From: Acidobacteriaceae bacterium
Lineage (GTDB): Bacteria > Acidobacteriota > Terriglobia > Terriglobales > Acidobacteriaceae
NCBI GenBank assembly: GCA_036267395.1
Contig: DATAWD010000051.1
Location: forward strand, 872 to 64,871
DNA length: 64,000 nt
Direction: 5' to 3'
Under the pieces are notes generated by a model, which saw nothing but the letters and a program-made list of their open reading frames with translations, was not told where the DNA came from and searched no databases. Position numbers and translations under genes: made by a program. Below are positions 1 to 64,000 of the stretch, piece after piece; within the stretch, counting starts at the first letter, position 1, and each line of letters starts with the position of its first letter.

Positions 1-547
1 GACAAAACGAACACTGGGTCGGTTTTCAACTCGTCGAAGGGCAGAGATTGCAGGTGGCGCAGGCTGGAATAGCCGGTGCCCAAGTCGTCCAGGGTAAGCT
101 TACAACCTAACTCCTTTTAACTCCTCTGCAGTCAGACGAGCCTGCGCCAGATTGTCGGTCATGGCGCTCTCTGTGATCTCGACCATGACCCGCTCGAGGG
201 AGAATCCAGTTAGCCTCGCGACCTCTTCGAATTGTCTTGCCAAGCTGCGGTCGCACAACTGGATGGGGGAGATGTTGACGGAGAGCTGCAGCGTGCTGGG
301 CAATGGCAGGGCCGAACTAAAGGCCTTCTCCAGAATCTGGAATGTCAGCGCGTGAATCCATCCATCCCGCTCTGCCAGCGGGATGAAATCATCGGGGAGG
401 ATTATCCCTCTGGTCGCATGGTTCCACCGAGCGAGAACCTCAAAGCCCATATGCCTTCCGCTGCGAAGCTGAACCTGAGGGCTGGAAGTAAGGGAGGAAC
501 TCCCCGTTCTCCAGCGCCCTGTTTACGTCCACCAGATCGATGGCCAT
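1..547 (-). pseudogene. EAL-domain c-di-GMP phosphodiesterase gene, broken by two frame shifts; 3' part runs off the window start
   Basis: Minus-strand translation gives consecutive EAL blocks in three different frames. First MAIDLVDVNRALENGEFLPYFQP from ATG 547. Then [44 protein letters not shown] (ORF 100..450). Then [31 protein letters not shown] (98..1). One extra nt at about 478, plus about 7 extra nt (TAAGCTT, creating TAA at 100-102), break the frame relative to canonical EAL spacing. Confidence 0.7.
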
Positions 548-692
548 AAGAGGATACTATGCTTAACGCCGCTCAGGTGCCCGGACGATTCGTGGAGTTC
601 GGCGGGGAGGGCCCGTCACTCGAGACGCCGATTGACGTATTCCGTGTTGCCGGTCGACCGCGATAAACCTGAGTAACAGACTGCTGAGGAGG

Positions 693-896
693 TTACGGCG
701 CGGGCGAATCGGAGGCGTGAAAGGAAACGACCCGCCATTGGTGCGCTTGGCGGATGTAGACCTTGGCGAAGCGCCAGTCATCGGAGACCTTTTTGCCTTT
801 CAATGTACGGGTGCGCAATAGATGGCCAGTGACCACATCCGCGTCTCCGTAAACGCGGATGTGCAGGTCCGACGTTTCATAGTGCAGGAACTGCAT
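693..896 (-). pseudogene. NTF2-like (DUF4440/SnoaL-type) domain, C-terminal half only
   Basis: The 67-aa ORF (..IRVYGDADVVTGHLL..DDWRFAKVYIRQAHQWRVVSFHAS) looks like the last strands of a DUF4440-type fold, which is normally about twice this length. An in-frame TAG lies 10 codons upstream of the ATG. The ATG is 24 nt from the divergent STAS gene start. Confidence 0.4.
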
Positions 897-919
897 GCGT
901 CCAGATGGAGGAAGCCTGA

Positions 920-1282
920 ATGCCTATTCAACTGAGCGAAGAAGATGAGGGAACAATTCTTGTCATTCATGTCACCGGCAAGCTGGTAAAGGCGGACTAC
1001 GGTCATTTCATCGCGGAATTCGAACAGCTGCTGCTACGGCATGGGAGAGTTCGCGTTCTCTTCGACATGACTGGATTCCGCGGCTGGGATGCTGGTGCGG
1101 CTTGGGAAGATATCAAGTTCGACGTAAGACATTTCGCTGACATAAGCCGCCTCGCGATGGTCGGCGATAAGAAATGGCAACATGGCATGGCCGAGTGTTT
1201 CAAACCCTTCACCAAAGCGGAGACCCGGTACTTCGATCACACTGCGGCCACCGAGGCGCGGATGTGGCTGAGCCGGCCCTGA
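920..1282 (+). CDS. STAS/SpoIIAA-like (DUF3478-type) protein
   Basis: 120 aa. ILVIHVTGKLVKADYGHF..RVRVLFDMTGFRGWDAGAAWEDIKF..ISRLAMVGDKKW is the typical SpoIIAA-like stand-alone domain pattern. ATG start. Confidence 0.85.
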   Translation: MPIQLSEEDEGTILVIHVTGKLVKADYGHFIAEFEQLLLRHGRVRVLFDMTGFRGWDAGAAWEDIKFDVRHFADISRLAMVGDKKWQHGMAECFKPFTKAETRYFDHTAATEARMWLSRP

Positions 1283-1509
1283 CCGCTTTCGCCAGCAATC
1301 GAGACGCATCGGCGAACGTCTGTAATCGCCGTTCCACGCGGGACAACATCGGGTGGATAATGGATGGCCCGAACTAAGACCGAGCAGCCTGTGGCTGCTG
1401 CAGAGAAGCCATACGCGAAGGGCGATTGGAACCTCTTGCCCGTGCCTGATGTGGAGCAGCCACCTGGATCTTCCTCGGAAGACCTCATCGGAGAACGGCG
1501 GAAAAATCG

Positions 1510-2370
1510 ATGAATTATCGCAAGCAATTTCAAATTTCCCCTGGAACCTGCGTGAGACTCGCGGACTTCGACCCACGATTGACAGGCATGCATCAAAAGA
1601 AGGGAGCCGCACTTGCTGAGATCGAGAAGCTCAGACAACGGCTCGGCAAGTTGCAATATCGTCTCTATTCTGACCAGAAGCGCTCTCTGCTGATTTGCCT
1701 TCAAGGCCCGGATGCCGGCGGCAAAGACGGAGTGGTCCGACACGTTATCGGGTCGATGAACCCGCAAGGCTGCCGCGTGGTTGCCTTCAAACAGCCTACG
1801 GCCGAAGAGCACGCACACGATTTTCTATGGAGGGTGGAGCGTCAGGTACCGAGACGCGACGAGGTCGTTATCTTCAATCGCTCGCACTACGAAGATGTGC
1901 TGGTCGTGCGCGTCCACGATCTGGTTCCGAAGAACATCTGGTCGAAACGCTTCCAGCAGATCAACAATTTCGAGCAGCGGCTTGTTGCGAGCGGAACCCT
2001 CATCCTGAAATTCTTCCTGCACATCAGCAAAGAGGAACAACTAAGGCGGTTCAAGCAGTGGCTCGACGATCCTGCACGCCGCTGGAAGATCAGCGAGGCA
2101 GACTACGCGGAGCGGGAATACTGGAATAGCTACGAGGAAGCCTTCGAAGACGCCCTCAGCAAATGCAGCACCAACCGTGCACCCTGGTTCGTCATTCCCT
2201 CCGACCACAAGTGGTTTCGCGATCTCGCCGTGTCTCACATCATCGTCGAGGCCATGGAGAAACTGGGCATCGAACTGCCTGAGTCGACCGTCAACCTCGC
2301 AGACATCCGCAGGAAATATCACAAAACACTCAAAGAGGATCACGCAAAGGACAAGGGGCGACGGAGATGA
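1510..2370 (+). CDS. ppk2: Polyphosphate kinase 2 family (polyphosphate:nucleotide phosphotransferase)
   Basis: 286 aa. Has LQGPDAGGKDG (P-loop), FNRSHYEDVLVVRVH, ILKFFLHISKEEQLRRF and APWFVIPSDHKW, all hallmark PPK2 blocks. Confidence 0.95.
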   Translation: MNYRKQFQISPGTCVRLADFDPRLTGMHQKKGAALAEIEKLRQRLGKLQYRLYSDQKRSLLICLQGPDAGGKDGVVRHVIGSMNPQGCRVVAFKQPTAEEHAHDFLWRVERQVPRRDEVVIFNRSHYEDVLVVRVHDLVPKNIWSKRFQQINNFEQRLVASGTLILKFFLHISKEEQLRRFKQWLDDPARRWKISEADYAEREYWNSYEEAFEDALSKCSTNRAPWFVIPSDHKWFRDLAVSHIIVEAMEKLGIELPESTVNLADIRRKYHKTLKEDHAKDKGRRR

Positions 2371-2510
2371 ACCCGCAGAACGGCGGTCGTATTGCCGTCG
2401 ACGTTGAACTCGCGCCCGAGGATCTCCGCGCCATCGAAACCGCTTCGGCAGAGATTGAGCTCGTCGGAGCACGGTATCCGGACTTTCATCAAAGCCTCGT
2501 GGGCCGGTGA
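2367..2510 (+). pseudogene. Remnant of the 3' end of an aldo/keto reductase gene (47-codon ORF)
   Basis: The ORF is below the track threshold: MNPQNGGRIAVDVELAPEDLRAIETASAEIELVGARYPDFHQSLVGR*. This reproduces the conserved C-terminal tail of bacterial AKRs (..eNlgA..veLtpedl..i....i.v.GaRYp......gr). Upstream sequence in this frame is not AKR-like. Its ATG overlaps the ppk2 stop (ATGA). Confidence 0.45.
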
Positions 2511-2523
2511 AGGAGGAACGAGC

Positions 2524-3003
2524 ATGAAGCCACGATTCTGGCCGGCGCTGGGCGTCGCTGTTGCGCTCGGAGTTCTTGCGCAGGCACAGATCGCTGCAGG
2601 GAAGGGCGCAATTCCAGGCTCGGATAGGGAAAGATTCATTGGCGCGTGGCACCTCGTCTCGCTGCAATCGCCCGGCGCCGATGGAAAAGTGGTCGGCGTT
2701 CCCGGCCTCAGGGGCACTCTGATCTACACCCGCGACGGCCACATGTCGGTAGGGATCATGTACCCCGCGTCCGCGACGTCACTCTCCAATGATTACGTGA
2801 AGAACGGCTACGAGGCATCGTTCGGCATCTACGACGTCGATGAAGCAAAGCACACCGTCACGCATCACGTGCAGGGTTCGATCACGCGGGGGCTCGTGGG
2901 CAAGAGCCTGGTGCGGGTGTACCGGTTCACCGACGATGGGCGCCTGATCATCACGTCCCCTCGGCGCGATGAACATTGGTCGGTCACATGGGAGCATGAC
3001 TGA
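2524..3003 (+). CDS. Exported lipocalin-like domain protein
   Basis: ATG 2524 is preceded by GAAGGAGG. Signal peptide MKPRFWPALGVAVALGVLAQA. IGAWHLVS..GTLIYTRDGHMSV..YDVDEAKHTVTHHV..YRFTDDGRLIITSP..WSVTWE matches the lipocalin-like (Lipocalin_5-type) pattern. Confidence 0.8.
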   Translation: MKPRFWPALGVAVALGVLAQAQIAAGKGAIPGSDRERFIGAWHLVSLQSPGADGKVVGVPGLRGTLIYTRDGHMSVGIMYPASATSLSNDYVKNGYEASFGIYDVDEAKHTVTHHVQGSITRGLVGKSLVRVYRFTDDGRLIITSPRRDEHWSVTWEHD

Positions 3004-3327
3004 CCCAACCTTCTCACCGAACGGGCATCCGGCCGGCAACTATGTAAGCCTCGCGCTGAACTACACGGATGGAGCGGCAATCTCCCCGCGAAGTTCCAAC
3101 GCATTCGAAATCCTGGCGAGGTGAACCTCGTACTTCTGATCATCGAAGCAGCACCGCAGGAGGCTTGAAAATCAAATGAGCAACGGAAAAATCGCCGCGG
3201 GCATGACGGCTTTTTCAGTCGCCCGGTCACGCATTTGTGCAAGGTGCGGGCCGGAGCCGATGGCTTGGCCCAATAGGTAGCGTTTGGACTGTTCGGGGAG
3301 AGATTCGGTTTGTGAGCATGCAACCAA

Positions 3328-4623
3328 TCATCGGACCTGTTGGTTCCGAACAGGCTGTTGCAATGTATTTGTTTCGCCCGTGCCAGGGTCCCTCATGTCT
3401 TCAGCCGTCCCGCGGCGCGGATGTAGAAGCAGGCTCAGGATGACCGCAGCGAACGCCACAACTGCGAGATCGATAATGAACCGCGGCTTGTAGAAGCCGC
3501 CCACACTGTCGTACATGTGCCCGATCCAGAGGGGCCCGGTAGCGCCACCGATCGCGTAGGCGGTCCAGGTCAGGCCGTACAAGACGGAAAAGTGACGCCG
3601 ACCGAAATGCCGCGCCAGCAGATACGGCAGGACGTCCGCCTCGCTGCCCAGGCCGACTCCCAGCACCACAGCCCCGAGCAAAGCGGTCGTTTCCGAGCCG
3701 GCGAAGGCCAGCATCGCCGTTCCCGCGGCAGCCAGCGCCAGCACCAGCGTTTGTATCCGCTCCGGAGACACGCGGTCGATGGCGAATCCGATGAAGAGCC
3801 TCCCGATGATACCCGCGCCACCGCGGACGGACAGGGCCACGGCAGCGCTGGCCGCGATAACGCCGTGCTCCGTGAGGATGGGGGCCAGGTTGGTGACAAG
3901 GCCGTTCTCGCTGAAGGCGGAGAGGATGGTGATGAACGCGAGAATCCAGAAGGTAGAGCTGCGCAGAGCGGCAGCCACGGTCACCCCCGAAGCCTGCCCG
4001 TCGGTTCGGACGAGCGGCTTCTCGGGCCGGTTACGCAACAGAACCGCCGTTAGCGGCAGGCCCAGAAGAGCGATGCCGCCCAACATGAGCCAGGCATTTC
4101 GCCATCCGTGATGCTGGATCATCCACTGGGTGAGCGGAGGGATCAGGATCGAACCGAGGCCGCTGCCGGTGAGCAGCAACGCCAGAGCGAACCCCCGATG
4201 CTTCAAAAACCAGGTGAACAGGGTGCGCGTGTAGGCGAACTGCGCGGTTCCGTTCGCCGCCAGTCCAATGATGAAGAATGTGAAATAGAACTGACCGAGG
4301 TGTCCGCTAAGCCGGCTGAGAGAAGCAAGGGCCAGAGCAAAGAAGACGATCGCGGGCAGAACGATACGGCGGGGCGGAAAGCGGTCGAGGAGCAGGCCAA
4401 TGACGGGTGAGACCAGCGCGACCGTGATGGCCGCCAGCGCAAAAGCTGCGCCCATGGCTTCCCGCTTCCATCCGAATGCGGCATGCAGGGGATCGAGGAA
4501 CAGGCTGAATGTATAGGGAACAATTGGGGCAAAACTGACCATCACCCCTGTAAAGGCAGCAGCGAGAACACCCCAGCCGGCGTAGTGGGGCGAGCTCTCG
4601 TCGGCGCGTTGCGTCGGATTCAT
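3328..4623 (-). CDS. MFS transporter (oxalate/formate-antiporter-like subfamily)
   Basis: 431 aa with about 12 hydrophobic spans. Has the MFS loop motif LLDRFPPRRIV and symmetric halves. Confidence 0.9.
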   Translation of the reverse strand: MNPTQRADESSPHYAGWGVLAAAFTGVMVSFAPIVPYTFSLFLDPLHAAFGWKREAMGAAFALAAITVALVSPVIGLLLDRFPPRRIVLPAIVFFALALASLSRLSGHLGQFYFTFFIIGLAANGTAQFAYTRTLFTWFLKHRGFALALLLTGSGLGSILIPPLTQWMIQHHGWRNAWLMLGGIALLGLPLTAVLLRNRPEKPLVRTDGQASGVTVAAALRSSTFWILAFITILSAFSENGLVTNLAPILTEHGVIAASAAVALSVRGGAGIIGRLFIGFAIDRVSPERIQTLVLALAAAGTAMLAFAGSETTALLGAVVLGVGLGSEADVLPYLLARHFGRRHFSVLYGLTWTAYAIGGATGPLWIGHMYDSVGGFYKPRFIIDLAVVAFAAVILSLLLHPRRGTAEDMRDPGTGETNTLQQPVRNQQVR

Positions 4624-4979
4624 CCCCGAGCGCGCCGCCGCGCCATGGTTTCCAGTGGCTTCGCGACCTCAACGCCCGCGCTGCCGGGAACGCCAGGAAG
4701 CACAACAAGAGTACTCAGCCGTCTGGGGACCTGCTGGCTCATCGAACTACTCCGGTCGCCTTTGGGTGCTGGCGGGGATCCAGCGGCAAGTGCCGTGGCG
4801 GATCGGTACGGCTCTGATCCTAACGTGCTGCTCGGAGGCAACACTACCTGCGTGCGGCGAACAGTGTCTTCAGCCCGGAGATGGGAAAAGAAGTCCACCT
4901 GTCGATGGATGAAGGCAAGGAGCCCCGGGCCGGACAGGACGCTGACATGGGCACTGCCCCCTTTCACGATCCGCCACGG

Positions 4980-5513
4980 TCAGCGTTTACGGTACCCCTG
5001 CGCGGCGAGCTGCTTTCCCATCTCCGCGTACATCGACTCGTCGCGTGGCTGCCACGTGCCGAGACCGTCGACGTATCGGTTGTACATACAGAAGGCCGCA
5101 GCGATCAGCACCGTGTCGTGAATCTCCATATCGGTGGCGCCCTGTGCCTTTGCCTGGGCGATGTCGTCAGCCGAGACCCGCTTGCCGTCCTGCTGGACCT
5201 TGCCCGCAATGGCCAGCAGCGCTTTCAGCTTCGGGGTGACGGCAGCGCTCTGGAAATCGGTCTTCACCTGCTGCACGATCTCGTTGCCACCCAGATGACA
5301 CGCAGCTGCGGCTCCATGACTCGTCTGGCAGAAGTAACAGTCGTTCTGCGAAGAGACATAAGTCGCGATCAGTTCCCGCTCGCCGGGCGTCAGACTGCTC
5401 GGCTCGTGCAGAAGAATATGGGCGAGATCGCGCATGGGCTTCGCCGTTTCCGGACGAAAAGCAAAGCCCGCGCTGATGCCAGGCAATCCTTCAGGAAGTG
5501 CGATGTGTGGCAT
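4980..5513 (-). CDS. AhpD-like / carboxymuconolactone decarboxylase family peroxidase-related protein (copy 1)
   Basis: 177 aa. Has LTPGERELIATYVSSQNDCYFCQTSHG (CxxC..H motif) and IHDTVLIAAAFCMYNRYVDGL. Confidence 0.9.
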   Translation of the reverse strand: MPHIALPEGLPGISAGFAFRPETAKPMRDLAHILLHEPSSLTPGERELIATYVSSQNDCYFCQTSHGAAAACHLGGNEIVQQVKTDFQSAAVTPKLKALLAIAGKVQQDGKRVSADDIAQAKAQGATDMEIHDTVLIAAAFCMYNRYVDGLGTWQPRDESMYAEMGKQLAAQGYRKR

Positions 5514-5523
5514 CTTGTTCTCC

Positions 5524-6096
5524 TCAGCGAGTTCCGGCTTCCGCCGGCAGAAAATCTTTGCTGCCCTCGACGTATCCCTTGCGGGCGACTATTTTGCCGC
5601 GCTCGCGATACATTGCCTCGTCATGGGGCTGGGTCGTGCTCAGGCCATCGACGTAGCGGTTGTACATGCAAAAGGCGGCGGCAATCAGAACCGCGTCGTG
5701 GATCTCGATATCCGACGCCCCCAGACAGCGAGCGCGCTCAACGTCTGCCGCGGTCACATTCTTCCCGCCCCTCTGCACCTGACTGGCAATCACCAGCAGA
5801 GCCTTCAGCTTGTCAGAGATGTTCGCGTGCTGAAAGTCTGCCTTGACACGCTTTACCAGATCCTCGTCGCCACCCAGATGTGCCGCTGCGATGGCGCCGT
5901 GAATGCTCTGGCAGAAATGGCAGTCGTTCAGATAAGAGACATAGGTGGCGATCAGCTCCCGCTCGCCGGGCGTCAGGGTGTGGGGACCAAAGAGCAGGAT
6001 TTCCACCAGCTCATTCAGCGGCTTTGCGGTCTCAGGACGGAATGCCATAGCGCCGCGAATTCCAGGCAGTCCTTGAGGAAGAGCTATGTGGGCCAT
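5524..6096 (-). CDS. AhpD-like / carboxymuconolactone decarboxylase family peroxidase-related protein (copy 2)
   Basis: 190 aa. Colinear with copy 1 (LTPGERELIATYVSYLNDCHFCQSIHG; IHDAVLIAAAFCMYNRYVDGL). A 10-nt gap separates the two copies. Confidence 0.9.
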   Translation of the reverse strand: MAHIALPQGLPGIRGAMAFRPETAKPLNELVEILLFGPHTLTPGERELIATYVSYLNDCHFCQSIHGAIAAAHLGGDEDLVKRVKADFQHANISDKLKALLVIASQVQRGGKNVTAADVERARCLGASDIEIHDAVLIAAAFCMYNRYVDGLSTTQPHDEAMYRERGKIVARKGYVEGSKDFLPAEAGTR

Positions 6097-6365
6097 GGAT
6101 GGTCGTTCCTTTCAGGATGGGGGTTCACCTCCGTCCGAATCGATCCGCACGGGGGAGCTTCAAACGCAGGGTCTTGAATTTTCCTCCACCAGGCGGCAGA
6201 AGAAACGATAGCAGCATCACCCCAATGTTCTCTACATCGAAATAACTTAGACGGACACCGTTCGGAGCGATCTCCACCTTATCGCACCCGACGCCTGTCA
6301 CGTTCACTGCGTCGCCACCCGATTCAGAATCCGCCACGACCGGAAGCATCATCGCAAAGACGGCT

Positions 6366-6590
6366 TTATTCTTCGTGGAGCAGCGCCAGCGGATCGAGCG
6401 ACAGCGCCCGCCGTGCCGGGATCCATGTCGCGACCAGCCCCAGCAGAGCCATCGCCAACACCACGCCGGTCAGCACCAGCGGGTCACGCGGCGTAGCTCC
6501 GTAGACAATCGACGACAGCACCCGGCTGGCCAGGAAAGGCCCCTGCCGCATCAGCCGGAAGAGTCCCGGATACAGCGCCCGCGGCTCCAT
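6366..6590 (-). pseudogene. C-terminal remnant of an FtsX/MacB-type (ADOP-like) permease
   Basis: The 74-aa ORF ..IVYGATPRDPLVLTGVVLAMALLGLVATWIPARRALSLDPLALLHEE parallels the C-terminus of the intact ADOP permease in this window (..[46 protein letters not shown]). Only 54 nt separate it from the upstream gene, so there is no room for the other roughly 750 aa. Confidence 0.6.
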
Positions 6591-6644
6591 CGGCGGCGCC
6601 TGCTGCGAAATCTGTCAAGGGGAGAAAACCAGCGCCCAGCGACC

Positions 6645-8069
6645 TTATTGCCATCCTCCGCCCAGGGCACCATAGAGCTGCACGAGCGAGAGCGCTTCTT
6701 CCTCCTGCGCAGTCACGAGGTTCAGCTGCGAGGAAAAGAGATTCGAGTCGGTCGTCAGCACTTCCAGGTAGCTGGTGGCGCCACCCTGATAGCGCGTTCG
6801 CGCCAGGCGGGTGGCATCCTGCGCTGCAGCCACGAGCAGGATCTGTTGCTCGCGGGTCGCACGCGTCTTGTTGAGCGCGATGAGGGCGTTGGAGACATCG
6901 CGAAAGGCGCCGGCGATCGTCTTCTGATAATTCAGGACCATTTCCTGCTTTTCATCTTTGGAGAGCTGCAGCTGGCCGCGGAGCTTGCCGCCTTCAAAGA
7001 GAGGCTGCGCGAGGCTGGCGATTCCATAGATGGTGTGGCCGCTGGGGTCGAAGAGGTTTGACCACTGGTCGCCGCCGACACCGCCTGATGCGCTGATGGA
7101 CAGCTGCGGGAAGAACTCGGCGCGGGCAACGCCGATTTGCGCATTAGCGGCGATCAGTTGCTGCTCTGCCTCGAGAATGTCGGGCCGGCGTTCGAGCAGA
7201 CGCGAGGGCAACCCGACAGGCAGTTCCTGCGGGGGCGGCGCGAGGGCGTCGTCACCGCTGCGAGCAATGGAACCAGGATTCTCGCCCAGCAGGAGGCGCA
7301 GCGCATTCTCCTGTTGCTGGATCTGTTGCTCGAGCTGGGGAATCTGGGAGGAGGCGGTATACTGCAGCTCCTGGGCCTCGCGGAGATCGGAGAGTGGCGC
7401 CGATCCTGCGTCGGCGAGGCGCCGCGTGAGATTAACGGACTGCTGACGGACGCTGAGGGTCTGCTTTGCGATAGCTAACTGGCGATCGAGTGCCCGCAGC
7501 TGGATGTACGCCGACGCGACCTGTTCCACCAGCGTCATGCGGACAGCACGCTGGGCCCATACCTGAGCCAGCAGCTGGGCGCGAGCCGCCTGGGTCTGGC
7601 GGCGGTACAGCCCCCAGAAGTCGGGCGTCCATGCCGCGGAGAGGTTGAAGCTGCCGGCGTAGAGCGAGCTGCCGATGCTCTTGCTGAGCGAGTCGGGCAA
7701 TTCCGCTCCAATGCCAGAGCCCCCTACCGAAAGAGTGGGAAACTGCTGCGAGCGGGTGATCCTGACCTGGGCCTGCTCCTCGAGGACGCCCTGTGCGGCG
7801 ATGCGGACATCGTAATTACTCGCAAGAGCGGTGCGGATCAGATCCTGCAGCTCGGGTTCACGAAAAACCTCAGCCCAGCTCTCGTCGCCGAGAGAGGCCG
7901 TGTCGGCGGTCGCGACGTCGGCGTTGTCGGCTCCGCGAAAGGCCGGGGCGACAGGCGTCTGCGGCCGCTTGTAGTTGGGGCCGACGGTGCAGCCTGCCAG
8001 CAGAATCAGGAGCACTGCGCCAGCGACGAGCCAGCCGATCCGGTTTATGGCGTTCGTGGACGGGTTCAC
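6645..8069 (-). CDS. RND efflux outer-membrane factor lipoprotein (NodT family)
   Basis: 474 aa. Lipobox LLAGC followed by TVGPNYKRPQ (NodT signature). Two coiled-coil/TolC-like halves. 4-nt overlap with the RND pump gene. Confidence 0.95.
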   Translation of the reverse strand: MNPSTNAINRIGWLVAGAVLLILLAGCTVGPNYKRPQTPVAPAFRGADNADVATADTASLGDESWAEVFREPELQDLIRTALASNYDVRIAAQGVLEEQAQVRITRSQQFPTLSVGGSGIGAELPDSLSKSIGSSLYAGSFNLSAAWTPDFWGLYRRQTQAARAQLLAQVWAQRAVRMTLVEQVASAYIQLRALDRQLAIAKQTLSVRQQSVNLTRRLADAGSAPLSDLREAQELQYTASSQIPQLEQQIQQQENALRLLLGENPGSIARSGDDALAPPPQELPVGLPSRLLERRPDILEAEQQLIAANAQIGVARAEFFPQLSISASGGVGGDQWSNLFDPSGHTIYGIASLAQPLFEGGKLRGQLQLSKDEKQEMVLNYQKTIAGAFRDVSNALIALNKTRATREQQILLVAAAQDATRLARTRYQGGATSYLEVLTTDSNLFSSQLNLVTAQEEEALSLVQLYGALGGGWQ

Positions 8070-11000
8070 GCGGCGTCTCCCTCTGCTTCGGCAGCCGGAG
8101 CTTCGGCCTCCGTCTCCTGCGGGCCGTGGGTTGAATCCATCGTGGTCCCTTTGCCGCCGCGGGCGAAGCGGTGGGAGAGGTACTCGACGACGGAGAACGT
8201 TGTGGGGATCATAAGAATGCCGATCGCCGTGGCCAGCGCCATGCCGCCGATCACGACGGTGCCGAGGATGCGGCGCGAAACCGCACCGGCCCCGCTGGCC
8301 GTCCAGAGCGGAATGCAGCCCACGATGAACGCGAGCGCGGTCATGACGATGGGGCGGAATCGCAGGCGAGCCGCGCCCAGTGCCGACTCCGCGATGCTCT
8401 GCCCGGTCTCGTAGTTCTTCACGGCGAATTCCACGATGAGGATGGCGTTTTTCGCCGAAAGGCCAATCAGCATAATGAGGCCGACGGTGGCGAAGATGTC
8501 GTTCTCCAGCGAACGCGCGTTCAGAGCCAGATACGCGCCGAGGATGGCGACCGGGGTGCTGAGCAGAACGCTGAACGGGAGTGTCCAGCTCTCATAGAGC
8601 GCGGCGAGAATGAGAAAGACGAAGAGCAGCGAGAGCGAGAAGACCACCCAGGCCGGCGTGCCTTCCGCGGCGCGCTCCTCCTGGTAGCTCATGCCGGAGT
8701 ACGAATAGCCCATGCCGGGCGGCATGGTCTGGTGGAAGGCCGCCTCCAGCGCGGCGCGGACCTGGCCGGAACTGTAGCCGGGAGCGCCGGTAATATTGAG
8801 CTGCGCCGCGTTGTACTCGTTAAAGCGCAGGATGAACTCCGGGCCGGTGATCTGCCTTACGTGGACCAGCGAACTGAGCGGCACCTGCGATCCGTTGGCA
8901 CTGCGGACATAGAATTCGCCGATGTTCTGAATGTTGCTGCGCGTATCTCCTTCGGCTTCGACATAGGTCTGCCACTGACGGCCGAAGCGGTTGAAGTAGT
9001 TCACCAGATAGCCGCCCATGAAGGTCTGCATAGTGGTGTAGATACTGCTGAGATCCACCTGCTGCTGTTCGGCCTTTTCTCGGTCCACATCGGCATAGAG
9101 CTGCGGCACCGCGGGGAGATACGAGGGTATGGCAGCGGCAATCTCGGGGCGTTTATGCAGCGCGGCCAGATACGCGAACAGATTTTTGGTGAGAAAGGCC
9201 GGATCGTCATTGCCGGAGCGGTCCTGCAGGATCATGGTGACGCCGCCTGAAGTGCCGACGCCCGGAATCTCCGGCGGCGGGAATGAAAAGGCGAGGCCAT
9301 CGCTCACGCCCATGAGTTGATGCTGCACGCTGGCCTGAATGTTCTGGATCTGTTCCTGTTTCGATTTCCGCTTCTCCCACGGCTTGAGCGAGACGAAGAA
9401 GAAGGCCGTGTTCGTGCTCTGCGTCTGGGAGAGAAGATTGAAACCGTCTACGCCCACGACGCCGCCGATACCAGGCGTGTGCAGCAGCGCCGTCGTCACT
9501 TTCTGCACAGCGACGTCGGTTCTCTGCATGGAAGCAGCGTCGGGCAGCTGCAGGGCAACGAAGAGATAGCCCTGGTCTTCCTGGGGAAGAAAGCCACTGG
9601 GCAGATGGCCTCCCATGAACACCGCAACCACCGCAATCGCGGCGAGGGCGAGCATTGTGAACAGCGATTTGTGAATCAGGCGGCCGGAGGCGGAGACGTA
9701 CGCATCGGTTGTGCGACGGAAGAAGGCGTTGAAGCGATTGAAGAAGAACTGCAGCGGGCTGCGTCGCGCCTGGCCGCGGGGCTTCAGCAGCATCGTAGCC
9801 AGAGCTGGACTAAGGGTAAGGGCGTTAAAGGCCGAGATGAGAACGGAAATCGCGATGGTGACTGCGAACTGCTGGTAGAGCCGCCCCGTGATGCCGGGAA
9901 TGAACGCCGTGGGGATGAAGACGGCGGCCAGGATGAGCGCGATGGCCACAACCGGAGAGCCCACCTCCTCCATGGCAAGGATAGTGGCGTCGCGCGGCGT
10001 CATGCCTTCCTCGATGTGGTGTTCGACGGCTTCGACGACAACGATGGCGTCGTCCACAACCAGGCCGATGGCCAGCACGAGACCGAAGAGTGAAAGCGTG
10101 TTGATGGAGAAACCGAGGAGGGGGAAGACGATGAAAGTGCCGATCAGCGAGACCGGCACGGCCATCAGCGGGATCAGCGTCGCGCGCCAGCTCTGCAGGA
10201 ACAGGTAGACCACCAGCACCACCAGCAGCAGTGCGATGCCCAGCGTTAGCACGATATCGTGAATGCCGGCGGTGACGGCTTTGGTGGTATCGAGGGGAAT
10301 GTCGTAGCGCATCCCGGCCGGGAAATTCGCCGACAGTTCGCGGATCCGCTTCGTCACCAGCCGCGCCGTTTCCACGGCATTGGAGCCGGGTAACTGGTAG
10401 ATCGCCATCATGCCGGCGGGCGCGTTGTTATAGCGGGCCGAGAGGCTGTAGCTTTGTGAGCCAAGCTCCACACGGGCAACATCACGCAAATGCAGCACCG
10501 ATCCGTCGGGATTGGCACGAATAATGATGTTGCCGAACTGCTCGGGCGTTACCAGACGGCCCTGCGTACGCACGGTGTACGTGAACTGTTGGCCGGACGG
10601 AATCGGCTCGCCGCCAATCTGGCCGGCCGGGTTCACGTTATTCTGCGTCTGGATGGCGTTGATCACGTCCGTGGCCGTGACTCCGAGCTTGGCCATCAGG
10701 TCGGGATTGACCCAGACGCGCAGCGCATACTGACCGCCGAAGACCTGCACGCGCGACACACCCGGGACGCGCGTCAGTTCGTCCTGCAGATTGATGATGG
10801 CGTAGTTGGTTAGAAATTCCGAGCTGTAGCGGTTATCGGGCGCGGAAACGCCGATCAGCATGAGCGGGGAGGTAAACGACTTGAGTACGGTGACTCCGGC
10901 GGTGTTCACCTGCGCCGGTAGTTGCGACTGCGCCTGCGAGACACGCAGCTGCGACAGAACCTGGTCGGTGTCGGGGTTCGTCTTAACGTCGAAGTCGACG

Positions 11001-11272
11001 TAGACCGTGGACTGCCCGTTGTTGGCGTTGACCGAATACATATACAGCATGTTGTCGACGCCGTTCATCTGCTGCTCCAGCGGTGTAGCCACCGCTTCGG
11101 TCAGCGTTTTCGCATCCGCGCCGGGATAAAGTGCCTGGACCTGAATCTCCGGCGGGACGATATCGGGATACTGCGAGGTTGGCAGCGTCAGCATCGACAC
11201 GGTGCCGACAATCACAGTGAGGATGGCAATTACAATGGCAACGATGGGCCGTCTGATAAAGAACTTCGACAT
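8066..11272 (-). CDS. RND multidrug efflux permease (AcrB/HAE1 type)
   Basis: 1068 aa. N-terminus MSKFFIRRPIVAIVIAIL, 12 TM segments and two large periplasmic loops, colinear with the AcrB family. Confidence 0.97.
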   Translation of the reverse strand: MSKFFIRRPIVAIVIAILTVIVGTVSMLTLPTSQYPDIVPPEIQVQALYPGADAKTLTEAVATPLEQQMNGVDNMLYMYSVNANNGQSTVYVDFDVKTNPDTDQVLSQLRVSQAQSQLPAQVNTAGVTVLKSFTSPLMLIGVSAPDNRYSSEFLTNYAIINLQDELTRVPGVSRVQVFGGQYALRVWVNPDLMAKLGVTATDVINAIQTQNNVNPAGQIGGEPIPSGQQFTYTVRTQGRLVTPEQFGNIIIRANPDGSVLHLRDVARVELGSQSYSLSARYNNAPAGMMAIYQLPGSNAVETARLVTKRIRELSANFPAGMRYDIPLDTTKAVTAGIHDIVLTLGIALLLVVLVVYLFLQSWRATLIPLMAVPVSLIGTFIVFPLLGFSINTLSLFGLVLAIGLVVDDAIVVVEAVEHHIEEGMTPRDATILAMEEVGSPVVAIALILAAVFIPTAFIPGITGRLYQQFAVTIAISVLISAFNALTLSPALATMLLKPRGQARRSPLQFFFNRFNAFFRRTTDAYVSASGRLIHKSLFTMLALAAIAVVAVFMGGHLPSGFLPQEDQGYLFVALQLPDAASMQRTDVAVQKVTTALLHTPGIGGVVGVDGFNLLSQTQSTNTAFFFVSLKPWEKRKSKQEQIQNIQASVQHQLMGVSDGLAFSFPPPEIPGVGTSGGVTMILQDRSGNDDPAFLTKNLFAYLAALHKRPEIAAAIPSYLPAVPQLYADVDREKAEQQQVDLSSIYTTMQTFMGGYLVNYFNRFGRQWQTYVEAEGDTRSNIQNIGEFYVRSANGSQVPLSSLVHVRQITGPEFILRFNEYNAAQLNITGAPGYSSGQVRAALEAAFHQTMPPGMGYSYSGMSYQEERAAEGTPAWVVFSLSLLFVFLILAALYESWTLPFSVLLSTPVAILGAYLALNARSLENDIFATVGLIMLIGLSAKNAILIVEFAVKNYETGQSIAESALGAARLRFRPIVMTALAFIVGCIPLWTASGAGAVSRRILGTVVIGGMALATAIGILMIPTTFSVVEYLSHRFARGGKGTTMDSTHGPQETEAEAPAAEAEGDAA

Positions 11273-11275
11273 GGT

Positions 11276-12529
11276 TCAGCTCCCTGCCACGGGGTTATTG
11301 GCTGGAGGCAACTGAGCCGCATGCGGAGCTACCGGAGCCCCTTCCCTCAGCTTCTGCAGGTTGTCGGTAATCACCCGGGCTCCGGGCTCGAGACCGCTTT
11401 CCACGATCCAGTCGTTTCCGTACTGCGGACCCAGCTTCACATTCACCACGTGGACGCGGTTGCCGGATGTAACCGTGTAAATCTGCTCGATTCCCTGCAA
11501 CTCCTCAACAGCAATCTGGGGGACGAGCAGAGCATTACGGCGCAGCTCCGTTTCCGCCGTCACGCGCCCGAACTGGCCAGGGCGAAGAATGTTGCCAGGA
11601 TTCGGAAACGCAGCAGCGATGCGGATCGCGCCCGTCTGCTGATTCATCTGGCGATCGACGAACACGATGTGGCCCTTGTAGGAATATGGCTCTCCATTGG
11701 AGAGCGTCAGCGTCAGGGGTAGCTTCGATCCGGCGCGGAGAAGATCGCCGCCCGACTGCCTGGCGCGCTCGACGAGTGCCAGGTATTCGCTGTCGCTGAT
11801 CGAGAAATAGACCTTGATGGGATCGAGTTGCGACACGGCGGTGAGAACCGATTGCGGGTTGACAAGATTGCCGACCTGAGTGGTGGCCTGACCGGCAACT
11901 CCGTCGATAAGCGAGCGAACCTCCGTGAAGCCGAGATTCAGTTGCGCGGTTTGGAGGGCGGCTTGGGCTGCGCTTACAGAGGCTTCACCCGCGGCGACCG
12001 AGGCCTCCGCCTGTGCTTCCTGTTGCGTCTCGGTATCCAGCTGGCTCTGGGCGATGGCCCGCACCTGGGCCAGAGGCGTGTCGCGCTTCACGTTGATCCG
12101 GGCAAGCGCCAGTTGGGCCTGGGCCTGGGCCAGCTGCCCTCTGGCCTGCTCTACTTGCGCCTGCGCCTGATCCACGACGGCCTGGAAAGGACGCGGATCG
12201 ATCCGGAAGAGCACCTCGCCCTTCGAGACAGACGACCCTTCGCGGTAATTCTGCTTTACAAGATAGCCGCTGACCTGAGGTTGAATCTGCGCGTTGACGT
12301 ATCCGTCCAGGGTGCCGACCCATGAACCGGTCAGCGGCACGTTGGCCTCTGCGACGCGAACCACCGAGACGGGCATGGGACCCATCGCGAGCCGGGCTGC
12401 GGCGGCTGCGTTGCTGGACTCGCAGCCGCTCAGTAGGGCGGCGGAGATGGCAAGGAACGAAATCGCAGCAATTGCCGCGATGCTGCGACTCTCAGGCTGG
12501 TGCCACCGTGAATTCTGCTCCGCTGTCAT
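11276..12529 (-). CDS. RND efflux periplasmic adaptor (membrane fusion protein)
   Basis: Start moved to ATG 12529 (MTAEQNS..). Lipobox LLSGC, a lipoyl/hairpin block VSGYLVKQNYREGSSVSKGEVLFRIDPRPFQ and a long alpha-hairpin (AQAQVEQARGQLAQAQAQL). Confidence 0.93.
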   Translation of the reverse strand: MTAEQNSRWHQPESRSIAAIAAISFLAISAALLSGCESSNAAAAARLAMGPMPVSVVRVAEANVPLTGSWVGTLDGYVNAQIQPQVSGYLVKQNYREGSSVSKGEVLFRIDPRPFQAVVDQAQAQVEQARGQLAQAQAQLALARINVKRDTPLAQVRAIAQSQLDTETQQEAQAEASVAAGEASVSAAQAALQTAQLNLGFTEVRSLIDGVAGQATTQVGNLVNPQSVLTAVSQLDPIKVYFSISDSEYLALVERARQSGGDLLRAGSKLPLTLTLSNGEPYSYKGHIVFVDRQMNQQTGAIRIAAAFPNPGNILRPGQFGRVTAETELRRNALLVPQIAVEELQGIEQIYTVTSGNRVHVVNVKLGPQYGNDWIVESGLEPGARVITDNLQKLREGAPVAPHAAQLPPANNPVAGS

Positions 12530-12645
12530 GAATCTGTTACTCCTGTGTGAAAGAGTGCACGAAAAACATACACGGATGTATATTGACCTAAGATTCTGAC
12601 GGTCCCCCGCCCGATGCAAAATTCGCACGGAGATCCCACCAGCGC

Positions 12646-13302
12646 ATGATCACGAAACGCTTGACGCCCCCCGGCATCAGACCCAGAGTGAGCATAAACA
12701 GCCGGCAACAACAGGACAGGGCGATTTCCACACGCCGCGATCTGTTGGAGGCGGCCCGCCGCATTTTTGCGCGGGACGGATTCGAGATGGCCCGTCTGCA
12801 GGACATCGCCGCCACTGCCGGCAAGACCCGCGGGGCTTTTTACGCCAATTTCCGTGACAAGGAAGACGTCTTCTTCGCTCTGTTTGAAGAGAATCTGCGC
12901 CGCGAAAAACGCCAGATGGGCGAACAGCTCAGCGAAGCCGGATCAGAGGACGAGCGGATCGAGGTTCTCGCCCGGCACATGCTTTCGGTGATCGGAAACC
13001 GGCGGCGTATGCTGCTGGCGCTGGAGTTCAAGCTCTACGCAATCCGTCATCCGAGGAGAACGAAGCGACTGGCGAATCTGCATGCGGCGTTGTGCCTGAG
13101 CTGTGTCGAAGCGAACGTCGAGAAGCTTATTCCCGGCTTCACCTGCCTCACACGAAAACAAAAGCGCACACAAACCGCCCAGGTGGGGGCGCTCCTCGAC
13201 GGTATCGCTCTCAATCTGATGTTTGATTGTCGTGGGCTGACGGATGATTTGATCCTCCGGCACCTGCGATCGGCGCTGCGGATCGCCCTCCAGCAGGATT
13301 GA
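12646..13302 (+). CDS. TetR/AcrR family transcriptional regulator, divergent from the RND operon
   Basis: 218 aa. N-terminal HTH RRDLLEAARRIFARDGFEMARLQDIAATAGKTRGAFYANFRDKEDVF. Confidence 0.9.
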   Translation: MITKRLTPPGIRPRVSINSRQQQDRAISTRRDLLEAARRIFARDGFEMARLQDIAATAGKTRGAFYANFRDKEDVFFALFEENLRREKRQMGEQLSEAGSEDERIEVLARHMLSVIGNRRRMLLALEFKLYAIRHPRRTKRLANLHAALCLSCVEANVEKLIPGFTCLTRKQKRTQTAQVGALLDGIALNLMFDCRGLTDDLILRHLRSALRIALQQD

Positions 13303-13420
13303 TCCGGCCCCGCCCTGGGCTGTCTCCAAAAGTAGCCTACCATCTGCAGAGAGATTCGCTCTCCTTTGGATCAGCTTCGCGCCGGATTTTCGGAACGGGG
13401 CCTGCGACCGACATGCCGGC

Positions 13421-13744
13421 TCACGTCCCTGTGCCCGCCTCGCTCTCCAGCTTCATTGCCAGCAGGGCCGAGCCAAGGCATTTGCCATGCGCGTCCAGGG
13501 CGAGCGAGCGGGTCACGGCTTGTCCCTCCGGCCGGTGCAGAACGAAATTGAGAGCCGACAGATGCGGGAGGGTATAACGCAGCACGGTCCGATCGACAAT
13601 CGCAGCAAAGTACGCATGCACGCGTTCCGCAGTCACCTGCCGCTCCAGTATCGGAAAGTCTTCGGGGCGCCAGGCGATCAGCGAAATGTTCACGATATCG
13701 CCCTTGTCTCCCGTGCGCGCATGAGCCATTTCTCGCAGCAGCAT
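13421..13744 (-). CDS. AtuA C-terminal (ferredoxin-fold) domain-like small protein
   Basis: 107 aa. LREMAHARTGDKGDIVNISLIAW..ERV..YTLPHLSALNFVLH..SLALDAHGK resembles the C-terminal domain of AtuA-family proteins. Its start lies 1 nt after the stop of the DUF1446-type gene. Confidence 0.7.
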   Translation of the reverse strand: MLLREMAHARTGDKGDIVNISLIAWRPEDFPILERQVTAERVHAYFAAIVDRTVLRYTLPHLSALNFVLHRPEGQAVTRSLALDAHGKCLGSALLAMKLESEAGTGT

Positions 13745-13745
13745 G

Positions 13746-15089
13746 TCAGGACACCTCGTAGTCGACCCGCGGTGCTACTGCGGTGCGGGGCATCAACATG
13801 GGCAGAATGCCAATGGTTTCCTTCACCGACTGCACGACACCACCGCCAGCGGCCGGACCATTGGTATAGAGAGCCTCTACCTCGCGGGGAATGCGCGAAG
13901 CCATCTTCATCGAATCCGCGCGGCCGACGATACGCAGCCGGACTTCGTTAGGGCGAGATGCCGGATCGGCGAAGGAACTGCTGTGGATTGCATTGACGCC
14001 GATAAACTCCATCCGCAGATCACTGAACCGATACTGCCGCAGCCGCTCTGCCACGACATCGCGCGCGAGTTCGGCGCGAGTCAGCGCTCCCGGCCCGGCA
14101 TACGAAATCTGCCCTTCACCGACATACCCATCGTGATAGCCCGCAGAGACCTTCAGAGAATCGGGTCGGGCTCGACCCCTGCCTCCCGAGACGCGAATGC
14201 GATCCGCGCCCGCATCATCGAGCGCAACCTGCGAGAAATCGGCCACCACGTCCGGCGTGAAATACGCAGTCGGATCCTGGATCTCGTAGAGCAACTGCTC
14301 CGTGCAGATCGCCTTTGTGATCTGTCCCCCTGACCCATCAACCTTGGAGATCACCGCGACTCCGTCTTCAGTCACCTCCGCGAGTGGAAAACCCAGGTGC
14401 GCGAGTCCGGGCACCATGCTATAGGGCGGATCGGCGAAATATCCTCCCGTGATCTGTCCCGCACATTCCAGCAAATGCCCGATCACCGTCCCCTGCCCCA
14501 GGAGGTTCCAGTCCTCCATGGACCAGCCGAACTCGTGCACCAGGATGGCAAGGAACAACGAAGAATCGGCGACGCGGCCGGTGAGCACCACGTCGGCTCC
14601 CCCCTCCAGTGCCGATACGACGGCTTCAGCCCCCATATAGACATTCGCAGAAACCAGCTTTCCCGCCGGCAGACCTGCCAGTGCCTCCTGCGAATCCACG
14701 GACCACTCCCTGCGGATGTACGTGAGCACATCGTCACCGGTGACTGCGGCAATACGCATTCCATGGATTCCAAGACGCTGTGCGATCTCCCGGGTCTTCC
14801 GCGCTGCCGCCATCGGATGCGCCGCACCCATATTGCTCACGATGCGGATCTTCTTTTCGGCGCACAACGGCAACACCGCATCCATCCGTTCTTCCAGCAG
14901 TGGATCGTATCCAGCCTCCGGATCGAGCAGCCTCGCCCTCTGCGCCAAAGCGATGGTGCGCTCGGCCAGGCACTCGAAAACCAGGTATCCTATCGAGCCT
15001 CTTTCCGCCAGTTCCGCGGCCGGATCGATGCGATCTCCCGCGTAACCCGCCCCCACGCCAATCCTGATGGTTTTCATCATTGTCTCCAT
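13746..15089 (-). CDS. Acyclic-terpene-utilisation AtuA-family (DUF1446) protein
   Basis: 447 aa. Has IRIGVGAGYAGDRIDPAAELAERGSIGYLVFECLAERTIALAQ, VVLTGRVADSSLF and GHLLECAGQITGGYF, the typical DUF1446 blocks. Confidence 0.85.
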   Translation of the reverse strand: METMMKTIRIGVGAGYAGDRIDPAAELAERGSIGYLVFECLAERTIALAQRARLLDPEAGYDPLLEERMDAVLPLCAEKKIRIVSNMGAAHPMAAARKTREIAQRLGIHGMRIAAVTGDDVLTYIRREWSVDSQEALAGLPAGKLVSANVYMGAEAVVSALEGGADVVLTGRVADSSLFLAILVHEFGWSMEDWNLLGQGTVIGHLLECAGQITGGYFADPPYSMVPGLAHLGFPLAEVTEDGVAVISKVDGSGGQITKAICTEQLLYEIQDPTAYFTPDVVADFSQVALDDAGADRIRVSGGRGRARPDSLKVSAGYHDGYVGEGQISYAGPGALTRAELARDVVAERLRQYRFSDLRMEFIGVNAIHSSSFADPASRPNEVRLRIVGRADSMKMASRIPREVEALYTNGPAAGGGVVQSVKETIGILPMLMPRTAVAPRVDYEVS

Positions 15090-15095
15090 TTGGGA

Positions 15096-16388
15096 TCAAA
15101 GCGGGATGATCCGAAAAACTACCGCAGCGATCGTCATGAACAGCGACGCCGCAAAGAGCCAGGGAATCGCATACCGCTGGTGTTGCGCCAAAGAAATATC
15201 TGCCAGCCCAACCAGCAGAAAGGTCGCCGGTGTGAGCGGGCTTACAGGAAAGCCCGTGGTGTGCATACCCAGCAACGCCGCCCGGGCCACGGCTACCGGC
15301 GCCACACCCGAAGCCGCGCTGGCCTTTGCCAGTACAGGCAGCACTCCAAAATAAAACGAGTCAGGATCGAAGAGCAGGCTCAGGGGCATCGAAACCACAC
15401 CCAGCGCCAGGGGCATCTGCCGCAGCCCATGCTGTGGCAGATGTTGAACCACAGCGCCCGCCATCGCATTCAGCATGCCGGTGCCCCGCAGAATCCCGGT
15501 GAACGCCCCGGCCCCGAACAGAATGCTCGCCATCAAAATGGCCGCTGGTGCGTGCCTGGCAATCTCCGCCTGCTGTGCCTGAATGCTGGGAAAATTCAGC
15601 GTCAGTGCCACGACGGTACCCAGCATAAAGACCACCGCTGGGTCGGCTTTGCCACTCACCATCACACCCAGGACAGCCAGCGTCAGTGCAATGTTCAGAG
15701 CAAAGTGTCGCGGCCACGCATGTCGCTCTGCGGATAAGGAAGGAGCCCCTTCTGACGCAACAGGGCCGGCCTGCGCCGCCAGCCGGCGCTCTTCGCGCAT
15801 GCCCAGCACCAATGCCCCGCCAAACACAAATGCCAGGCCCACGGCCTGAACCCCCAACATCGGCAGAAAAATCTGCGAGACCGGAATGTGCAACGCCGCT
15901 GAAGCTCGTAGTGTCGGCCCGGTCCAGGGAAGGAAGTTCACTCCCGCCGCCATCGCGATCACACATGCCATCACCCGGCGGTCGATGCCCACCTTCTCGT
16001 AGAGAGGCAGCAGCGCCGGGATCGTCACCAGAAAGCAGACCGCGCCGGAGCCGTCCAGATGTACCAGAAGTGCCAACAGTGCCGTCCCGGGCACAATGCG
16101 CGAAGGCCGACTGCCGATGCGCCGCAACAGCCCACGGATGATCGGTTCCAGCACGCGCGCGTCCGTCAACACGCCGAAGAACAGGATGGCAAACACGAAC
16201 ATTCCAATCACGCCCGCAATGCCCTGCATGCCGGCCAGCATGAACTTCCCTGTCCTCAAACCGAAGCCCCCCGCCAGCGCCCCCGCCACCGGGAAGGCAA
16301 TCAGAGCCACAAGGGGCGTGACCCGCTTGCTGAGGATCGCGATCAACAGGCCGAGGACCGTGAGGAAACCCAAAATTGCCAGTAACAT
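15096..16388 (-). CDS. CitMHS-family (citrate/metal-citrate type) transporter
   Basis: 430 aa and polytopic. N-terminus [43 protein letters not shown] is typical of the CitM/CitH family. Confidence 0.88.
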
Positions 16389-16444
16389 GTTCAGAAATTT
16401 GCGCCGCCATCGTGGATGGGGAGTCAGTATAAGGGAAGACGATT

Positions 16445-16461
16445 ATGCAGTACAATTGCAT
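16445..16461. promoter_or_regulatory. Candidate LysR-type operator dyad ATGCA-N7-TGCAT
   Basis: Imperfectly extended dyad TTATGCAGTACAATTGCATTAA in the 101-bp divergent region between the CitMHS gene (ATG 16388) and the LysR gene (ATG 16490). Confidence 0.35.
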
Positions 16462-16489
16462 TAACGGATAACAACAATCTAAGAAGCAA

Positions 16490-17383
16490 ATGATTCACGA
16501 CCTCCGGCACATCCGCGCTTTCCTGGCCGCCGCGCGCATCGGCAATTTCACCCGCGCCGCGCTGGAACTGCACATCTCCCAGTCAGCCTTCACGGTCCAG
16601 ATCCGGCAACTCGAAGACGCTCTGGGGGTTACCCTCTTCGATCGCAGCAAGCGCCGCGTCGCCCTCACCTCCGCTGCCCGCGACCTTCTCGTCCCCCTCG
16701 AGCGACTCATCATTGACTCCGAAGCCATCGTCAGCCGTACCCAGCAGCTTGCCGGCCTTCGCCGCGGCATCGTCAACGTCGCCGTTCTGCCCTCTGTCGC
16801 CGCCCAGCTTCTGCCTCAGGTCATCCAGCGATTCGTCCAGATGCACCCCGGCATCGTGGTCCAGATCAACGACGTCGTCGCTGAAAAGCTGATCGAAGCC
16901 GTGAAGAAAGAGCAGGTGGATTTCGGAATCGGCAGCCGCGTCCGTGTCGACCGCGAAATCCGCACCACGCCTCTGCTGGGGGATAGGCTCTGTGCCTTCG
17001 TACCCCGTGCGCACCTGCTCGCCCGCCAGCCCGCCATCGCCCTGAAGGAGCTGATCTCGTTCCCCCTCATTCTCACCGGCAAAGACAGCAGCGTTCGCGA
17101 ACTGCTGGAGCGTGCCCTCCGCCGCGAGCGGCTCCCCCTCACCGTGGCCTACGAGACTAATTACATGTCCACTGCGGTGAGCATGGTGCGCGCCGGTCTT
17201 GGCATCGCTGTTCTTCCCGAATTCGTCGCGGGCTCTGCAGACAGCGGCATTCGCTGCCTGACCATCAACAAGCCCGTCCTGAGCCGCAGAATTGAGATCA
17301 TCCAGAGGAAGGATCGATCGCTGTCTCCTGCAGCAGCGCGCATGGTCGAGGTCCTGCGGGAAGTTGCCGCGAATCCCTCCTGA
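16490..17383 (+). CDS. LysR family transcriptional regulator
   Basis: 297 aa. HTH IRAFLAAARIGNFTRAALELHISQSAFTVQIRQLEDALGVTLFDRSKRRVALT plus a substrate-binding domain. Confidence 0.95.
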   Translation: MIHDLRHIRAFLAAARIGNFTRAALELHISQSAFTVQIRQLEDALGVTLFDRSKRRVALTSAARDLLVPLERLIIDSEAIVSRTQQLAGLRRGIVNVAVLPSVAAQLLPQVIQRFVQMHPGIVVQINDVVAEKLIEAVKKEQVDFGIGSRVRVDREIRTTPLLGDRLCAFVPRAHLLARQPAIALKELISFPLILTGKDSSVRELLERALRRERLPLTVAYETNYMSTAVSMVRAGLGIAVLPEFVAGSADSGIRCLTINKPVLSRRIEIIQRKDRSLSPAAARMVEVLREVAANPS

Positions 17384-17849
17384 ACGTTCGCGATTCAGGC
17401 CTGTCCGTTCAGGTTTCACCGGATATGGAAGGTGCGAAAACTGCGCGCTCCAGGTCGCTGACATTTCTTTTTCCGATCGGTGCGATCTGGATTTCCTCTT
17501 TTGCCAATCAGGGGTTGGACGCCTGGCTTGCAATCGACTCACTACGTCTCTCCCTCGCTTGGATCGGCCTTCCCCGCCACACCGGCCACAGCGGCCAGCA
17601 GCACTTGCGCCCGCCTGCGATCACTTCGTCCCGGCCCGTGACCTTGTACAGCCATCCCTCGCCGCTCAAACTGCCCGGCAATGAACACTTTGTTCGGCAA
17701 TGAACAGAGACACCTTTGGTCCGCATTCGAACCTGCGTCGAATTCGCCCCAAAACTCCCGATTTTCGATGGCTCGAATTTGGGCCGACAGGTGCATCCTG
17801 TCAACAAGAGCTCTCCCGGTATCGAAATAGAGCACTTCCGGAGATCGTC

Positions 17850-20288
17850 ATGGCAAGACTCCTGCACGACGTCCGCTATGCCTTGCGCCAGCTGCGCCGC
17901 AGCCCCTGGTTCACGGCCACTGCAGTTCTTATGCTTGCGTTGGGCATCTGCGCTGCGAGCACCGCCCTCAGCTGGATTGAGGGCACCCTGCTGCGCCCGG
18001 TCCCCGGCGCCCGCGACACCGGCGCCCTCGTCTCGATCATGCGCGGCACCTGGAATCCCTCGCCCGCGCCTCCCTTTTCCTATCCCGATTACCGTGATCT
18101 TCGCGACGCCAACCGCACTTTCAGCGGCATCCTCGGCTATCACCACGACTGGGCCACCCTGACCGGCGGCGATTCGCCGCAACGGATTTACGCCGCCCAG
18201 GTCACCGGCAACTACTTCGATGTGCTGGGAATCCGGCCGACTCTGGGACGATTCTTCCGTCTTGATGAAGAAGCCCGCCTCGGCGGCGTTCCGTTCGTCG
18301 TCCTCGGCTACTCACTCTGGAAGACACGCTTCCAGGGCGACCCAGCCATTCTCGGCAAATCCATCGAGATCCAGCATCAGCCGTTCACCATCATCGGTGT
18401 CGCACCGCAGGGCTTCATCGGATGCATGCCTGCCATCCGCGAGGACATGTGGGCGCCGCTCGCCGTCGGAACCGCCCCCGGCAGCAACGACTGGCCCATA
18501 TTGCATCGTGAAGATACCTGGCTCAACGTGGTGGGTCGCCTGCGCCCCGGAGTCAGCCGAGCAGCGGCCACTCAGGACCTCGAAACCATCATGCGCCGGC
18601 TCGTGGCCGCATACCCCGCAGCCCATCTCGGCGTCAACACCATCACGCTTGATCCCATGTGGCGTTCTCCGTTCGGCGGAAACGGCTACTTCGCCGCCAC
18701 GCTTCCGATCCTGCTGGCGTTTGCGGCTCTGGTACTGCTCCTCACCTGCGCCAACGTTGCCACGCTCATGCTCGTGCGCTTTGTCGCACGCGCGCGGGAC
18801 CTCGCCATTCGCCAATCGCTGGGCGCCGGCCGCGCCGCTCTCATGCGCCAGATGATCCTCGAGGGACTCATCGTCTCGCTCGCCGGATCCGCCGTCGCCC
18901 TCCTCCTCACAGTCTGGACATCAAAGATGCTCGGCCATTTTCTTCCCCCTAATGCCATCCCTGTTGCCGTGAGCGGCACCGTTGACCAGGGCGTGGTGCT
19001 GGTGCTTTTACTGGTTGCCATAGGTGCTGGGGTGCTCTGCGGAGCCCTGCCTGCCTGGCGTTCCTCCCACATCACTCCCGCGCAGGTCCTCCGCCAGGAG
19101 TCCGCGAACCTCTCTTCCGGCTCGCACAACCGGCATGTCCTCAGCGGACTCGTCGTGGCGCAGGTAGGACTATCAGTCGCTCTGCTCGTCTGCGCCGGGC
19201 TCTTCCTGCGCACGCTGCACAATACAGCCACAGCCAATCCCGGCTTCGACGGATCGCACGTGCTCACCGCCTCTATCGGCCTCGACAGCGGATATTCCGG
19301 CAGCGAAGTACGCCAGTTCCAGAAAAAGATCCTGGCCCGCGCGCGCCAGCTTCCCGGCGTCTCGGAAGTCTCGCTCACCGACTGGCTGCCCCTCAGTCTG
19401 AGCCGCAAAACCGGCGACGTATGGCCGGAGGGCTATGTGCCGCAGCCGCATGAATCCGGTGAGGTAACCCGCGCCGATGTCTCCGCCGGATATTTCGCGA
19501 CCCTGCAGATTCCCCTGATCGAGGGTCGGGCCTTTCTCGATACCGACGATGAGAAAGCGCCACCGGTCATGATCGTGGATCAGGCCGCCGCTGCCCGTTA
19601 CTGGCCGGGCAGCGATCCGCTGGGTCGCCGGCTCCGCATGTGGAACACACTCTATACCGTCGTGGGCGTCGCAAAGAACTCCGCCCATCTGCGCATGGGA
19701 GAAAATCCCGAGCCCATGATCTACAGCTCCATCCTGCAGGGAGGTGGTCCGGAGGCAATCCTGCAGATCCGCACACCCGGCGATCCCGCGGCCACTGCCC
19801 CAGCGGTCGTCGAGGCCATCCACCAAATCAACCCGCAGTGGCTGGTCTACGACGTCCGCTCTCTGCGTCAGACTACGGAGATCGCCAGCACCTTCGCCAT
19901 CCTCGAATCCACCTTCGCTTCAGCGTTTGCTCTGCTGGCGCTGGTGCTGGCCGCTTCCGGCATCTATGGCGTCCTCGCCTATCGCGCACAGCTGCGCACG
20001 CACGAAATCGGTATCCGCATGGCTTTGGGAGCCGCGCGCCACGATTTGCTCTGGCTCATCCTGCGCCAGGGTCTGCGCCTCGCCGCTTTCGGCATTGCCC
20101 TCGGCGTCGTTCTTGCCCTGGCTCTTACCCGGTTCATCAGCGCTCAGCTATACGGAGTGAGCCCGGCTGACCCGCTCACCTTTATTCTCGTCGCCCTGCT
20201 GCTGGCCGTCGTGGCCGGCGCTGCCTCTTTTCTGCCCGCGCTCCGCGCCATGCGCACCGATCCCATGACCGCCATCCACGAGTCGTAG
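17850..20288 (+). CDS. ADOP-family duplicated permease (MacB-like periplasmic core + FtsX, twice)
   Basis: Start moved to ATG 17850 (MARLLHDVRYALRQLRRSPWFTATAVLMLALGICA), which is the canonical ADOP N-terminus. Two FtsX modules. C-terminus LYGVSPADPLTF..PALRAMRTDPMTAI. Confidence 0.9.
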   Translation: MARLLHDVRYALRQLRRSPWFTATAVLMLALGICAASTALSWIEGTLLRPVPGARDTGALVSIMRGTWNPSPAPPFSYPDYRDLRDANRTFSGILGYHHDWATLTGGDSPQRIYAAQVTGNYFDVLGIRPTLGRFFRLDEEARLGGVPFVVLGYSLWKTRFQGDPAILGKSIEIQHQPFTIIGVAPQGFIGCMPAIREDMWAPLAVGTAPGSNDWPILHREDTWLNVVGRLRPGVSRAAATQDLETIMRRLVAAYPAAHLGVNTITLDPMWRSPFGGNGYFAATLPILLAFAALVLLLTCANVATLMLVRFVARARDLAIRQSLGAGRAALMRQMILEGLIVSLAGSAVALLLTVWTSKMLGHFLPPNAIPVAVSGTVDQGVVLVLLLVAIGAGVLCGALPAWRSSHITPAQVLRQESANLSSGSHNRHVLSGLVVAQVGLSVALLVCAGLFLRTLHNTATANPGFDGSHVLTASIGLDSGYSGSEVRQFQKKILARARQLPGVSEVSLTDWLPLSLSRKTGDVWPEGYVPQPHESGEVTRADVSAGYFATLQIPLIEGRAFLDTDDEKAPPVMIVDQAAAARYWPGSDPLGRRLRMWNTLYTVVGVAKNSAHLRMGENPEPMIYSSILQGGGPEAILQIRTPGDPAATAPAVVEAIHQINPQWLVYDVRSLRQTTEIASTFAILESTFASAFALLALVLAASGIYGVLAYRAQLRTHEIGIRMALGAARHDLLWLILRQGLRLAAFGIALGVVLALALTRFISAQLYGVSPADPLTFILVALLLAVVAGAASFLPALRAMRTDPMTAIHES

Positions 20289-20364
20289 CTCGAAATCTCC
20301 TGGCGCTTCCAGGTTCTCCCGGGAATAATCCCCTTGGAGTCGCTCGCCCCCTGAAAGCCCCCGA

Positions 20365-21891
20365 ATGAGGCATCATAAGAGCGTGCGCTTGATTCTGGCT
20401 CTCGATCAGGGAACCACCAGCTCCCGGGCCATTCTCTTTGGACACGATGCCACCGTCCTCGGCGTCGCGCAGCAGGAGTTCCGCCAGATCTATCCAAACG
20501 TCGGATGGGTCGAGCACGATCCCTACGACATCCTGACCTCGCAGCTCACCTCCGCCGTCGAAGTGCTGGGCAGAGCCGGCGTGCGTCCCCGCGACCTGAC
20601 CGCCCTCGGCATCACGAATCAGCGCGAAACTACACTGGTCTGGAATCGCCAAACCGGCAAGCCGATCTACAACGCCATCGTCTGGCAGGATCGTCGTGGT
20701 GCTGCGCTCTGCCAGAAGCTGATGGACGACGGCTCGGAAGAGATGATCCGCGGCCGGACTGGCCTCCTTATCGACTCCTATTTTTCCGCGACCAAAATCG
20801 CCTGGATTCTCGACAACGTCCCGGGAGCGCGCGACCAGGCCGATCGCGGCAAGCTGGCCTTTGGCACCGTCGATTCGTGGCTCATCTGGAACCTCACCAG
20901 CGGCCAGCGCCACATCACCGACCGCACCAATGCCAGCCGCACCATGCTTTACAACATCGTCGAGGATCGCTGGGATCCCGAGTTGCTCCGGCTCCTCAGG
21001 ATCCCGGAGAATCTCATGCCGGAAGTGGTTGCGTCCAGCGCACGCGTCGGGCAGGTCACCACCACCCTCGGCCTCGGCGACGTGCCCATTGCCGGCATCG
21101 CCGGCGATCAGCAGGCGGCGCTCTTCGGCCAACTCTGCGTCAAGCCCGGCCAGGCGAAAAACACCTACGGCACCGGCTGCTTTCTGCTCAAGCACCTCGG
21201 CAACGAATTTACCCTCTCTCGCCGAAAGCTGATTACTACCCTGGCCGCCAGTCCTTCCAACCAGCCGGAATACGTGCTCGAAGGCAGCATCTTTGTGGGC
21301 GGTGCCGTAGTGCAGTGGCTCCGCGACAATATGCGCTTCTTCGATACCTCCCCTGATGTCGAATCGGTGGCCGCTTCCGTCGATTCCACCAATGGCGTCG
21401 TCTTCGTACCTGCGTTCACGGGTCTCGGCGCCCCCCATTGGGACCCTTACGCGAGTGGCCTCATCATCGGCATCCAGCGCAGCACGCAAATCGGCCACAT
21501 CGCGCGCGCCGCCATCGAGAGCATCGCCTTTCAGGTCGCCGACGTTCTCCACGCCATGGATCAGGACACACAGCAGCCGCTGCGCGAGTTGCGCGTCGAC
21601 GGTGGTGCCGCCGCCAACGATCTCCTCATGCAATTCCAGGCCGACCTGCTCGGCATTCCCGTGCATCGTCCCGCGGTCCTCGAAACGACCGCCCTCGGTG
21701 CCGCCTTTCTGGCCGGTCTCGCCGTCGGCTTCTGGAGCAGCACCGAAGAGATCGCCGCCCTGCGCGGCCCGGATACCGTCTTCCAGCCCAAAGCAGATCG
21801 CGCTGAGATGCAGCGCCGCCAGGTGAAGTGGCAGGACGCGGTGCAGCGCGCCCGCGGCTGGAATCGCCCGACAAACTCCACTCCTAACTGA
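20365..21891 (+). CDS. glpK: Glycerol kinase
   Basis: 508 aa. Has LALDQGTTSSRAILF, GWVEHDP, GITNQRETT, IAGIAGDQQAALFGQ and GTGCF. Confidence 0.97.
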   Translation: MRHHKSVRLILALDQGTTSSRAILFGHDATVLGVAQQEFRQIYPNVGWVEHDPYDILTSQLTSAVEVLGRAGVRPRDLTALGITNQRETTLVWNRQTGKPIYNAIVWQDRRGAALCQKLMDDGSEEMIRGRTGLLIDSYFSATKIAWILDNVPGARDQADRGKLAFGTVDSWLIWNLTSGQRHITDRTNASRTMLYNIVEDRWDPELLRLLRIPENLMPEVVASSARVGQVTTTLGLGDVPIAGIAGDQQAALFGQLCVKPGQAKNTYGTGCFLLKHLGNEFTLSRRKLITTLAASPSNQPEYVLEGSIFVGGAVVQWLRDNMRFFDTSPDVESVAASVDSTNGVVFVPAFTGLGAPHWDPYASGLIIGIQRSTQIGHIARAAIESIAFQVADVLHAMDQDTQQPLRELRVDGGAAANDLLMQFQADLLGIPVHRPAVLETTALGAAFLAGLAVGFWSSTEEIAALRGPDTVFQPKADRAEMQRRQVKWQDAVQRARGWNRPTNSTPN

Positions 21892-21901
21892 GGAAGTCTT
21901 C

Positions 21902-23500
21902 ATGGATCGTGCCACTATGCTCAGCCAGCTTCGCGCCCGCCGCCAGCCCTGGGACATTGTGATCATTGGCGGCGGAGCTACTGGCGCGGGCATTGCCGTC
22001 GATGCCGCCAGCCGCGGCTTCGCGACCCTCCTTCTCGAACGCGAAGACTTCGGCAAAGGCACCTCCAGCCGCAGCACCAAATTGGTCCATGGCGGCGTGC
22101 GCTATCTGGAACAGGGCAATATCTCGCTTGTCATGGAGGCACTCAAGGAGCGCGGTGTCCTGCGTCGCAACGCGCCGCATCTGGTCCACGACGTCCCTTT
22201 CGTCGTGCCCAACTACTCCTGGTGGGAGACGCCCTTCTATGGCATCGGGCTCAAGATCTACGACCTCCTCGCCGGTCAGTATGGATTCGGTAAATCACGC
22301 CTGCTCTCGAGCGAGGAAACCCTGGAGCGCCTGCCCAATCTCCGTCAGGACGGTCTGCGCGGCGGCGTCATCTACCACGACGGCCAGTTCGACGACGCCC
22401 GCCTGCTCATCCACCTCATGGCGACCGCCACCGATCATGGTGCAACCGTGCTGAACTACACGCCCGTAAAAGCGATTCGCAAAGACGACACCGGCTTCGT
22501 GAATGGTGTTGTCGCCGAAGACACCGAGTCCGGTGAGCAATTCACGATCGATGCCCGCGTCGTCGTCAACGCCACCGGCATCTTCACCGACGAGACCCGC
22601 CGCCTCGCCAACCCCGGCGCGCCGCCGATGATTGCGCCCAGCCAGGGCATCCACCTCGTCCTCGACCGCGAATTCCTGCTCGGCACCACCGCCATCATGG
22701 TTCCTCACACCAGCGACGGCCGCGTTCTCTTCGCCATCCCATGGCACCAGCACGCGATCATCGGAACAACGGACACTCCGATTGACGCCCCGGTCTACGA
22801 ACCGCTCCCCTTCGAGCACGAGATCGCCTTCATCCTCGACACCGCCGCCGAATATCTCAGCCGCCCGCCCCGCCGCGAAGATGTCCTCAGTGTCTATGTC
22901 GGAATCCGCCCCCTCGTGAAAGCCGCCGGTTCCGATACCGGCAACACATCGGCGATTTCCCGCGACCATACCATCCATATTGACGACTCAGGCCTGTTAA
23001 CCATCGCCGGCGGCAAGTGGACCACCTACCGCCGCATGGCTCAGGACGCTGTCGATCACGCCATCACACTCGGCCGGCTGGAAGACAAGCCCTGCGTCAC
23101 CCAAAACCTTCGCCTGCACGGCTGCCAGGAGAGCACCGAAGCGACCGATCCACTGGCCGTGTACGGATCCGACGCGGAGAAGATTCGCCGTCTCGCTGCC
23201 GAATCTCCGGAGCTGTCGCGCCCCCTCGATCCCGAGCTTCCCCCCATTGCCGCCGAAGTGGTGTGGGCCGTGCGCGAAGAGATGGCTCGCTCTGTCGAAG
23301 ACATTCTGGCGCGGCGAACCCGCGCTCTCTTCCTGCGTGCCCGGGTTGCGTTGCGCATGGCGCCGGCTGTAGCCGCGCTCATGGCTGGCGAGCTTGGCCG
23401 GGATTCGGCCTGGATCGCCCGCCAACTCGAGGACTTCCACCAACTCGCCGCGCAGTACACGCTGAAGCGAACAGCCGGAGACCCTCCGCAAGCCAAATAA
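21902..23500 (+). CDS. glpD: FAD-dependent glycerol-3-phosphate dehydrogenase/oxidase
   Basis: 532 aa. Has DIVIIGGGATGAGIAVDAASRG and GTSSRSTKLVHGGVRYLEQG, plus a C-terminal alpha-helical domain. Lies 10 nt after glpK. Confidence 0.93.
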   Translation: MDRATMLSQLRARRQPWDIVIIGGGATGAGIAVDAASRGFATLLLEREDFGKGTSSRSTKLVHGGVRYLEQGNISLVMEALKERGVLRRNAPHLVHDVPFVVPNYSWWETPFYGIGLKIYDLLAGQYGFGKSRLLSSEETLERLPNLRQDGLRGGVIYHDGQFDDARLLIHLMATATDHGATVLNYTPVKAIRKDDTGFVNGVVAEDTESGEQFTIDARVVVNATGIFTDETRRLANPGAPPMIAPSQGIHLVLDREFLLGTTAIMVPHTSDGRVLFAIPWHQHAIIGTTDTPIDAPVYEPLPFEHEIAFILDTAAEYLSRPPRREDVLSVYVGIRPLVKAAGSDTGNTSAISRDHTIHIDDSGLLTIAGGKWTTYRRMAQDAVDHAITLGRLEDKPCVTQNLRLHGCQESTEATDPLAVYGSDAEKIRRLAAESPELSRPLDPELPPIAAEVVWAVREEMARSVEDILARRTRALFLRARVALRMAPAVAALMAGELGRDSAWIARQLEDFHQLAAQYTLKRTAGDPPQAK

Positions 23501-23515
23501 CCTCTCCCAAAAGGG

Positions 23516-23529
23516 GGGGCGGTAGCCCC
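23516..23529. terminator. Weak candidate bidirectional terminator hairpin (GGGGC-GGTA-GCCCC)
   Basis: The only stem-loop in the 33-nt gap between convergent glpD (stop 23500) and the GH130 gene (stop 23534). No U-tract. Confidence 0.25.
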
Positions 23530-23533
23530 ATCC

Positions 23534-24655
23534 TTAGCGCCGTGCCGGCTCGTGCCGCATCGGCGCCGTCACCACGCCCACAAACGAATCGGCGCAACCA
23601 TAATAGAGAACCCATTGGCCGTGGAACGCCACCAACCCTTCCGCAAACGTGGTCCCCGCCACATACTGGCCGCTCCTTTCCCAGGGCATCGTCGGCTCCA
23701 GCACCGGATTATCTGTGCGCGCCAGCAGCTTCGCCGGATTCTTCGCATCGAACAATGCCTCTCCAACCGCGTACGTGCTGGGCGCCAGCCCCGGATCGCC
23801 CCCGGAGTTCGCATTCTTTCCGTTGTAGAGAACTACGATGCCGCGACTCGTCAGCACCGGAGGCGGCCCCGTCTCCGGAAAAGAGCTGTCGAATCGCCCC
23901 GGCCGCGGCCGCAGCACTTCCACCGGGGTCCCGTGCTTGTCCTCCACCGGCGTCCAGTGGATCAAATCCGGCGACGTCGCCAGATGAATCGCTCCCTCAC
24001 CCCAGTACATCCAGTACTTGCCCTCGATCCGAGTCGCAACCAGGCGCCCATCCCGCAGCTCCGTCACAATCCCCGCAGATTTGTATTTCAGCTGCGCGTA
24101 CTTCCCACCCTCCGCATCCAGAAAAGCCGGCCCGTGCTTTGTCCAGTGCACCAGATCCCGCGACGTGGCGATGCCCACCGAATACGTCTTGCGGTTCCAC
24201 TGCGTATACGTCAGCACATAGATTCCATCCCCGCTCTCCACAATCCGCGGATCCTCTACCCCTCCCGGCCACTCGCGACTCTTCTGGTCGTCCTCGGCCG
24301 GATAGAACACCGGCTCCCCCCGCCGTGTGAAGTGAATGCCGTCGCTGCTCTCCGCCAGCCCCAGCCGCGACGTGTGCATCCCGATCTGCATTTCTCCCGT
24401 GTTGTCCTCGGCGCGGTACAGCACGTCAATCTTCCCATCGCGCACCACCGCCGCCGGGTTGAACGTGTGCAGCGCCTCCCAGTGCACCGGCGCTTTGCGA
24501 ATCGGATCCTGAAAGACCGACGCAGGGTTCGGCGTTATCACCGGATGGTCCTCCGCGGGCCGCGCAAACGGGACAATCTCCCAACCACGCTGTACCGTCG
24601 GTGCCCCGGCCACGAACCCTACAACCACCGCCAGCAACAATGACCTGATTCTCAT
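23534..24655 (-). CDS. Exported GH130-family glycosidase/phosphorylase-like protein (DUF377 beta-propeller)
   Basis: Start at ATG 24655 (MRIRSLLLAVVVGFVAG, signal peptide). Has HTFNPAAVVRDGKIDVLYRAED, RLGLAESSDGIHF, GGVEDPRIVE, IYVLTYTQWN and VGIATSRDLVHWTKHG. Confidence 0.85.
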   Translation of the reverse strand: MRIRSLLLAVVVGFVAGAPTVQRGWEIVPFARPAEDHPVITPNPASVFQDPIRKAPVHWEALHTFNPAAVVRDGKIDVLYRAEDNTGEMQIGMHTSRLGLAESSDGIHFTRRGEPVFYPAEDDQKSREWPGGVEDPRIVESGDGIYVLTYTQWNRKTYSVGIATSRDLVHWTKHGPAFLDAEGGKYAQLKYKSAGIVTELRDGRLVATRIEGKYWMYWGEGAIHLATSPDLIHWTPVEDKHGTPVEVLRPRPGRFDSSFPETGPPPVLTSRGIVVLYNGKNANSGGDPGLAPSTYAVGEALFDAKNPAKLLARTDNPVLEPTMPWERSGQYVAGTTFAEGLVAFHGQWVLYYGCADSFVGVVTAPMRHEPARR

Positions 24656-24666
24656 CGCTCTCCCGC

Positions 24667-26298
24667 TTATTTTGCCGCCCCGCAACTGGCCCTGCCCCCA
24701 TCCAGCGCCAGGGAAAAGCGCCGGGCTCCCTCATCGTCAGGAGCAAACAGCAGGACGCGGCGAAGTGTCTTTTCCGCCGCAGCAGGATCGCCCTGCCGGC
24801 ATTGGGTGACAGCCAGATCGACGCCAGCCGTGCTGGACCCCGGATCATCCCCGAAGACCTTCGCCAGCAAAGGCGTCACCGCCACAAAATTTCCCTGCCG
24901 CGCGTCGAGAATCGCCAGATCCGCTGCTGCGGTCGCATTCCACGGATCGGCATGCAGAGCCTGCTGATACTCGGCGGCGGCGCGCGCCCGGTCTCCGTTA
25001 GCCTGCTCCAGAAAGCCCAGATTCACATGCAGGTCTGCATCCTCGGCCTGCTTTGCGTCGGAGCTCTCGGCCTGCAGCAAAAGATTCAGCGCGCGCTCCC
25101 CCGCCGCCTGATCGCCCCGCAGCGCCAGTGACGCCCATGCGATCCCTTCGTCTCGCACCGTAGGCTCGCTCCCGCCAATCGCAACCAGTTCCCCGCCCGT
25201 GTTCGCACGATGGAACGGCTTGCCCGGAATCTGAATCCGGTGATCCGTCACCTGCTCGTGCGCGATATCCTCGGTCGCTTGCCGCGGCATATGGCACGCC
25301 GTGCAGTCGGGATTCTCCGCATGGTGACCGGACGCCAGCCCCGTATGGCATGACAGGCAGCGCGCCCGGTAATACGCAACACGATTTTCCGCCGCCACCG
25401 TCGCGTGGGGATCATGGCAGGTCGTGCACGTCATCCGATCGCCGCTGGCTCGTTTGCACGCGCTTTCCAGCAGCGATTCCCACTGGCTCGTCGCCCGTCC
25501 TTCCGGCCCGATCTTCCGCCCATCTTCGAAATATACCGCCTCGTCGAACAGATTGTCCCCGGGACGAAACGCCCCCAGCTTCTGTCCCTGCTTGACCACC
25601 GCCACTTCCCCTTCGAGGTGGCATTCAAGGCAGATGGATTCGCGGCGCAAACCGGTCAGCTTCGCAGGATCGATCATCGGCTCCCGCCCACCACTCGCCA
25701 GATGCCGCGTCCCATCGCCATGGCAGGCTTCACAGGTGATGCCGCCATGCGGAAATGGCGCCCCCGCAAACTTGTTCCGCGCTTCGGGCAGGGACGCCCG
25801 CACGTCGCTGGCGTGACAGTGTAAACATCCTGAATCGACCGGTAGCGTAAATGGCATCGACTGCGCCTGCAGATAGTGCGGCGTCATATCCCACATATGC
25901 TTCTTCGCGTACCAGTTGATCGGGATTTCGTACCAGTAGCCCTCCCGCTCGTAGATCCACGTCCGCCCCCGGCGCCCTGACCCCAGATAGAAGAGCAGCA
26001 ACTGCCTCCCCTTGAGTGCACGGTCCGGCGCTGCATTGGGCCTTTCGTACGAAAGCCACACCTGACCGTGATCCAGCTCCATCCGGTAATGCACACCTGA
26101 AGGCGCGTGCGTGAAATCCGCAGGGATAAAGCCCTCGGCGGCCGGTCCGCTCGCCTCCGCCATCGGCGTGCGCTTCCACGATTCATAAATCTTCTGGTGA
26201 CACGACGCGCAACGCGCATCCGAATCCTGCGCCCGCGCGCAGCGCACCCCGAGCAACAATCCGGCGATCATCACCACGACAGCGACATGCCTGCGCAT
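24667..26298 (-). CDS. Exported heptahaem c-type cytochrome fused to C-terminal TPR repeats
   Basis: 543 aa with a signal peptide. Seven CXXCH motifs (CASCH, CLHCH, CEACH, CLECH, CTTCH, CLSCH, CTACH). The last roughly 170 aa are TPR-like (..LGFLEQANGDRARAAAEYQQALHADPWN..). Confidence 0.85.
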   Translation of the reverse strand: MRRHVAVVVMIAGLLLGVRCARAQDSDARCASCHQKIYESWKRTPMAEASGPAAEGFIPADFTHAPSGVHYRMELDHGQVWLSYERPNAAPDRALKGRQLLLFYLGSGRRGRTWIYEREGYWYEIPINWYAKKHMWDMTPHYLQAQSMPFTLPVDSGCLHCHASDVRASLPEARNKFAGAPFPHGGITCEACHGDGTRHLASGGREPMIDPAKLTGLRRESICLECHLEGEVAVVKQGQKLGAFRPGDNLFDEAVYFEDGRKIGPEGRATSQWESLLESACKRASGDRMTCTTCHDPHATVAAENRVAYYRARCLSCHTGLASGHHAENPDCTACHMPRQATEDIAHEQVTDHRIQIPGKPFHRANTGGELVAIGGSEPTVRDEGIAWASLALRGDQAAGERALNLLLQAESSDAKQAEDADLHVNLGFLEQANGDRARAAAEYQQALHADPWNATAAADLAILDARQGNFVAVTPLLAKVFGDDPGSSTAGVDLAVTQCRQGDPAAAEKTLRRVLLFAPDDEGARRFSLALDGGRASCGAAK

Positions 26299-26299
26299 C

Positions 26300-28165
26300 T
26301 CAGACCTTCTTCATCTCCGGAAGGCGGTATACCTCCGGCTCTTTGCCGCCCTCGTGCAGGACGTACAGGCGATCCACCGCGAGATGCTGATACGTATCCA
26401 ACTGCCCCGAAGGCCAGCGCACCTCCACCGACTCGGCAATATCCGCCTCGCCCAGGCCGAAGTGCAGCCGCAGATCGCTCTGCGAATAGTAGCCGCCGCC
26501 GCTGCGCACCTCGTCCAGCAGCAGCATCGGCTTCGCCTGATTAGACTGCGTCTTCGCCCGCACTCGAATCTGCGCGCCGATCCCGCTGCGATTCGACCGT
26601 ACGCCCACCACCCGGAACCGGATCCAGTGATGCTGCAGCTTCGACTCACAGTGCAGCAGTTGCGGCAGGCTGTTCATGCAGTTCACCACCACATCCAGCC
26701 GCCCATCGTTGTCGTAATCGCCAAAGGCGCACCCGCGCGCCGGAACCGCGGCTGTAATGCCGGGCCCGCCCAGAGCGCTCACGTCATCAAAACGCCCATT
26801 GCGAAGATTGCGATACAGGTATTTGTGCTCCGCGTAGGGTGCCTCGGTCTTTACGCTGTTCACCTCGGGATACACGTGCCCATTGGCCACCAGCAGATCG
26901 AGCCAGCCATCGTTATCCATGTCGAAGAAACCGATGCCCCAGCCCAGATAGCGGGTGTTCATGCCCAGTCCCGCCTGATACGTGCGGTCTTCGAAGTTGA
27001 ACCCGCCCAGATTTGCATACAGCGAATCGGTATCCCCGGCAAAGTTGGTCTTCGCGATGTCCAGCAGCCCATCGCGGTTGTAATCCCCCACCGTCACGCC
27101 CATACCCGCCTGCGGCTTCCCATCCGGCGAAAACGCCACACCGGCTTCAATGGCGACATCGCGGAAAGTGCCATCCTTCTGGTTCTGGTACAGCGTCGCC
27201 GCGGTCGAATCGTTCGCTACATAGATGTCGGGCCAGCCATCGTTGTCGAAATCCGCCACCGTCGCACTCAGCGCGTAATTGCCATACGTATCCCAGATGT
27301 TTGCCTTCGCCGATACGTCGGTGAAGGTCCCGTTCCCATTGCTGTGGTACAGGATGTTTTTCCCCGGAGCCAATCCCGGCGGCCCGCATGCCACCAGAAT
27401 TCCCTTGTACAAGCAGGGCCCCGACTCCGGCAGCGGTGCTGTCTTCAGATCGAGATCGATGTAGTTGCCGACGAACAGATCCAGGTGGCCGTCGCGATCG
27501 TAATCAAGAAAAGCGCAGCCCGAGTTCCACCGCTGCTTCGACTGCAGCAGGCCCGCTTTTGCCGTCACATCGGTAAACGCTCCGTTGCCGTTGTTGCGAA
27601 ACAGCGCGTTCTGTCCGTAATAGGTCACGAACAGATCATCCCAGCCGTCATTGTCGTAATCGCCCACGCAGCAGGCCTGACCCCATCCGCTGCGCGCCAG
27701 CCCCGCCCTCGCCGTCACGTCGGTAAACGTTCCGTCGCGATTGTTTTTGAACAGATGGCACGTCGGCTCCGTGCCTTTGGGAAACCCCTCCAGCCGCCAG
27801 CCATTCACCAGGAAAATATCCAGCCATCCGTCCTGGTCGTAGTCATAGAAGGCGACCCCGCAGCCCGTTGTCTCCAGCAGATATTTGTTAGTGTGCTCGC
27901 CGCCAAAAATCGTCTTTACGTTCAGCCCCGACGACTCGGCCGCATCCACAAACTGTACCTCCAGCGGCGTTCCCGCAATCGGCGAGGCCGGCCCAGGAGG
28001 CGGCGGCATCGGCCGGGCATTGTAGGTTTGCTGAGCCCCCGGCTTCTGCTGCGCCGACACCAGCACATCTCGTCTCCACGGTGGCGTGGCCAGCCACAGA
28101 ACCTCCGCGAACGGGAGCACCACGGCGGTGCGGCAAAGCGACTCAAGAAAATTGCGACGATTCAT
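26300..28165 (-). CDS. CRTAC1-family protein (FG-GAP/VCBS repeats + ASPIC/UnbV domain)
   Basis: ATG 28165 gives MNRRNFLESL (Tat-like RRxFL). Repeated Ca-binding-type motifs DYDQDGWLD, DYDNDGWDD, DYDRDGHLD, DFDNDGWPD, DMDNDGWLD and DYDNDGRLD. C-terminal GGGYYSQSDLRLHFGLG (UnbV/ASPIC hallmark). Confidence 0.9.
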   Translation of the reverse strand: MNRRNFLESLCRTAVVLPFAEVLWLATPPWRRDVLVSAQQKPGAQQTYNARPMPPPPGPASPIAGTPLEVQFVDAAESSGLNVKTIFGGEHTNKYLLETTGCGVAFYDYDQDGWLDIFLVNGWRLEGFPKGTEPTCHLFKNNRDGTFTDVTARAGLARSGWGQACCVGDYDNDGWDDLFVTYYGQNALFRNNGNGAFTDVTAKAGLLQSKQRWNSGCAFLDYDRDGHLDLFVGNYIDLDLKTAPLPESGPCLYKGILVACGPPGLAPGKNILYHSNGNGTFTDVSAKANIWDTYGNYALSATVADFDNDGWPDIYVANDSTAATLYQNQKDGTFRDVAIEAGVAFSPDGKPQAGMGVTVGDYNRDGLLDIAKTNFAGDTDSLYANLGGFNFEDRTYQAGLGMNTRYLGWGIGFFDMDNDGWLDLLVANGHVYPEVNSVKTEAPYAEHKYLYRNLRNGRFDDVSALGGPGITAAVPARGCAFGDYDNDGRLDVVVNCMNSLPQLLHCESKLQHHWIRFRVVGVRSNRSGIGAQIRVRAKTQSNQAKPMLLLDEVRSGGGYYSQSDLRLHFGLGEADIAESVEVRWPSGQLDTYQHLAVDRLYVLHEGGKEPEVYRLPEMKKV

Positions 28166-28185
28166 GGGGAACGACAATGCCCATC

Positions 28186-29934
28186 CTACGGTGTTTTCGT
28201 TGTCAGCGTCTCCGCTTTTTGCCGCTCGCCTGCAGCTTCGGTCATGCGCCCCTGCTGCGCCAGCGCTGCCGCCAGTTGTCGGTGTGCCTCGGCATACTCC
28301 GGATCGCTCCCGATCGCATCCCGATAATCCGCGATCGCATCCGCTATCTGCCCCTTGCTCAGCAGCACATTGCCCGCATTCGTGGAAAAGACCGCACGCT
28401 GACGGTTCACCGCCACCCGCGTCAGCGTCGCCGCCTGCTTCCGCTCTGCTATGGCTTCAGCCGTCTTCCCCTGTTCCTGGAGAACGCCGGCCAGCGTGAT
28501 ATGCGGACCCGGCTGCTGCGGAAGCAGCTCAATTGCCTTCCGCAAGGCTTCCGCTGCTTCGTCGTATTTGCCCTCTTGCCGATAAATGCTGCCCAGCGTC
28601 GACCACCCATCGCCGTTCTCCGGGCGAACTGCCAGGGCTGCGCGCAGGTTCTTCACCGCCTCGTCGAACCGCCCCGCCTGCATGTACAGGATGCCCAGAG
28701 TGTACGGCGCGTCCGGCGAATCCGGCGCGATCCTGATCGTTGTCTCCAGCTCGCGAATCGCATCCGGCAAATCGTCCTTGAGCTTGTAGGCCAGGCCGAG
28801 GTCGTAGTGCAGCAGCGAGTTCTCCGACGCAATCTTCAGCCCCGCCTGCAGCTGCACAATCGCGTCGTCGACGTCGCTTTCCTGTAGATAGGCAGCTCCC
28901 AGATCCAGATACACCGACGAATTCTGCGGATCCAGCCCCATCGCTCGCTGATACAGCGGAATCGCTTCTTTCGCCTTCCCTGTCTGTACCAGCGCCAGAC
29001 CCAGATTAATCAGCGGCTCCGCCTCCGTAGGACGAGCCGCCGCCACCTTCTGAAACAGGGGCAGTGCATCCCCCGACCGTCCCACCCGCTGCAGCCCCAA
29101 AGCCAGTTGGTACTCCGCGTTAGTGTCCCCGGGATTGAGCGCCATCGCCTGTTGATAATGCGGGATGGCATCCCCATCGTCCCCGCTTGCCGTCAGAACA
29201 TTGCCCCATTCGTACTGCACCGCCGCATTGCGGGGATCCAGCTCCGCTGCCCGGCTCATCTCCGCTGCAGCGCGCACCGGCTGCTGCTCATGGCTCAGCA
29301 CCACTCCGAGATGCATATGCGCCGACACCAGATGGGGATCGATTTGCAGAGCGGCACTGAAAGCAGCGTCCGCCGCTCCCCACTCCTCCTTCTGCGCCTC
29401 TAGTGAGCCGAGCTGATCCAGCAGCAGCGCATTGCCCGGATCCGCCGCTGCCGCGCGGTGCATCACGTCGATTGCCGCATCGGTTTGTGATGTTGCCGCC
29501 AGATCGCGGGCCCACAAGGCCAGCATCTCTGCATCCAGCGGAGAATCGTGATCCATCCGTTCCAGCAAAGCCGCGCCCTGCTGTGCCGATCCCGCCTGGC
29601 TGTACGCTCGGGCCAGGTCCTCCTCGACTGCGCGATCGTCAGGCTTCAGCCGCAGGGCCGTCTCCAGTTCCGCGATCGCGCCTTCAAAATCTCGCTGCGC
29701 ATACAGCACCACCCCCAGCGCCGCATGACCCTCTTCAATATCGGGCGCCAGCTTCACCGCTTCGCTGAATTGCGCTCGCGCCGTCTTCAGGTCTCCCTGA
29801 GCGTAAGCCGCGCTTCCCGCGCGAAACGCCGCACTGGCCTCTTCGATTGGCTTTTTCTGGGCCGCGCACACCGCGCATCCGGCGAGCAGCCAGACGCTTA
29901 CCGCCATACGCCATCGATCTGAAGTCAGACCCAT
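28186..29934 (-). CDS. Exported tetratricopeptide-repeat protein (possible lipoprotein)
   Basis: About 580 aa. N-terminal MAVSVWLLAGCAVCAAQ. More than 12 consecutive 34-aa TPR units (..AIPLYQRAMGLDPQNSSVYLDLGAAYL..). Confidence 0.85.
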   Translation of the reverse strand: MGLTSDRWRMAVSVWLLAGCAVCAAQKKPIEEASAAFRAGSAAYAQGDLKTARAQFSEAVKLAPDIEEGHAALGVVLYAQRDFEGAIAELETALRLKPDDRAVEEDLARAYSQAGSAQQGAALLERMDHDSPLDAEMLALWARDLAATSQTDAAIDVMHRAAAADPGNALLLDQLGSLEAQKEEWGAADAAFSAALQIDPHLVSAHMHLGVVLSHEQQPVRAAAEMSRAAELDPRNAAVQYEWGNVLTASGDDGDAIPHYQQAMALNPGDTNAEYQLALGLQRVGRSGDALPLFQKVAAARPTEAEPLINLGLALVQTGKAKEAIPLYQRAMGLDPQNSSVYLDLGAAYLQESDVDDAIVQLQAGLKIASENSLLHYDLGLAYKLKDDLPDAIRELETTIRIAPDSPDAPYTLGILYMQAGRFDEAVKNLRAALAVRPENGDGWSTLGSIYRQEGKYDEAAEALRKAIELLPQQPGPHITLAGVLQEQGKTAEAIAERKQAATLTRVAVNRQRAVFSTNAGNVLLSKGQIADAIADYRDAIGSDPEYAEAHRQLAAALAQQGRMTEAAGERQKAETLTTKTP

Positions 29935-29948
29935 CACCCGCAGTTCCG

Positions 29949-30974
29949 CTAATGCTGCGAGGAGGCCGCTCCGGTCGCCCCCTGCATTTTCTCGACGATT
30001 TGAAATTCCCGCTGAGCCTCGTCTTTCCGTCCGCTCACCGCAAACGCCCGCCCCAGCAGCATATGGGTCATCGGATTCGATGGATCCATTGCCTCAGCAT
30101 GCTTCAGATACAGTGCCGCCATCACGGGATCGTGCTGCTCCAGCATCGTCTTGCCCAGCAGGATATACGGCCCGCTGGCATCCGGCTCCAGCAGCACCGC
30201 GCGATCCAGCGCCTGCTGTGCTCGATCCAGCTGTCCCTGGCGCAAATACGCGTCGCCCATCCGATTGTAGGTCTCGCCATCCAGCGGATTCACCTTTTGC
30301 TCCTGTTCCAGTTCCGCGATCGCTCCCGGCACGTCGCCCTTCGCCAATGCGATCTCCCCCAGCAGCCGATGCGCGAGCGGAAGACGCGGATCCAGAGTCA
30401 GCGCTCGCTGCGCCGCCGTCGTCGCCTGTGCCGTCAGTTCCTGACGGAACAGCATGCGCCCGCTGAACAGCCAGGCGGCCGCCGAATCCGGCGCAAAGCC
30501 ATATTGCGCCGCGAACGCGTGCCGCGCATCGTCGTACCGGCCCGTCGCAATGTAGCACAGCGCCAGCACGTAATTCGGATCCGCATTCGCGATCGGCGCC
30601 GACGAATGCGCCTTCTCCAGAATCGGAATCGCCTTCTCCGGCAGATTCATCCGAAACAGTACAATCCCCCGCATCTGCATCGATTGCAGATCCGAAGGAT
30701 CCTGCTCCACCGCGCGGGTGAAGTCGCCTTCCGCCTCGGCCATGTGGTTCTGCTGGTAATCCACGATGCCCCGCAGCCGCTCCACCCCCGCCGCTTCGGG
30801 ATGCTCCGCCGCCAGCGCATCCAGCTCGCGCAGCGCATCGTCCAGTTTTCCCTGGGCCACCAGGTCCCGGGCGCTGGCCACGCTCGCGCTGCCGCTTGTC
30901 GGAGGATTTTGGGCCGGAACCCCCGCGGTCAGCACCGCTAAGGCAACGACTGAGAGCCAGGCACACCAACGCAT
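29949..30974 (-). CDS. Exported tetratricopeptide-repeat protein
   Basis: 341 aa. Signal peptide MRWCAWLSVVALAVLTAGVPAQ, with TPR units throughout. Confidence 0.85.
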   Translation of the reverse strand: MRWCAWLSVVALAVLTAGVPAQNPPTSGSASVASARDLVAQGKLDDALRELDALAAEHPEAAGVERLRGIVDYQQNHMAEAEGDFTRAVEQDPSDLQSMQMRGIVLFRMNLPEKAIPILEKAHSSAPIANADPNYVLALCYIATGRYDDARHAFAAQYGFAPDSAAAWLFSGRMLFRQELTAQATTAAQRALTLDPRLPLAHRLLGEIALAKGDVPGAIAELEQEQKVNPLDGETYNRMGDAYLRQGQLDRAQQALDRAVLLEPDASGPYILLGKTMLEQHDPVMAALYLKHAEAMDPSNPMTHMLLGRAFAVSGRKDEAQREFQIVEKMQGATGAASSQH

Positions 30975-31048
30975 GATGCCGGAAGTCTACTCCACAAAAG
31001 CAAACGGAGGAGAGCTGGGCTCTCCTCCGTGTTGGAGGTTGAGACAGG

Positions 31049-34000
31049 TTAGAACTGCATGCGTAGCGAGAACTGCAGCTGCCGCGGGTTCGTGTAAATC
31101 CCCAGCGCCGGTTCTCCCGTGATGTTCCCGTCTGACCCGGTATTCGTCGACGACGGATTGCCCGCATTGATGTGGTTGAATGCGTTGAAAGCGTCGAGTC
31201 GGAACTGCGCCGTCAGACTTTCACGTATCGGGAAATTCTTCGCCAGCGAAAGATCCGTGTTGAAGTATCCCGGCCCCATGAAGCTGTTCCTGCCGATGTT
31301 TCCGATCGTATCCAGCGGCGCTTCCGTATACGAGGTGGTGTCGGCAGCTTTGAAAAACGTCCGGCTGTGCGTCTGCGCATTAAACCCGGACAGGCTCGTG
31401 TGCAGCGCGCTCCGCTTGCCCTCCGGATAACACGGTGCGCTTCCCGGTACCGAGTCGCCGCAACCCGATCCCAGACCCAGCGACCACGGCAGTCCGTTGG
31501 ACCAGTTCAGCACCGGACTCAGCTGCCATCCGCCGATGATCTCGTCCTCCCACTTCGTCGCATTGCCGGCAATCATCTGGTTCTTGCCAAAGGGCAGCTG
31601 ATACAGCCCAAAGATCACCAGTTGCTGCGTGCGCAGAGAATCGTCCGGCCCGTAGCCGGCCTGTTTGCTCCACGTCGCATATCCGCCGTTGTAGTTGAAC
31701 GAACGCTGCCACGCATACTGGACGTTGCCTGACAACCCATGGGTGTACTGCTTCGCCAGCGTCACATCCAGCGCGTCGAAGCTGGTGTTCTGGTCGTCCC
31801 CGTCAAACTGGATCCCCTGCGTCCACCCGCACATGCCGGGCGTAATCATCGCCTCGTTCTGAGCCATGAGTGCCGCTTCATAGCCTGGATCCGTACAGGC
31901 TGTCGTCCCACCGCCATAGAACCGCGACAGGAAGTTATTCGTCGAAGTTCCTCCGTCCGCCGCAATCACGCCACCCGCAACGCTTCCGTCGTAGTGCAGC
32001 GGAGCTCCGTTCACGCTGTATTGCTGCGGCAGAAAGATACCTGCCTCGTTCGGGTTCGTGCTGTTCCCGTCGCCGTTGCTCAGGGTATGCGTTCCCTTGT
32101 TCCCGATGTAAGCCGCCGTCAGCGACAGCGTCGGCGTCAGCGCCCGCTGCACGCTCAGGTTCCAGGCGTCCAGCGTTGGCAGCCGCAGGCTGTTCGGCCG
32201 TGCCTTCGGACCCACCGCGTATCCGGGCGTCGCCAGCAGACCATCCGATGGCACCGTCGGGAACTGATAGGCCGGCGGTCCCGCCGCCAGCGAAAACGCG
32301 CTCCCTGTCGTGGTCGCGGCCGTCAGTGACTGGTTGGCCAGCACCGGCAGGTTCTGTGTCACCGTATGTCCGAAGATCGATCCGAAGACTCCCATATCGA
32401 AGCTTCGCCCGTAGCCCGCGCGCACCACCGTTTTCGAGTTCAGCGACCAGGCAATGCCCATTCGCGGGTTCCACCCGTTGGTGTTCATGTCCCATCCCAT
32501 GTTGGTCGGGATGCTGCCGTATCCGGCGACGCGCAGATACCCATCCGTGCTGTATCCGTTGACGCCGTCGTTCATCTCCATCAGCGATCCGTTGCCTTTG
32601 CCGTTCACTGACTCCGGGAAATACATCTCGTACCGAAGGCCGTAGTTCACCGTCAGAGAAGGTGTCGGGTGCCACGTGTCCTGCGCGTAGAAGAAGTCCC
32701 TCTTCTGGAACTCCTTCGCATTCGTGGAAACGCTCACGTACCGGTTAAAGCTGGTTACATCGCCCAGCAGGAAACTGGCCATGCCCAGGCCGCCTGTGGC
32801 TCCGTTGTCTGAGGTTGGCCCTGGAGCAAAGTTCAGCAGGCCGGTCCGGTCGTTGTCGCTGGGCACCCGCAGGTTGCGCGCGTACCGCACGTCCACTCCG
32901 AACTTGAAGGCGTGGTTCCCTTCGATCCGGGTCCAGTTGTTCACGATCTGGAACTGATCCTCGCGCTCCGTCAGCGGGCAGTTGCAGCGCGTGATGTTCA
33001 GTCCCGAACCATACTCCGCTCCGCCGCCCGTCGGGTTGCTTACACCCTCGTTGCCGGATCGGTCCGCGTCACCCACGTTGAACCCAGGCGCGCCGCTCGT
33101 GAAGCTGTCTCCCAGGTTCATCCCCGGAATGCCCAGCTGGTTGGCGAACTGCGTGCTCTGGTCGTACTTCTGGTCGCCGATGTTGTACCGGTAGTAGCCG
33201 ATCCGCCAGTCCATCAGCAGCTTGGGATTGATCGCGATGTCCATCCCGGCCGCCAGACTGTCGTTCGCGCCCTGTGAGACGCCACCGTATCCGCCGATGC
33301 CGAAGCCCGGGCCGCCCGCCGCTCCAAAGATTGTCGAGCCCGACAGCGTGTCCGTGAACCGGCTGAACCGCGTGAAGGCGTGCATGCCGCTTGTAATCTG
33401 GTCATCCACGCGTACGTCCCACTGGTTATTGTTAAACAGCCCTGTGCCGCTGGCCGAATAGTTGTTCTTCAGGCCCGCGAGGTTGTTCGCGCCCACCGTG
33501 CCCCCGCTGTTCGGAGCATAAGGAGCCAGCAGCTTCAGCAGGGCCAGCGCCTGCGGCGAAAGCTGCGCCGTCGGAATCACGTTGCCCGGGTACGCCACGG
33601 ATCCGCCCGGCGTCTGCTGATAGATAAGCGGCGTATTGGGGTTGCCGGTGATCCCCAGCGCGTATTCGCTGAAGTCGCAGCCCGCAATCCCGTTGCTTGC
33701 TGTCGCCGTGCCCAGACAGGTCGAAACCAGATGCGCCGTCGGAACCGACGCCGTCTCCGCTGTGCCGACCTTCTGCCGCACGCCCTGGTAGTCGCCGAAG
33801 AAGAACAGCTTGTCCTTCAGAATCGGCCCCCCGATCGATCCGCCAAACTGGTTCTTCAGCCCTGGGGGAAAGATCGTGCCCGGGAACTGCGTGTAGGGAT
33901 CGCGTCCCAGATTCGCGCTGCTCTCCCGATAATCAAAAACGCTGCCGTGGAAGTTGTTCGATCCCGACTTGGTCTGCACCGAGATGAACGACGAAACCGC

Positions 34001-34708
34001 CTTCCCAAACTCTGCGTCGTAGTTCTGCGTGGTGATCTTCGCCTCGGAAATCGCGTCCAGCGGCGGGTTGATCACGATAATTCCAAGAATCGGATCCTGG
34101 TTGTCCGTGCCGTCCAGCTGATACGCCACACCGCCGAATGCCTGCCCGTCCACCTGGATCTGCTTGCTGGCCTGCGGGTTCTCATCCGCCGCATGGCTCC
34201 AGCCCAGCGACTGCGCGCCCGGCAGCAGCAGCTGCATGTTCGTGAAGTTCCGATCCGGAATCGGCATGTTCTCGATCTGCTTGGTCGTGAACTCGACCGC
34301 CACGTCGGCCCGGTCCGTCTTCAGCTCCGGAATGTCGTTCGCGCTCACCGTGATGGTCGTCGACGCGTTGCCCGTCTTCAGGGACGCGTCGATCTTCGGC
34401 GAACTGTCGGCCGCCACCGGCACGCCATCCGCTTCAAACGACTGGAAGCCGCTGGCTTCCACTTTCACGTTGTAAGTGTCGGGAATCAGGTGCTCGGCTG
34501 TGTATTCGCCGGACGCGTTCGACTGAACTTTAACTGAGGTGTTCTTGGAGACGTCGGTGATCGTAACCGTCGCGTTCGGAACTACGGCGCCGCTTGGGTC
34601 CGTTACCGTTCCGTAGATAGAACCATAGACCGCCTGTGCATGAGACAGGCTGGAAAAACACAAAGCAATGGCCAAGCCAAAGGCTGGCAGCAGCCTCGTC
34701 AATCGCAT
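31049..34708 (-). CDS. TonB-dependent outer-membrane receptor with N-terminal carboxypeptidase-regulatory-like domain
   Basis: 1219 aa with a signal peptide. Then AVYGSIYGTVTDPSGAVVPNATVTITD (CarboxypepD_reg), a plug region and a long beta-barrel ending ..QLQFSLRMQF. GGGAGGA lies 5 nt upstream of the ATG. Confidence 0.92.
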   Translation of the reverse strand: MRLTRLLPAFGLAIALCFSSLSHAQAVYGSIYGTVTDPSGAVVPNATVTITDVSKNTSVKVQSNASGEYTAEHLIPDTYNVKVEASGFQSFEADGVPVAADSSPKIDASLKTGNASTTITVSANDIPELKTDRADVAVEFTTKQIENMPIPDRNFTNMQLLLPGAQSLGWSHAADENPQASKQIQVDGQAFGGVAYQLDGTDNQDPILGIIVINPPLDAISEAKITTQNYDAEFGKAVSSFISVQTKSGSNNFHGSVFDYRESSANLGRDPYTQFPGTIFPPGLKNQFGGSIGGPILKDKLFFFGDYQGVRQKVGTAETASVPTAHLVSTCLGTATASNGIAGCDFSEYALGITGNPNTPLIYQQTPGGSVAYPGNVIPTAQLSPQALALLKLLAPYAPNSGGTVGANNLAGLKNNYSASGTGLFNNNQWDVRVDDQITSGMHAFTRFSRFTDTLSGSTIFGAAGGPGFGIGGYGGVSQGANDSLAAGMDIAINPKLLMDWRIGYYRYNIGDQKYDQSTQFANQLGIPGMNLGDSFTSGAPGFNVGDADRSGNEGVSNPTGGGAEYGSGLNITRCNCPLTEREDQFQIVNNWTRIEGNHAFKFGVDVRYARNLRVPSDNDRTGLLNFAPGPTSDNGATGGLGMASFLLGDVTSFNRYVSVSTNAKEFQKRDFFYAQDTWHPTPSLTVNYGLRYEMYFPESVNGKGNGSLMEMNDGVNGYSTDGYLRVAGYGSIPTNMGWDMNTNGWNPRMGIAWSLNSKTVVRAGYGRSFDMGVFGSIFGHTVTQNLPVLANQSLTAATTTGSAFSLAAGPPAYQFPTVPSDGLLATPGYAVGPKARPNSLRLPTLDAWNLSVQRALTPTLSLTAAYIGNKGTHTLSNGDGNSTNPNEAGIFLPQQYSVNGAPLHYDGSVAGGVIAADGGTSTNNFLSRFYGGGTTACTDPGYEAALMAQNEAMITPGMCGWTQGIQFDGDDQNTSFDALDVTLAKQYTHGLSGNVQYAWQRSFNYNGGYATWSKQAGYGPDDSLRTQQLVIFGLYQLPFGKNQMIAGNATKWEDEIIGGWQLSPVLNWSNGLPWSLGLGSGCGDSVPGSAPCYPEGKRSALHTSLSGFNAQTHSRTFFKAADTTSYTEAPLDTIGNIGRNSFMGPGYFNTDLSLAKNFPIRESLTAQFRLDAFNAFNHINAGNPSSTNTGSDGNITGEPALGIYTNPRQLQFSLRMQF

Positions 34709-35076
34709 AACCGTCCTCCCGAAAAAAGTTACAGCTCTCTTAGTGCGCTTCCTGTACCGCGGTCAGGAGCGTCATCGGTTTACATTCCACAGAGAATTAA
34801 GCCCGAGATAGGGAGATGACCGACTGCTTGCCCGTATCGACAGCCCGGGACACATCTCGTAAAGAATCCAGATCGAGCCCATCTACTGCGGTGAAGGTGA
34901 CTTGCAGAGCCGCTGAGGAAGCTGGGAAGGCCCTGCGCATCGGTACGTCAGTACTTCTGGTTCTCCGGACTGTAGGCAACCGAGTGGTCGTTTGTCAAGG
35001 TGAGAACGAATCCCCGGCTCCCGCAAATTCTTTCGATCGACACTTAACGAGGTTTATCCTCTACTAAATCGATTTC

Positions 35077-35697
35077 ATGCCCCTGTTGCACTTTATGCTA
35101 CCCATGGTAAGGTTCAAGTCGATGTTTTGTCGTCTTCTCGCTACCGCGTTCCTCGCCCTTCCCGTCCTTGCCTTCGCCGCCCAGCCCTTCGGCACCGACC
35201 TCCACGGCCAACCCCTCGATCGCCTCGCGCCACCCGGCACCAAAGCCGTCGTTCTCTTCTTCGCCGCATCGGACTGCCCCATCTCCAATCGCTACATTCC
35301 TGAAATCGAGCGCCTGCAGCGCGCCTACGTCACCGACGGCGTCCGCTTCCTCTGGGTCTATCCCAATCCCGCTGATACCGCGCCTGTCGTGCGCGCGCAC
35401 GACCAGCAATTCAGCATCTCCGCTGATGCCGTCCTCGATGTGAACCAGCGCCTGACCGCCCTGGCTCATGCCACCATCACGCCCGAAGTTGCCATCCTGG
35501 TGCCTGCTGCCTCCGGCTGGCGCGAGGTCTATCGCGGCCGTATCGACGACCGTTACATCGCCCTCGGGCAGGAACGTCCCCACGCCATGAAGCACGATCT
35601 TGAGCTCGCCATTCGCGCCGTCCTTGCAGACCAGCGTGTGCCCGGGCCCGGAGGCCCCACCGTCGGTTGCTCCATCGTGCCCCGCAACGAGCAATGA
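35077..35697 (+). CDS. Exported thioredoxin-fold (redoxin/AhpC-TSA-like) protein with single-Cys CPIS motif
   Basis: 206 aa from ATG 35077 (alternative ATG 35122 gives MFCRLLATAFLALPVLAFAAQ). Has KAVVLFFAASDCPISNRYIPEIERL, and then TPEVAILVP..GWREVYRGRIDD follows the thioredoxin-fold pattern. Confidence 0.75.
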   Translation: MPLLHFMLPMVRFKSMFCRLLATAFLALPVLAFAAQPFGTDLHGQPLDRLAPPGTKAVVLFFAASDCPISNRYIPEIERLQRAYVTDGVRFLWVYPNPADTAPVVRAHDQQFSISADAVLDVNQRLTALAHATITPEVAILVPAASGWREVYRGRIDDRYIALGQERPHAMKHDLELAIRAVLADQRVPGPGGPTVGCSIVPRNEQ

Positions 35698-37904
35698 AAA
35701 ATCTGCGACTCGTTCCGCTGGCGCTCGCCGCCTGCGCCCTGCTTTGCCTGCCAACGCTGCATCGCACCACCCATGCGGCCGAAGCTCCCGTTACCTGGAG
35801 CCGGCAGATCGCCCCCATCGTCTACCAGCACTGCTCTACCTGCCATCACCCCGGCGGCGGCGGTCCTTTCAACCTCCTCACCTATCAGGACGCGCGCCGT
35901 CGCGGACCGCAGATGGTCCAGGTCACCCAGTCCCGCTTCATGCCCCCCTGGCTGCCCCAGCCCGGCTACGGCGACTTCGTCGACGACCGCCGCATCAGCG
36001 ACGACGACATCGCCCTCATCCGCCGTTGGGTCGCTACCGGCATGCCCCAGGGCAACCCATCTCAAGCACCCCCCGCTCCGCACTACAACGCAGACTGGCA
36101 AATCGGCAAGCCCGATCTCGTTCTCACCGTCCCCCGCTCCTTTACCCTGAAGGCTTCGGGCACCGACGTCTTCCACAACTTCATCCTCCCCAATCCCCTC
36201 ACCCAAACCCACTACATTCGCGCCATGCAGATTCTCCCCAGCGTCCCTCAGGTCGTGCATCACGCGAATGTCCTCATCGACCGCACCGCTTCCTGGCGGC
36301 ACGCCCATCCCTCTGACTGGCAAAATGGTTTCGGCGGCATGGAGCTGGAAGTCGATGCCGGCAATATCTTCGATCCCGACAGCCACTTCCTCTTCTGGAA
36401 GCCCGACACGCCTGTCCTCTACGAACCACCCGGCATGCCCTGGCGCCTCGATCCCGGCAACGACCTCATCCTCAACATGCACCTCAAGCCCAGTGGCAAG
36501 CCCGAGATCATCAGCGCCCGCATCGGCCTCTACTTCGCCGATACGCCCGCTAAGCAACACCCCATGCTGCTCCAGCTCGATGCCGACGAGCAGCTCAACA
36601 TTCCCGCCGGCGATCGCAGCTTCGTTGTCCAGGATTCGCTCCGCCTGCCCCTCGATGTCGAAGCCCTCGGCATCTATCCCCACGCCCACTATCTCGGTCA
36701 CATCCTCGAAGGCTGGGCCGACTTGCCTAACGGTCACAAAAAGTGGCTCATCCGCATTCCCAACTGGGACATCGATCGCCAATCCGTTTTCCGCTACCGC
36801 ACCCCGGTCTTTCTTCCCCGCGGATCGGTGCTGCACATGCGCTACGTCTACGACAACTCCGAAGACAACGTCCATAATCCAAATGACCCGCCCATCCGCG
36901 TCCGCGCCGGCAACCGCTCCGTCGACGAGATGGGCCACCTCTGGATTCAGGTCCTGCCCCTTCACGTGCCCCCCGGCAGTCCCGACCCGCGCCTCATCCT
37001 CGAAGAGGCCTGGATGGAACACCGTCTGACCAAAGTCCCAGGCGACGACATCGCGCTCTACAACCTGGCTTCCGCCCAGGCCGGACTCGGCCACTACACC
37101 GAAGCTGCTGCCGACTATCGCAAAGTCCTTAGCACCCATCCCGGCGACCCACGCACGCTCAACAGCCTTGGCGCGGCTCTCGAAAATGCAGGCGATTCTC
37201 AGGCCGCCGCCGGCGCCTTTACTCAGGCCATCGACTCCGGTGCTCCCAGCTGTGATGCACGCTTCAACCTCGCCCAAATGGATCTCAAGCACAGCGACTT
37301 CCAACCGGCCGAGCTGCAATTCCGCCAGATGATCCAGCATTGCCCCGACGACCCCGATGTCCACAGCGGCCTCGGCGTCGCCCTTACCGAACAGGGCAAT
37401 GCCACCGCCGCCCAGCCCGAGTTCCAGCGCGCCCTCCGGCTCGATCCGACGAACTTCACCGCTCTTACGCAGCTCGGCCAGGCAGACATCGAATCGGGCC
37501 AGCCGCAGCAGGCCATTCCACTCCTGCAAACCGCCGTTCAGCAGCAACCTGACGATCTCCAGACGCGCGAACGCCTGGCCATGGCCCTTTCTCAGTCCGG
37601 CCGCGGCGACGACGCTCTCCGGCAGTTGCGCGAAGCCGCCCTCCGCTCGCCCGCCGATCCTGAAGTGCACGCGCTGCTCGCACAACTCCTCAACGCCAGT
37701 GGACAGCTCCCCCAGGCCATTGCCGAGCAGCGCCAGGCGCTTCACTTGCAGCCCGACGACGCCGACGGCTGGAATAATCTCGGTGTCCTCGAAGCCCGCT
37801 CTGGCCTCAATGCCGCCGCCCGCGCGGATTTTCTCCGCGCTTTGCAGCTCAATCCCAGCCACGCTCAGGCCCGAGCCAACCTCAGTCGCCTCCCCCCGCG
37901 GTGA
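35694..37904 (+). CDS. Exported fusion: c-type haem domain + PHM/DBH-like copper type II monooxygenase-like domain + TPR repeats
   Basis: ATG 35694 overlaps the upstream stop (ATGA). Signal peptide present. CSTCH at nt 35832-35846, VVHHANV (HH at 36258-36263), NMHLKP, YPHAHYLG (HxH at 36681-36689) and SVDEMGHLW (36924-36932). The last roughly 290 aa are TPR. Confidence 0.75.
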   Translation: MKNLRLVPLALAACALLCLPTLHRTTHAAEAPVTWSRQIAPIVYQHCSTCHHPGGGGPFNLLTYQDARRRGPQMVQVTQSRFMPPWLPQPGYGDFVDDRRISDDDIALIRRWVATGMPQGNPSQAPPAPHYNADWQIGKPDLVLTVPRSFTLKASGTDVFHNFILPNPLTQTHYIRAMQILPSVPQVVHHANVLIDRTASWRHAHPSDWQNGFGGMELEVDAGNIFDPDSHFLFWKPDTPVLYEPPGMPWRLDPGNDLILNMHLKPSGKPEIISARIGLYFADTPAKQHPMLLQLDADEQLNIPAGDRSFVVQDSLRLPLDVEALGIYPHAHYLGHILEGWADLPNGHKKWLIRIPNWDIDRQSVFRYRTPVFLPRGSVLHMRYVYDNSEDNVHNPNDPPIRVRAGNRSVDEMGHLWIQVLPLHVPPGSPDPRLILEEAWMEHRLTKVPGDDIALYNLASAQAGLGHYTEAAADYRKVLSTHPGDPRTLNSLGAALENAGDSQAAAGAFTQAIDSGAPSCDARFNLAQMDLKHSDFQPAELQFRQMIQHCPDDPDVHSGLGVALTEQGNATAAQPEFQRALRLDPTNFTALTQLGQADIESGQPQQAIPLLQTAVQQQPDDLQTRERLAMALSQSGRGDDALRQLREAALRSPADPEVHALLAQLLNASGQLPQAIAEQRQALHLQPDDADGWNNLGVLEARSGLNAAARADFLRALQLNPSHAQARANLSRLPPR

Positions 37905-38049
37905 GCCGCGCTGACGTGGTAGCATTTCACCCTGCCTTGCCCCTTCATCGCACCGCTTACGGCGCCGTGATTCAACACTCTCGCCAGCCGCGTTCCCTGC
38001 CATCGGTTCGCACTGGATCCCAACTTTGTTCCTTCGGAGAGAGACAACG

Positions 38050-40584
38050 ATGAGAATGCGCGTGCCCCTGGCCGCCCTGCTGTTCATGGCTCTGCAATCG
38101 ATCCTTTTCGCTCAGGTGCCCAAGCCCGCCCCACTCTCGACCGTTGCCGCCTTTCCCCTGGCGCAGCCGGCCGGTCTTGAAATCGCCCGCGAGATCGATC
38201 CTACCCGTCCCTTTTCCGTCGTCGGTCCGCACGGCGCCCTTCTCGGCCAGCAGGATGGCTCGTTCGAAGCCTGGATCTTTCCCTGGAAGATCTTCAGCCA
38301 TCTCCACATCACCGCCGAGATGGAGAACTACCCGGTCCCCATCGACGTCAACCAGTACGCCGCGTGGATCGAGGTCCACCCCAACGTCACCATCCTTACC
38401 TACTCCCACGCTAACTTCACCATCCGCCAGATCATGTTCGCCCCCCGCCAGACGCCCGATGGCGCGGGCGTTGTCGTGCTCTTTCAGATCGAAGCCATTC
38501 GCCCCATGACCCTCACCTTCAGCTTCACTCCGGAGATGTATCAGATGTGGCCCGCGGCCTCTGACCCCGAGCCCGATTCAGAATGGCTGCCCACCTGGCC
38601 CTTTCCTGCCGCCACCCATCCCTCCTCCGGTTTCTACATCCTCAACGAGAGCTTCCCCGACCACGCTGCCGCGCTCGCCATGCCCACCGCCGAACCCGGC
38701 ATTCTGCCGCCCTATCAGGAACGCCCGCAGCCCTGGCCGCTCCAGTTCGTCATCCACTTCGATCCCCACCGCGATTCCAGCACCTTCTTCCCCCTCCTGA
38801 TGACCGTGGCCAACACCCGCGCCACCGCGGAGTGGTACGCTCTGGGGCGCAGTCTCGCCACCCTCGATGCCGCCGTCCCTTCTCTGTACTCCGCTAACGC
38901 CGGCTACTTTCACGACCTGCTCTCCACCCACGCCAGCATCGAAACCCCCGACACCCATCTCAATGCCGCCTTCTCCTGGGCCATAGCTGCCATCGATCAG
39001 CTCCGTGTCGAAACACCCAGCCACAACGGCGAAGCCTTCACCGCCGGCGTCGTCTCCTCCGCTGACTCTGTGCGCCCCGGCTTTGGCTGGTTCTTCGGTC
39101 GCGACGCGCTCTGGACGCTCTACGCCGTCGACAGCTATGGCGACTTCCCGGCCGCCCGCCAGGAATTTGATTTCCTCCTCCGCCACCAACGTGCCGACGG
39201 CAAAATCATGCACGAATACTCGCAGACCGCCAATGTCGTCGACTGGCAGGCGCTGCCCTATGAATACGCCGCTGCTGATGCCACGCCTCTCCTGCTCATG
39301 GCCATGAACGACTACCTCAGGACCAGCGGCGATCTCGATTTCGTCCGCTCTCGCTGGGATAACCTCGCTCGCGCCTGGAATTTCGAAACCGACCACGTCT
39401 CTCCTGACGGCTTCTACAACAACACCCAGGGCACGGGATGGGTCGAGAACTGGTCGCCGCGCCTGCCTTCTCAGGAAATCTATCTCGCCGCCCTCGACGA
39501 AGAGGCCAGCCTCGCCTTCGCCGATCTCGCCCGCGCCACCGGTCACGCCGATCTCGCCGATGCCGCTGTCGCACGCGGCAAGCGCCTCGCCCAGATCCTC
39601 GAGCAGGAATACTTCCTGCCCTCCCAGGACTTCTACGCCTTCAGCCACAATCCCACCGGTACCACCGACGACACACCTACCATCTATCCCGCCGTCGCCT
39701 GGTGGGATGGCACGTTCGCGCTCCAGCATCCCTCCGCCATGCTCCAGCGCTGGGCCTCCGACGAATTCTCTACCGACTGGGGCACCCGCGATGTGGGCGG
39801 CCACGTCAGTTTCTTCGATCCCATCAGCTACCACGAGGGCTCGGTCTGGCCGCTCTTCACCGGCTGGGTTTCGCTGGCGGAATACCGCGCCGGCCATCCC
39901 CTCGCCGGCTACGCCCACCTCATGCAGAACGCCGATCTTACCTGGTCCCAGGATCTCGGCGACGTCACTGAATTGCTCTCCGGCCAGTACTTCCAGGTCC
40001 TCGGGCGCAGCACCGCTCACCAGCTCTGGTCCTCCGCCATGGTCATCTCGCCGATCCTGCGCGGCCTCTTCGGCCTCGAGTGGAATGCCCCCGCGAACAC
40101 TCTCACCATCACACCGCGGCTTCCCGCGGACTGGAATACCGCTACCCTCCGCCACATTCCTCTCGGCATCGCCACCGTGGATCTCACCTTTACCCGTCAG
40201 GGCTCAGAGTGGCTCGTCACCAGCAGCAGCCCGAACGTGCATCTCGCCTCGCACAGCTCCCAGGCTCGCATCACCGGCAACACCCTCCATATCCCCGTGC
40301 CGGCCGTCGAGGTCGCTGTTCCTGTGAGTCTCCCCGCCCCGGGTTCCCAAACCGAGGAGATGAAGGTTCTCGACGAGCAGAGCACTCCTCGCTCCCTCAC
40401 GCTCACCCTCTCCGCCCCGGGCTCGTCCACGCAGACCTTCTTGCTGAGGGAAAACGCGGCCCGCCTGCATCTCGTTGCCGACCACGCCGACATCGCTCCT
40501 GCACACGACGGCCTGCATCCCGTCACGGTCCAATTCCCGTCGGGGACCGGATACGTGACCCAAACCGTTACCTTTTCCTGGTAA
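38050..40584 (+). CDS. Exported (alpha/alpha)6 glycoside hydrolase, glycogen-debranching-enzyme-like (GDE_C-type)
   Basis: ATG 38050 is preceded by GGAGAG. Signal peptide MRMRVPLAALLFMALQSILFAQ. Has GFGWFFGRDALWTLYA, LLRHQRADGKIMHEY, GTGWVENW and HEGSVWPLFTGW. The family assignment is approximate. Confidence 0.7.
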   Translation: MRMRVPLAALLFMALQSILFAQVPKPAPLSTVAAFPLAQPAGLEIAREIDPTRPFSVVGPHGALLGQQDGSFEAWIFPWKIFSHLHITAEMENYPVPIDVNQYAAWIEVHPNVTILTYSHANFTIRQIMFAPRQTPDGAGVVVLFQIEAIRPMTLTFSFTPEMYQMWPAASDPEPDSEWLPTWPFPAATHPSSGFYILNESFPDHAAALAMPTAEPGILPPYQERPQPWPLQFVIHFDPHRDSSTFFPLLMTVANTRATAEWYALGRSLATLDAAVPSLYSANAGYFHDLLSTHASIETPDTHLNAAFSWAIAAIDQLRVETPSHNGEAFTAGVVSSADSVRPGFGWFFGRDALWTLYAVDSYGDFPAARQEFDFLLRHQRADGKIMHEYSQTANVVDWQALPYEYAAADATPLLLMAMNDYLRTSGDLDFVRSRWDNLARAWNFETDHVSPDGFYNNTQGTGWVENWSPRLPSQEIYLAALDEEASLAFADLARATGHADLADAAVARGKRLAQILEQEYFLPSQDFYAFSHNPTGTTDDTPTIYPAVAWWDGTFALQHPSAMLQRWASDEFSTDWGTRDVGGHVSFFDPISYHEGSVWPLFTGWVSLAEYRAGHPLAGYAHLMQNADLTWSQDLGDVTELLSGQYFQVLGRSTAHQLWSSAMVISPILRGLFGLEWNAPANTLTITPRLPADWNTATLRHIPLGIATVDLTFTRQGSEWLVTSSSPNVHLASHSSQARITGNTLHIPVPAVEVAVPVSLPAPGSQTEEMKVLDEQSTPRSLTLTLSAPGSSTQTFLLRENAARLHLVADHADIAPAHDGLHPVTVQFPSGTGYVTQTVTFSW

Positions 40585-40621
40585 CTGTGGACTTTCGCCC
40601 TGAATCCGCCCGCGGTCGGGC

Positions 40622-43600
40622 TTACGCAGCCTCACCCGCCGCCGAATCGCGGGATATGTTGGCCCGTTCCCGCATCGTCCGCGCTACGGCCACCCCTGCC
40701 ACCCCCAGCGCCCCCAGCGTCAGCAGAGCGCTGATGCGCGCCCGCCGCCGGCTGCTCTTCCGTTGCTCCGCCAGAGCTGCCTCCGGCCGCCCCTGCACCG
40801 GCAATTCCGCCTCGGCGCCGTCCTTCTGCTGCGCCATCCGGATCACCTCGGCCAGATGCAGCGCCTGTCGGTCCGTATCCTGCGCAATCTGCTCCCGGCA
40901 GCTGAACCCGTCGGCAATAATGACAGCATCGTCCTCCGCCTCCCGTACTGCCGGCAGCAGCGCCCGCTCGCCAATTTTTAGCGAGATGTCGTACTTATCC
41001 GCCTCAAAGCCAAACGATCCCGCCATCCCGCAGCATCCGGAACTCAACAGTTTGTAATCCAGTCCGATCTTATCCAGCACCTTCTGCTCGTCGTCGAACC
41101 GGATTACCGATTTGTGATGGCAGTGCCCCTGCACCACCGCCCGCCGCGCCAGCCGCGGAATTTTGAAATCCGGAGCCTTCTTCTCCAGCAATTCGCTCAG
41201 CACCAGCGTCTGCTCCCGCAGCTTTTTGGCCAGCGGATCATTCGGAAACAAATTTCTCAGCTCGTCGCGGAACACCGTCGCACAGCTCGGCTCCAGCACT
41301 ACCACCGGCACGCCCGCCTCAATGTCCTTCCGCAGCGCCCGCATGATCTTCCGCAGGTACCCTTTGGCCTGATCGAGGAATCCATAATCGTAAAGCGGCC
41401 GCCCACAGCACAGATGCTGCATCGGCACCTTCACCGCAAAACCCGCGCTCTCCAGCACCTCCGTCGCCGCCTGCGCCGTCTCCGGAAAGAAGAAGTTGTT
41501 GAACGTGTCCGCCCACAGAATCACCTTCCCCCGCTCGCCCCCGCTCTTCTGCTTGCCTCGTTCGTGGAACCACGCCTTGAACGTCTCCGGCGCAAACTCC
41601 GGAATCGTCCTCCCCTGCGGCATCCCCGCTGCTGCCTTGGCCAGCGCGCTTAATCCCGGCGTCTGCGTCACCAGATTCACCAGCCCCGGCCACACCGATG
41701 CCAGTCGCGACCACTGGTCGATCATCCCGAACGCATACGCGTATCGTGGCCGCATCCGCCCTTCCCAGTAATGCGACAGAAACTCTGCCTTATATGTCGC
41801 GACATCCACGTTCACCGGGCAATCGCCCTTGCACCCCTTACACGCCAGGCACAGATCCAGCGCTTCTTTCACATTGTCGTCGTGCCAGCGGTCTTCGATG
41901 ATGCCCCCATGCATCATCTCCCACAGCGTGTGCGCCCGCCCCCGCGTCGTGTGCCGCTCCTCATGCGTCACCATATAGCTGGGGCACATGGTGTCGTTCT
42001 CAGGACGATCGCTGTCCTTGCGCCGGCATTTCCCGATCCCCACGCACCGCAGCGTCGCATGCGCAAAACTGCCCCCGTCATCGGGAAACTGAAAATGCGT
42101 TTCCGGATCCCAGGGATGGTACTCGGCTCCCAGCTTCAGATCCTCATCCATCCGGTTCGGCTCGACGATCTTCCCCGGATTCATCTTCCACTGCGGATCC
42201 CAGATCGTCTTGTACTCGCGAAACGCCTCGATCAGCTCAGGCCCAAACATCTTCACCAGGAACTCGGCCCGCGCCTGCCCGTCGCCGTGCTCCCCGCTCC
42301 AGCTCCCCTCAAATTTCCCGCACAGGTCCGTCGCCTCTTCCATGAACGACCGGTATTTCCGGATTCCCGCCTCGCTCGTTAGATCGAAATCGACCCGGCA
42401 ATGAATACAGCCCTGCCCGAAATGCCCGTAGAGCGCCGGATTGTATTCATATTTCTTGTAGAGCGCGCGCAACTCGCGCAGATACTTCCCGAGATACTGC
42501 GGCGCCACCGCGGAGTCTTCCCACCCGGGCCATGTGTCCGGCTCACCTGGCACAAACGCCGTCGCCCCCAGCCCCGACTCGCGAATCTCCCACATGTGGT
42601 GCATCTCATCCTGATCGGTCAGCAGCTTCATGTACGGCGTGTTTGCCTTTTTCTTCAACATCTCCATCGCCGCATGCGCCGCCGCAATCGCGTCCTGCTT
42701 GCGGTCTGCGCCGAACTCCGCCATCAGCCATCCCTTGCCCTCCGGCAGCAACCCCAGATACTTCGCATGCCGCTCGCCCTTCTTCAGCATGTTCTCCCGC
42801 AGCCGGTCGTCGATGCCTTCCAGCGCCACCGGCTGGAACGCATCGATCTCCATCACGTGATCCGCCGCTTCGTACACGCTGGGATACCCCAGCATCAGGA
42901 TCGCCCGCTCCGCCTTCGCATCGATCAGCCGAACCCTCGCTTCCAGCACCGTCACCAGCGTGCCCTCGCTGCCCACCAGCGCCCGCGCTATATTGAAACG
43001 CCCATCCTTTCCCGGCAGCAGCTCGTTCAGGTTGTACCCCGATACCCTCCGCGGAATCGGCGGATATTTATCCCGTATTTGCCGCGCATACCGATCCCGC
43101 AGCCCCCGCAGTCCGCTGTAAATCTCGCCTTCCCGACCGCCCGCGGCAATCTTTCTCTCCAGATCGCGCTCCGTCATCCAGCCCACGGTCATCCGCGTCC
43201 CGTCGTAGAGCAGAATCTCCATCTCCTCGACGTTGTGTTCCACCTTGCCCGACATTTGCGCATGCGCCCCGCACGAATTGTTGCCGATCATCCCCCCAAA
43301 GCAGCAGTGGTTGTGCGTCGACGGATCCGGCCCCCAGTTCAGCAGATTGCCCGTTACCCGCAACGCCTGGTTCCGCAGTTCATCGCACACCGTCCCCGGC
43401 AACACCCGCGCCCACCGCTCCTGCGCGTTAATCTCCAGCACCCCGTGCAGATATTTCGACCAGTCCATCACCACGGCGGTGTTCACCGTCTGTCCGGCCA
43501 GGCTCGTCCCGCCCGCCCGCGACAGCAGCGGCGCGCCGAACTCCTGGCACAGACGCACCGTTTTAACTACATCGTCCTTCGTCTTCGGAATCACCACCCC

Positions 43601-43798
43601 GATCGGAATCTGCCGATAGTTCGAGGCGTCCACCGCATACAGCGCTTTGGTGCCTGCGTCGAAGCGCACCTCTCCCTCGACCGCCGTCTCCAGCGCGCGG
43701 CGCAATCCCTCCACATCCACGCCGCGTCCCCCGGCACGCGCGCTCATAGGACGAGTCAGTTCTTCCGGCGCAATCAGCGGGGCAGCTTTCGCAGACAT
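40622..43798 (-). CDS. YdiJ-like FAD-binding oxidase fused to Fe-S/CCG (GlcF/GlpC-like) domains, with C-terminal TM segment
   Basis: 1058 aa. Has RAGGTSLAGQ (FAD_binding_4), Cys clusters CVGIGKCRR..MCPSY and CLACKGCKGDCP, CCG motifs CCGRPLYDYG and CCGMAGSFG, and a C-terminal hydrophobic ISALLTLGALGVAGVAVA. Confidence 0.92.
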   Translation of the reverse strand: MSAKAAPLIAPEELTRPMSARAGGRGVDVEGLRRALETAVEGEVRFDAGTKALYAVDASNYRQIPIGVVIPKTKDDVVKTVRLCQEFGAPLLSRAGGTSLAGQTVNTAVVMDWSKYLHGVLEINAQERWARVLPGTVCDELRNQALRVTGNLLNWGPDPSTHNHCCFGGMIGNNSCGAHAQMSGKVEHNVEEMEILLYDGTRMTVGWMTERDLERKIAAGGREGEIYSGLRGLRDRYARQIRDKYPPIPRRVSGYNLNELLPGKDGRFNIARALVGSEGTLVTVLEARVRLIDAKAERAILMLGYPSVYEAADHVMEIDAFQPVALEGIDDRLRENMLKKGERHAKYLGLLPEGKGWLMAEFGADRKQDAIAAAHAAMEMLKKKANTPYMKLLTDQDEMHHMWEIRESGLGATAFVPGEPDTWPGWEDSAVAPQYLGKYLRELRALYKKYEYNPALYGHFGQGCIHCRVDFDLTSEAGIRKYRSFMEEATDLCGKFEGSWSGEHGDGQARAEFLVKMFGPELIEAFREYKTIWDPQWKMNPGKIVEPNRMDEDLKLGAEYHPWDPETHFQFPDDGGSFAHATLRCVGIGKCRRKDSDRPENDTMCPSYMVTHEERHTTRGRAHTLWEMMHGGIIEDRWHDDNVKEALDLCLACKGCKGDCPVNVDVATYKAEFLSHYWEGRMRPRYAYAFGMIDQWSRLASVWPGLVNLVTQTPGLSALAKAAAGMPQGRTIPEFAPETFKAWFHERGKQKSGGERGKVILWADTFNNFFFPETAQAATEVLESAGFAVKVPMQHLCCGRPLYDYGFLDQAKGYLRKIMRALRKDIEAGVPVVVLEPSCATVFRDELRNLFPNDPLAKKLREQTLVLSELLEKKAPDFKIPRLARRAVVQGHCHHKSVIRFDDEQKVLDKIGLDYKLLSSGCCGMAGSFGFEADKYDISLKIGERALLPAVREAEDDAVIIADGFSCREQIAQDTDRQALHLAEVIRMAQQKDGAEAELPVQGRPEAALAEQRKSSRRRARISALLTLGALGVAGVAVARTMRERANISRDSAAGEAA

Positions 43799-43843
43799 GC
43801 AATTCTCCTCGTAGTTGTAGCTTCAGGCTTCAGTGAACGGGGC

Positions 43844-44947
43844 CTACGCCGCGAACTTTTCCGCATCAGCACGCCGCAGTTCCAGCCCGTTCCCCGGACG
43901 CGTCAGGTCCGGGCACAGCTCACCGTTCACCAATCGCGGCAATCCGTCGAACAACATCTGCTCAATGCGCACGTGATCGTGGAAATACTCCATCGTCGTG
44001 AAAGGAACTGCCGCGCACGCCGCGTGCGCATGCAGCGCCGGAGCCGTGTGGGACGAGAGCGGCACGTTATAGGCCTGGCACAGCGCCGCTACTTCCATAA
44101 ACGCCGTCACCCCGCCGCACCGCGTCATATCCGCTTGCAGCACATCCACCGCGGCCGCCGCCAGCATCGATTTGAACGCAAAAATGTCGTAACAATACTC
44201 GCCTGCGGCAATCTCTATCCTTCCGCCGGCCCGCTCCCGCACAAACTTCAGCCCGTACAGGTTGTCCGATGACACCGGCTCTTCGAACCATCGCACGTCG
44301 TGCCCGCGCAGCATATCCGCCACCTTCAGCGCCTGGCGCGGCGTGTAGGCCCCATTCGCATCCACATACAGCTCCGTCTCCGCACCAATCGCCTCGCGCG
44401 CCACGCGCACGCGGCCCGGATCCCGCTGCGGATCGCGCCCGATTTTCATCTTCACCGCGCTTATTCCCTGCCGCGCCCATCCTTCCAGTTGCTCGGCCAG
44501 TCGCTGGTCCGAGTACGACGTGAACCCGCCGCTCCCGTACACCTCCGCGCCCGCCCGCACCTGCCCCAGCAGCGTCACCAGCGGCACGCCCAGCAGTCGC
44601 GCCTTCAGGTCCCAGATCGCGCTGTCCACCGCGGAAATCGCCATCGAGCAGATTCCCGGCCGACCCAGGTTTCGAATCTTGTGCCACATCGCCATGTACG
44701 CCGCCGCCGGCGCCATCGCGTCCATGCCTTTCACCACATTGCGCAGCATGGCATGGATCAGCGCCCCGGTGGGGCCGTCTGCGTATGTGTACCCCAGTCC
44801 GTTTTCTCCCGCCGCCGACACCGTCGCAATCACAATCGTGGTGCGGTTCCACTCCAGCGTCCCGTCCGATTCCGGCGCATCCGTCGGAATCGTATAGCTC
44901 GCTACCGTCACCCGATCGATGGGAGCCGAACTGGAAGGAGTAGGCAT
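43844..44947 (-). CDS. Enolase-superfamily enzyme (mandelate racemase/muconate lactonising family)
   Basis: ATG 44947 (the track ORF starts at an upstream GTG, 44992). Has AISAVDSAIWDLKARLLGVPL, AVKMKIGRDP, LYVDANGAY, WFEEPV and DVLQADMTRCGG. Confidence 0.88.
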   Translation of the reverse strand: MPTPSSSAPIDRVTVASYTIPTDAPESDGTLEWNRTTIVIATVSAAGENGLGYTYADGPTGALIHAMLRNVVKGMDAMAPAAAYMAMWHKIRNLGRPGICSMAISAVDSAIWDLKARLLGVPLVTLLGQVRAGAEVYGSGGFTSYSDQRLAEQLEGWARQGISAVKMKIGRDPQRDPGRVRVAREAIGAETELYVDANGAYTPRQALKVADMLRGHDVRWFEEPVSSDNLYGLKFVRERAGGRIEIAAGEYCYDIFAFKSMLAAAAVDVLQADMTRCGGVTAFMEVAALCQAYNVPLSSHTAPALHAHAACAAVPFTTMEYFHDHVRIEQMLFDGLPRLVNGELCPDLTRPGNGLELRRADAEKFAA

Positions 44948-45096
44948 AAGGAAAGCCAGGCACCTGAGCAGCGGCGCACACCGCCGCGCCACAACAACCG
45001 ATTCGATGGCGAACTGCCGCCTCCGGTTATCTCACTGGATTAAAACCGCACAATCCATCGCAAAGCGACTGAATTTCCTGGCTCCCCGCATCCCAT

Positions 45097-46185
45097 ATGC
45101 AGGGGAGGAAGAACATCGTGCGCAAATCTGAAGTTGTCGTCATCACTGGAGCCTCGGCCGGCGTCGGCCGCGCCACCGTCCGCGAATTCGCCCGCCATGG
45201 CGCCTCGGTCGGCCTCATCGCCCGCGGTACCGAGGGCCTCGAAGGAGCCCGACGCGAAGTCGTAACCGCCGGCGGCAAAGCCCTCGTCCTGCCCCTCGAC
45301 GTCGCCGATCCCAATGCCGTCGAAGCCGCCGCCGACCGCGTCGAACGCGAGCTCGGCCCCATCGACATCTGGGTCAACGACGCCATGACTTCCGTCTTTT
45401 CGCCCATTAAAAAAATGACGGGCGAAGAATTCCGCCGCGTCACTGAGGTCACATATCTCGGCTTCGTCAACGGCACTCTCGCCGCGCTCAAACATATGCT
45501 GCCCCGCGATCGCGGAACCATCGTCCATGTCGGCTCGGCCCTCGGATACCGCAGCATTCCGCTCCAGGCCGCCTATTGCGCCTCCAAACATGCCGTCCAG
45601 GGTTTTTACGCCTCGCTGCGTACCGAACTACTCCACGACAAGAGCAACGTCCGTACCACCATTGTTCAGATGCCCGCGCTCAACACGCCTCAGTTCGGCT
45701 GGTGCCGCAGCAAGCTTCCCCGGAAGGCGCAGCCCGTGCCCCCCATCTTCCAGCCGGAGGTGGCCGCCCGCGCCATCTACCACGCCGCGCATCACCCCAA
45801 TCGCCGTGAGTACTTCGTCGGCGGATCCACCGTCAAGGCCATCTTCGGAAACAAAATCGCGCCCGGCTTTGCCGACCGCTATCTCGCCCGCACCGGCTAC
45901 GACGCCCAGCAGTACGACGGCCATGAAGATCCCAACCGCCCCGACAATCTCTACGAGCCCGTTCCCGGCGACCACGGCGCACACGGCGTCTTCGACGACC
46001 GCTCCCGCGACCACAGCTGGGAATTCTGGGGCGAATCCCACCTCAAAACCGTCCTCGCCGGTCTCGGCGTCTCCATTGGTGTCGGCGCGTATTTGTGGCA
46101 GCGCTTCACGCGTCCCACCACAACAGAAAGAGCTGCCCGCAAAATCCGCGCCATCCGCGATCAGGTCGTCCGCAAAGCCGCGTAA
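45097..46185 (+). CDS. SDR-family oxidoreductase with C-terminal hydrophobic tail
   Basis: Has VVVITGASAGVGRA and AAYCASKHAVQGF (YxxxK). C-terminal TVLAGLGVSIGVGAYLW. GTG 45118, preceded by GGAGG (45104-45108), may be the true start. Confidence 0.88.
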   Translation: MQGRKNIVRKSEVVVITGASAGVGRATVREFARHGASVGLIARGTEGLEGARREVVTAGGKALVLPLDVADPNAVEAAADRVERELGPIDIWVNDAMTSVFSPIKKMTGEEFRRVTEVTYLGFVNGTLAALKHMLPRDRGTIVHVGSALGYRSIPLQAAYCASKHAVQGFYASLRTELLHDKSNVRTTIVQMPALNTPQFGWCRSKLPRKAQPVPPIFQPEVAARAIYHAAHHPNRREYFVGGSTVKAIFGNKIAPGFADRYLARTGYDAQQYDGHEDPNRPDNLYEPVPGDHGAHGVFDDRSRDHSWEFWGESHLKTVLAGLGVSIGVGAYLWQRFTRPTTTERAARKIRAIRDQVVRKAA

Positions 46186-46297
46186 CCCTCGTCGCTGGCG
46201 CCTCTCGCGATCCCTCTCAATTTCGGGAGAGATCGCGAACAACGAGCGATGGGACCCCTGTGTCCTCCGTGTTCTCTGGAGTGAATTCTCTTTGACC

Positions 46298-47968
46298 TCA
46301 AGCCCCCAGCCGAACCCGCCCATTCGGACGCATCCGCATTCTCCGCTCCGCCCGGCCAGATTCCCGCACCGTTACTATCCCTTCGACGTCGCTCGTTCCC
46401 ACTGCTTCGCATAACTGGCCCGTCCGCGTCGTCATCAGCCGCGCGACACCGTCCACCGACGCAATCGTCCGCCCCCCCAACCGAATTTCCGATTTCCCGC
46501 CCTCATACCGAAGCTCCGCCGTTCGCCCTGCCAGTGGCAGCACAAACACAGCTCGCTCCGAAGGCGCCCGCACATTCCACTCCAGCAGCTCGCCCTCCGC
46601 CCGCACCCCCGACAAACGCCACACAAAATCCACCAGCACCAGCGCCGCCGGCGAATACCCACCCGGATCCCCCGCCGTGAACTCTCCTGTCATCGGATCC
46701 ATCTGCTGCCGAAACGCCCCCGCCTGCCCGATCGCGCTCACCCACTGCTGCATCATCCAGGCCAGTTCTGCCGGCTTGCCGTAATACTCCATCCAGCGCG
46801 GAGTTCGCAACGCCGTCAGCGCCTGCGCCGCACCGCCCCACGAATTCTTAGGGATGGGCCGCACAAACGTCGGATCGTCCAGCGCCTCCGAGGGATATGG
46901 ATACGCCCCCCAGAACGCCCCCGTATTGTGCGCCTGCTTCCGCCACACCGTCTCGAACAACTCCTGCCCCACCACGTGCTCGCCCAGCACCCGCAGCGTC
47001 GCCACGCTCCGCACTCCAACGAACCGCCCACTCGCGTCCACGTCGTAGAACAACCCAGTCTCCGGATCGTAGAGCCGCTCCTCAATCAACTCGCGGATCG
47101 CCTGCGCTGCCCCGCTCCACCGATCTGCCTCGCTCGTCTTTCCCAACGCCTTCGCCATCCCCGCCAGCGCCACCCGTCCGCCATACACCGTCGCCGACAA
47201 ATCGGGACACAGCCGCGGCAGCCCCGGCGCGTCAGGACACTTCCGCGCATCCCCATCGGGACACACATTCGGCATCCCCGCCCATCGCGGACTGTTGTCC
47301 ATCCCCGTGTCCCACGTGCAGAACCCCTCGCACAGCCCCGTCCCTCGAGTATTCCGATACTTCCTCAGCCACGCATCCCACCGCCCGCACGCCGCGTATG
47401 CAGCATGCAGCAGTTCCTCATCGCCCGTCCGCTCTGCCAGCTCCCAGGCCGTCGCTCCAATCGGCACCACCATCTGGATCTGCCCAAACCCCGGCCCCCC
47501 ACCCCGCGCCCGAACCGCCTGGCGCCCGCGCTCTCTCCGACCACTCCCCGCCCGCGCATTCGGATGTTGCGCACTTTCCACCGCCCTCCCCGCCCGCACC
47601 CAGCACGGCAACTGCCCATCCTCCTTCTGCAGCGTGAAAAAGATCCGGTGATTGCTCCTCGCCACCGCCAGCGCCGCCGCCGATTCGGTCTCGCTCCACA
47701 CCAGACCCTCCTGCGGCGCGCACTCCAGCCACACTCCGTGATACCCGCTGCCCTCCACTAGCACCGGCTCCCGATACCCCGCCACCCGGACCACATTCCC
47801 CGCCAGCGTCCGCATCGCCGCCTCATAGACGCGCATCTTCTCCGCATCGTCGCAGCGGAAGCTCCGTCCGTCACCGCCCGCAATCTCGCTCGCCCCCCGC
47901 GCCGGGCCCCCCGCCAGCACTCCCGCCGTCAGCCACGCACTCCCCCGAATCAACTCCCTCCGATTCAT
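46298..47968 (-). CDS. Tat-exported six-hairpin glycoside hydrolase (GH63/GH37-like, MGH1-type)
   Basis: ATG 47968 gives MNRRELIRGSAWLTAGVLAGGPARG (twin-arginine). Has CEGFCTWDTGMDNSPRW and an (alpha/alpha)6-like repeat pattern. The family assignment is approximate. Confidence 0.7.
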   Translation of the reverse strand: MNRRELIRGSAWLTAGVLAGGPARGASEIAGGDGRSFRCDDAEKMRVYEAAMRTLAGNVVRVAGYREPVLVEGSGYHGVWLECAPQEGLVWSETESAAALAVARSNHRIFFTLQKEDGQLPCWVRAGRAVESAQHPNARAGSGRRERGRQAVRARGGGPGFGQIQMVVPIGATAWELAERTGDEELLHAAYAACGRWDAWLRKYRNTRGTGLCEGFCTWDTGMDNSPRWAGMPNVCPDGDARKCPDAPGLPRLCPDLSATVYGGRVALAGMAKALGKTSEADRWSGAAQAIRELIEERLYDPETGLFYDVDASGRFVGVRSVATLRVLGEHVVGQELFETVWRKQAHNTGAFWGAYPYPSEALDDPTFVRPIPKNSWGGAAQALTALRTPRWMEYYGKPAELAWMMQQWVSAIGQAGAFRQQMDPMTGEFTAGDPGGYSPAALVLVDFVWRLSGVRAEGELLEWNVRAPSERAVFVLPLAGRTAELRYEGGKSEIRLGGRTIASVDGVARLMTTRTGQLCEAVGTSDVEGIVTVRESGRAERRMRMRPNGRVRLGA

Positions 47969-48086
47969 CCCGCCTGCGTCCCCCTTCTCCCATTTTGCCG
48001 AACCTTCGCTTCCGGCAACCCTATACGGTAGTCTGCTAGAGGCGCCCTGCAATCGGCTCAGTTCCGCGGAGTGCTCGCCCACGCGT

Positions 48087-49304
48087 ATGCTCCATTTCCT
48101 CTTTTACCTGGGCCTCTTCGGCCTGCTCACCTCGACCCTCTCCGCCCTCCTGGCCCTCCTCGGCCTTGCCCGTTTTCGCAATGATCGCCGCAATGTGTCC
48201 CAGCCTGGCGGCGAAGCCGCGCACGCCTCGACGGCCCGTCCCCCGGTTTCACTCCTCAAACCCCTCGACGGCGACGAGCCCAACCTCGAAGCCCATCTCG
48301 AAACCTTTTTCCGCCAGGATTACCCGGAGTTTGAAATCCTCTTCTGCGCCCGCCATGCCGACGACCTCGGTCTCGCCGCCGCCCGCCGCGTCGCCGCCCG
48401 CTACCCCCACATCCCCGCACGGTTCCTCTCCACGGGAGACGACACCTGGATCAACGCCAAAGTCTCCTCGCTCGAGGGCATGCACGCCGCCGCCACCTAC
48501 GACATCCTGATCATCAGTGACAGCGATGTCCGCGTAACGCCCCGTTACATCCGCGACGTCGCTGCGCCCTTCGCCGACGAAGCCGTGGGCGCGGTCACCT
48601 GCCTCTACCGCGGCGTGGCCGACCAGGGCCTCTGGGCCCAGATGGAAGCCGCCGGCATGTCAGTTGAAATGACCACCGGCGTCCTCACCGCCAATCTCCT
48701 CGAAGGTATGAAGTTCGCCCTCGGTCCCACCATGGCCGTTCGCCGCCGCTCCGTCGAGGCCATGGGCGGATTCGGCGTCCTCGGCCCCTATTGCTCTGAC
48801 GACTTCCTCCTCGGCGCCAACGTCGCCGCCCAGGGATCCGCCGTCGTCCTCTCCCACCACGTCATCGATCACATCATCCTCAACCTCAGCTTCGCCGCCT
48901 CCCTCCGCCACCAGCTCCGCTGGATGAAGTCCACCCGCTTCTCCCGCCCCCTCGGCCACCTCGGCACCGCCCTCACCTTCAGCGTTCCCTTTGGTCTCGT
49001 CGCCTTCGCCGCCGCCCTCGCCCTTCATCATCCGGTCCTCGCGATGGCCGCCCTCGCGTACAGCCTCCTCAACCGCATCCTTCTCGCCGCTCTCATCGGA
49101 TCGTTCGCCGTCCAGGAGCGCCATCTCCTCCGCGCCACCCTCCTCTATCCCCTTCGCGACCTCCTCGGATTCTTCTGCTGGATCGCCAGCTACGGCAGCA
49201 GCACTATCCTCTGGCGCGGACGCCGCTACCGCCTAACCCGCGGCGGCCTCATGCACCCGACGGACGGCGAAGCGCCCCACAAACCGGAACATGCCCTGAC
49301 ATAA
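48087..49304 (+). CDS. GT21-type membrane glycosyltransferase (HpnI / ceramide-glucosyltransferase-like)
   Basis: 405 aa with an N-terminal TM. Has PPVSLLKPLDGDEPNLEAHLETFFRQDYPEFEILF, INAKVSSL, ILIISDSDVRV and GAVTCLYRG, plus C-terminal TMs. Confidence 0.8.
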   Translation: MLHFLFYLGLFGLLTSTLSALLALLGLARFRNDRRNVSQPGGEAAHASTARPPVSLLKPLDGDEPNLEAHLETFFRQDYPEFEILFCARHADDLGLAAARRVAARYPHIPARFLSTGDDTWINAKVSSLEGMHAAATYDILIISDSDVRVTPRYIRDVAAPFADEAVGAVTCLYRGVADQGLWAQMEAAGMSVEMTTGVLTANLLEGMKFALGPTMAVRRRSVEAMGGFGVLGPYCSDDFLLGANVAAQGSAVVLSHHVIDHIILNLSFAASLRHQLRWMKSTRFSRPLGHLGTALTFSVPFGLVAFAAALALHHPVLAMAALAYSLLNRILLAALIGSFAVQERHLLRATLLYPLRDLLGFFCWIASYGSSTILWRGRRYRLTRGGLMHPTDGEAPHKPEHALT

Positions 49305-49313
49305 TTACAGCCG

Positions 49314-49334
49314 TTATCCCGAGCGAAGCGCCGG
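49314..49334 (+). repeat. Gene-3'-flank element, copy 1 (TTATCCCGAGCGAAGCGCCGG)
   Basis: Starts 9 nt after the GT21 gene stop. The 19-nt core 49316-49334 is identical to 51021-51039. Confidence 0.8.
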
Positions 49335-49402
49335 ATAAGCTCCAACCCTCATCGCGGGGCGAACCGGTGGCGCAACCGCCGATCAGGACCTGGAGCGGGC
49401 CG

Positions 49403-49433
49403 CCCTACACCCTAACCCGCAAACCCTATACCC
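49403..49433 (-). repeat. Heptamer-phased C3-tract run (five G3 tracts on the minus strand)
   Basis: CCC-TACA-CCC-TAA-CCC-GCAAA-CCC-TATA-CCC. It ends 6 nt before the TTG start at 49440. Confidence 0.8.
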
Positions 49434-49439
49434 TGTTCT

Positions 49440-51005
49440 TTGCAGAAAACTGCCGTCATCATCGGAGCCGGTCCCGCCGGCCTCACCGCCGCGCTCGAAC
49501 TCCTCCGCCGCTCCGGCATCCGCCCCATTGTCCTCGAAGCTACCGACGCCATCGGCGGCATCTCCCGCACCATCCGCCACAATGGCAACCGCATGGACAT
49601 CGGCGGCCACCGCTTCTTCTCCAAGTCCGACCGCGTCATGAACTGGTGGACCGACCTCATGCCCGTCGCCGCCAGCGAAGATCCCTCCGACACCCACGCC
49701 ATCAGCTACCAGGGCAAAGAGCGAACCGTCTCCACGTCCAGCGTCGCGGCCAATGCCGACCTCGTCATGCTCGTCCGCCCCCGCCGCAGCCGCATCTATT
49801 TCCTGCGCAGCTTCTTTGACTACCCCCTCGCTCTCAACGGCCAAACCATCCGCCAGCTTGGCTTCTCACGCATGGCGAAGATCGGCATCAGCTACCTCCG
49901 GGCTCATCTCTTTCCCCGCCGCAACGAGAAGACCCTCGAAGACTTCCTCATCAACCGTTTTGGCCGCGTGCTCTACCTCACCTTCTTCAAGTCCTATACG
50001 GAAAAAGTCTGGGGCGTCCCCTGCAATCAGATCAGCGCCGAATGGGGCGCCCAGCGCATCAAGGGCCTATCCCTCCGTACCGCGCTGGCTCACTTTTTTA
50101 AGAAGACCTTCGCCCGCACAGAGTCCGCCGACATCGCCCAGAAAGGCACCGAAACCTCCCTCATCGAGAAGTTCCTCTACCCCAAATACGGCCCCGGCCA
50201 GCTCTGGGAATACGTCGCAGATTTAGTGACAGAAAAGGGCGGCGAGGTCCGCCTCGGCTGGCGCGTCCATAAGCTCCACGTCGAAAACGACCACATCGTT
50301 TCCGTCCACGCTACCGATCCTCATGGCGCCACCCACACCTTTCCCGCCGACTACGTCTTCTCCACCATGCCCGTCCGCGAACTCATTCACGATCTCGACA
50401 TTCCCGTACCCGATGACGTCCGCCAGGTCGCCGATGGCCTCGTCTACCGCGACTTCATCACCGTCGGCCTCCTCGTCAACCGCCTCACCGTCACCGAGCC
50501 TGACGGCTCCCCTCTCAAAGACACCTGGATCTACATTCAGGAGCCCGACGTTCTCGTCGGACGGCTCCAGATCTTCAATAACTGGAGCCCCTTCATGGTC
50601 GCCGACCCCTCCAAAGTCTGGATCGGCCTTGAATACTTCTGCTACGACACCGACCGGCTCTGGAACCTCCCCGACGACGAGATCGCCCGCTTCGCCATCG
50701 CCGAAATTGAAAAGATCGGCATCGTCCGCGCCGCCGACGTCCTCGACTCCCACGTAGTCCGCGTCCCTAAAACCTACCCGGCTTACTTCGGAACCTACGA
50801 CCGCTTCGACACCATCGTTCGCTACACCGATCGTTTCCAGAACCTCTTCCTCATTGGTCGCAACGGTATGCACAAATACAACAATCAGGACCACTCCATG
50901 CTCACCGCCATGACCGCCGTCGACCAGATCGTCGCCGGCCATATCGATAAAACCGCCCTCTGGGAAATCAACACCGAGCAGGAATACCACGAAGAAAAGA
51001 AGTAG
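49440..51005 (+). CDS. NAD(P)/FAD-dependent oxidoreductase (amine-oxidase/HemY-like fold)
   Basis: 521 aa. TTG start directly before [40 protein letters not shown]. No in-frame ATG alternative lies near the Rossmann motif. Confidence 0.85.
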
Positions 51006-51017
51006 GGGAGAAACGGC

Positions 51018-51059
51018 CTCATCCCGAGCGAAGCGCCGGGCAGAATCCCCGCAGCGGTG
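51018..51059 (+). repeat. Gene-3'-flank element, copy 2 (box 1 CTCATCCCGAGCGAAGCGCCGGG + box 2 TCCCCGCAGCGGTG)
   Basis: Starts 12 nt after the FAD-oxidoreductase stop (TAG 51003-51005). Confidence 0.8.
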
Positions 51060-51215
51060 AAAGCTGGCTCACGGCGCGCAGCCGAGAGCCCGGCCTCAGC
51101 AAGGCGCCGCAAAACCAGCGTCGAACGGTCCCCCACAGCAAAACGAGCAGCATCCACCACAGCATTGTGGCTGCCATACTTTTCTCGCGACTTCCGCCTG
51201 CACCCGGCTGCTCTA

Positions 51216-51246
51216 CCCTGCACCCTGTACCCTGTCCCTCACTCCC
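51216..51246 (-). repeat. Heptamer-phased C3-tract run (five G3 tracts on the minus strand)
   Basis: CCC-TGCA-CCC-TGTA-CCC-TGT-CCC-TCACT-CCC. It overlaps the stop codon (51239-51241) of the minus-strand small ORF. Confidence 0.8.
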
Positions 51247-51514
51247 ACTGCGTCGTATGCCGTCGCAGCCACCAGCACGCCGGCGCCCCTCCGTGCGGAA
51301 ACACTGACCGCGCGCAGGTCTCCTGCATCGTCCCCATATAGTCGTACTCCTGCTTGTTCCCCTTCAGCGCCGTCGACAAAAACTGCTGCACCGTCACCGT
51401 GTCATACGACGTCCCCCGCGCCGCCCGCACGGCAAACATCGCCCAGTCCCCGCACCACAGCAGTATCGCCGCCAGCATCACGGCCAGCACCCCGCGCTCC
51501 AGAATCTTCAGCAC
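51239..51514 (-). CDS. Hypothetical small membrane-anchored protein
   Basis: 91 aa from a GTG start. N-terminal TM (GVLAVMLAAILLWCGDWAMFAV), then a polar domain with 2 Cys. Strong G/C third-position bias in this frame. No family recognised. Confidence 0.5.
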   Translation of the reverse strand: MLKILERGVLAVMLAAILLWCGDWAMFAVRAARGTSYDTVTVQQFLSTALKGNKQEYDYMGTMQETCARSVFPHGGAPACWWLRRHTTQWE

Positions 51515-51538
51515 CGGTCGTCTCCTCTCACCTGGCCC

Positions 51539-51608
51539 TCATTGCCTCTTGCCTGTTTTTTCCCGTGGTCCCCATTGCCTGTTGCCTGTCGCCTTTTGCC
51601 TGTTTTTT
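51539..51608 (+). repeat. Cluster of five TTGCCT(G/C) heptamers with two T6 runs
   Basis: TTGCCT at 51542, 51549, 51575, 51582 and 51596. Two larger direct repeats CATTGCCTnTTGCCTGT (51540-51556 and 51573-51589). Lies in the 121-bp divergent region between the small ORF (start 51514) and the M24 gene (ATG 51636). Confidence 0.8.
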
Positions 51609-51635
51609 CATCCCTCCAACCTATACCCTGTCTTC

Positions 51636-52808
51636 ATGGATCTCGATACTATCCAGGCGGCCCTCCGCGCCGCTCACTTTGATGCCTGGCTCTTTTACGA
51701 TCATCACCACCGCGATCCGCTCGCCGCCTCCATCCTCGGCCTTCCCGATACCGGCCTCGTCAGCCGCCGCTGGTACTACGTCATCCCCGCCGACGGCCAG
51801 CCCCGCAAACTCGTCCACCGCATCGAAGCCGGGAAACTCGACGCTCTCCCCGGCTCCAAAGGCGTCTACTCCTCCTGGCAGGAGCTGCAAAGCGGACTCG
51901 ACGCCCTCCTCGCTCCCTGGACCCGCATCGCCATGCAGTACTCCCCCAACAACGACATCATGTACGTCTCCATGGTCGATGCCGGCACCGTTGAGTTCCT
52001 GCGCTCCCTCGGCAAAGAAATCGCCAGCTCCGCCGACCTCGTCTCCCTCTTCCAGGCCGTCCTCAACCAGGCTCAGATCGATTCCCATTACGTCGCCCAG
52101 CGCGCCCTCGACGAAATCGTCAACCAGGGCCTCCAGCTCATCGGCAGCCGCGCCCGCGCCGGCGCTCCACTCTCCGAATTTGAAATGATGCTCTGGTTCC
52201 GCGAGGCCATGGATCACGCCGGCCTCTTCACCGACCACGGCCCCAACGTCTCCATCAACGAAAACAGCTCCGACTCTCACTACGAGCCCACCTCCGGCGC
52301 CAGCCGCCGCATCGCCACCGGCTCCTTCCTCCTCATCGATATCTGGTGCCGCCAGAACATCCCCGGATCCATCTGGTACGACATCACCTGGACCGGCGTC
52401 GTCAATCGCGAGCCTACCGAACAGGAGCGCATCATCTTCGCCTGCGTACGCGACGCCCGCGACGCCGCCATTGACACCGTTCGCACCGCCTTCACCGACG
52501 GAATGCGCCCCATCGCCGGCTTCGAGGCCGACGACGCCGCCCGCTCCGTCGTCCGCGCCGCCGGCTACGGCGACTACTTCACCCACCGCACCGGCCACAA
52601 CATTGGCACCGAGATCCACGGCGCTGGCGCCCATCTCGACAATCTCGAAACCCACGACACCCGCCGCATCCTGCCCTTCACCTGCTTCTCCGTCGAGCCC
52701 GGCATCTATCTCCCCGAATTCGGCATTCGCAGCGAAATCAACATGATCACCTCCCGCGACAATGCCGCCGTCACCGGCCGCATCCAGCGCGAGCTCGTCC
52801 GCGTCTAG
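51636..52808 (+). CDS. M24-family metallopeptidase (Xaa-Pro aminopeptidase/creatinase-like)
   Basis: ATG 51636 (MDLDTIQAALRAAHFDAWLFYD..). The upstream part of the track ORF is repeat DNA. Has LIDIWC, HRTGHNIGTEIHG, SVEPGIY and IRSEIN. Confidence 0.88.
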   Translation: MDLDTIQAALRAAHFDAWLFYDHHHRDPLAASILGLPDTGLVSRRWYYVIPADGQPRKLVHRIEAGKLDALPGSKGVYSSWQELQSGLDALLAPWTRIAMQYSPNNDIMYVSMVDAGTVEFLRSLGKEIASSADLVSLFQAVLNQAQIDSHYVAQRALDEIVNQGLQLIGSRARAGAPLSEFEMMLWFREAMDHAGLFTDHGPNVSINENSSDSHYEPTSGASRRIATGSFLLIDIWCRQNIPGSIWYDITWTGVVNREPTEQERIIFACVRDARDAAIDTVRTAFTDGMRPIAGFEADDAARSVVRAAGYGDYFTHRTGHNIGTEIHGAGAHLDNLETHDTRRILPFTCFSVEPGIYLPEFGIRSEINMITSRDNAAVTGRIQRELVRV

Positions 52809-52815
52809 CCCAGCC

Positions 52816-52855
52816 TGTCATCCCGAGCAACGCGCCGCCGGCACCTCCCCAGCGG
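52816..52855 (+). repeat. Gene-3'-flank element, copy 3 (TGTCATCCCGAGCAACGCGCCGCCGG + TCCCCAGCGG)
   Basis: Starts 7 nt after the M24 stop (TAG 52806-52808). Confidence 0.7.
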
Positions 52856-52915
52856 CATACCCTGCCTCCCGCCGCTCGGTCGCGCATCCACCGATTGCCG
52901 CGCTCATCCGTTACC

Positions 52916-55681
52916 ATGAGCATCATGTCATCAGAAGGGCTTCGCTCTGCCCTGCGCGTCTTTTGCGCCTGCCTGTTCTCTGCCGCCGTCCTCTCGCTCC
53001 CCGCCCGTGCGCAATCCCCCACGCTCGCGCCCCAGGCCTCCTACAATCCCATCGCCAATCCCGCCGCCGTCGTCCAGTTCGGCGATGCCCGCTTTACCGT
53101 CCTCACGCCCCAGCTCATCCGCATGGAGTGGGCCGCGGATCACCACTTCGAAGACCATCCCTCCTTCGTCTTCCTCAATCGCAATCTGCCCGTGCCGCAC
53201 TTCACCGCGCACCGCTCCCGCCACGAGATCACCCTCGAGACCTCCGCGCTCCATCTCACCTATAAGGACGCCGGCCCCGACAACGGCCGCTTCTCCGCCG
53301 ACGACCTCACCGTCTCCTTCTCTCTCGACGGCAAAACCGTCACTTGGCACCCCGGTCTCGCCGACCCCGAAAACCTCCAGGGCACCACCCGTACCCTCGA
53401 CGGCGCCCTCGGCAGCCACACCCGCGAGCCCATCGGCCAGGGCCTCGTCTCCCGCTCCGGCTGGGCCCTGGTTGACGACTCCACCCGCCCCCTCTTTGAC
53501 TCCGACAACTTTACCTTTGCCCAGGGGGAGCAAAGCCCGTGGCCCTGGGTCATGGCCCGCCCCGCCGGCGATCGCCTCGACTGGTACTTCTTCGGCTACG
53601 GTCACGATTACAAGTTAGCCCTTCATGACTACGTCCAGGTCGCTGGACGCATCCCCCTCCCGCCCCGCTTCGCCCTCGGCGCCTGGTGGTCGCGCTACTG
53701 GGCCTACAGCGATCAGGAACTCGACCACCTCATCCAGGAATTCCACGACAACACGGTCCCCCTCGACGTCCTCGTCATCGACATGGACTGGCACCTCAAC
53801 CGCACCCAGCTTGAGGCGATGCACGAGACCGATCAGTCCGGCCACTCTCTCGGCTGGTCCGGCTACACCTGGAATCCCCTGCTCTTCCCCGATCCCACCG
53901 CCTTTCTCCACCACGTCCATGCTGAGGGCCTCAAGGTCACCATGAATCTCCACCCCGCCTCCGGCGTTCAGCCCTGGGAGAAGGCCTACCCCGCCATGGC
54001 CCGCGCCATGGGCATCGATCCCGCCACCCATAAATACGTGCCCTTCGACATCACCAATAAGAAATTCGCCACCAATTACATGGACATCCTCCACCACCCC
54101 CTCGAACACCAGGGCATCGACTTCTGGTGGCTCGACTGGCAGCAGGAGGCCAACACCCAGACCCCCGGCGTCAATCCCACCTGGTGGCTCAACTACGTCC
54201 ACTTCACTGACCAGGAACGCGAAGGCAAGCGCCCGCTCCTCTTCCATCGCTGGGGCGGACTCGGCAATCACCGCTACCAGATCGGATTCTCCGGCGACAC
54301 CATCTCCGTCTGGCCCTCCCTCGCCTTCCAGCCCTGGTTCACCGCCACCGCCGCCAACGTCGGCTACGCCTGGTGGAGCCACGACATCGGCGGCCACATG
54401 CCCGGCGTCGTCGATCCCGAGCTCTTCACCCGCTGGGTCGAGTTCGGCGCTTTCAGCCCCATCCTCCGCACCCATACCACTAAGAATCCCGACGCCGAGC
54501 GCCGCATCTGGGCCTATCCCGAGCCCTACTCCGCCATCATGCGCGCCACCTTCCGCGAGCGCTACGCCATGCAGCCCTACCTCTACACCGAAGGCCGCCG
54601 CACCTACGATACCGGCGTCGCCTTCTTCCACCCGCTCTACTACGACTGGCCCGAAGCCGACCCCGCCTACGACAACAAAGATGAGTACGTCTTCGGCAAA
54701 AATATGATCGTTGCCCCCGTCGTCGCACCCGCCGACTCCACCACACTTCTCTCCACCGAATCTCTCTGGATCCCCCCCGGCTCCTGGATCGAGCGCGCCA
54801 CCGGCCGCCACTTCACCGGCCCCAAAGAGGTCACCCGCTCCTTCTCCATCGACCAGATCCCCGTCTACGTCCCCGCCGGCGCCATCATTCCCCGTGAGCC
54901 GCCTATGGAGTACACCGGCCAGAAGCCCATTGATCCCCTCATCCTCCGCGTCTATCCCCTCTCTGACAACCAGACCAGCACCTACCGCCTCTACGCCGAC
55001 GCCAGCAGTTCAGAGGCCTATCAGCGCGGCATCTGCACCTGGACTCCGCTCTCCGCCGACCAGCATGGCGATACGCTCACCGTCTCCATCGCCCCGGTCG
55101 AAGGCGACTACCCCGGCAACATCGAGCAGCGCGCCTACCAGATCGAGCTCCCCGGCGACTGGCCGCCCGCGTCTGTCACCGTCAACGGCACAAATCTTGA
55201 TTTCACCGGCCAGCAGACCGGAAAACCGGGCTGGCGCTACGAAGGCAACACCCTCACCACCGTCATCTCCACCCCGCGCTATTCCGTCCACACCGGCGTC
55301 ACCGTCACCGTCAGCCGCGCGCCCGGCTCGCTCGCCTCCCGCGCCCAGCTCGATGGCTTCCCCGGCGCCATCGCCCGCCTGCAGGGGGCGTATAACGCGT
55401 TGAACTCCGTCTGGCCCACCACGTGGTCCCCCAACGTCCTCATCGACGCCTGGCAAACCGGCGACCGCCTCAACTACCACCCCGAAACGGCACACCAGGA
55501 GATCGCCCGCTTCGCCTCCCTCTACACCCAGAGCCAGGCAGCCGTGCAAACTCTCCTTGACAAAGAAGGCCAGCTGGGAACCCAGCCCGGATCCGGCGCC
55601 CAGCGCCAGAATCCCGAGCAGGTGCGCCTTTACTTCAACCGAGCCGCTGCCCTCCTCAAAGACGGAGCCCCAACCCCCTGA
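52916..55681 (+). CDS. Exported GH31-like TIM-barrel glycoside hydrolase
   Basis: ATG 52916 gives MSIMSSEGLRSALRVFCACLFSAAVLSLPARAQ. Has VLVIDMDWH, GWSGYTWN, GLKVTMNLHP, GIDFWWLDWQQE and GFSGDT, plus a long C-terminal beta-sandwich region. Confidence 0.78.
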   Translation: MSIMSSEGLRSALRVFCACLFSAAVLSLPARAQSPTLAPQASYNPIANPAAVVQFGDARFTVLTPQLIRMEWAADHHFEDHPSFVFLNRNLPVPHFTAHRSRHEITLETSALHLTYKDAGPDNGRFSADDLTVSFSLDGKTVTWHPGLADPENLQGTTRTLDGALGSHTREPIGQGLVSRSGWALVDDSTRPLFDSDNFTFAQGEQSPWPWVMARPAGDRLDWYFFGYGHDYKLALHDYVQVAGRIPLPPRFALGAWWSRYWAYSDQELDHLIQEFHDNTVPLDVLVIDMDWHLNRTQLEAMHETDQSGHSLGWSGYTWNPLLFPDPTAFLHHVHAEGLKVTMNLHPASGVQPWEKAYPAMARAMGIDPATHKYVPFDITNKKFATNYMDILHHPLEHQGIDFWWLDWQQEANTQTPGVNPTWWLNYVHFTDQEREGKRPLLFHRWGGLGNHRYQIGFSGDTISVWPSLAFQPWFTATAANVGYAWWSHDIGGHMPGVVDPELFTRWVEFGAFSPILRTHTTKNPDAERRIWAYPEPYSAIMRATFRERYAMQPYLYTEGRRTYDTGVAFFHPLYYDWPEADPAYDNKDEYVFGKNMIVAPVVAPADSTTLLSTESLWIPPGSWIERATGRHFTGPKEVTRSFSIDQIPVYVPAGAIIPREPPMEYTGQKPIDPLILRVYPLSDNQTSTYRLYADASSSEAYQRGICTWTPLSADQHGDTLTVSIAPVEGDYPGNIEQRAYQIELPGDWPPASVTVNGTNLDFTGQQTGKPGWRYEGNTLTTVISTPRYSVHTGVTVTVSRAPGSLASRAQLDGFPGAIARLQGAYNALNSVWPTTWSPNVLIDAWQTGDRLNYHPETAHQEIARFASLYTQSQAAVQTLLDKEGQLGTQPGSGAQRQNPEQVRLYFNRAAALLKDGAPTP

Positions 55682-55685
55682 AAAA

Positions 55686-55717
55686 TGTCATTCTGATCCC
55701 CAGCGGTGCGCCGACGG
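55686..55717 (+). repeat. Gene-3'-flank element, copy 4 (degenerate: TGTCATTCTGA-TCCCCAGCGGTG-CGCCGACGG)
   Basis: Starts 4 nt after the GH31 stop (TGA 55679-55681). Shares the TGTCAT head and the TCCCCAGCGG box with copies 2 and 3. Confidence 0.55.
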
Positions 55718-55853
55718 TCTGCACTTCCATCGAAGGCGCACCCGCCGAGAAACATCTCCAACGGTTCAAAGGCGTCGTCATCCAGCGCGCAGCGGCGCCG
55801 CCACGAGGCACGACGGAGAAAGCCACAGCCTGCAAAAGTTGCCGCTTTGAAAG

Positions 55854-55873
55854 GGCACGGCTTCAGCCGTGCC
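55854..55873. repeat. REP-like perfect hairpin GGCACGGC-TTCA-GCCGTGCC
   Basis: 8-bp GC-rich stem with a 4-nt loop, in the 311-bp gene-free interval 55682-55992. Confidence 0.7.
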
Positions 55874-55992
55874 GTAACGGGCCGAGAATGGATCCGGCCT
55901 TAGCCGCCGAGGGAAGGTTTTCACTCTGCTATGGCCCCTTTCCGCGACTTGAGTCGCCGCGAAGCGAGCCAAAAAAGCTACCGCCGCCGCCC

Positions 55993-56175
55993 CTACTTTC
56001 TGATGAAATACATCAGCCAGCTCGCGGCAATCACTGAGCCCACAAACAGCACCCAGCAATAAGCGCCATATTTCACCATGGCGCGTGGCGTGGACCGTTG
56101 CGTGATCGCGAAGACCACCGAGGCAAAGGTGGCGAACAGCAGCACGGCGCTGAAGTGGGAGGGGGTGAACGTCAC
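55993..56175 (-). CDS. Hypothetical 60-aa two-TM membrane protein
   Basis: The GTG start overlaps the upstream stop (GTGA). Two hydrophobic helices (FSAVLLFATFASVVFAI; YCWVLFVGSVIAASWLMYF). Confidence 0.45.
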   Translation of the reverse strand: MTFTPSHFSAVLLFATFASVVFAITQRSTPRAMVKYGAYCWVLFVGSVIAASWLMYFIRK

Positions 56176-56576
56176 AGCTTCCTCCCGATGCGCAGGTTGT
56201 GCGCGTCGACCGCGGCTACAAAATTCAGCAGCCCTGCCACTACCACGAACTTCGTCCCGTAATCGGCCGTCACCAGCTGCACCGTGCTCGCCCCCAGTGA
56301 GAAGATGCGGGCGATGAAGTACAGAATCCCCGCCCCCAGGTCTCCTGCAAAACCCAGCATGTCCAGCGGATCGCCCGTGTTCGGCGCATACACTTTCGCC
56401 TGCATCGCCAACCCCAGCGCGAACATCGCCGTGATCGCCACGAACAGCAGCAGCGCCCGAATCCAGTGACGCGTCAACAGGTGTCCGGCGCCCGGCACCA
56501 GCCAGCCGAGGATCAGTGCGGAGTAGGCGAAGCCCGGGGTTGCAGGGGCTGCGGGTGTCTGCGCTTTTGAGGCCAT
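56172..56576 (-). CDS. Hypothetical polytopic membrane protein (GWLVPGAGHL motif; DUF6677-like)
   Basis: 134 aa with 3-4 TM segments, an ATG start and good third-position GC bias. Confidence 0.6.
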   Translation of the reverse strand: MASKAQTPAAPATPGFAYSALILGWLVPGAGHLLTRHWIRALLLFVAITAMFALGLAMQAKVYAPNTGDPLDMLGFAGDLGAGILYFIARIFSLGASTVQLVTADYGTKFVVVAGLLNFVAAVDAHNLRIGRKL

Positions 56577-56637
56577 CTCTTAACGAATATACAGGGCGCG
56601 AGGGCCGCAGGGCAGCCGCCGGCCGGCCGGCAAAACT

Positions 56638-57513
56638 CTACTGCGCCGCATGCCGCTTCTCTTTCCCGATCCGCACGTTCAGCCCTACAAACGGTCCCCA
56701 CACATTGATCCCGAAATCCTCATACTTCGGCTGCGACAAATAAGCGTTGGAGACGTGCATGTATTCCGCTCCCGCTTCCAGGCTCGTCCGCGGGCTGAAG
56801 TTATACCGCGCCCCGGCTCCCAGCATCAGCGTAAACGTCAGGTCCTGCCCCTGCGCATACAGCACCCCCTCCGGCCCCTTCGCGTTGATGTTCCCAATGC
56901 CGCCCCGCATATCCCAGAACGGCGCGATCCTCGATCGCGGCGGCACGAAATTGCGCCGAATCCCGTAATCGAAAGCGAAGTACCGCGTCTCCGCTCCCCG
57001 TGGAATCGCTGTATACGATCCGCTGAACGTGAAATCCCAGTTCCCGCGAAATATCCATGCATGATCGATCCCGTCCACATGCCACCGCAGCGACGCAAGG
57101 TTCGGCACCATCGTGTAATGGAGTGGCCAGATCGTATAAGGACTATCGACCACGAAATCAAAGACGAACGGAATATTGATCGGCAGCCACCCGGTTTCCA
57201 GCGAGAATTCCAGCTTGTTCCTGTAGTAAATTTCCCGATTGAAATCCGGCCGCTTCTCAGGCTGCGGAATCCTCTCCACACTCGACGACCCTCCGTCGCC
57301 CTTCAGCGGAGCTTGCTGCCTCTCACTCGATCCCTCCCCTGGTTGTTTCTGAACGGCCATCAATCCCCAACCGTCAGGCTGTGCCATCGGAAACACCTGG
57401 GTTTCCGCGCAGGTTGCCCCGCTCGTCCCGGGCGCAAACAACGCCATCTGCCCGAAAAGTGCAGGGCTCGCGAGGTTGGACAACACCGCCAGAGCGAACA
57501 ACGAAGCGCGCAT
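56638..57513 (-). CDS. PagL-like outer-membrane acyloxyacyl hydrolase (lipid A deacylase family)
   Basis: 291 aa with a signal peptide. Amphipathic beta-strand pattern. YMHVSNAYL (H-x-S-N catalytic-type motif). C-terminal barrel strand GPFVGLNVRI followed by a short basic tail. Confidence 0.72.
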   Translation of the reverse strand: MRASLFALAVLSNLASPALFGQMALFAPGTSGATCAETQVFPMAQPDGWGLMAVQKQPGEGSSERQQAPLKGDGGSSSVERIPQPEKRPDFNREIYYRNKLEFSLETGWLPINIPFVFDFVVDSPYTIWPLHYTMVPNLASLRWHVDGIDHAWIFRGNWDFTFSGSYTAIPRGAETRYFAFDYGIRRNFVPPRSRIAPFWDMRGGIGNINAKGPEGVLYAQGQDLTFTLMLGAGARYNFSPRTSLEAGAEYMHVSNAYLSQPKYEDFGINVWGPFVGLNVRIGKEKRHAAQ

Positions 57514-57761
57514 AGCGTCAAAGGCCAGCTGTCGTTCCCGTCTGCGGCCTTTGCGGCCGGCGCAAAGGACTCCCGAGAAGCTCCTCCGCCGATACCTTCA
57601 GATTTCGGGCCGAAGCGGAACTTGCACCGCAGTCTAAGGGACGCGCAACCCTGTGGCAAGAGAGCTTTGGAAAACCCATCGCAACGCGGCCCACGGCAAC
57701 TCCTCTTCGCTGCACGGCGGCTGCCGGCATCCCGCCCACCCATCCCCGATACAATGCCCGC

Positions 57762-58646
57762 ATGGATACTCCGCAGGCCGGCATCTTCGCCCTGGGAACT
57801 TCTTCGCATACCTACCTGGAGTTCGACCTCCTGGACGCCGCCCAGCACGCGGAGTTCGCCTCCGCCATCTCCTCCATCCGTGAGCCGCGCACCACCACCG
57901 GAGGCGTCAACTTCGTCATCGGCTTTCGCCCCGAGCTCTGGCGTCGCTTGACTCCCGCCGCCATCCCGCCCGCCGTCGAAGGCTTCAACCGCGAGATTCG
58001 CGGTTCAGAAACCTTCGTCATGCCCGCCACCCAGCATGACGCGCTGGTCTGGCTCTCCGGCAGTGCCTACGACGTCCTCTTCGACATGGCCCGCTCCGTC
58101 GTGCGCGACCTCCACGGCCTCGCCTCCCTCGCCGACGAAACCTCCAGCTGGCCTTACCAGCACGACCGCGATCTCACCGGCTTCATCGACGGCTCTGAAA
58201 ATCCCACCCTGCTCGACGCTCCCGCCGCCTCCCTCATCCCGGAAGGCCAGCCCGGCGCGGCCGGCTCCGTGCTCCTGCTGCAGAAGTGGAAGCACCTCGT
58301 CGCGCAGTGGGAAGCGCTCCCCACCGCCCGCCAGGAAGCCATCATGGGACGCAGAAAACTCGACAGCGTCGAGCTCGATGACAAGCCATCGGACTCCCAC
58401 GTCGCTCGCACCGATCAGGATGAGTTCGGAAAAATCTTTCGCCGCAATATGCCCTGGGGCGGTGTGCACGAACACGGAACCATGTTCGTGGGCTTCAGCG
58501 CCGACCAGCGTCGCCTCGCCAACATGCTCGACAGCATGGCCGGCCTCGCCAACGGAACCCGCGATGCCCTCACCCGCTATACCGTTCCGCTTACCGGGTC
58601 GTACTATTTCGTGCCCTCGGTCGAAAGCCTGCTTCGCCTTCGCTGA
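57762..58646 (+). CDS. Dyp-type (dye-decolourising) haem peroxidase, YfeX-like
   Basis: 294 aa. Has PQAGIF, RDLTGFIDGSENP, VARTDQDEF, FRRNMPWG and GTMFVGF. Confidence 0.9.
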   Translation: MDTPQAGIFALGTSSHTYLEFDLLDAAQHAEFASAISSIREPRTTTGGVNFVIGFRPELWRRLTPAAIPPAVEGFNREIRGSETFVMPATQHDALVWLSGSAYDVLFDMARSVVRDLHGLASLADETSSWPYQHDRDLTGFIDGSENPTLLDAPAASLIPEGQPGAAGSVLLLQKWKHLVAQWEALPTARQEAIMGRRKLDSVELDDKPSDSHVARTDQDEFGKIFRRNMPWGGVHEHGTMFVGFSADQRRLANMLDSMAGLANGTRDALTRYTVPLTGSYYFVPSVESLLRLR

Positions 58647-58886
58647 CCCTCGCAGTCAGCTTCGTTGCCAGAGCCACGAAGCAGCATCCTCCAGGCAGCC
58701 ACCGGCACGAGTTTCAGCAGCCGCTCAGCGTTGTTTTTTGGGTCTGCGAGAAAGCGCCCGCGATCCGGCGTCGATCCAAAGACGGAGTAGCCATCAGCAC
58801 GCGGATCAACTCCATCGCGTGGCGGCTCAGTCCTGTCCTCGCGGTCGACGAAGCCTACGCCTCGCCGCCCGCATCCCCGGCCCTGC

Positions 58887-60545
58887 TCAGCTGGGAAGGC
58901 CCGCCAGGTGGTACTTGCTCTGCTCCACAAACTCTTCCCATCGAACACGTGCGCGATCGTTGTTCTCGGCCCTGCGTTCCACGGGCTCGTTCACCGGCTC
59001 CCGACTGCTGTCCACGAAGGCAGACACCTGCTCCTTGCTCTGGTCGGCCAGGGCGCTTACCTCTTCCGCAGCCTGACGCGTCCGGCCCACGTACTCGCTC
59101 ACCTGCTCCTTGCTCTGGTCCACCAGGGCGCTGATCTCTTCTGCAGCCCGCCGGATGCGCTCTACGAACTCGTTCACCTGCAGTTTGCTCTGGTCCACAA
59201 TCGCGCCCACCTCTTCCGCGTTCTGGCGACTGCGATCCACGTGCTCGCTCATCTGTTCCCGGCCCTTGTCCACCAGGGCAGCCACCTGCTCCCTGCTCTG
59301 ACCCACGAAAACGCTCACCTCTTCCGCGGCCTGCCGGGTCCGTTCCACTGACTCGGCCATCTGCTCCCGGCTCTTATCCACCAGCCCGGCCACCTGCTCC
59401 CGGCTCTGCTCAACAAAGACGCCCACCGCTTCCGCTGCCTGGCGGGTGCGATCCACATACTCGCTCATTTGCCCCTTGCTGTTGTCCACCAGGGCGGCCA
59501 CCAGTTGTTTGCTCTGCTCCACAACTGCACCCACCTCTTCCGCGGCCTGGCAGGTGCGATCCACATACTCGCTCATTTGCCCCTTGCTCTTGTCCACCAG
59601 GGCAGCCACCTGCTCCTTGCTGTGTTCAACAACGGCGCCCACCTCTTCCGCGGCCTGGCGGGTGCGATCTACGTACTCACTCACCTGCTCCCGGCTCCTG
59701 TCCACCAGGGCAGCTACCTGCTCCTTGCTCTGTTCAACAACCGCACCCACCTCTTCCGCAGCCTGGCGCGTGCGATCTACGTACTCGCTCACCTGCTCCC
59801 GACTCTTGTCCACCAGCGCAGCTACCTGCTCCTTGCTCTGTTCGACAACCGCGCCCACCTCTTCCGCAGCCTGGCGCGTGCGATCCACGTACTCGCTTAC
59901 CTGCTCCCGGCTCTGCTCGACAAGGACGCTCGCCTCTTCCGCCGCCTGGCGCGTGCGATCCAGGTACTCGCTCACCTGCCCCCTGCTTTGGTCCACGAAG
60001 GCAGCCACGTGTTCCCGGCTCTGCTCGACAACAGCACCTACCGCTTCCGCGGCCCGGCGGGTGCGATCCACGTACTCGCTCACCTGCTCCAGGCTCTTAT
60101 CCACGAGCGCAGCCACCTGCTCCCGGCTCTGCTCGACAAGGACGCCCACCTCTTTCGCAGCCTGGCGCGTGCGATCCACGTACTCGCTCACCTGCCCCTT
60201 GCTCTGATCCACGAACGCGGCCACGTGCTCCCGGCTCTGCTCGACAACGGCGCCCACCTCGTCCGCCGCCTGGCGGGTGCGATCCACATACTCGCTTACC
60301 TGCTCCCGACTCTGGTCCACGAGCGCGGTCACCTGCCGCCGGCTCTCGTCGATAAGGGCGCTGACCTCGTCCGCCGCCTCGCGTGCGCGGGCGCGCAGGA
60401 ATTCGGTATCCTCGTGGGCGTCGTCGCCAACGTCCTCGTGCCTGTCGCGGCCGGATTTCGGGGCATAGAGAATCCCGGCCAGAGCGCCGGCGCCCAATCC
60501 GGCAACAAGCCATCCCAATCCGTGATTCTTGCTTTCGTCTGCCAT
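58887..60545 (-). CDS. YtxH-domain membrane-anchored protein made of tandem amphipathic repeats (LEA/apolipoprotein-like)
   Basis: ATG 60545 is preceded by GAAGGAAG. N-terminal GLGWLVAGLGAGALAGILYAPKSG (YtxH-type). This is followed by about 14 units of ..VDxSREQVSEYVDRTRQAAEEVGAVVEQSKEQVAAL... Confidence 0.85.
   Translation of the reverse strand: MADESKNHGLGWLVAGLGAGALAGILYAPKSGRDRHEDVGDDAHEDTEFLRARAREAADEVSALIDESRRQVTALVDQSREQVSEYVDRTRQAADEVGAVVEQSREHVAAFVDQSKGQVSEYVDRTRQAAKEVGVLVEQSREQVAALVDKSLEQVSEYVDRTRRAAEAVGAVVEQSREHVAAFVDQSRGQVSEYLDRTRQAAEEASVLVEQSREQVSEYVDRTRQAAEEVGAVVEQSKEQVAALVDKSREQVSEYVDRTRQAAEEVGAVVEQSKEQVAALVDRSREQVSEYVDRTRQAAEEVGAVVEHSKEQVAALVDKSKGQMSEYVDRTCQAAEEVGAVVEQSKQLVAALVDNSKGQMSEYVDRTRQAAEAVGVFVEQSREQVAGLVDKSREQMAESVERTRQAAEEVSVFVGQSREQVAALVDKGREQMSEHVDRSRQNAEEVGAIVDQSKLQVNEFVERIRRAAEEISALVDQSKEQVSEYVGRTRQAAEEVSALADQSKEQVSAFVDSSREPVNEPVERRAENNDRARVRWEEFVEQSKYHLAGLPS
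59000..60410 (-). repeat. Coding tandem repeat array: 14 units of 108 nt (36 aa) or 75 nt (25 aa)
   Basis: Equivalent anchor positions at 59073, 59148, 59223, 59331, 59439, 59547, 59655, 59763, 59871, 59946, 60054, 60162, 60270 and 60378. Spacings are 75, 75, 108 x6, 75, 108 x4. Confidence 0.9.
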
Positions 60546-60831
60546 GGCGAGATCTCTTCCTTCGTTGAGCTTCACGCTGCCTGCCCTTGCACCAGGCGTG
60601 CAATCCAGCCGTCGGGTTGGCGCATCGTGCGGCGCCCACTCCTAGGGTTAAGTCAGTGTCGCTCGGATTGATGATGGTCACGTCAGTGATTCACTTTCAA
60701 TGACCCCAGGGGTACCCTCAGCTACAACTACCCTGGCCGGCGCCTGGCACTTTCGTTGCAGTCGGCACCCCGGAGAAACGGGTCATCTGTCCCGAATCTG
60801 ACGCCGCGCTTCCAGAATCCAACGCACGTGC

Positions 60832-61197
60832 ATGGAAGAAAGGCAGCCTTCGTCAATGGAGAGAGAAGAAGTCAGCAGGATTCGTCGGACTTTACTCTGT
60901 TCGGCTCCCGTGGAAGATCTTCCCGGGGGGGAGGCGCGTCTGTACCTGATTGAGTACTCCCCCGGCGCTGATGGCAGCGGCCATCATCATCCCGTCGTTG
61001 GCCTGGGATATATGCTGAGCGGAACCATCCTTTCCGCATTCGCCGACGATGAAGTCGTTTCCATTAACGAAGGTCAAAGTTTCCTCGACGCGGCGCACCT
61101 GGTTCATACAGTCTCCCGGAACGCCAGCCCAACCGAGCCGGCTCGATTTGTGATTGCCTACACGGTGAAGCATCAGGAGCCGGTCACCATCCTCTGA
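60832..61197 (+). CDS. Cupin-domain protein
   Basis: 121 aa (alternative ATG 60856). Has GHHHPVVGLGYMLSG and then HLVHTV, a two-motif cupin pattern. Confidence 0.8.
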   Translation: MEERQPSSMEREEVSRIRRTLLCSAPVEDLPGGEARLYLIEYSPGADGSGHHHPVVGLGYMLSGTILSAFADDEVVSINEGQSFLDAAHLVHTVSRNASPTEPARFVIAYTVKHQEPVTIL

Positions 61198-61444
61198 GTA
61201 ACCTTTGCTTTTACGCGACCTTCAGAGGACGCCGGATCGGTGGCGGCGGCCCGGCGCGCTGGGCGCAACCCCTAAAATTAGATGGGCTGCCGCCCCGCCG
61301 GCCAGGTTCACCCCACAGCAAGCAGCAAACTCCCCTCCCATCGAATCGTCCACCAATGGACCTCCTGCTCTCGCCCCAAAGTCCCGTGCCTGGAACCGTT
61401 TTGAAGCATCACGCTCTCAGCTCCCTGAAACCCCAACCGGCTCG

Positions 61445-64000
61445 CTACTCCCCGCTCCCCGCCCTCACCCGCACCGCATACACCGACCCCCGCGCCCCAA
61501 TAAACAGCGTCTTCCCATCCTGCCCCCCAAAGCACAAACTCCCCGGCCGCTCCGGAACCTCCAGCACGCCCTCCTCTTTCCCATCGCGATCGTAGACGGT
61601 CACCTGACCGCTCGCGATATACACATTTCCCGCCGCATCTTCCACCACCGACGTTCCGCCTCGCTCCGCGAACAACTCCGTCTTCAGCTTTTCGCCGGGC
61701 TCCAGCGTCGCCCGCCACGTCTTCGCGTCATCCTCGCTCACGATCAGGTGCGTATCTCCCGCCGCAAACGGCGCCAGCTGCGAGCTCTCCAGCTGCGGCC
61801 GCCATCTCCAGCTCTTCGCGCCCCCCATCACCGCGACATTCGTTCCCGGCGCGTAGAAATAATCCCGCTCCTGTGGCTCCAGCCCGCTTCGCATCGCGGT
61901 ATTGCTCCCCATCCGGTACGTGTATCCCACATGCCCCAGCATCCGATCCAGAAACGCCAGTTCGTTATGCAGACCCACCGGCAGCAGCAGCACCGTCCCC
62001 GGCCGCGCCACACCCTCGCCATTCACCTGCGACAACGTCCCCGTCGCCGCATCCACCGCCATCACCGTCTTCTCGCGATTCACTGCCAGCAACTCGCCCC
62101 GTCCCGCCGCATCCACACCCGCCCACCCCAGCACCTGTGGCGAATCTTTTCCCGTGTCCGACAGCAGCGAAACCTTCTGCGTTTCGGGATCGATCCGGTA
62201 AATCCTGTGCCGCGCCGCATCGCTGAAGTACACCGCGCCATCAGGACCCGCCGTCAGACCATCCGCATTGCTGAAACCCGTCGCCACCCTCTCCATCTGC
62301 GCCCCCGCCCCAAACGCCGCCGGCAGTGGCACAGGCTCTCCCGGATGCGCATCCTTCTCCACGGCAAAGTGCACAAAGTGATGCGCCCGGACATCCACGC
62401 CCCGGTTTTTCTCGAGTCCGGCCTCATGCACGCTGTTGTCGAACGCCAGCCGCGTCTGGCTGAACACCTTCACGTTGTCGAACTGCACTCCATCCGCGTC
62501 CTGCGCCACCACCGCATAGGGCTTCGGCAGCACCGTCCGCGACACCCGATACATATAGGTGTTCGCGAACGTCACATCGTGTACGCCCTTCAGCTGCACC
62601 GGCACCGCATCCTGCCCGGCGGGATTCTCCTCCTCCGTCTGCAGGTCATCGATCCGCCAGTGCTGCACATTCTCCAGCCGCACCTCATTCTCCATGTGGT
62701 GCTCGCACGAGAATTGATAGATCGCCCCCGGCCGCTTCGTATCCTCAATCACCAGCCCCGCCTTCGCCGTCGTCGCATGCGACCAGATCCCCCGCAGCAC
62801 CCCGCCCCCGCCCTTCACCCACAGGCTTGGATACTGCGCGTTCGCCTCCATCTCCGGCCTCTGGCCGCGAGGCAGCGGCTGAGGCGCCGCCGGCTCCAGA
62901 GCCTGCACGTACTCGCTCCGCCCGCTCCAGAAGTCCACATCTTCCAACAGCGAATGCTCCCCCGCCTGCCACTCCACTCCCATCGCTCGCGGGTTCCCAT
63001 TCCCCGTCGCAATGCCGATCCCCGCCACGATATTCCCGCCGCCGTCCGGCGCTACGATCAGTGGAATCGCCGCGCCGGTCCCGCCAAACGTCTCATCGTG
63101 GTCTGCCAGCACGAACTGTGTTGTGAAAGGACTGAACCCGATCAGCACCGAGTCGCCCCACAGCCATACCGGCCCCCGCAGCCGATAAAACCCGCTCGGA
63201 AAATACAGCACTCGATGGTTGTCGATGGCCTTCTGGATGGCCTTCGTGTCATCGGTCTCCCCATCGCCCTTGACACCCAGCGTCCGCACATTGACCCACG
63301 TGTTCTGCGGCGGGAGCGCCGGAATATCCGTCGCGAGAGCCACCTGCTCTGCCTTCTCTTCCTCCGCCGCGCTCAGTGCCTTCTCCTGATGCTCCTCCCG
63401 AATCCCCTCCGCCCGTCCATCAGCAGCCACCTCCAGCCCCACGGTGAACCGCTGTTCGACGAAACGCCTTTCTGTACCCTGCACCCCGTACCCTGTACCC
63501 TCGTCCTCCACGAACCGGCGAACGCCGTCGCCGACGATATTTTCCAGCGTGATCTCGTTCCGAACGTTCTTCGCATCGCCCATCCTGAGCACCGCTCCAC
63601 GAATGTCCCGCATCACCAGATCCCGTCCGTACAGTTGCTCCACCTGTCCCTGCGGAATCTCCACCGCGACCGGCACATCCGCAAACCGATCCCGCACCAG
63701 CGTCATCCCCGCCTCGTGGGTCGAGATCGCCGCCGCCGTCTGCCCGTCGAAGCTCGAATCCATCAGCAGAAACTGCCACGCCGGCGACGTTTTCCCCGTC
63801 TCAATCCCGTACTTCCCGCCATGCACGTGAATGTCGTACGCCTGATTCCCTACCTGCTCCAGCGCCGCCCGCGCGTCGCCGAGTTCGAAATTCGCATGCG
63901 CCACAAAACTGTGCTGAGCCACGTTGAACCGCACCGCCACCGCCGACGGATTTCCCGCCCCAATCTCGAAATCGATGTTCGAGACCGCGCTGAAAAATGT
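61445..64000 (-). CDS. GH55-like beta-helix (pectate-lyase-superfamily) protein fused to a C-terminal SMP-30/gluconolactonase-like beta-propeller; 5' end outside the window
   Basis: The reading frame stays open from 63940 to the window edge (TFFSAVSNIDFEIGAGNPSA precedes the track's GTG). Has VNVRTLGVKGDGETDDTKAIQKAIDNHRVLYFPSGFY (beta-helix start motif). C-terminal GPDGAVYFSDAARHRIYRIDP..DAAGNVYIASG..LCFGGQDGKTLFI. Confidence 0.8.
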   Translation of the reverse strand, partial: TFFSAVSNIDFEIGAGNPSAVAVRFNVAQHSFVAHANFELGDARAALEQVGNQAYDIHVHGGKYGIETGKTSPAWQFLLMDSSFDGQTAAAISTHEAGMTLVRDRFADVPVAVEIPQGQVEQLYGRDLVMRDIRGAVLRMGDAKNVRNEITLENIVGDGVRRFVEDEGTGYGVQGTERRFVEQRFTVGLEVAADGRAEGIREEHQEKALSAAEEEKAEQVALATDIPALPPQNTWVNVRTLGVKGDGETDDTKAIQKAIDNHRVLYFPSGFYRLRGPVWLWGDSVLIGFSPFTTQFVLADHDETFGGTGAAIPLIVAPDGGGNIVAGIGIATGNGNPRAMGVEWQAGEHSLLEDVDFWSGRSEYVQALEPAAPQPLPRGQRPEMEANAQYPSLWVKGGGGVLRGIWSHATTAKAGLVIEDTKRPGAIYQFSCEHHMENEVRLENVQHWRIDDLQTEEENPAGQDAVPVQLKGVHDVTFANTYMYRVSRTVLPKPYAVVAQDADGVQFDNVKVFSQTRLAFDNSVHEAGLEKNRGVDVRAHHFVHFAVEKDAHPGEPVPLPAAFGAGAQMERVATGFSNADGLTAGPDGAVYFSDAARHRIYRIDPETQKVSLLSDTGKDSPQVLGWAGVDAAGRGELLAVNREKTVMAVDAATGTLSQVNGEGVARPGTVLLLPVGLHNELAFLDRMLGHVGYTYRMGSNTAMRSGLEPQERDYFYAPGTNVAVMGGAKSWRWRPQLESSQLAPFAAGDTHLIVSEDDAKTWRATLEPGEKLKTELFAERGGTSVVEDAAGNVYIASGQVTVYDRDGKEEGVLEVPERPGSLCFGGQDGKTLFIGARGSVYAVRVRAGSGE
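63477..63500 (-). repeat. Heptamer-phased C3-tract run inside a CDS (four G3+ tracts on the coding strand)
   Basis: CCC-TGCA-CCCC-GTA-CCC-TGTA-CCC. It encodes ..EGTGYGVQGT.. in the GH55-like protein. Confidence 0.8.

Follow-up and report, generated by a model that had tools for sequence, protein, structure and literature searches.

A recurrent gene set of Acidobacteriaceae: an Oar-class transporter, two TPR proteins, a CRTAC1-like propeller and a heptahaem cytochrome

The locus described here raises a puzzling question: what would bring an outer membrane transporter, a calcium-binding beta-propeller and a multihaem electron carrier into the same place? On the minus strand of an Acidobacteriaceae genome, at positions 23534-34708 of the window (the whole stretch of 64,000 nt analysed, positions 872 to 64,871 of contig DATAWD010000051.1), six closely spaced genes encode a TonB-dependent receptor (TBDR), two TPR proteins, a CRTAC1-like protein, a cytochrome with seven haem motifs and a GH130 enzyme. 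A preliminary description of this DNA, made by reading the letters, proposed a multiprotein redox complex coupled to import, a suggestion that remains a reasonable one. The first five of these proteins have no characterised homologue, and a published description of such a module was not found in the literature searched.

The locus and its predicted proteins

ORF calls reproduced the gene positions, strand and gaps given in the preliminary description (Table 1), and profile searches agreed with its domain calls for the six genes. Along the direction of transcription, the gaps are 74, 11, 8, 1 and -19 nt with the ORF starts as called; the third becomes 20 nt with the ATG at codon 5 of the CRTAC1-like gene, and the last 11 nt with the ATG at codon 11 of the GH130 gene. 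The claim that all six products are exported was likewise upheld by reading their N-termini, which revealed Sec-type leaders in the TBDR, TPR341, the cytochrome and GH130, a lipobox in TPR583 and a Tat motif in the CRTAC1-like protein.

Table 1. Features of the locus and of its divergent neighbours, in window coordinates
Feature	Position	Strand	Details
Exported GH130, BT3780-like hydrolase subgroup (predicted)	23534..24685	-	PF04041 152 bits; likely start ATG at 24655
Heptahaem c-type cytochrome-TPR, 543 aa	24667..26298	-	seven CXXCH and C-terminal TPR
CRTAC1/UnbV-family calcium beta-propeller (predicted), Tat-exported, 625 aa	26300..28177	-	FG-GAP_3 x6 and UnbV_ASPIC
TPR583, TPR lipoprotein, 583 aa	28186..29937	-	TPR families only; lipobox LLAG|C
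TPR341, exported TPR protein, 341 aa	29949..30974	-	TPR families only; Sec-type leader
Terminator-like/attenuator hairpin, 12-bp GC-rich stem and U-rich tract	30994..31030	-	74-nt gap after transporter gene, z = -3.3
TBDR, Oar subclass (predicted), 1219 aa	31049..34708	-	PF13620 and PF25183
Transporter-gene 5' leader, partly conserved	34709..34962	-	conserved blocks in alignments A7, A8
Sigma-70-type promoter, TTGACA-18 nt-TACAGT	34969..34998	-	~250 nt upstream of transporter ATG
Redoxin-like exported protein, facultative partner	35077..35697	+	AhpC-TSA 26.6 bits, Redoxin 25.4 bits, both borderline
Exported haem/TPR protein, 745 aa, facultative partner	35667..37904	+	one CXXCH, C-terminal TPR; likely start ATG at 35694

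The predicted transporter has the two traits of the Oar subclass, namely the N-terminal PF13620-type extension by which this subclass is defined (PMC6434023) and a large barrel of TonB-receptor type. The extension matched CarboxypepD_reg (PF13620) at residues 30-110 with 73.2 bits (cut-off 32.3), and the barrel matched OMP_b-brl_4 (PF25183) over its full length with 596 bits. PF00593 reached 18.8 bits, under its cut-off of 27; the Acidobacterium sp. S8 orthologue has this domain recorded without a mark of weakness. A TonB-box-like motif, TTITVSA, at residues 117-123, may be a third feature in common with the subclass. Across 13 orthologues (alignment A6), T118 and V121 never vary and A123 hardly does; a strict TonB-box regular expression matches just 17 of the 49 full-length orthologues. 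On the other hand, the Plug model (PF07715) was not matched in Pfam at E<=10 by either the whole protein or residues 110-260, a segment that looks plug-like by eye only (PGA..., DG... and TKSG motifs), and no relative among solved transporters, or elsewhere in the PDB, was found at sequence level. Moreover, the neighbours of Oar in Myxococcus are ExbB, ExbD and TonB genes, and the TPR, propeller and cytochrome genes of our locus have no counterpart there.

TPR341 and TPR583 add up to 924 aa, in keeping with the ~920 aa of stand-alone TPR counted previously. Their Pfam matches are canonical TPR families alone, and a SusD-type family is absent from them. In this regard, the locus resembles the SusC/SusD loci of Bacteroidota in its TonB-dependent transporter with a carboxypeptidase-regulatory-like extension, in its helical-repeat or lipoprotein partners, in its variable glycoside hydrolases and, in some relatives, in sugar-type regulators, but it differs from them by the lack of a SusD homologue, by canonical 34-residue TPRs and by glycoside hydrolases that are facultative and sparse. 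A SusC/SusD polysaccharide utilisation locus was thus discarded, as the proteins encoded downstream of the transporter match TPR families only. Nor, to our knowledge, have SusC/SusD loci been described as including a multihaem cytochrome.

Profile scores and a structural model place the next protein in the CRTAC1/ASPIC-UnbV family. FG-GAP_3 (182.6 bits in six stretches), FG-GAP (71.7 bits) and UnbV_ASPIC (71.6 bits) are all over cut-off, in Foldseek its AlphaFold2 propeller model matched murine CRTAC1 (9etn) at E 3e-27 over 590 columns (TM 0.64/0.71), and phmmer gave E 3.1e-18. After CRTAC1, its fold relatives include aldos-2-ulose dehydratase, fungal GlcNAc lectins and Bap1. Read from the ATG at 28165, the protein comprises 621 aa, and its Tat motif MNRRNFL is nearly invariant in 24 orthologues. 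The conserved propeller residues are mainly Asp, Gly and Asn of the calcium loops, plus C255/C264, H434 and R481, and no redox-cofactor site is obvious among them. Close homologues are labelled either 'CRTAC1 family protein' (NCBI) or 'enediyne biosynthesis protein E4' (JGI). The FG-GAP propeller with a C-terminal UnbV_ASPIC domain is what the window member has in common with this family, to which protein E4 of enediyne cassettes belongs; Tat export, a cytochrome partner and a location outside any enediyne gene cluster are its differences. We know of no biochemical function for the bacterial members.

The cytochrome gene starts 1 nt past the CRTAC1-like stop codon. Its seven CXXCH motifs (residues 30, 158, 189, 223, 291, 314 and 332) are all kept in alignments A1 and A2; a beta-rich insert of ~80 residues (~50-125) follows haem 1, and the TPR tail spans ~380-535. 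Conserved candidates for distal ligands are M46, H199, C281, H298, M337, H347 and H353. The haem part had no relative in the PDB, and its predicted structure stayed at pLDDT <50 throughout. Family members at 35-40% identity retain all seven CXXCH motifs as well as the C-terminal TPR. The family that this haem domain delimits is large, with 4,809 clusters at 50% identity, and uncharacterised. As in periplasmic carriers of the MtrA/DmsE/NrfB type, we find a Sec-exported c-type protein with closely spaced CXXCH motifs, which differs from them by its seven haems, its insert, its TPR tail and scores far under the family cut-offs.

Haems 2-4 show local similarity to the DmsE and GSU2203 decahaem families, which, together with the peat origin of many related MAGs and the co-encoding of barrel, propeller and multihaem cytochrome, recalls porin-cytochrome conduits such as MtrAB (in MtrCAB) or the EET clusters proposed for peat Acidobacteriota. 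The barrel, with the cytochrome housed inside it, would then let respiratory electrons pass through the outer membrane. There is a formal likeness to the proposed EET1 of Terriglobales, a porin/NHL-propeller/13-haem cluster with a function inferred from synteny (bioRxiv 10.64898/2026.05.27.727921); it comes from the same bacterial order and habitats as our locus and likewise combines a barrel, a beta-propeller and a multihaem cytochrome. However, the component families all differ, with an Oar-type TonB-dependent barrel instead of an MtrB-like porin, an FG-GAP/UnbV instead of an NHL/DUF5128 propeller, a 7-haem TPR fusion instead of a 13-haem cytochrome, and two additional TPR proteins. A barrel with an N-terminal extension, a TonB-box-like motif and a weak PF00593 match is no plain porin. 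Moreover, the haems are seven, not ten, the decahaem models scored 53.6 and 43.4 bits in NCBIfam against cut-offs of 325 and 192, and the insert and TPR tail would not thread a barrel. A second, extracellular multihaem protein is absent among the 42 ORFs called in the window, in which the one other CXXCH belongs to the divergent 745-aa protein. The parts of an Mtr-type conduit (plug-less porin, decahaem cytochrome and extracellular multihaem lipoprotein) are therefore not those found here, and we regard such a conduit as highly improbable.

Recurrence in relatives and transcription signals

Cytochrome orthologues were located at 80 Acidobacteriaceae loci, and 60 loci had complete flanks. Within this full-flank set, orthologues were present for the TBDR in 47 loci, for TPR341 in 48, for TPR583 in 38 and for the CRTAC1-like protein in 35. 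Whether the cytochrome routinely occurs alone had been put forward as a check: it lacks any partner in 9 of the 60 loci (15%), but is accompanied by at least three in 44. Only these five families recur around the cytochrome in the 80 loci, and in most of these related genomes the partners show the 50-90% identity of orthologues, in comparison with ~25-30% for random paralogues. Partner identity climbs with that of the cytochrome (Spearman 0.43-0.63), and the best-conserved partner is the CRTAC1-like protein (69-93%). When the isolate Acidobacterium sp. S8 was approached reciprocally, starting from its CRTAC1 gene, the order was CYT-TBDR-TPR-TPR-CRTAC, with gaps of 298, 78, 1 and 23 nt. This agrees with the 80 loci in supporting the earlier idea that these genes belong together. 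The carriers are soil and peat Acidobacteriaceae.

Gene order, which the preliminary description had suggested comparing, is not kept in relatives. At least four orders were found, and that of the window is not conserved, which speaks against mere inherited synteny and in favour of the gene set itself being under selection. TBDR-TPR341-TPR583 is almost always contiguous, with the TPR341 orthologue nearly always immediately 3' of the transporter gene, while the propeller gene is mobile and sometimes lies several kb off, with unrelated genes between. Altogether, the five-gene set is conserved in Acidobacteriaceae and its order is not.

The best promoter-like match within 23000-35700 lies upstream of the transporter gene; all 11 aligned relatives share its -35 TTGACA and -10 TAnAGT without change, and the flanks diverge. 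The leader that follows had no match in Rfam, even at E<=1, and covariation was too low to call a structure. Of 52 relatives, 51 have a hairpin after the transporter stop, which in 40 cases comes with a T-run, whereas equivalent hairpins follow the other genes in 6/71, 3/26, 6/23 and 3/31 cases. Such a strong, conserved hairpin with its T-tract suggests an attenuated rather than a simple operon; as ~20 nt separate it from the next ATG, the downstream genes would need either read-through (attenuation) or a promoter inside the transporter gene. The tight operon originally claimed thus holds for the close spacing of the last five genes, but not for the junction after the transporter gene.

Could the set consist of two unrelated neighbours, a transporter-TPR-TPR uptake unit and a propeller-cytochrome unit with no joint function, to which GH130 and the redoxin pair would be hitch-hikers? 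The hairpin that divides the transporter gene from the others, the contiguity of the three transporter-side genes and the shifting propeller gene would suit such a split, as would planctomycete-like loci having the propeller-cytochrome pair without any transporter. However, the cytochrome gene adjoins the transporter unit in most Acidobacteriaceae orders, either upstream of the TBDR or downstream of the TPR genes, and just 11, 8-20 and 1 nt lie between the TPR, propeller and cytochrome genes in the window type. Without selection, one would hardly expect the genes to come together again and again after being rearranged, and we consider two independent units improbable.

Of 83 loci with distant cytochrome-TPR homologues, 21 have a CRTAC1-like gene no more than 300 bp away, as do 7 of the 24 that extend at least 2.5 kb to either side. 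The order DUF1559-CRTAC-CYT-TPR, with no transporter gene, was seen at two planctomycete-like loci, whereas the propeller gene usually does not adjoin the cytochrome in those planctomycete-type relatives that are closest to P0221. The CRTAC1-cytochrome pairing pointed out in the window therefore reaches distant, partly planctomycete-like contigs.

Import, export or electron transfer

We propose, with a probability of about 0.45, that the five genes encode a conserved envelope module of Acidobacteriaceae in which an Oar-class importer would take up a bulky substrate and a propeller-cytochrome pair, held by TPRs, would act on it. The transporter would carry this organic substrate through the outer membrane, the propeller would bind or transform it in the periplasm, and the heptahaem cytochrome would move electrons to or from the propeller step. 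The TPR domains might tether the soluble parts to one another and to the transporter, a docking that we purely infer.

The transporter could also work outward. [quoted passage not shown] Propeller, cytochrome and perhaps GH130 would then reach the cell surface, with the TPR proteins as periplasmic chaperones or adaptors, and humic or particulate organic matter outside the cell, for example, could be reduced or oxidised by a surface cytochrome. The co-encoded proteins bear periplasm-targeting signals only, yet are of kinds often exposed at the surface of other bacteria; lectins and the matrix protein Bap1 are similar in fold to the FG-GAP propeller; and TPR proteins are classical secretion chaperones, those of the window giving partial NCBIfam matches to PilW, Tgl, GltE and SycD-type models, all under cut-off. 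Moreover, expressed porin/propeller/multihaem clusters have been reported in peat Terriglobales (2026 preprint, bioRxiv 10.64898/2026.05.27.727921). However, protein export has been shown for a single Oar-class transporter in a very large subclass of mostly assumed importers, and the planctomycete-like loci hold a propeller-cytochrome-TPR trio with no transporter gene to export it. The hairpin, in turn, implies a transporter in excess over its supposed cargo, which an importer with accessory proteins fits at least equally well. Secretion appears to us unlikely.

If import is preferred, the cargo might be a metal, the transporter importing a ferric chelate from which the periplasmic cytochrome would free iron by reduction. 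Ferric siderophores are classical TonB-dependent cargo, a periplasmic reductant beside the transporter would suit reductive release, and a redoxin gene lies divergently upstream. Nevertheless, a seven-haem protein is an iron-expensive answer to iron starvation, and such a scheme gives the calcium beta-propeller no role. Siderophore biosynthesis, ABC importer, Fur and ECF/anti-sigma genes were absent from the individually annotated neighbours and from the 25 commonest families of the neighbour census, the conserved promoter region has a plain sigma-70 pattern, and iron transducers have an STN signalling domain, which the Oar-class extension is not (PMC6434023). Iron acquisition thus seems very improbable.

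A bolder formulation, possible but doubtful in our opinion, is that a TonB-powered transporter wired to a heptahaem cytochrome-TPR protein and a CRTAC1-like propeller represents an unrecognised class of envelope machine, serving either import with an obligatory periplasmic redox step or Oar-type export of a surface pair. If the export version were true, the surface cytochrome-propeller pair would exchange electrons with soil or peat organic matter. In either case, the pair would be an ancient core shared with Planctomycetota, and the locus would give a first clue to what the bacterial members of the CRTAC1/UnbV family do.

Facultative neighbours

GH130, taken in the preliminary description as a member of the operon, is present in only 13 of the 60 full-flank loci and is facultative rather than part of the conserved core; the unit therefore comprises five genes plus lineage-specific accessories. 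In NCBIfam, the enzyme scored 467 bits with the BT3780 model, under the equivalog cut-off of 550, whereas the phosphorylase models gave 165 and 85 bits; against the PDB, it reached E 1e-115 to 1e-120 with 3r67 and 5a7v, and 1e-34 with phosphorylases. With BT3780 and BACOVA_03624, its best PDB and NCBIfam matches, it has a signal peptide in common, unlike the cytoplasmic phosphorylases. Both are GH130 enzymes that Cuskin and colleagues reportedly found in 2015 to be beta-1,2-mannosidases. By sequence, the window protein sits in this hydrolase branch, and in view of the score under cut-off it is a candidate rather than an assigned beta-1,2-mannosidase. A secreted GH130 of beta-1,2-mannosidase type would thus have been added at the 3' end of the module in this genome and those nearest to it.

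A census of 143 immediate-neighbour proteins gave 153 Pfam families, glycoside hydrolases being a minority. GH130 (8/143) is the commonest non-core neighbour, followed by alpha-amylase (4) and by LacI (3) and GntR (3) regulators. At locus L136, a LacI, a GH30+CBM6 and a GH5-like gene surround two such sets. Because of the GH130, GH13, GH5-like, LacI and GntR neighbours and of propeller folds similar to lectins and sugar enzymes, the imported substrate might be a glycan or glycoconjugate, an assignment kept weak by the heterogeneous census and its few glycoside hydrolases.

The redoxin-like gene and the gene for the 745-aa haem/TPR protein, divergent and upstream, would be further accessories of the module. 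The former was seen in 18 of the 60 full-flank loci, and AhpC-TSA accounts for 5 of the 143 immediate neighbours. The 745-aa protein had been called a copper monooxygenase, but Cu2_monooxygen or PHM/DBH-like relationships found no support in Pfam, NCBIfam or PDB-profile searches. Its Pfam matches are TPR and a weak Cytochrome_CBB3; residues 1-478 and a 295-aa core matched nothing in Pfam at E<=10, NCBIfam gave no match outside the TPR, and a five-sequence profile retrieved no PDB relative. What is left of that call, apart from the single CXXCH, is an unassigned domain of ~300 aa with an HH...H...HxH...M pattern that is conserved in five homologues.

Organization of the gene cluster

The cluster noticed in the preliminary description is confirmed as real: six minus-strand ORFs lie at exactly the positions proposed, and encode an outer-membrane transporter, two TPR proteins (TPR341 and TPR583), a CRTAC1-like propeller, a heptahaem cytochrome and a GH130 protein (see table). 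Recomputed intergenic gaps are 74, 11, 8, 1 and −19 nt, and the values of 20 and 11 nt originally proposed correspond to alternative ATGs, the first of them internal to the propeller gene (20 instead of 8 nt) and the second at codon 11 of the GH130 gene (11 instead of −19 nt), with a GGGAG upstream. Export signals, as read from the N-termini, were found on each of the six products as anticipated, with Sec leaders in the transporter, TPR341, the cytochrome and the GH130 protein, a lipobox (LLAG/C) in TPR583, and a twin-arginine motif in the propeller (MNRRNFL) that is almost invariant among 24 orthologues. The closest database relatives come from Acidobacteriaceae MAGs (88-93% identity).

The best sigma-70-like match of the region falls in the intergenic space between the divergent genes, oriented as expected for the cluster, and its TTGACA-N17/18-TAnAGT sequence is invariant in 11 out of 11 aligned relatives, where the neighbouring sequence has diverged. 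Such conservation supports a real promoter followed by a leader of ~250 nt. A search for riboswitches and other RNA elements gave no Rfam match, either in the whole window at gathering thresholds or in the leader at E≤1, and covariation among four close relatives was too low to call a leader structure with RNAalifold. In a sub-group of the related loci (L007-L017), the leader shows a hairpin (GAGAGGCCGC...GGCTTTTG) with a T-run.

A second hairpin follows the transporter gene. Of 52 relatives (among loci L001-L079), 51 have an equivalent motif 3′ of the stop codon of this gene, 40 of them with a T-run, whereas it is rare after the other core genes (cytochrome 6/71, propeller 3/26, TPR341 6/23, TPR583 3/31). 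Its stem sequences vary by lineage (GGAGGAGAG, GGAGGGGAGC, GGGGGAGC). In the window, the T-tract lies only ~20 nt before the next ATG, and therefore expression of the downstream genes must rely either on read-through or on a promoter located within the transporter gene. In this regard, the tight spacing of the last genes agrees with the operon originally proposed, but a simple operon does not agree with a conserved terminator-like hairpin, and an operon with a putative internal attenuator favouring the transporter is the best description of the cluster. Relatives in which this gap spans 150-300 nt may have a separate promoter.

Features of the window, with domain matches and number of loci carrying an orthologue among 60 cytochrome loci with full 10-kb flanks
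Feature	Coordinates	Strand	Characteristics	Loci (of 60)
RND efflux set	6645-12628	minus	Outer-membrane factor, AcrB-type pump, membrane-fusion protein	
glpK + glpD	20365-23500			
GH130	23534-24685	minus	GH130 protein (Pfam/NCBIfam)	13
Cytochrome	24667-26298	minus	543 aa; seven CXXCH (residues 30, 158, 189, 223, 291, 314, 332); C-terminal TPR region	
Propeller	26300-28177	minus	625 aa; six FG-GAP_3 stretches, then C-terminal UnbV_ASPIC (Pfam/NCBIfam)	35
TPR583	28186-29937	minus	583 aa; solely TPR repeats (Pfam/NCBIfam)	38
TPR341	29949-30974	minus	341 aa; solely TPR repeats (Pfam/NCBIfam)	48
Hairpin	30994-31030	minus	12-bp GC-rich stem, then U-rich tract, in the 74-nt gap	
Transporter	31049-34708	minus	1219-aa outer-membrane protein; N-terminal CarboxypepD_reg (73 bits), full-length OMP_b-brl_4 barrel (596 bits) (Pfam/NCBIfam)	47
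Leader	34709-34962	minus	~250 nt before transporter ATG; conserved blocks	
Sigma-70-like match	34998-34969	minus	TTGACA-N17/18-TAnAGT	
Palindrome	35066-35075	plus	AAATCGATTT	
Redoxin	35077-35697	plus	Borderline (AhpC-TSA 26.6 bits)	18
745-aa protein	35667-37904	plus	C-terminal half TPR	
852-aa protein	38026-40584	plus	(alpha/alpha)6-type glycosidase-like (GDE_C/MGH1-like)	
MGH1-like glycosidase	46298-48082			
GH31	52895-55681			
562-aa ORF	58887-60575	minus	Low-complexity, coiled-coil-type matches	
Pectate-lyase-like/SGL	61445-63940			

Recurrence of the five-gene core

A scan with one genome per species gave at least 544 loci with a relative of the cytochrome, from which the best 80 were analysed, all of them from Acidobacteriaceae or unclassified Acidobacteriota (49-88% identity). 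These 80 loci were searched by tblastn with the proteins of the window, and ~1,050 of their ORFs were clustered all against all. Five families only were recurrent, namely the cytochrome, the transporter, the propeller and the two TPR proteins, and the clustering gave no further conserved gene. The small recurrent families were discarded as unrelated housekeeping or sugar genes (DnaJ-domain, ParB, Gfo/Idh/MocA, dihydroxy-acid dehydratase, GH5-like and GH13). When partners of the cytochrome were counted at orthology-grade identity thresholds in the 60 loci with full flanks, all four occurred together in 25 loci and at least three of them in 44, and the cytochrome had no partner in 9. Partner identities of 50-90%, compared to the ~25-30% of chance paralogues, increase with cytochrome identity (Spearman 0.43-0.63).

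Gene order, on the other hand, varies among relatives. The order of the window, transporter-TPR-TPR-propeller-cytochrome, is kept in its closest relatives, the commonest one is propeller-...-cytochrome-transporter-TPR-TPR, and other main orders are cytochrome-transporter-TPR-TPR, with or without a final propeller, and transporter-GH130-TPR-cytochrome. A reverse search from the propeller orthologue of the isolate Acidobacterium sp. S8 detected cytochrome-transporter-TPR-TPR-propeller, the genes being 298, 78, 1 and 23 nt apart and GH130 absent. Repeated re-association in varied orders speaks for a functional link more strongly than a frozen synteny would, and therefore the changing order does not undo the association of the core. 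It could still be argued that two independent units merely neighbour each other, as transporter-TPR-TPR remains contiguous while the propeller shifts position, an explanation that we regard as improbable. Altogether, the interpretation given at first, of a six-gene unit with a copper monooxygenase beside it, is partly supported: the association of the five core genes stands, the gene order varies, the monooxygenase call could not be confirmed, and GH130 is accessory to the core. The core is present in the cultured strains Acidobacterium sp. S8 and Acidicapsa dinghuensis 4GSKX, and the cytochrome, at least, in cultured Alloacidobacterium dinghuense.

One lineage (L039, L051, L054, L055, L057, L061, L075 and L079; at about 11.6-13.4 kb) carries a second, more divergent and convergent CRTAC1-like paralogue (~50% identity) directly 3′ of the cytochrome gene, in some cases on top of a ~75% orthologue upstream.

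In a wider search with only the 400 aa of the haem domain, 4,809 clusters (50% identity) matched at E≤1e-3, including 1,248 at E≤1e-30. The TPR repeats are kept in 6 out of 7 cytochrome relatives examined at 35-44% identity, and all seven CXXCH in an alignment of 14 relatives of P0221, a distant cytochrome of planctomycete type (48-56% identical to one another, some annotated as Gemmataceae). Around distant cytochromes, 83 loci were surveyed, 80 of them metagenome contigs, and in 21 a CRTAC1-like gene lies no more than 300 bp from the cytochrome gene; when only loci flanked by ≥2.5 kb on each side are counted, there are 7 such cases out of 24. Of the three contigs nearest to the planctomycete-type query, one showed a propeller near the cytochrome. 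The propeller-cytochrome pairing, seen at part of the distant loci, is thus recurrent and not universal, and the link with the transporter is an acidobacterial feature. A further propeller/c-cytochrome neighbourhood is found in non-anammox clades, where, according to a published analysis, homologues of the haem-containing subunits of hydrazine synthase flank a CRTAC1-family gene (PMC12758564).

Two planctomycete-like loci share the order DUF1559-propeller-cytochrome-TPR. A DUF1559/N-methyl (pseudopilin-like) gene stands directly 5′ of propeller-cytochrome-TPR in L137 (6659-14053) and L148 (6867-13073), and also in L081 and L083, occupying the slot held by the TonB-dependent transporter in Acidobacteriaceae, a placement that may be due to chance because DUF1559 genes are very abundant in planctomycete-like genomes. 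L137 also encodes a 1003-aa protein with a weak TPR match together with FG-GAP and UnbV domains. The acidobacterial-like metagenome contig L136 (1-21752) carries two transporter/TPR/multihaem/CRTAC1 sets, a LacI regulator, a GH30+CBM6 and a GH5/GH39-like gene; its extra multihaem proteins (392 and 421 aa) have no TPR tail, and separate TPR genes adjoin them.

Component proteins and possible function

The exported proteins of the locus make up a conserved set encoded side by side, with a common promoter and tightly coupled last genes. As a reading of this set, to which we give a probability somewhat under one half (about 0.45), the transporter would carry a bulky organic substrate, which the propeller would bind or convert in the periplasm with the cytochrome as electron partner, while the TPR domains on three or four of the proteins would dock the parts to one another. 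Weak hints point to a glycan: in a census of 143 neighbours, GH130 is the commonest outside the core (8), followed by alpha-amylase (4) and LacI and GntR regulators (3 each), within an otherwise heterogeneous neighbourhood that gives a 'PUL-like' reading little support. The GH130 protein of the window clearly falls in the exported hydrolase branch according to its PDB matches (E 1e-115 to 1e-120 with 3r67 and 5a7v, versus 1e-34 with phosphorylases), with a score under the NCBI equivalog cut-off.

The N-terminal extension of the transporter is the feature defining the Oar subclass of TonB-dependent transporters (PMC6434023). The protein reaches only 18.8 bits with the classical TonB-receptor barrel model, a Plug domain was not detected by HMM even with sub-sequences at E≤10, and nothing in the PDB matched either the single sequence or a 13-sequence profile. 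It has a TonB-box-like TTITVSA, with T118, V121 and A123 conserved. Since Oar itself exports a protein (PMC6434023), a secretion route moving the propeller and the cytochrome to the cell surface is an attractive alternative to substrate import, although we consider it doubtful. Far less credible is an Mtr-like electron conduit, to which we give the least credence, as the barrel bears a TonB-type N-terminus and a single multihaem protein is present.

An AlphaFold2 model of the propeller (pLDDT 70.6, pTM 0.79) resembles murine CRTAC1 across its whole length (E 3e-27), with weaker matches to aldos-2-ulose dehydratase, integrin alpha subunits, fungal GlcNAc lectins and Vibrio Bap1. Residues kept among diverse cytochrome-adjacent members are chiefly those of calcium loops, plus C255/C264, H434 and R481, with no obvious redox-metal site among them. 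Close homologues carry the JGI name 'enediyne biosynthesis protein E4', to which the UnbV of the Pfam name refers; the locus has no enediyne context, and a literature search on enediyne UnbV gave unrelated papers only.

Besides the CXXCH motifs, both cytochrome subfamilies keep M46, H199, C281, H298, M337, H347 and H353 as candidate distal ligands, which would fit the seven haems if the lone cysteine is counted. This C281 (in ESACKRxSGD) is strictly conserved in the acidobacterial and planctomycete-type subfamilies and might be a haem ligand. In an AlphaFold2 model from 16 sequences, pLDDT was <50 throughout the haem region, and confidence was confined to the TPR tail and a beta-rich insert that separates haem 1 from haem 2 (residues ~50-125); TPR proteins were the only matches for both the model with Foldseek and the profile against the PDB. 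Such a seven-haem protein costs much iron, which makes iron uptake unlikely, and siderophore, ABC-importer and Fur genes are absent among the neighbours examined, so that metal acquisition with reductive release seems to us very improbable.

A full-text literature search found no paper describing the transporter/TPR/CRTAC1/heptahaem-TPR module, which is real and widely conserved. Among the nearest described systems are Oar-subclass transporters and the SusC/SusD loci, the latter similar in their N-terminal extension, their helical partners and a variable set of hydrolases, but with SusD and without a cytochrome, and we file the module with TonB-transporter-centred envelope loci. EET1, a porin/NHL-propeller/13-haem cluster recently proposed for Terriglobales in peat (bioRxiv 10.64898/2026.05.27.727921), is formally analogous, although its components all come from other families. 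The peat EET1-4 clusters and the porin-cytochrome system of freshwater Verrucomicrobia (PMC5615132) were discarded as different systems.

The five-gene unit is concrete and can be tested in cultured strains. It ties an Oar-class TonB-dependent transporter to a multihaem cytochrome, and offers a genomic partner for heptahaem-TPR cytochromes and CRTAC1/UnbV propellers, large families without a known bacterial function. Acidobacteriaceae are dominant in acidic soils and peat and have many Oar-class TonB-dependent transporters, most of which, to our knowledge, still lack an assigned substrate or partner. If functional, the link would bear on how these bacteria process complex organic matter, and on periplasmic or cell-surface redox chemistry coupled to TonB-dependent transport; if not, the module is still useful as a marker set for locus annotation.

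Neighbouring genes

The glpK and glpD genes converge on the GH130 end of the cluster, with a MacB-type permease gene beyond them on the same strand. Upstream, three plus-strand genes diverge from the cluster. The second encodes a 745-aa protein whose N-terminal part contains one CXXCH haem motif and a ~300-aa domain with the pattern HH...H...HxH...M, kept among five homologues. This domain had been called a copper monooxygenase, which finds no match in Pfam, even with sub-sequences at E≤10, nor in NCBIfam or PDB profiles; the N-terminal part gave no PDB match either, and the pattern is only a lead. In several arrangements, the 745-aa gene is found again beside that of the cytochrome (L005, L006, L011, L013, L039, L063, L064 and L072).

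A perfect palindrome stops one base short of the redoxin ATG, and its core (AATCGATT) is kept in 10 of 11 aligned relatives. The palindrome might serve as an operator or in the control of translation. Further sugar-active genes occur in the window (see table), together with a full RND efflux set with no relation to the five-gene cluster. The 562-aa ORF, with matches restricted to models such as YtxH, Apolipoprotein and the MCP signalling region, may encode a repetitive envelope or stress protein.

Follow-up and report, generated by a model that had tools for sequence, protein, structure and literature searches.

The second of two overlapping genes in the window (the whole 64,000-nucleotide stretch of acidobacterial DNA that was analyzed) is likely to encode a periplasmic, noncoupled binuclear copper monooxygenase. 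The product, ORF2, would belong to the structural class of PHM and DBH, the textbook hormone-processing enzymes of animals, and would carry its own electron-entry module. In databases, this exported protein of a soil acidobacterium is labeled only "TPR protein." A wider proposal, which we advance more tentatively, is that it represents the first ascorbate-independent PHM/DBH-type system, a periplasmic copper monooxygenase linked by a fused heme c to the respiratory cytochrome pool. Under this proposal, ORF2 would function in the cell envelope as part of a conserved module that includes a thioredoxin-like partner with split cysteines. In numerous lineages, the module would further comprise a dedicated outer-membrane barrel together with an FG-GAP/UnbV protein and a heptaheme cytochrome. 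It would hydroxylate a protein, peptide, or polymer; it would be common across soil Acidobacteriota and would also occur in Planctomycetota. Our literature search found no published characterization or experimental data for any member of the ORF2 family; the earlier note likewise knew of no characterized bacterial system with this architecture.

Organization of the locus

ORF1 and ORF2 (Table 1) are translationally coupled, judging by an ATGA stop/start overlap whose reported position proved exact. Because ORF1 homologues are mostly 191 aa long, M16 is probably the true ORF1 start. Both N termini are Sec-like by inspection, in agreement with the signal peptides proposed for them. Close ORF2 homologues keep the sequence A-[AS]-E-A-P-V-T-W after the AXA-like site, and about 40% of distant relatives carry a clear lipobox in place of the AXA-type site. 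A lipobox-like string, LAAC, also occurs within the predicted signal peptide of ORF2.

Table 1. Features of the locus, in window coordinates
Feature	Position (nt)	Strand	Description or basis
ORF1, longest frame	35077-35697	+	206 aa
ORF1 from M16 (probable start)	35122-35697	+	191 aa; exported thioredoxin-fold, peroxiredoxin-like partner
ORF1 predicted Sec signal peptide	35122-35178	+	MFCRLLATAFLALPVLAFA then AQP; sequence inspection
DCPISNRY	35272-35295	+	C67 at first-Cys position of thioredoxin CXXC, Ser70 replacing the second (CXXS / CxxxxR)
VGCSI	35662-35676	+	C198, candidate resolving Cys or second metal ligand
ATGA overlap, ORF1/ORF2	35694-35697	+	Stop/start
ORF2	35694-37904	+	736 aa from ATG; signal peptide, mono-heme cytochrome c domain, PHM/DBH-like two-lobe copper domain, TPR tail
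ORF2 predicted signal peptide	35694-35777	+	...TLHRTTHA / AEAP cleavage; inspection
Cytochrome c-like domain	35778-36077	+	aa 29-128; motifs, subthreshold profile matches
CSTCH	35832-35846	+	aa 47-51
MPPW	35940-35951	+	Candidate axial Met83
PHM-like N-terminal beta-sandwich lobe	36096-36551	+	CuH-type site; hhalign, conservation, model pLDDT mostly >90
H189/H190; H263	36258-36263; 36480-36482	+	Candidate CuH-type ligands
PHM-like C-terminal beta-sandwich lobe	36552-36983	+	CuM-type site; hhalign, conservation, Cu2_monoox_C in relatives
H330/H332; M413	36681-36689; 36930-36932	+	Candidate CuM-type ligands
C-terminal TPR array	37029-37901	+	aa ~446-736, about 290 aa; Pfam
Divergent operon	24667-34708	-	Pfam
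CarboxypepD_reg + beta-barrel outer-membrane protein	31049-34708	-	Pfam
TPR gene	29949-30974	-	Pfam
TPR gene	28186-29937	-	Pfam
FG-GAP/ASPIC-UnbV gene	26300-28177	-	Pfam
Heptaheme cytochrome c-TPR gene	24667-26298	-	Pfam; seven CXXCH in product

A predicted PHM/DBH-like copper core in ORF2

The AlphaFold model of ORF2 aa 1 to 445 (pLDDT, 92.5; pTM, 0.88) shares its two beta-sandwich lobes with the rat PAM core (PDB entries 1PHM, 1SDW, and 3MLL; Foldseek E value, 2e-12) and its catalytic core with human DBH (4ZEL; 5.7e-12), to which tyramine beta-monooxygenase and MOXD1 are related. Ranks 1 to 31 of the Foldseek search against the PDB were all PHM or human DBH (E values, 2.1e-12 to 2e-9; probability, 1.00), with target TM scores of 0.52 to 0.61 where the match was PHM and 0.38 where it was one of the longer DBH chains. 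Viral jelly-roll capsids followed, at E values of >7e-5.

The earlier note had based a PHM/DBH-type assignment on HH, H, HxH, and M motifs, all of which lie at the positions it gave: VVHHANV (H189/H190), NMHLKP (H263), YPHAHYLG (H330/H332), and SVDEMGHLW (M413). Aligned by hhalign, the ORF2 family and rat PHMcc (probability, 90.8%; E value, 1.2e-6; 245 columns) place both the CuH-type HH+H and the CuM-type HxH+M sets in register, even though identity to PHM is only about 15%. VVHHANV corresponds to PHM TVHHMLL (H107/H108), LILNMHL to FVLQVHY (H172), YPHAHYLG to RVHTHHLG (H242/H244), and SVDEMGHLW to SSDEMCNLY (M314). The local motifs common to the two proteins are HH, [LV]Q.H, H.H.LG, and S.DEM..L; PHM Q170 also falls in register, the ORF2 family consensus being LQLH. 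From HH to HxH and from HxH to Met, the spacings are 141 and 81 aa in ORF2, as previously reported, against 135 and 70 aa in rat PHM (reference sequence checked against PDB chain 4e4z_A).

Conservation was assessed over 150 ORF2 representatives sharing 40 to 68% identity. All six candidate ligands are conserved among these homologues, both at the CuH-type site (H189, 144/145; H190, 145/145; H263, 150/151) and at the CuM-type site (H330, 149/150; H332, 149/150; M413, 145/146), while the region's 18 remaining histidines are not conserved across the same sample. With six near-invariant ligand positions among otherwise variable histidines, the motif set goes beyond chance. Because these residues align in register with those of PHM, they would be expected to form two separate copper sites in ORF2. 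Taken together, the PHM/DBH-only top of the fold search and the near-invariant ligands in register uphold the earlier assignment of a PHM/DBH-type core.

At the level of profile searches, the copper monooxygenase assignment fares differently for the protein and for its family. ORF2 itself matches neither Cu2_monooxygen (PF01082) nor Cu2_monoox_C (PF03712) in Pfam, even at E values of ≤10; aa 130 to 445 contain no Pfam domain of any kind, and sequence-only searches of the PDB retrieved nothing. PF01082, which describes the N-terminal lobe, is likewise unmatched in 20 ORF2 relatives. Cu2_monoox_C, in contrast, is matched by 19 of these 20, in the C-terminal lobe. Five relatives scored individually gave 15.6 to 24.1 bits, and a single one of them exceeds the cutoff of 23. 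The earlier note had named the lack of a significant HMM match as an outcome that would refute its assignment; ORF2 taken by itself yields that outcome, but the matches across the family overturn it. The Pfam-empty middle region, along with the names used in public databases, would fit a TPR scaffold with a cytochrome c-like N terminus and a noncatalytic beta-sandwich, a disfavored reading that we regard as barely credible, given that exactly the six PHM-equivalent positions are near-invariant over 150 divergent relatives and that the top fold matches are confined to PHM and DBH.

ORF2 also departs from PHM in several respects. Its copper domain contains no Cys, and hence none of the cysteines and disulfides of PHM. 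The carboxylate anchor R240 of PHM is replaced by Y328 (family consensus, Y-P-H-A-H); because of this replacement, the substrate of ORF2 is presumably not a Gly-extended peptide. Neither N316 nor Y318 of PHM is kept, the former corresponding to H415, a position that varies among D, E, and H across the family, and the latter to W417. Two further motifs, WDFNWQD.Y and YDNS..N..NP..PP, are specific to the ORF2 family. Finally, unlike PHM, ORF2 is bacterial, predicted to be periplasmic, and fused to cytochrome c and TPR regions, with no obvious supply of ascorbate.

The cytochrome c-like and TPR domains

DBH and ORF2 are alike in having an additional N-terminal domain before the copper core. In DBH this is a DOMON domain, and the C terminus is a dimerization domain, whereas ORF2 has a CXXCH cytochrome c-like domain and a TPR array in the respective places. 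As the earlier note stated, ORF2 contains exactly one CXXCH. Its C47, C50, and H51 are conserved in 126/126 of the representatives and M83 of MPPW in 130/131, making M83 the putative distal axial heme ligand.

No Pfam cytochrome family matches the N-terminal domain of ORF2 above threshold, and Foldseek found no significant match for the isolated domain (best E value, 2.7, to NorC). The N-terminal domains of nine of nine relatives do match Cytochrome_CBB3 (E values, 1.5e-5 to 0.013), all below the 27-bit cutoff. A domain profile searched against the PDB retrieved c-type cytochromes only, none of them significantly (best E value, 0.025). The best of these nonsignificant matches were the C-terminal heme domain of hydrazine synthase alpha (5C2V) and PccH (4RLR), which share with ORF2 the pattern F.RD[IV].PI...C..CH ... 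MPP ... W[IV]..GA. We take the planctomycete PSCyt1-type domain to belong to the same CXXCH...MPP-type group of cytochromes c. The CXXCH domain appears to be real, and its predicted cytochrome c nature draws on the motifs and on consistent subthreshold profile matches. That this domain packs against the copper core is suggested by the high pTM obtained for the two-domain model.

At the other end of the protein, Pfam confirmed the TPR tail previously described as fused to the copper core, with matches over aa 454 to 733 to TPR_2 (E value, 1.6e-34), TPR_17 (1.6e-29), and TPR_16 (1.6e-27). A TPR-like tail is found in 130 of the 150 representatives.

Proposed mechanism

PHM and DBH are supplied with electrons by cytochrome b561 and ascorbate, and LPMOs are supplied by the cytochrome domain of cellobiose dehydrogenase or by CYBDOM proteins. 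In these systems, all of which operate outside the cytoplasm, an O2-activating enzyme receives electrons one at a time from a heme protein, at a mononuclear copper site. The known supply systems use b-type heme on separate proteins, or act via ascorbate, whereas ORF2 has a predicted c-type heme fused to the PHM-type core.

In the mechanism that we infer, which extends to the copper and heme occupancy of ORF2, the direction of electron flow, the O2 chemistry, the nature of the substrate, and the role of ORF1, a covalently bound c-type heme (C47/C50/H51, axial Met83) would draw electrons one at a time from the pool of periplasmic cytochromes. The neighboring heptaheme cytochrome, where present, is a candidate donor. 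The heme would pass electrons to the CuH-type site (H189, H190, and H263), and the CuM-type site of the second lobe (H330, H332, and M413) would bind O2 and hydroxylate, at a C-H bond, a substrate lodged in the interlobe cleft. In each turnover, two electrons delivered by the heme would stand in for the pair of ascorbates that PHM and DBH consume. The TPR array may recruit a macromolecular partner or substrate. ORF1 has a putative split redox pair formed by C67 of the CXXS motif and the C-terminal C198; its most likely role would be that of a thiol-based partner in redox reactions or maturation, acting as part of a 1:1 complex.

The same architecture could instead serve an oxidase or reductase, in which heme c and the two coppers reduce O2, H2O2, or a nitrogen oxide, or in which a substrate is oxidized and electrons leave via the heme to the respiratory chain. 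Nitrite, azide, and CO are known ligands of CuM in PHM, and the entries matched in the fold search include PHM crystal structures with these molecules at copper (3mib, 3mll, and 3mlj). Periplasmic redox enzymes characteristically have a cytochrome c tethered to them; its presence here, the recurrence of a heptaheme cytochrome nearby, and the missing PHM substrate anchor would all suit such a function. To our knowledge, however, every characterized His3 + His2Met member of this fold class (PHM, DBH, and TBM) is a monooxygenase. The strict Met ligand and the Q170 equivalent also fit PHM-type O2 activation, and the long TPR tail is hard to square with a small-molecule reductase. We therefore consider an oxidase or reductase quite improbable and retain the monooxygenase assignment.

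The thioredoxin-fold partner

The earlier note described ORF1 as a single-Cys thioredoxin-fold protein. The fold is borne out by the family profile, which matches 2ywi (7e-19), 2cvb/2ywo (4e-17), and 3u5r (3e-15) in the PDB; the single Cys is not, as there are two nearly invariant cysteines, C67 (51/51) and C198 (50/51). P68 is conserved in 50/51 sequences and S/A/T at position 70 in 51/51; D, C, P, and R of DCPISNRY are invariant in the ORF1 alignment (A3). A further Cys, C18, lies within the signal peptide. In Pfam, ORF1 scores 26.6 to 26.9 bits for AhpC-TSA (cutoff, 26) and 25.4 bits for Redoxin (cutoff, 26.6), and 34 of 35 relatives match both families.

The solved relatives 2YWI (Geobacillus kaustophilus), 2CVB/2YWO (Thermus thermophilus TTHA0593), and 3U5R are uncharacterized and presumably correspond to CDD PRX_like1. 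The 2YWI/2CVB group and ORF1 align in both the N-terminal C-P-x-x and the C-terminal [IV]GC, with the motif IGC[ST]IK aligned in 2ywi and 2cvb as in ORF1; ORF1 differs in having a signal peptide and a stop codon that overlaps the start of a cytochrome c-PHM-like gene. The C-terminal Cys of 2ywi has been treated as a putative resolving cysteine (PMC3091736). ORF1 lacks the active-site motifs of two other groups. A canonical TlpA/ResA/DsbE-type thiol-disulfide oxidoreductase would have CXXC, in place of which ORF1 has CPIS, the second position being S/A/T in 51/51 sequences. The PxxxT/SxxC peroxidatic motif of peroxiredoxins is absent by inspection, LFFAASD-C having neither Pro at -7 nor Thr/Ser at -3.

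An ORF1-type partner is present in 52/80 related loci and lies upstream in 50/80. A 4-nt stop/start overlap occurs in 44 of these 50 (35 ATGA, 7 GTGA, and 2 TTGA) and is maintained despite partner identity of only 33 to 40%. Among the 77 loci with full flanks, 25 have no partner near the ORF2-type gene; thus, the partnership previously proposed holds as a coupled association, but the partner is not obligatory.

ORF1 might also be a Sco-like copper chaperone or maturation factor that delivers copper to ORF2, or reduces it, through C67, C198, and a conserved His, with no part in catalysis. The tight translational coupling, the thioredoxin fold, and the two invariant cysteines, accompanied by an almost invariant His (H173 if residues are counted along the 206-aa frame; labeled "H158" in alignment A3), are compatible with this role, as are weak profile matches to the copper/metal resistance Trx-like proteins 6nen and 6mhh (E values, 0.002 to 0.004). 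Against it, the Sco motif CxxxC is absent, the closest solved relatives are uncharacterized, 2ywi lacks the His, and 25 of the 77 testable loci have no partner nearby. We judge a purely chaperone function unlikely.

Family size and significance

The ORF2 family is very large. It resolves into more than 7,392 clusters when grouped at 90% identity and more than 6,298 at 50%, under public names such as "tetratricopeptide repeat protein" and "TadD / mono-diheme cytochrome c family protein." Relatives fall just under the Cu2_monoox_C threshold, and the family is consequently labeled "TPR protein." With thousands of clusters nearly all so named, a predicted major family of periplasmic oxygenases has been invisible to annotation.

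Debate continues over the long-range electron transfer from CuH to CuM in PHM and DBH and over the dependence of these enzymes on ascorbate and cytochrome b561. If confirmed, a bacterial counterpart carrying a covalently tethered heme c would offer a model that is recombinant and self-contained, and the entry of electrons into it could be triggered and followed optically. It would also mean that soil bacteria use PHM/DBH-type copper chemistry on a large scale. The conserved partner would give 2YWI/2CVB-type thioredoxin-like proteins their first functional context.

Gene neighborhood

Acidobacteriota are a dominant but poorly understood soil phylum, and the recurrent neighbors of the ORF2-type gene point to an unrecognized envelope pathway in this group. 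In the window, a divergent operon is located on the strand opposite ORF1 and ORF2 (Table 1). In 40/80 loci, the PHM-like gene has at least one orthologue of the operon's genes no more than 6 kb away, an association consistent with a functional link between this operon and ORF2. In three loci (L011, L040, and L051), the outer-membrane protein, heptaheme cytochrome, partner, and cytochrome c-PHM-TPR genes are all found on one strand.

Organization of the gene pair

The sequence features that the earlier note had read from the two genes were all present at the locus. The reading frames overlap by ATGA at positions 35694 to 35697, both N termini carry a Sec-type signal peptide by inspection, and ORF2 contains exactly one CXXCH motif (CSTCH; residues 47 to 51, nucleotides 35832 to 35846). 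The strings proposed to hold the copper ligands were likewise found, namely, VVHHANV (H189/H190), NMHLKP (H263), YPHAHYLG (H330/H332), and SVDEMGHLW (M413). The HH and HxH motifs lie 141 residues apart and the HxH motif and the Met 81 residues apart, versus 135 and 70 in rat PHM, the sequence of which was checked against PDB chain 4e4z_A. Because ORF1 homologues are mostly 191 amino acids long, the true start of ORF1 is probably M16 (nucleotide 35122). No paralogue of either gene was found elsewhere within the window, and a promoter/terminator scan of positions 34600 to 38200 was uninformative.

Coordinates of the gene pair and of the divergently transcribed operon
Feature	Position	Strand	Remarks
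ORF1	35077-35697	+	206 aa
ORF2	35694-37904	+	736 aa, counted from ATG
CarboxypepD_reg and beta-barrel outer-membrane protein (OMP)	31049-34708	-	
TPR protein	29949-30974	-	
TPR protein	28186-29937	-	
FG-GAP/ASPIC-UnbV protein	26300-28177	-	
Heptahaem cytochrome c with TPR tail	24667-26298	-	seven CXXCH

Long antisense ORFs cover the locus, including one that spans all of it (35553-38087, minus strand, 844 aa). These were rejected as high-GC artefacts; the spanning ORF is typical of DNA with 63% GC and has no homologue support. Such ORFs also mislead longest-ORF gene calling in related loci (e.g., L030, L056, and L063).

A large family that standard annotation does not resolve

ORF2 is 100% identical to an Acidobacteriaceae MAG protein that NCBI names "tetratricopeptide repeat protein." Pfam and NCBIfam searches recovered only two parts of ORF2, the C-terminal TPR array (residues ~454 to 733; TPR_2, E = 1.6e-34) and, weakly, residues 39 to 87 as Cytochrome_CBB3. 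Residues 130 to 445 had no match in these databases even at E ≤ 10, and no copper family was reported for whole ORF2 or for residues 1 to 444, 1 to 139, or 140 to 444. Searches against the PDB gave no match by phmmer (residues 1 to 444) and no significant match when a profile built from the copper domains of the family was used.

The ORF2 family is large, bacterial, and essentially without annotation. The N-terminal 444 residues retrieved >7,392 clusters at 90% identity, and a search with the central domain alone gave 6,298 cluster representatives (50% identity) at E ≤ 1e-3 and 904 at E ≤ 1e-30. The sources call these proteins either "tetratricopeptide repeat protein" or "TadD / mono-diheme cytochrome c family protein," and no name mentions copper. 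The best 80 loci are almost all from Acidobacteriota (Acidobacteriaceae, Bryobacteraceae, Blastocatellia, and Vicinamibacteria) and include one Verrucomicrobiia MAG; one family representative originates from Phycisphaerae (Planctomycetota).

A predicted PHM/DBH-type copper core

Ligand conservation was assessed in an alignment of the 150 best representatives (40 to 68% identity to the query). All six candidate ligands are near-invariant, both for the CuH-type site (H189, 144/145; H190, 145/145; H263, 150/151) and for the CuM-type site (H330, 149/150; H332, 149/150; M413, 145/146). E412, adjacent to the Met, is kept in 145/147. The other histidines of this region (H52, H161, H173, H203, H205, H231, H289, H336, H348, H381, H394, H415, and H424) are freely replaced. 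Selective retention of the six candidates over the other histidines is the pattern that metal ligands would show.

Profile searches for copper monooxygenase families divided between the window protein, which had no match, and its family. When 20 trimmed relatives were scanned singly, 19 matched the Pfam family Cu2_monoox_C (best E = 2.3e-5), the sole failure being the window protein itself. Scores of five relatives ranged from 15.6 to 24.1 bits, so that only one of the five passes the gathering score of 23, which explains why the family is unannotated. The earlier note had named a missing HMM match as grounds for abandoning the copper assignment; in our assessment, the family-level and structural evidence overrides it.

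An AlphaFold2 model of ORF2 residues 1 to 445, built from 126 sequences, had a mean pLDDT of 92.5 and a pTM of 0.88. In a Foldseek search of the PDB with this model, ranks 1 to 31 were occupied by PHM entries and human DBH (E = 2.1e-12 to 2e-9; probability, 1.00), followed by viral jelly-roll capsids at E > 7e-5. Target-normalized TM scores ranged from 0.52 to 0.61 with PHM entries and stood at 0.38 with DBH, whose chains are longer. A profile-profile alignment between the family and rat PHMcc (probability, 90.8%; E = 1.2e-6; 245 columns) placed VVHHANV on TVHHMLL (H107/H108), LILNMHL on FVLQVHY (H172), YPHAHYLG on RVHTHHLG (H242/H244), and SVDEMGHLW on SSDEMCNLY (M314). As in PHM, HH+H fall in the first beta-sandwich lobe (residues ~135 to 286) and HxH+M in the second (residues ~287 to 430), and Q170 of PHM is retained in the family consensus LQLH. 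From this in-register homology we infer that the six ligands converge into two sites; in PHM, the corresponding sites are about 11 Å apart. The proposed PHM/DBH-type copper core is thus well borne out as a prediction, and the database reading of ORF2 as a noncatalytic TPR scaffold, which accords with the source names, appears very improbable beside it.

The likeness to PHM has clear limits. Identity is only about 15%, and the ORF2 copper domain contains no cysteines and therefore none of the PHM disulfides. The peptide-carboxylate anchor R240 is replaced by Y328 (family consensus YPHAH), N316 corresponds to a variable D/E/H position, and Y318 aligns with Trp. Since these three residues are not kept, a glycine-extended peptide is not the expected substrate. 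The family also possesses invariant motifs of its own, namely, W.LG.PD at the domain start, WDFNWQD.Y, and YDNS..N..NP..PP..V..G.

The cytochrome c-like and C-terminal modules

Residues 29 to 128 of ORF2 hold an invariant CXXCH and MPPW. Among the 150 representatives, C47, C50, and H51 are kept in 126/126 and the MPPW Met in 130/131. All nine N-terminal domains scanned matched Cytochrome_CBB3 below the gathering score (E = 1.5e-5 to 0.013), with weak matches to Haem_bd and PccH in the same scan. A profile of the cytochrome-domain family retrieved only c-type cytochromes from the PDB, none significant (best E = 0.025); these were the hydrazine synthase alpha haem domain, PccH, OmcF, c6, and CcoP. 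Modeled on its own (pLDDT, 85), the domain had no significant neighbor in a fold search, the best being NorC at E = 2.7. Haem c binding by ORF2 is thus very likely on motif grounds, although fold-level confirmation failed.

A TPR-like tail is present in 130/150 representatives of the ORF2 family. In the family protein P0251 (1,064 aa), the cytochrome c and PHM-like unit occurs as a tandem duplicate (CXXCH at 40 and 593); after each copy, D-x-[DN]-x-D-G-K-L-S..E motifs, EF-hand-like by eye, stand in place of TPR. The conserved core is therefore the cytochrome c and PHM-like domains, and the C-terminal module of the family is exchangeable. Regarding export, a clear lipobox occurs in about 40% of distant relatives. 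In the close relatives of the window protein, AEAPVTW is still preceded by a cleavage site of the AXA type.

ORF1 and its linkage to ORF2

ORF1 scored 26.6 to 26.9 bits against AhpC-TSA (cutoff, 26), and 34/35 of its relatives matched both AhpC-TSA and Redoxin. Its family profile retrieved the uncharacterized structures 2ywi (7e-19), 2cvb and 2ywo (4e-17), and 3u5r (3e-15), with ResA-type oxidoreductases ranking later, only at about 1e-5. By these profile matches, ORF1 is a thioredoxin-fold protein, as had been proposed. The accompanying claim that it has a single cysteine was wrong: two are conserved, C67 (51/51) within D-C-P-[IV]-[SAT]-N-R-Y and C198 (50/51) within a C-terminal V-G-C-x-I. 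The cysteines of 2ywi and 2cvb align with this pair, and the C-terminal Cys of 2ywi was described as a putative resolving cysteine in a published modeling study (PMC3091736). In the motif register F....C..[CS]....P, C67 corresponds to the first, nucleophilic Cys of the thioredoxin CXXC, and Ser70 occupies the second position; the peroxiredoxin motif PxxxT/SxxC is absent. On this basis, ORF1 resembles a thiol redox protein with a split cysteine pair, neither a canonical peroxiredoxin nor a CXXC oxidoreductase.

A survey of 80 related loci found the partner in 52. In 50 of these it immediately precedes ORF2 in the same orientation; in L050, from the cultured Acidobacteriaceae bacterium KBS 96, it follows on the other strand, and in L015 it seems fused to ORF2. 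It is absent from 25 loci with full flanks, and 3 further loci have truncated upstream flanks. The partner is thus no obligatory companion in this family. A 4-nucleotide stop/start overlap occurs at 44/50 upstream-partner loci (ATGA, 35; GTGA, 7; TTGA, 2) and persists while partner identity drops to 33 to 40%. Coupling this persistent speaks for co-translation and for a stoichiometric ORF1-ORF2 complex. Apparent partner-enzyme fusions in L015 (ORF 5230-7968) and P0340 were dismissed as read-through/frameshift artefacts of the assemblies; in both, out-of-frame Arg/Pro-rich sequence replaces the partner C terminus and is followed by an intact normal signal peptide.

Seven loci lacking the partner (L024, L027, L036, L037, L039, L045, and L057; Bryobacteraceae and other acidobacterial MAGs) have a ~1,330-aa protein, TamB/AsmA-like by eye, preceding the PHM-like gene, and most also have a conserved ~100-aa protein ahead of it. 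Both were judged unrelated local synteny rather than members of the system.

Proposed function

The best explanation, which we consider reasonably probable, is a haem-fed PHM/DBH-like monooxygenase with TPR recruitment and ORF1 as a thiol-redox or maturation partner within the complex. The fused haem c would take single electrons from periplasmic cytochromes and reduce the CuH-type site, two haem-delivered electrons replacing ascorbate. As PHM and DBH do, the CuM-type site would activate O2 and hydroxylate a C-H bond of the substrate in the cleft between the lobes, and the TPR tail may recruit a macromolecular partner or substrate. Haem and copper in one chain could also form an array acting as an oxidase or reductase; we regard this as unlikely. 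For ORF1, with its two conserved cysteines, the role of a Sco-like copper chaperone is possible, if doubtful, and is compatible with the monooxygenase model.

Our literature search turned up no published account of a bacterial cytochrome c-PHM-like protein, its partner, or its cluster. The predicted catalytic fold and ligand set belong to a known enzyme class and are not categorically new. Four features are new within the PHM/DBH class: a predicted c-type haem fused in the same chain, a TPR tail, coupling to a thioredoxin-like partner with split cysteines, and loss of the PHM substrate anchor.

Wider neighborhood

A five-gene operon (24667-34708, minus strand) is transcribed divergently from the ORF1/ORF2 pair. 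Orthologues of one or more of its genes lie ≤6 kb from the PHM-like gene in 40/80 loci from several acidobacterial classes: the OMP in about 19 to 22 loci, the TPR protein of 341 aa in 26, the FG-GAP/UnbV protein in 14, and the heptahaem cytochrome in 8 to 13. The OMP orthologues show 36 to 77% identity over most of the OMP length, whereas unrelated paralogues show ~24%. In L011, L040, and L051, the OMP, heptahaem cytochrome, partner, and cytochrome c-PHM-TPR genes follow in this order on one strand. The divergent operon may belong with the ORF1/ORF2 pair to one envelope system. As the loci are phylogenetically nonindependent and Acidobacteriota have many OMPs of this type, the association is suggestive and no proof of a pathway.

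An 852-aa exported protein is encoded 122 nucleotides downstream of ORF2 (38026-40584, plus strand), with weak matches to GDE_C/MGH1-like glycoside hydrolases (E = 2e-5). It is probably outside the ORF1/ORF2 unit, because L001, the most closely related of the loci, lacks it at that position. Beyond it lies a 1,058-aa fusion (40622-43798, minus strand) of FAD_binding_4, FAD-oxidase_C, 4Fe-4S dicluster, and CCG cysteine-rich domains, an FAD-linked oxidase resembling a GlcD/GlpC-like or D-lactate-dehydrogenase-type enzyme.
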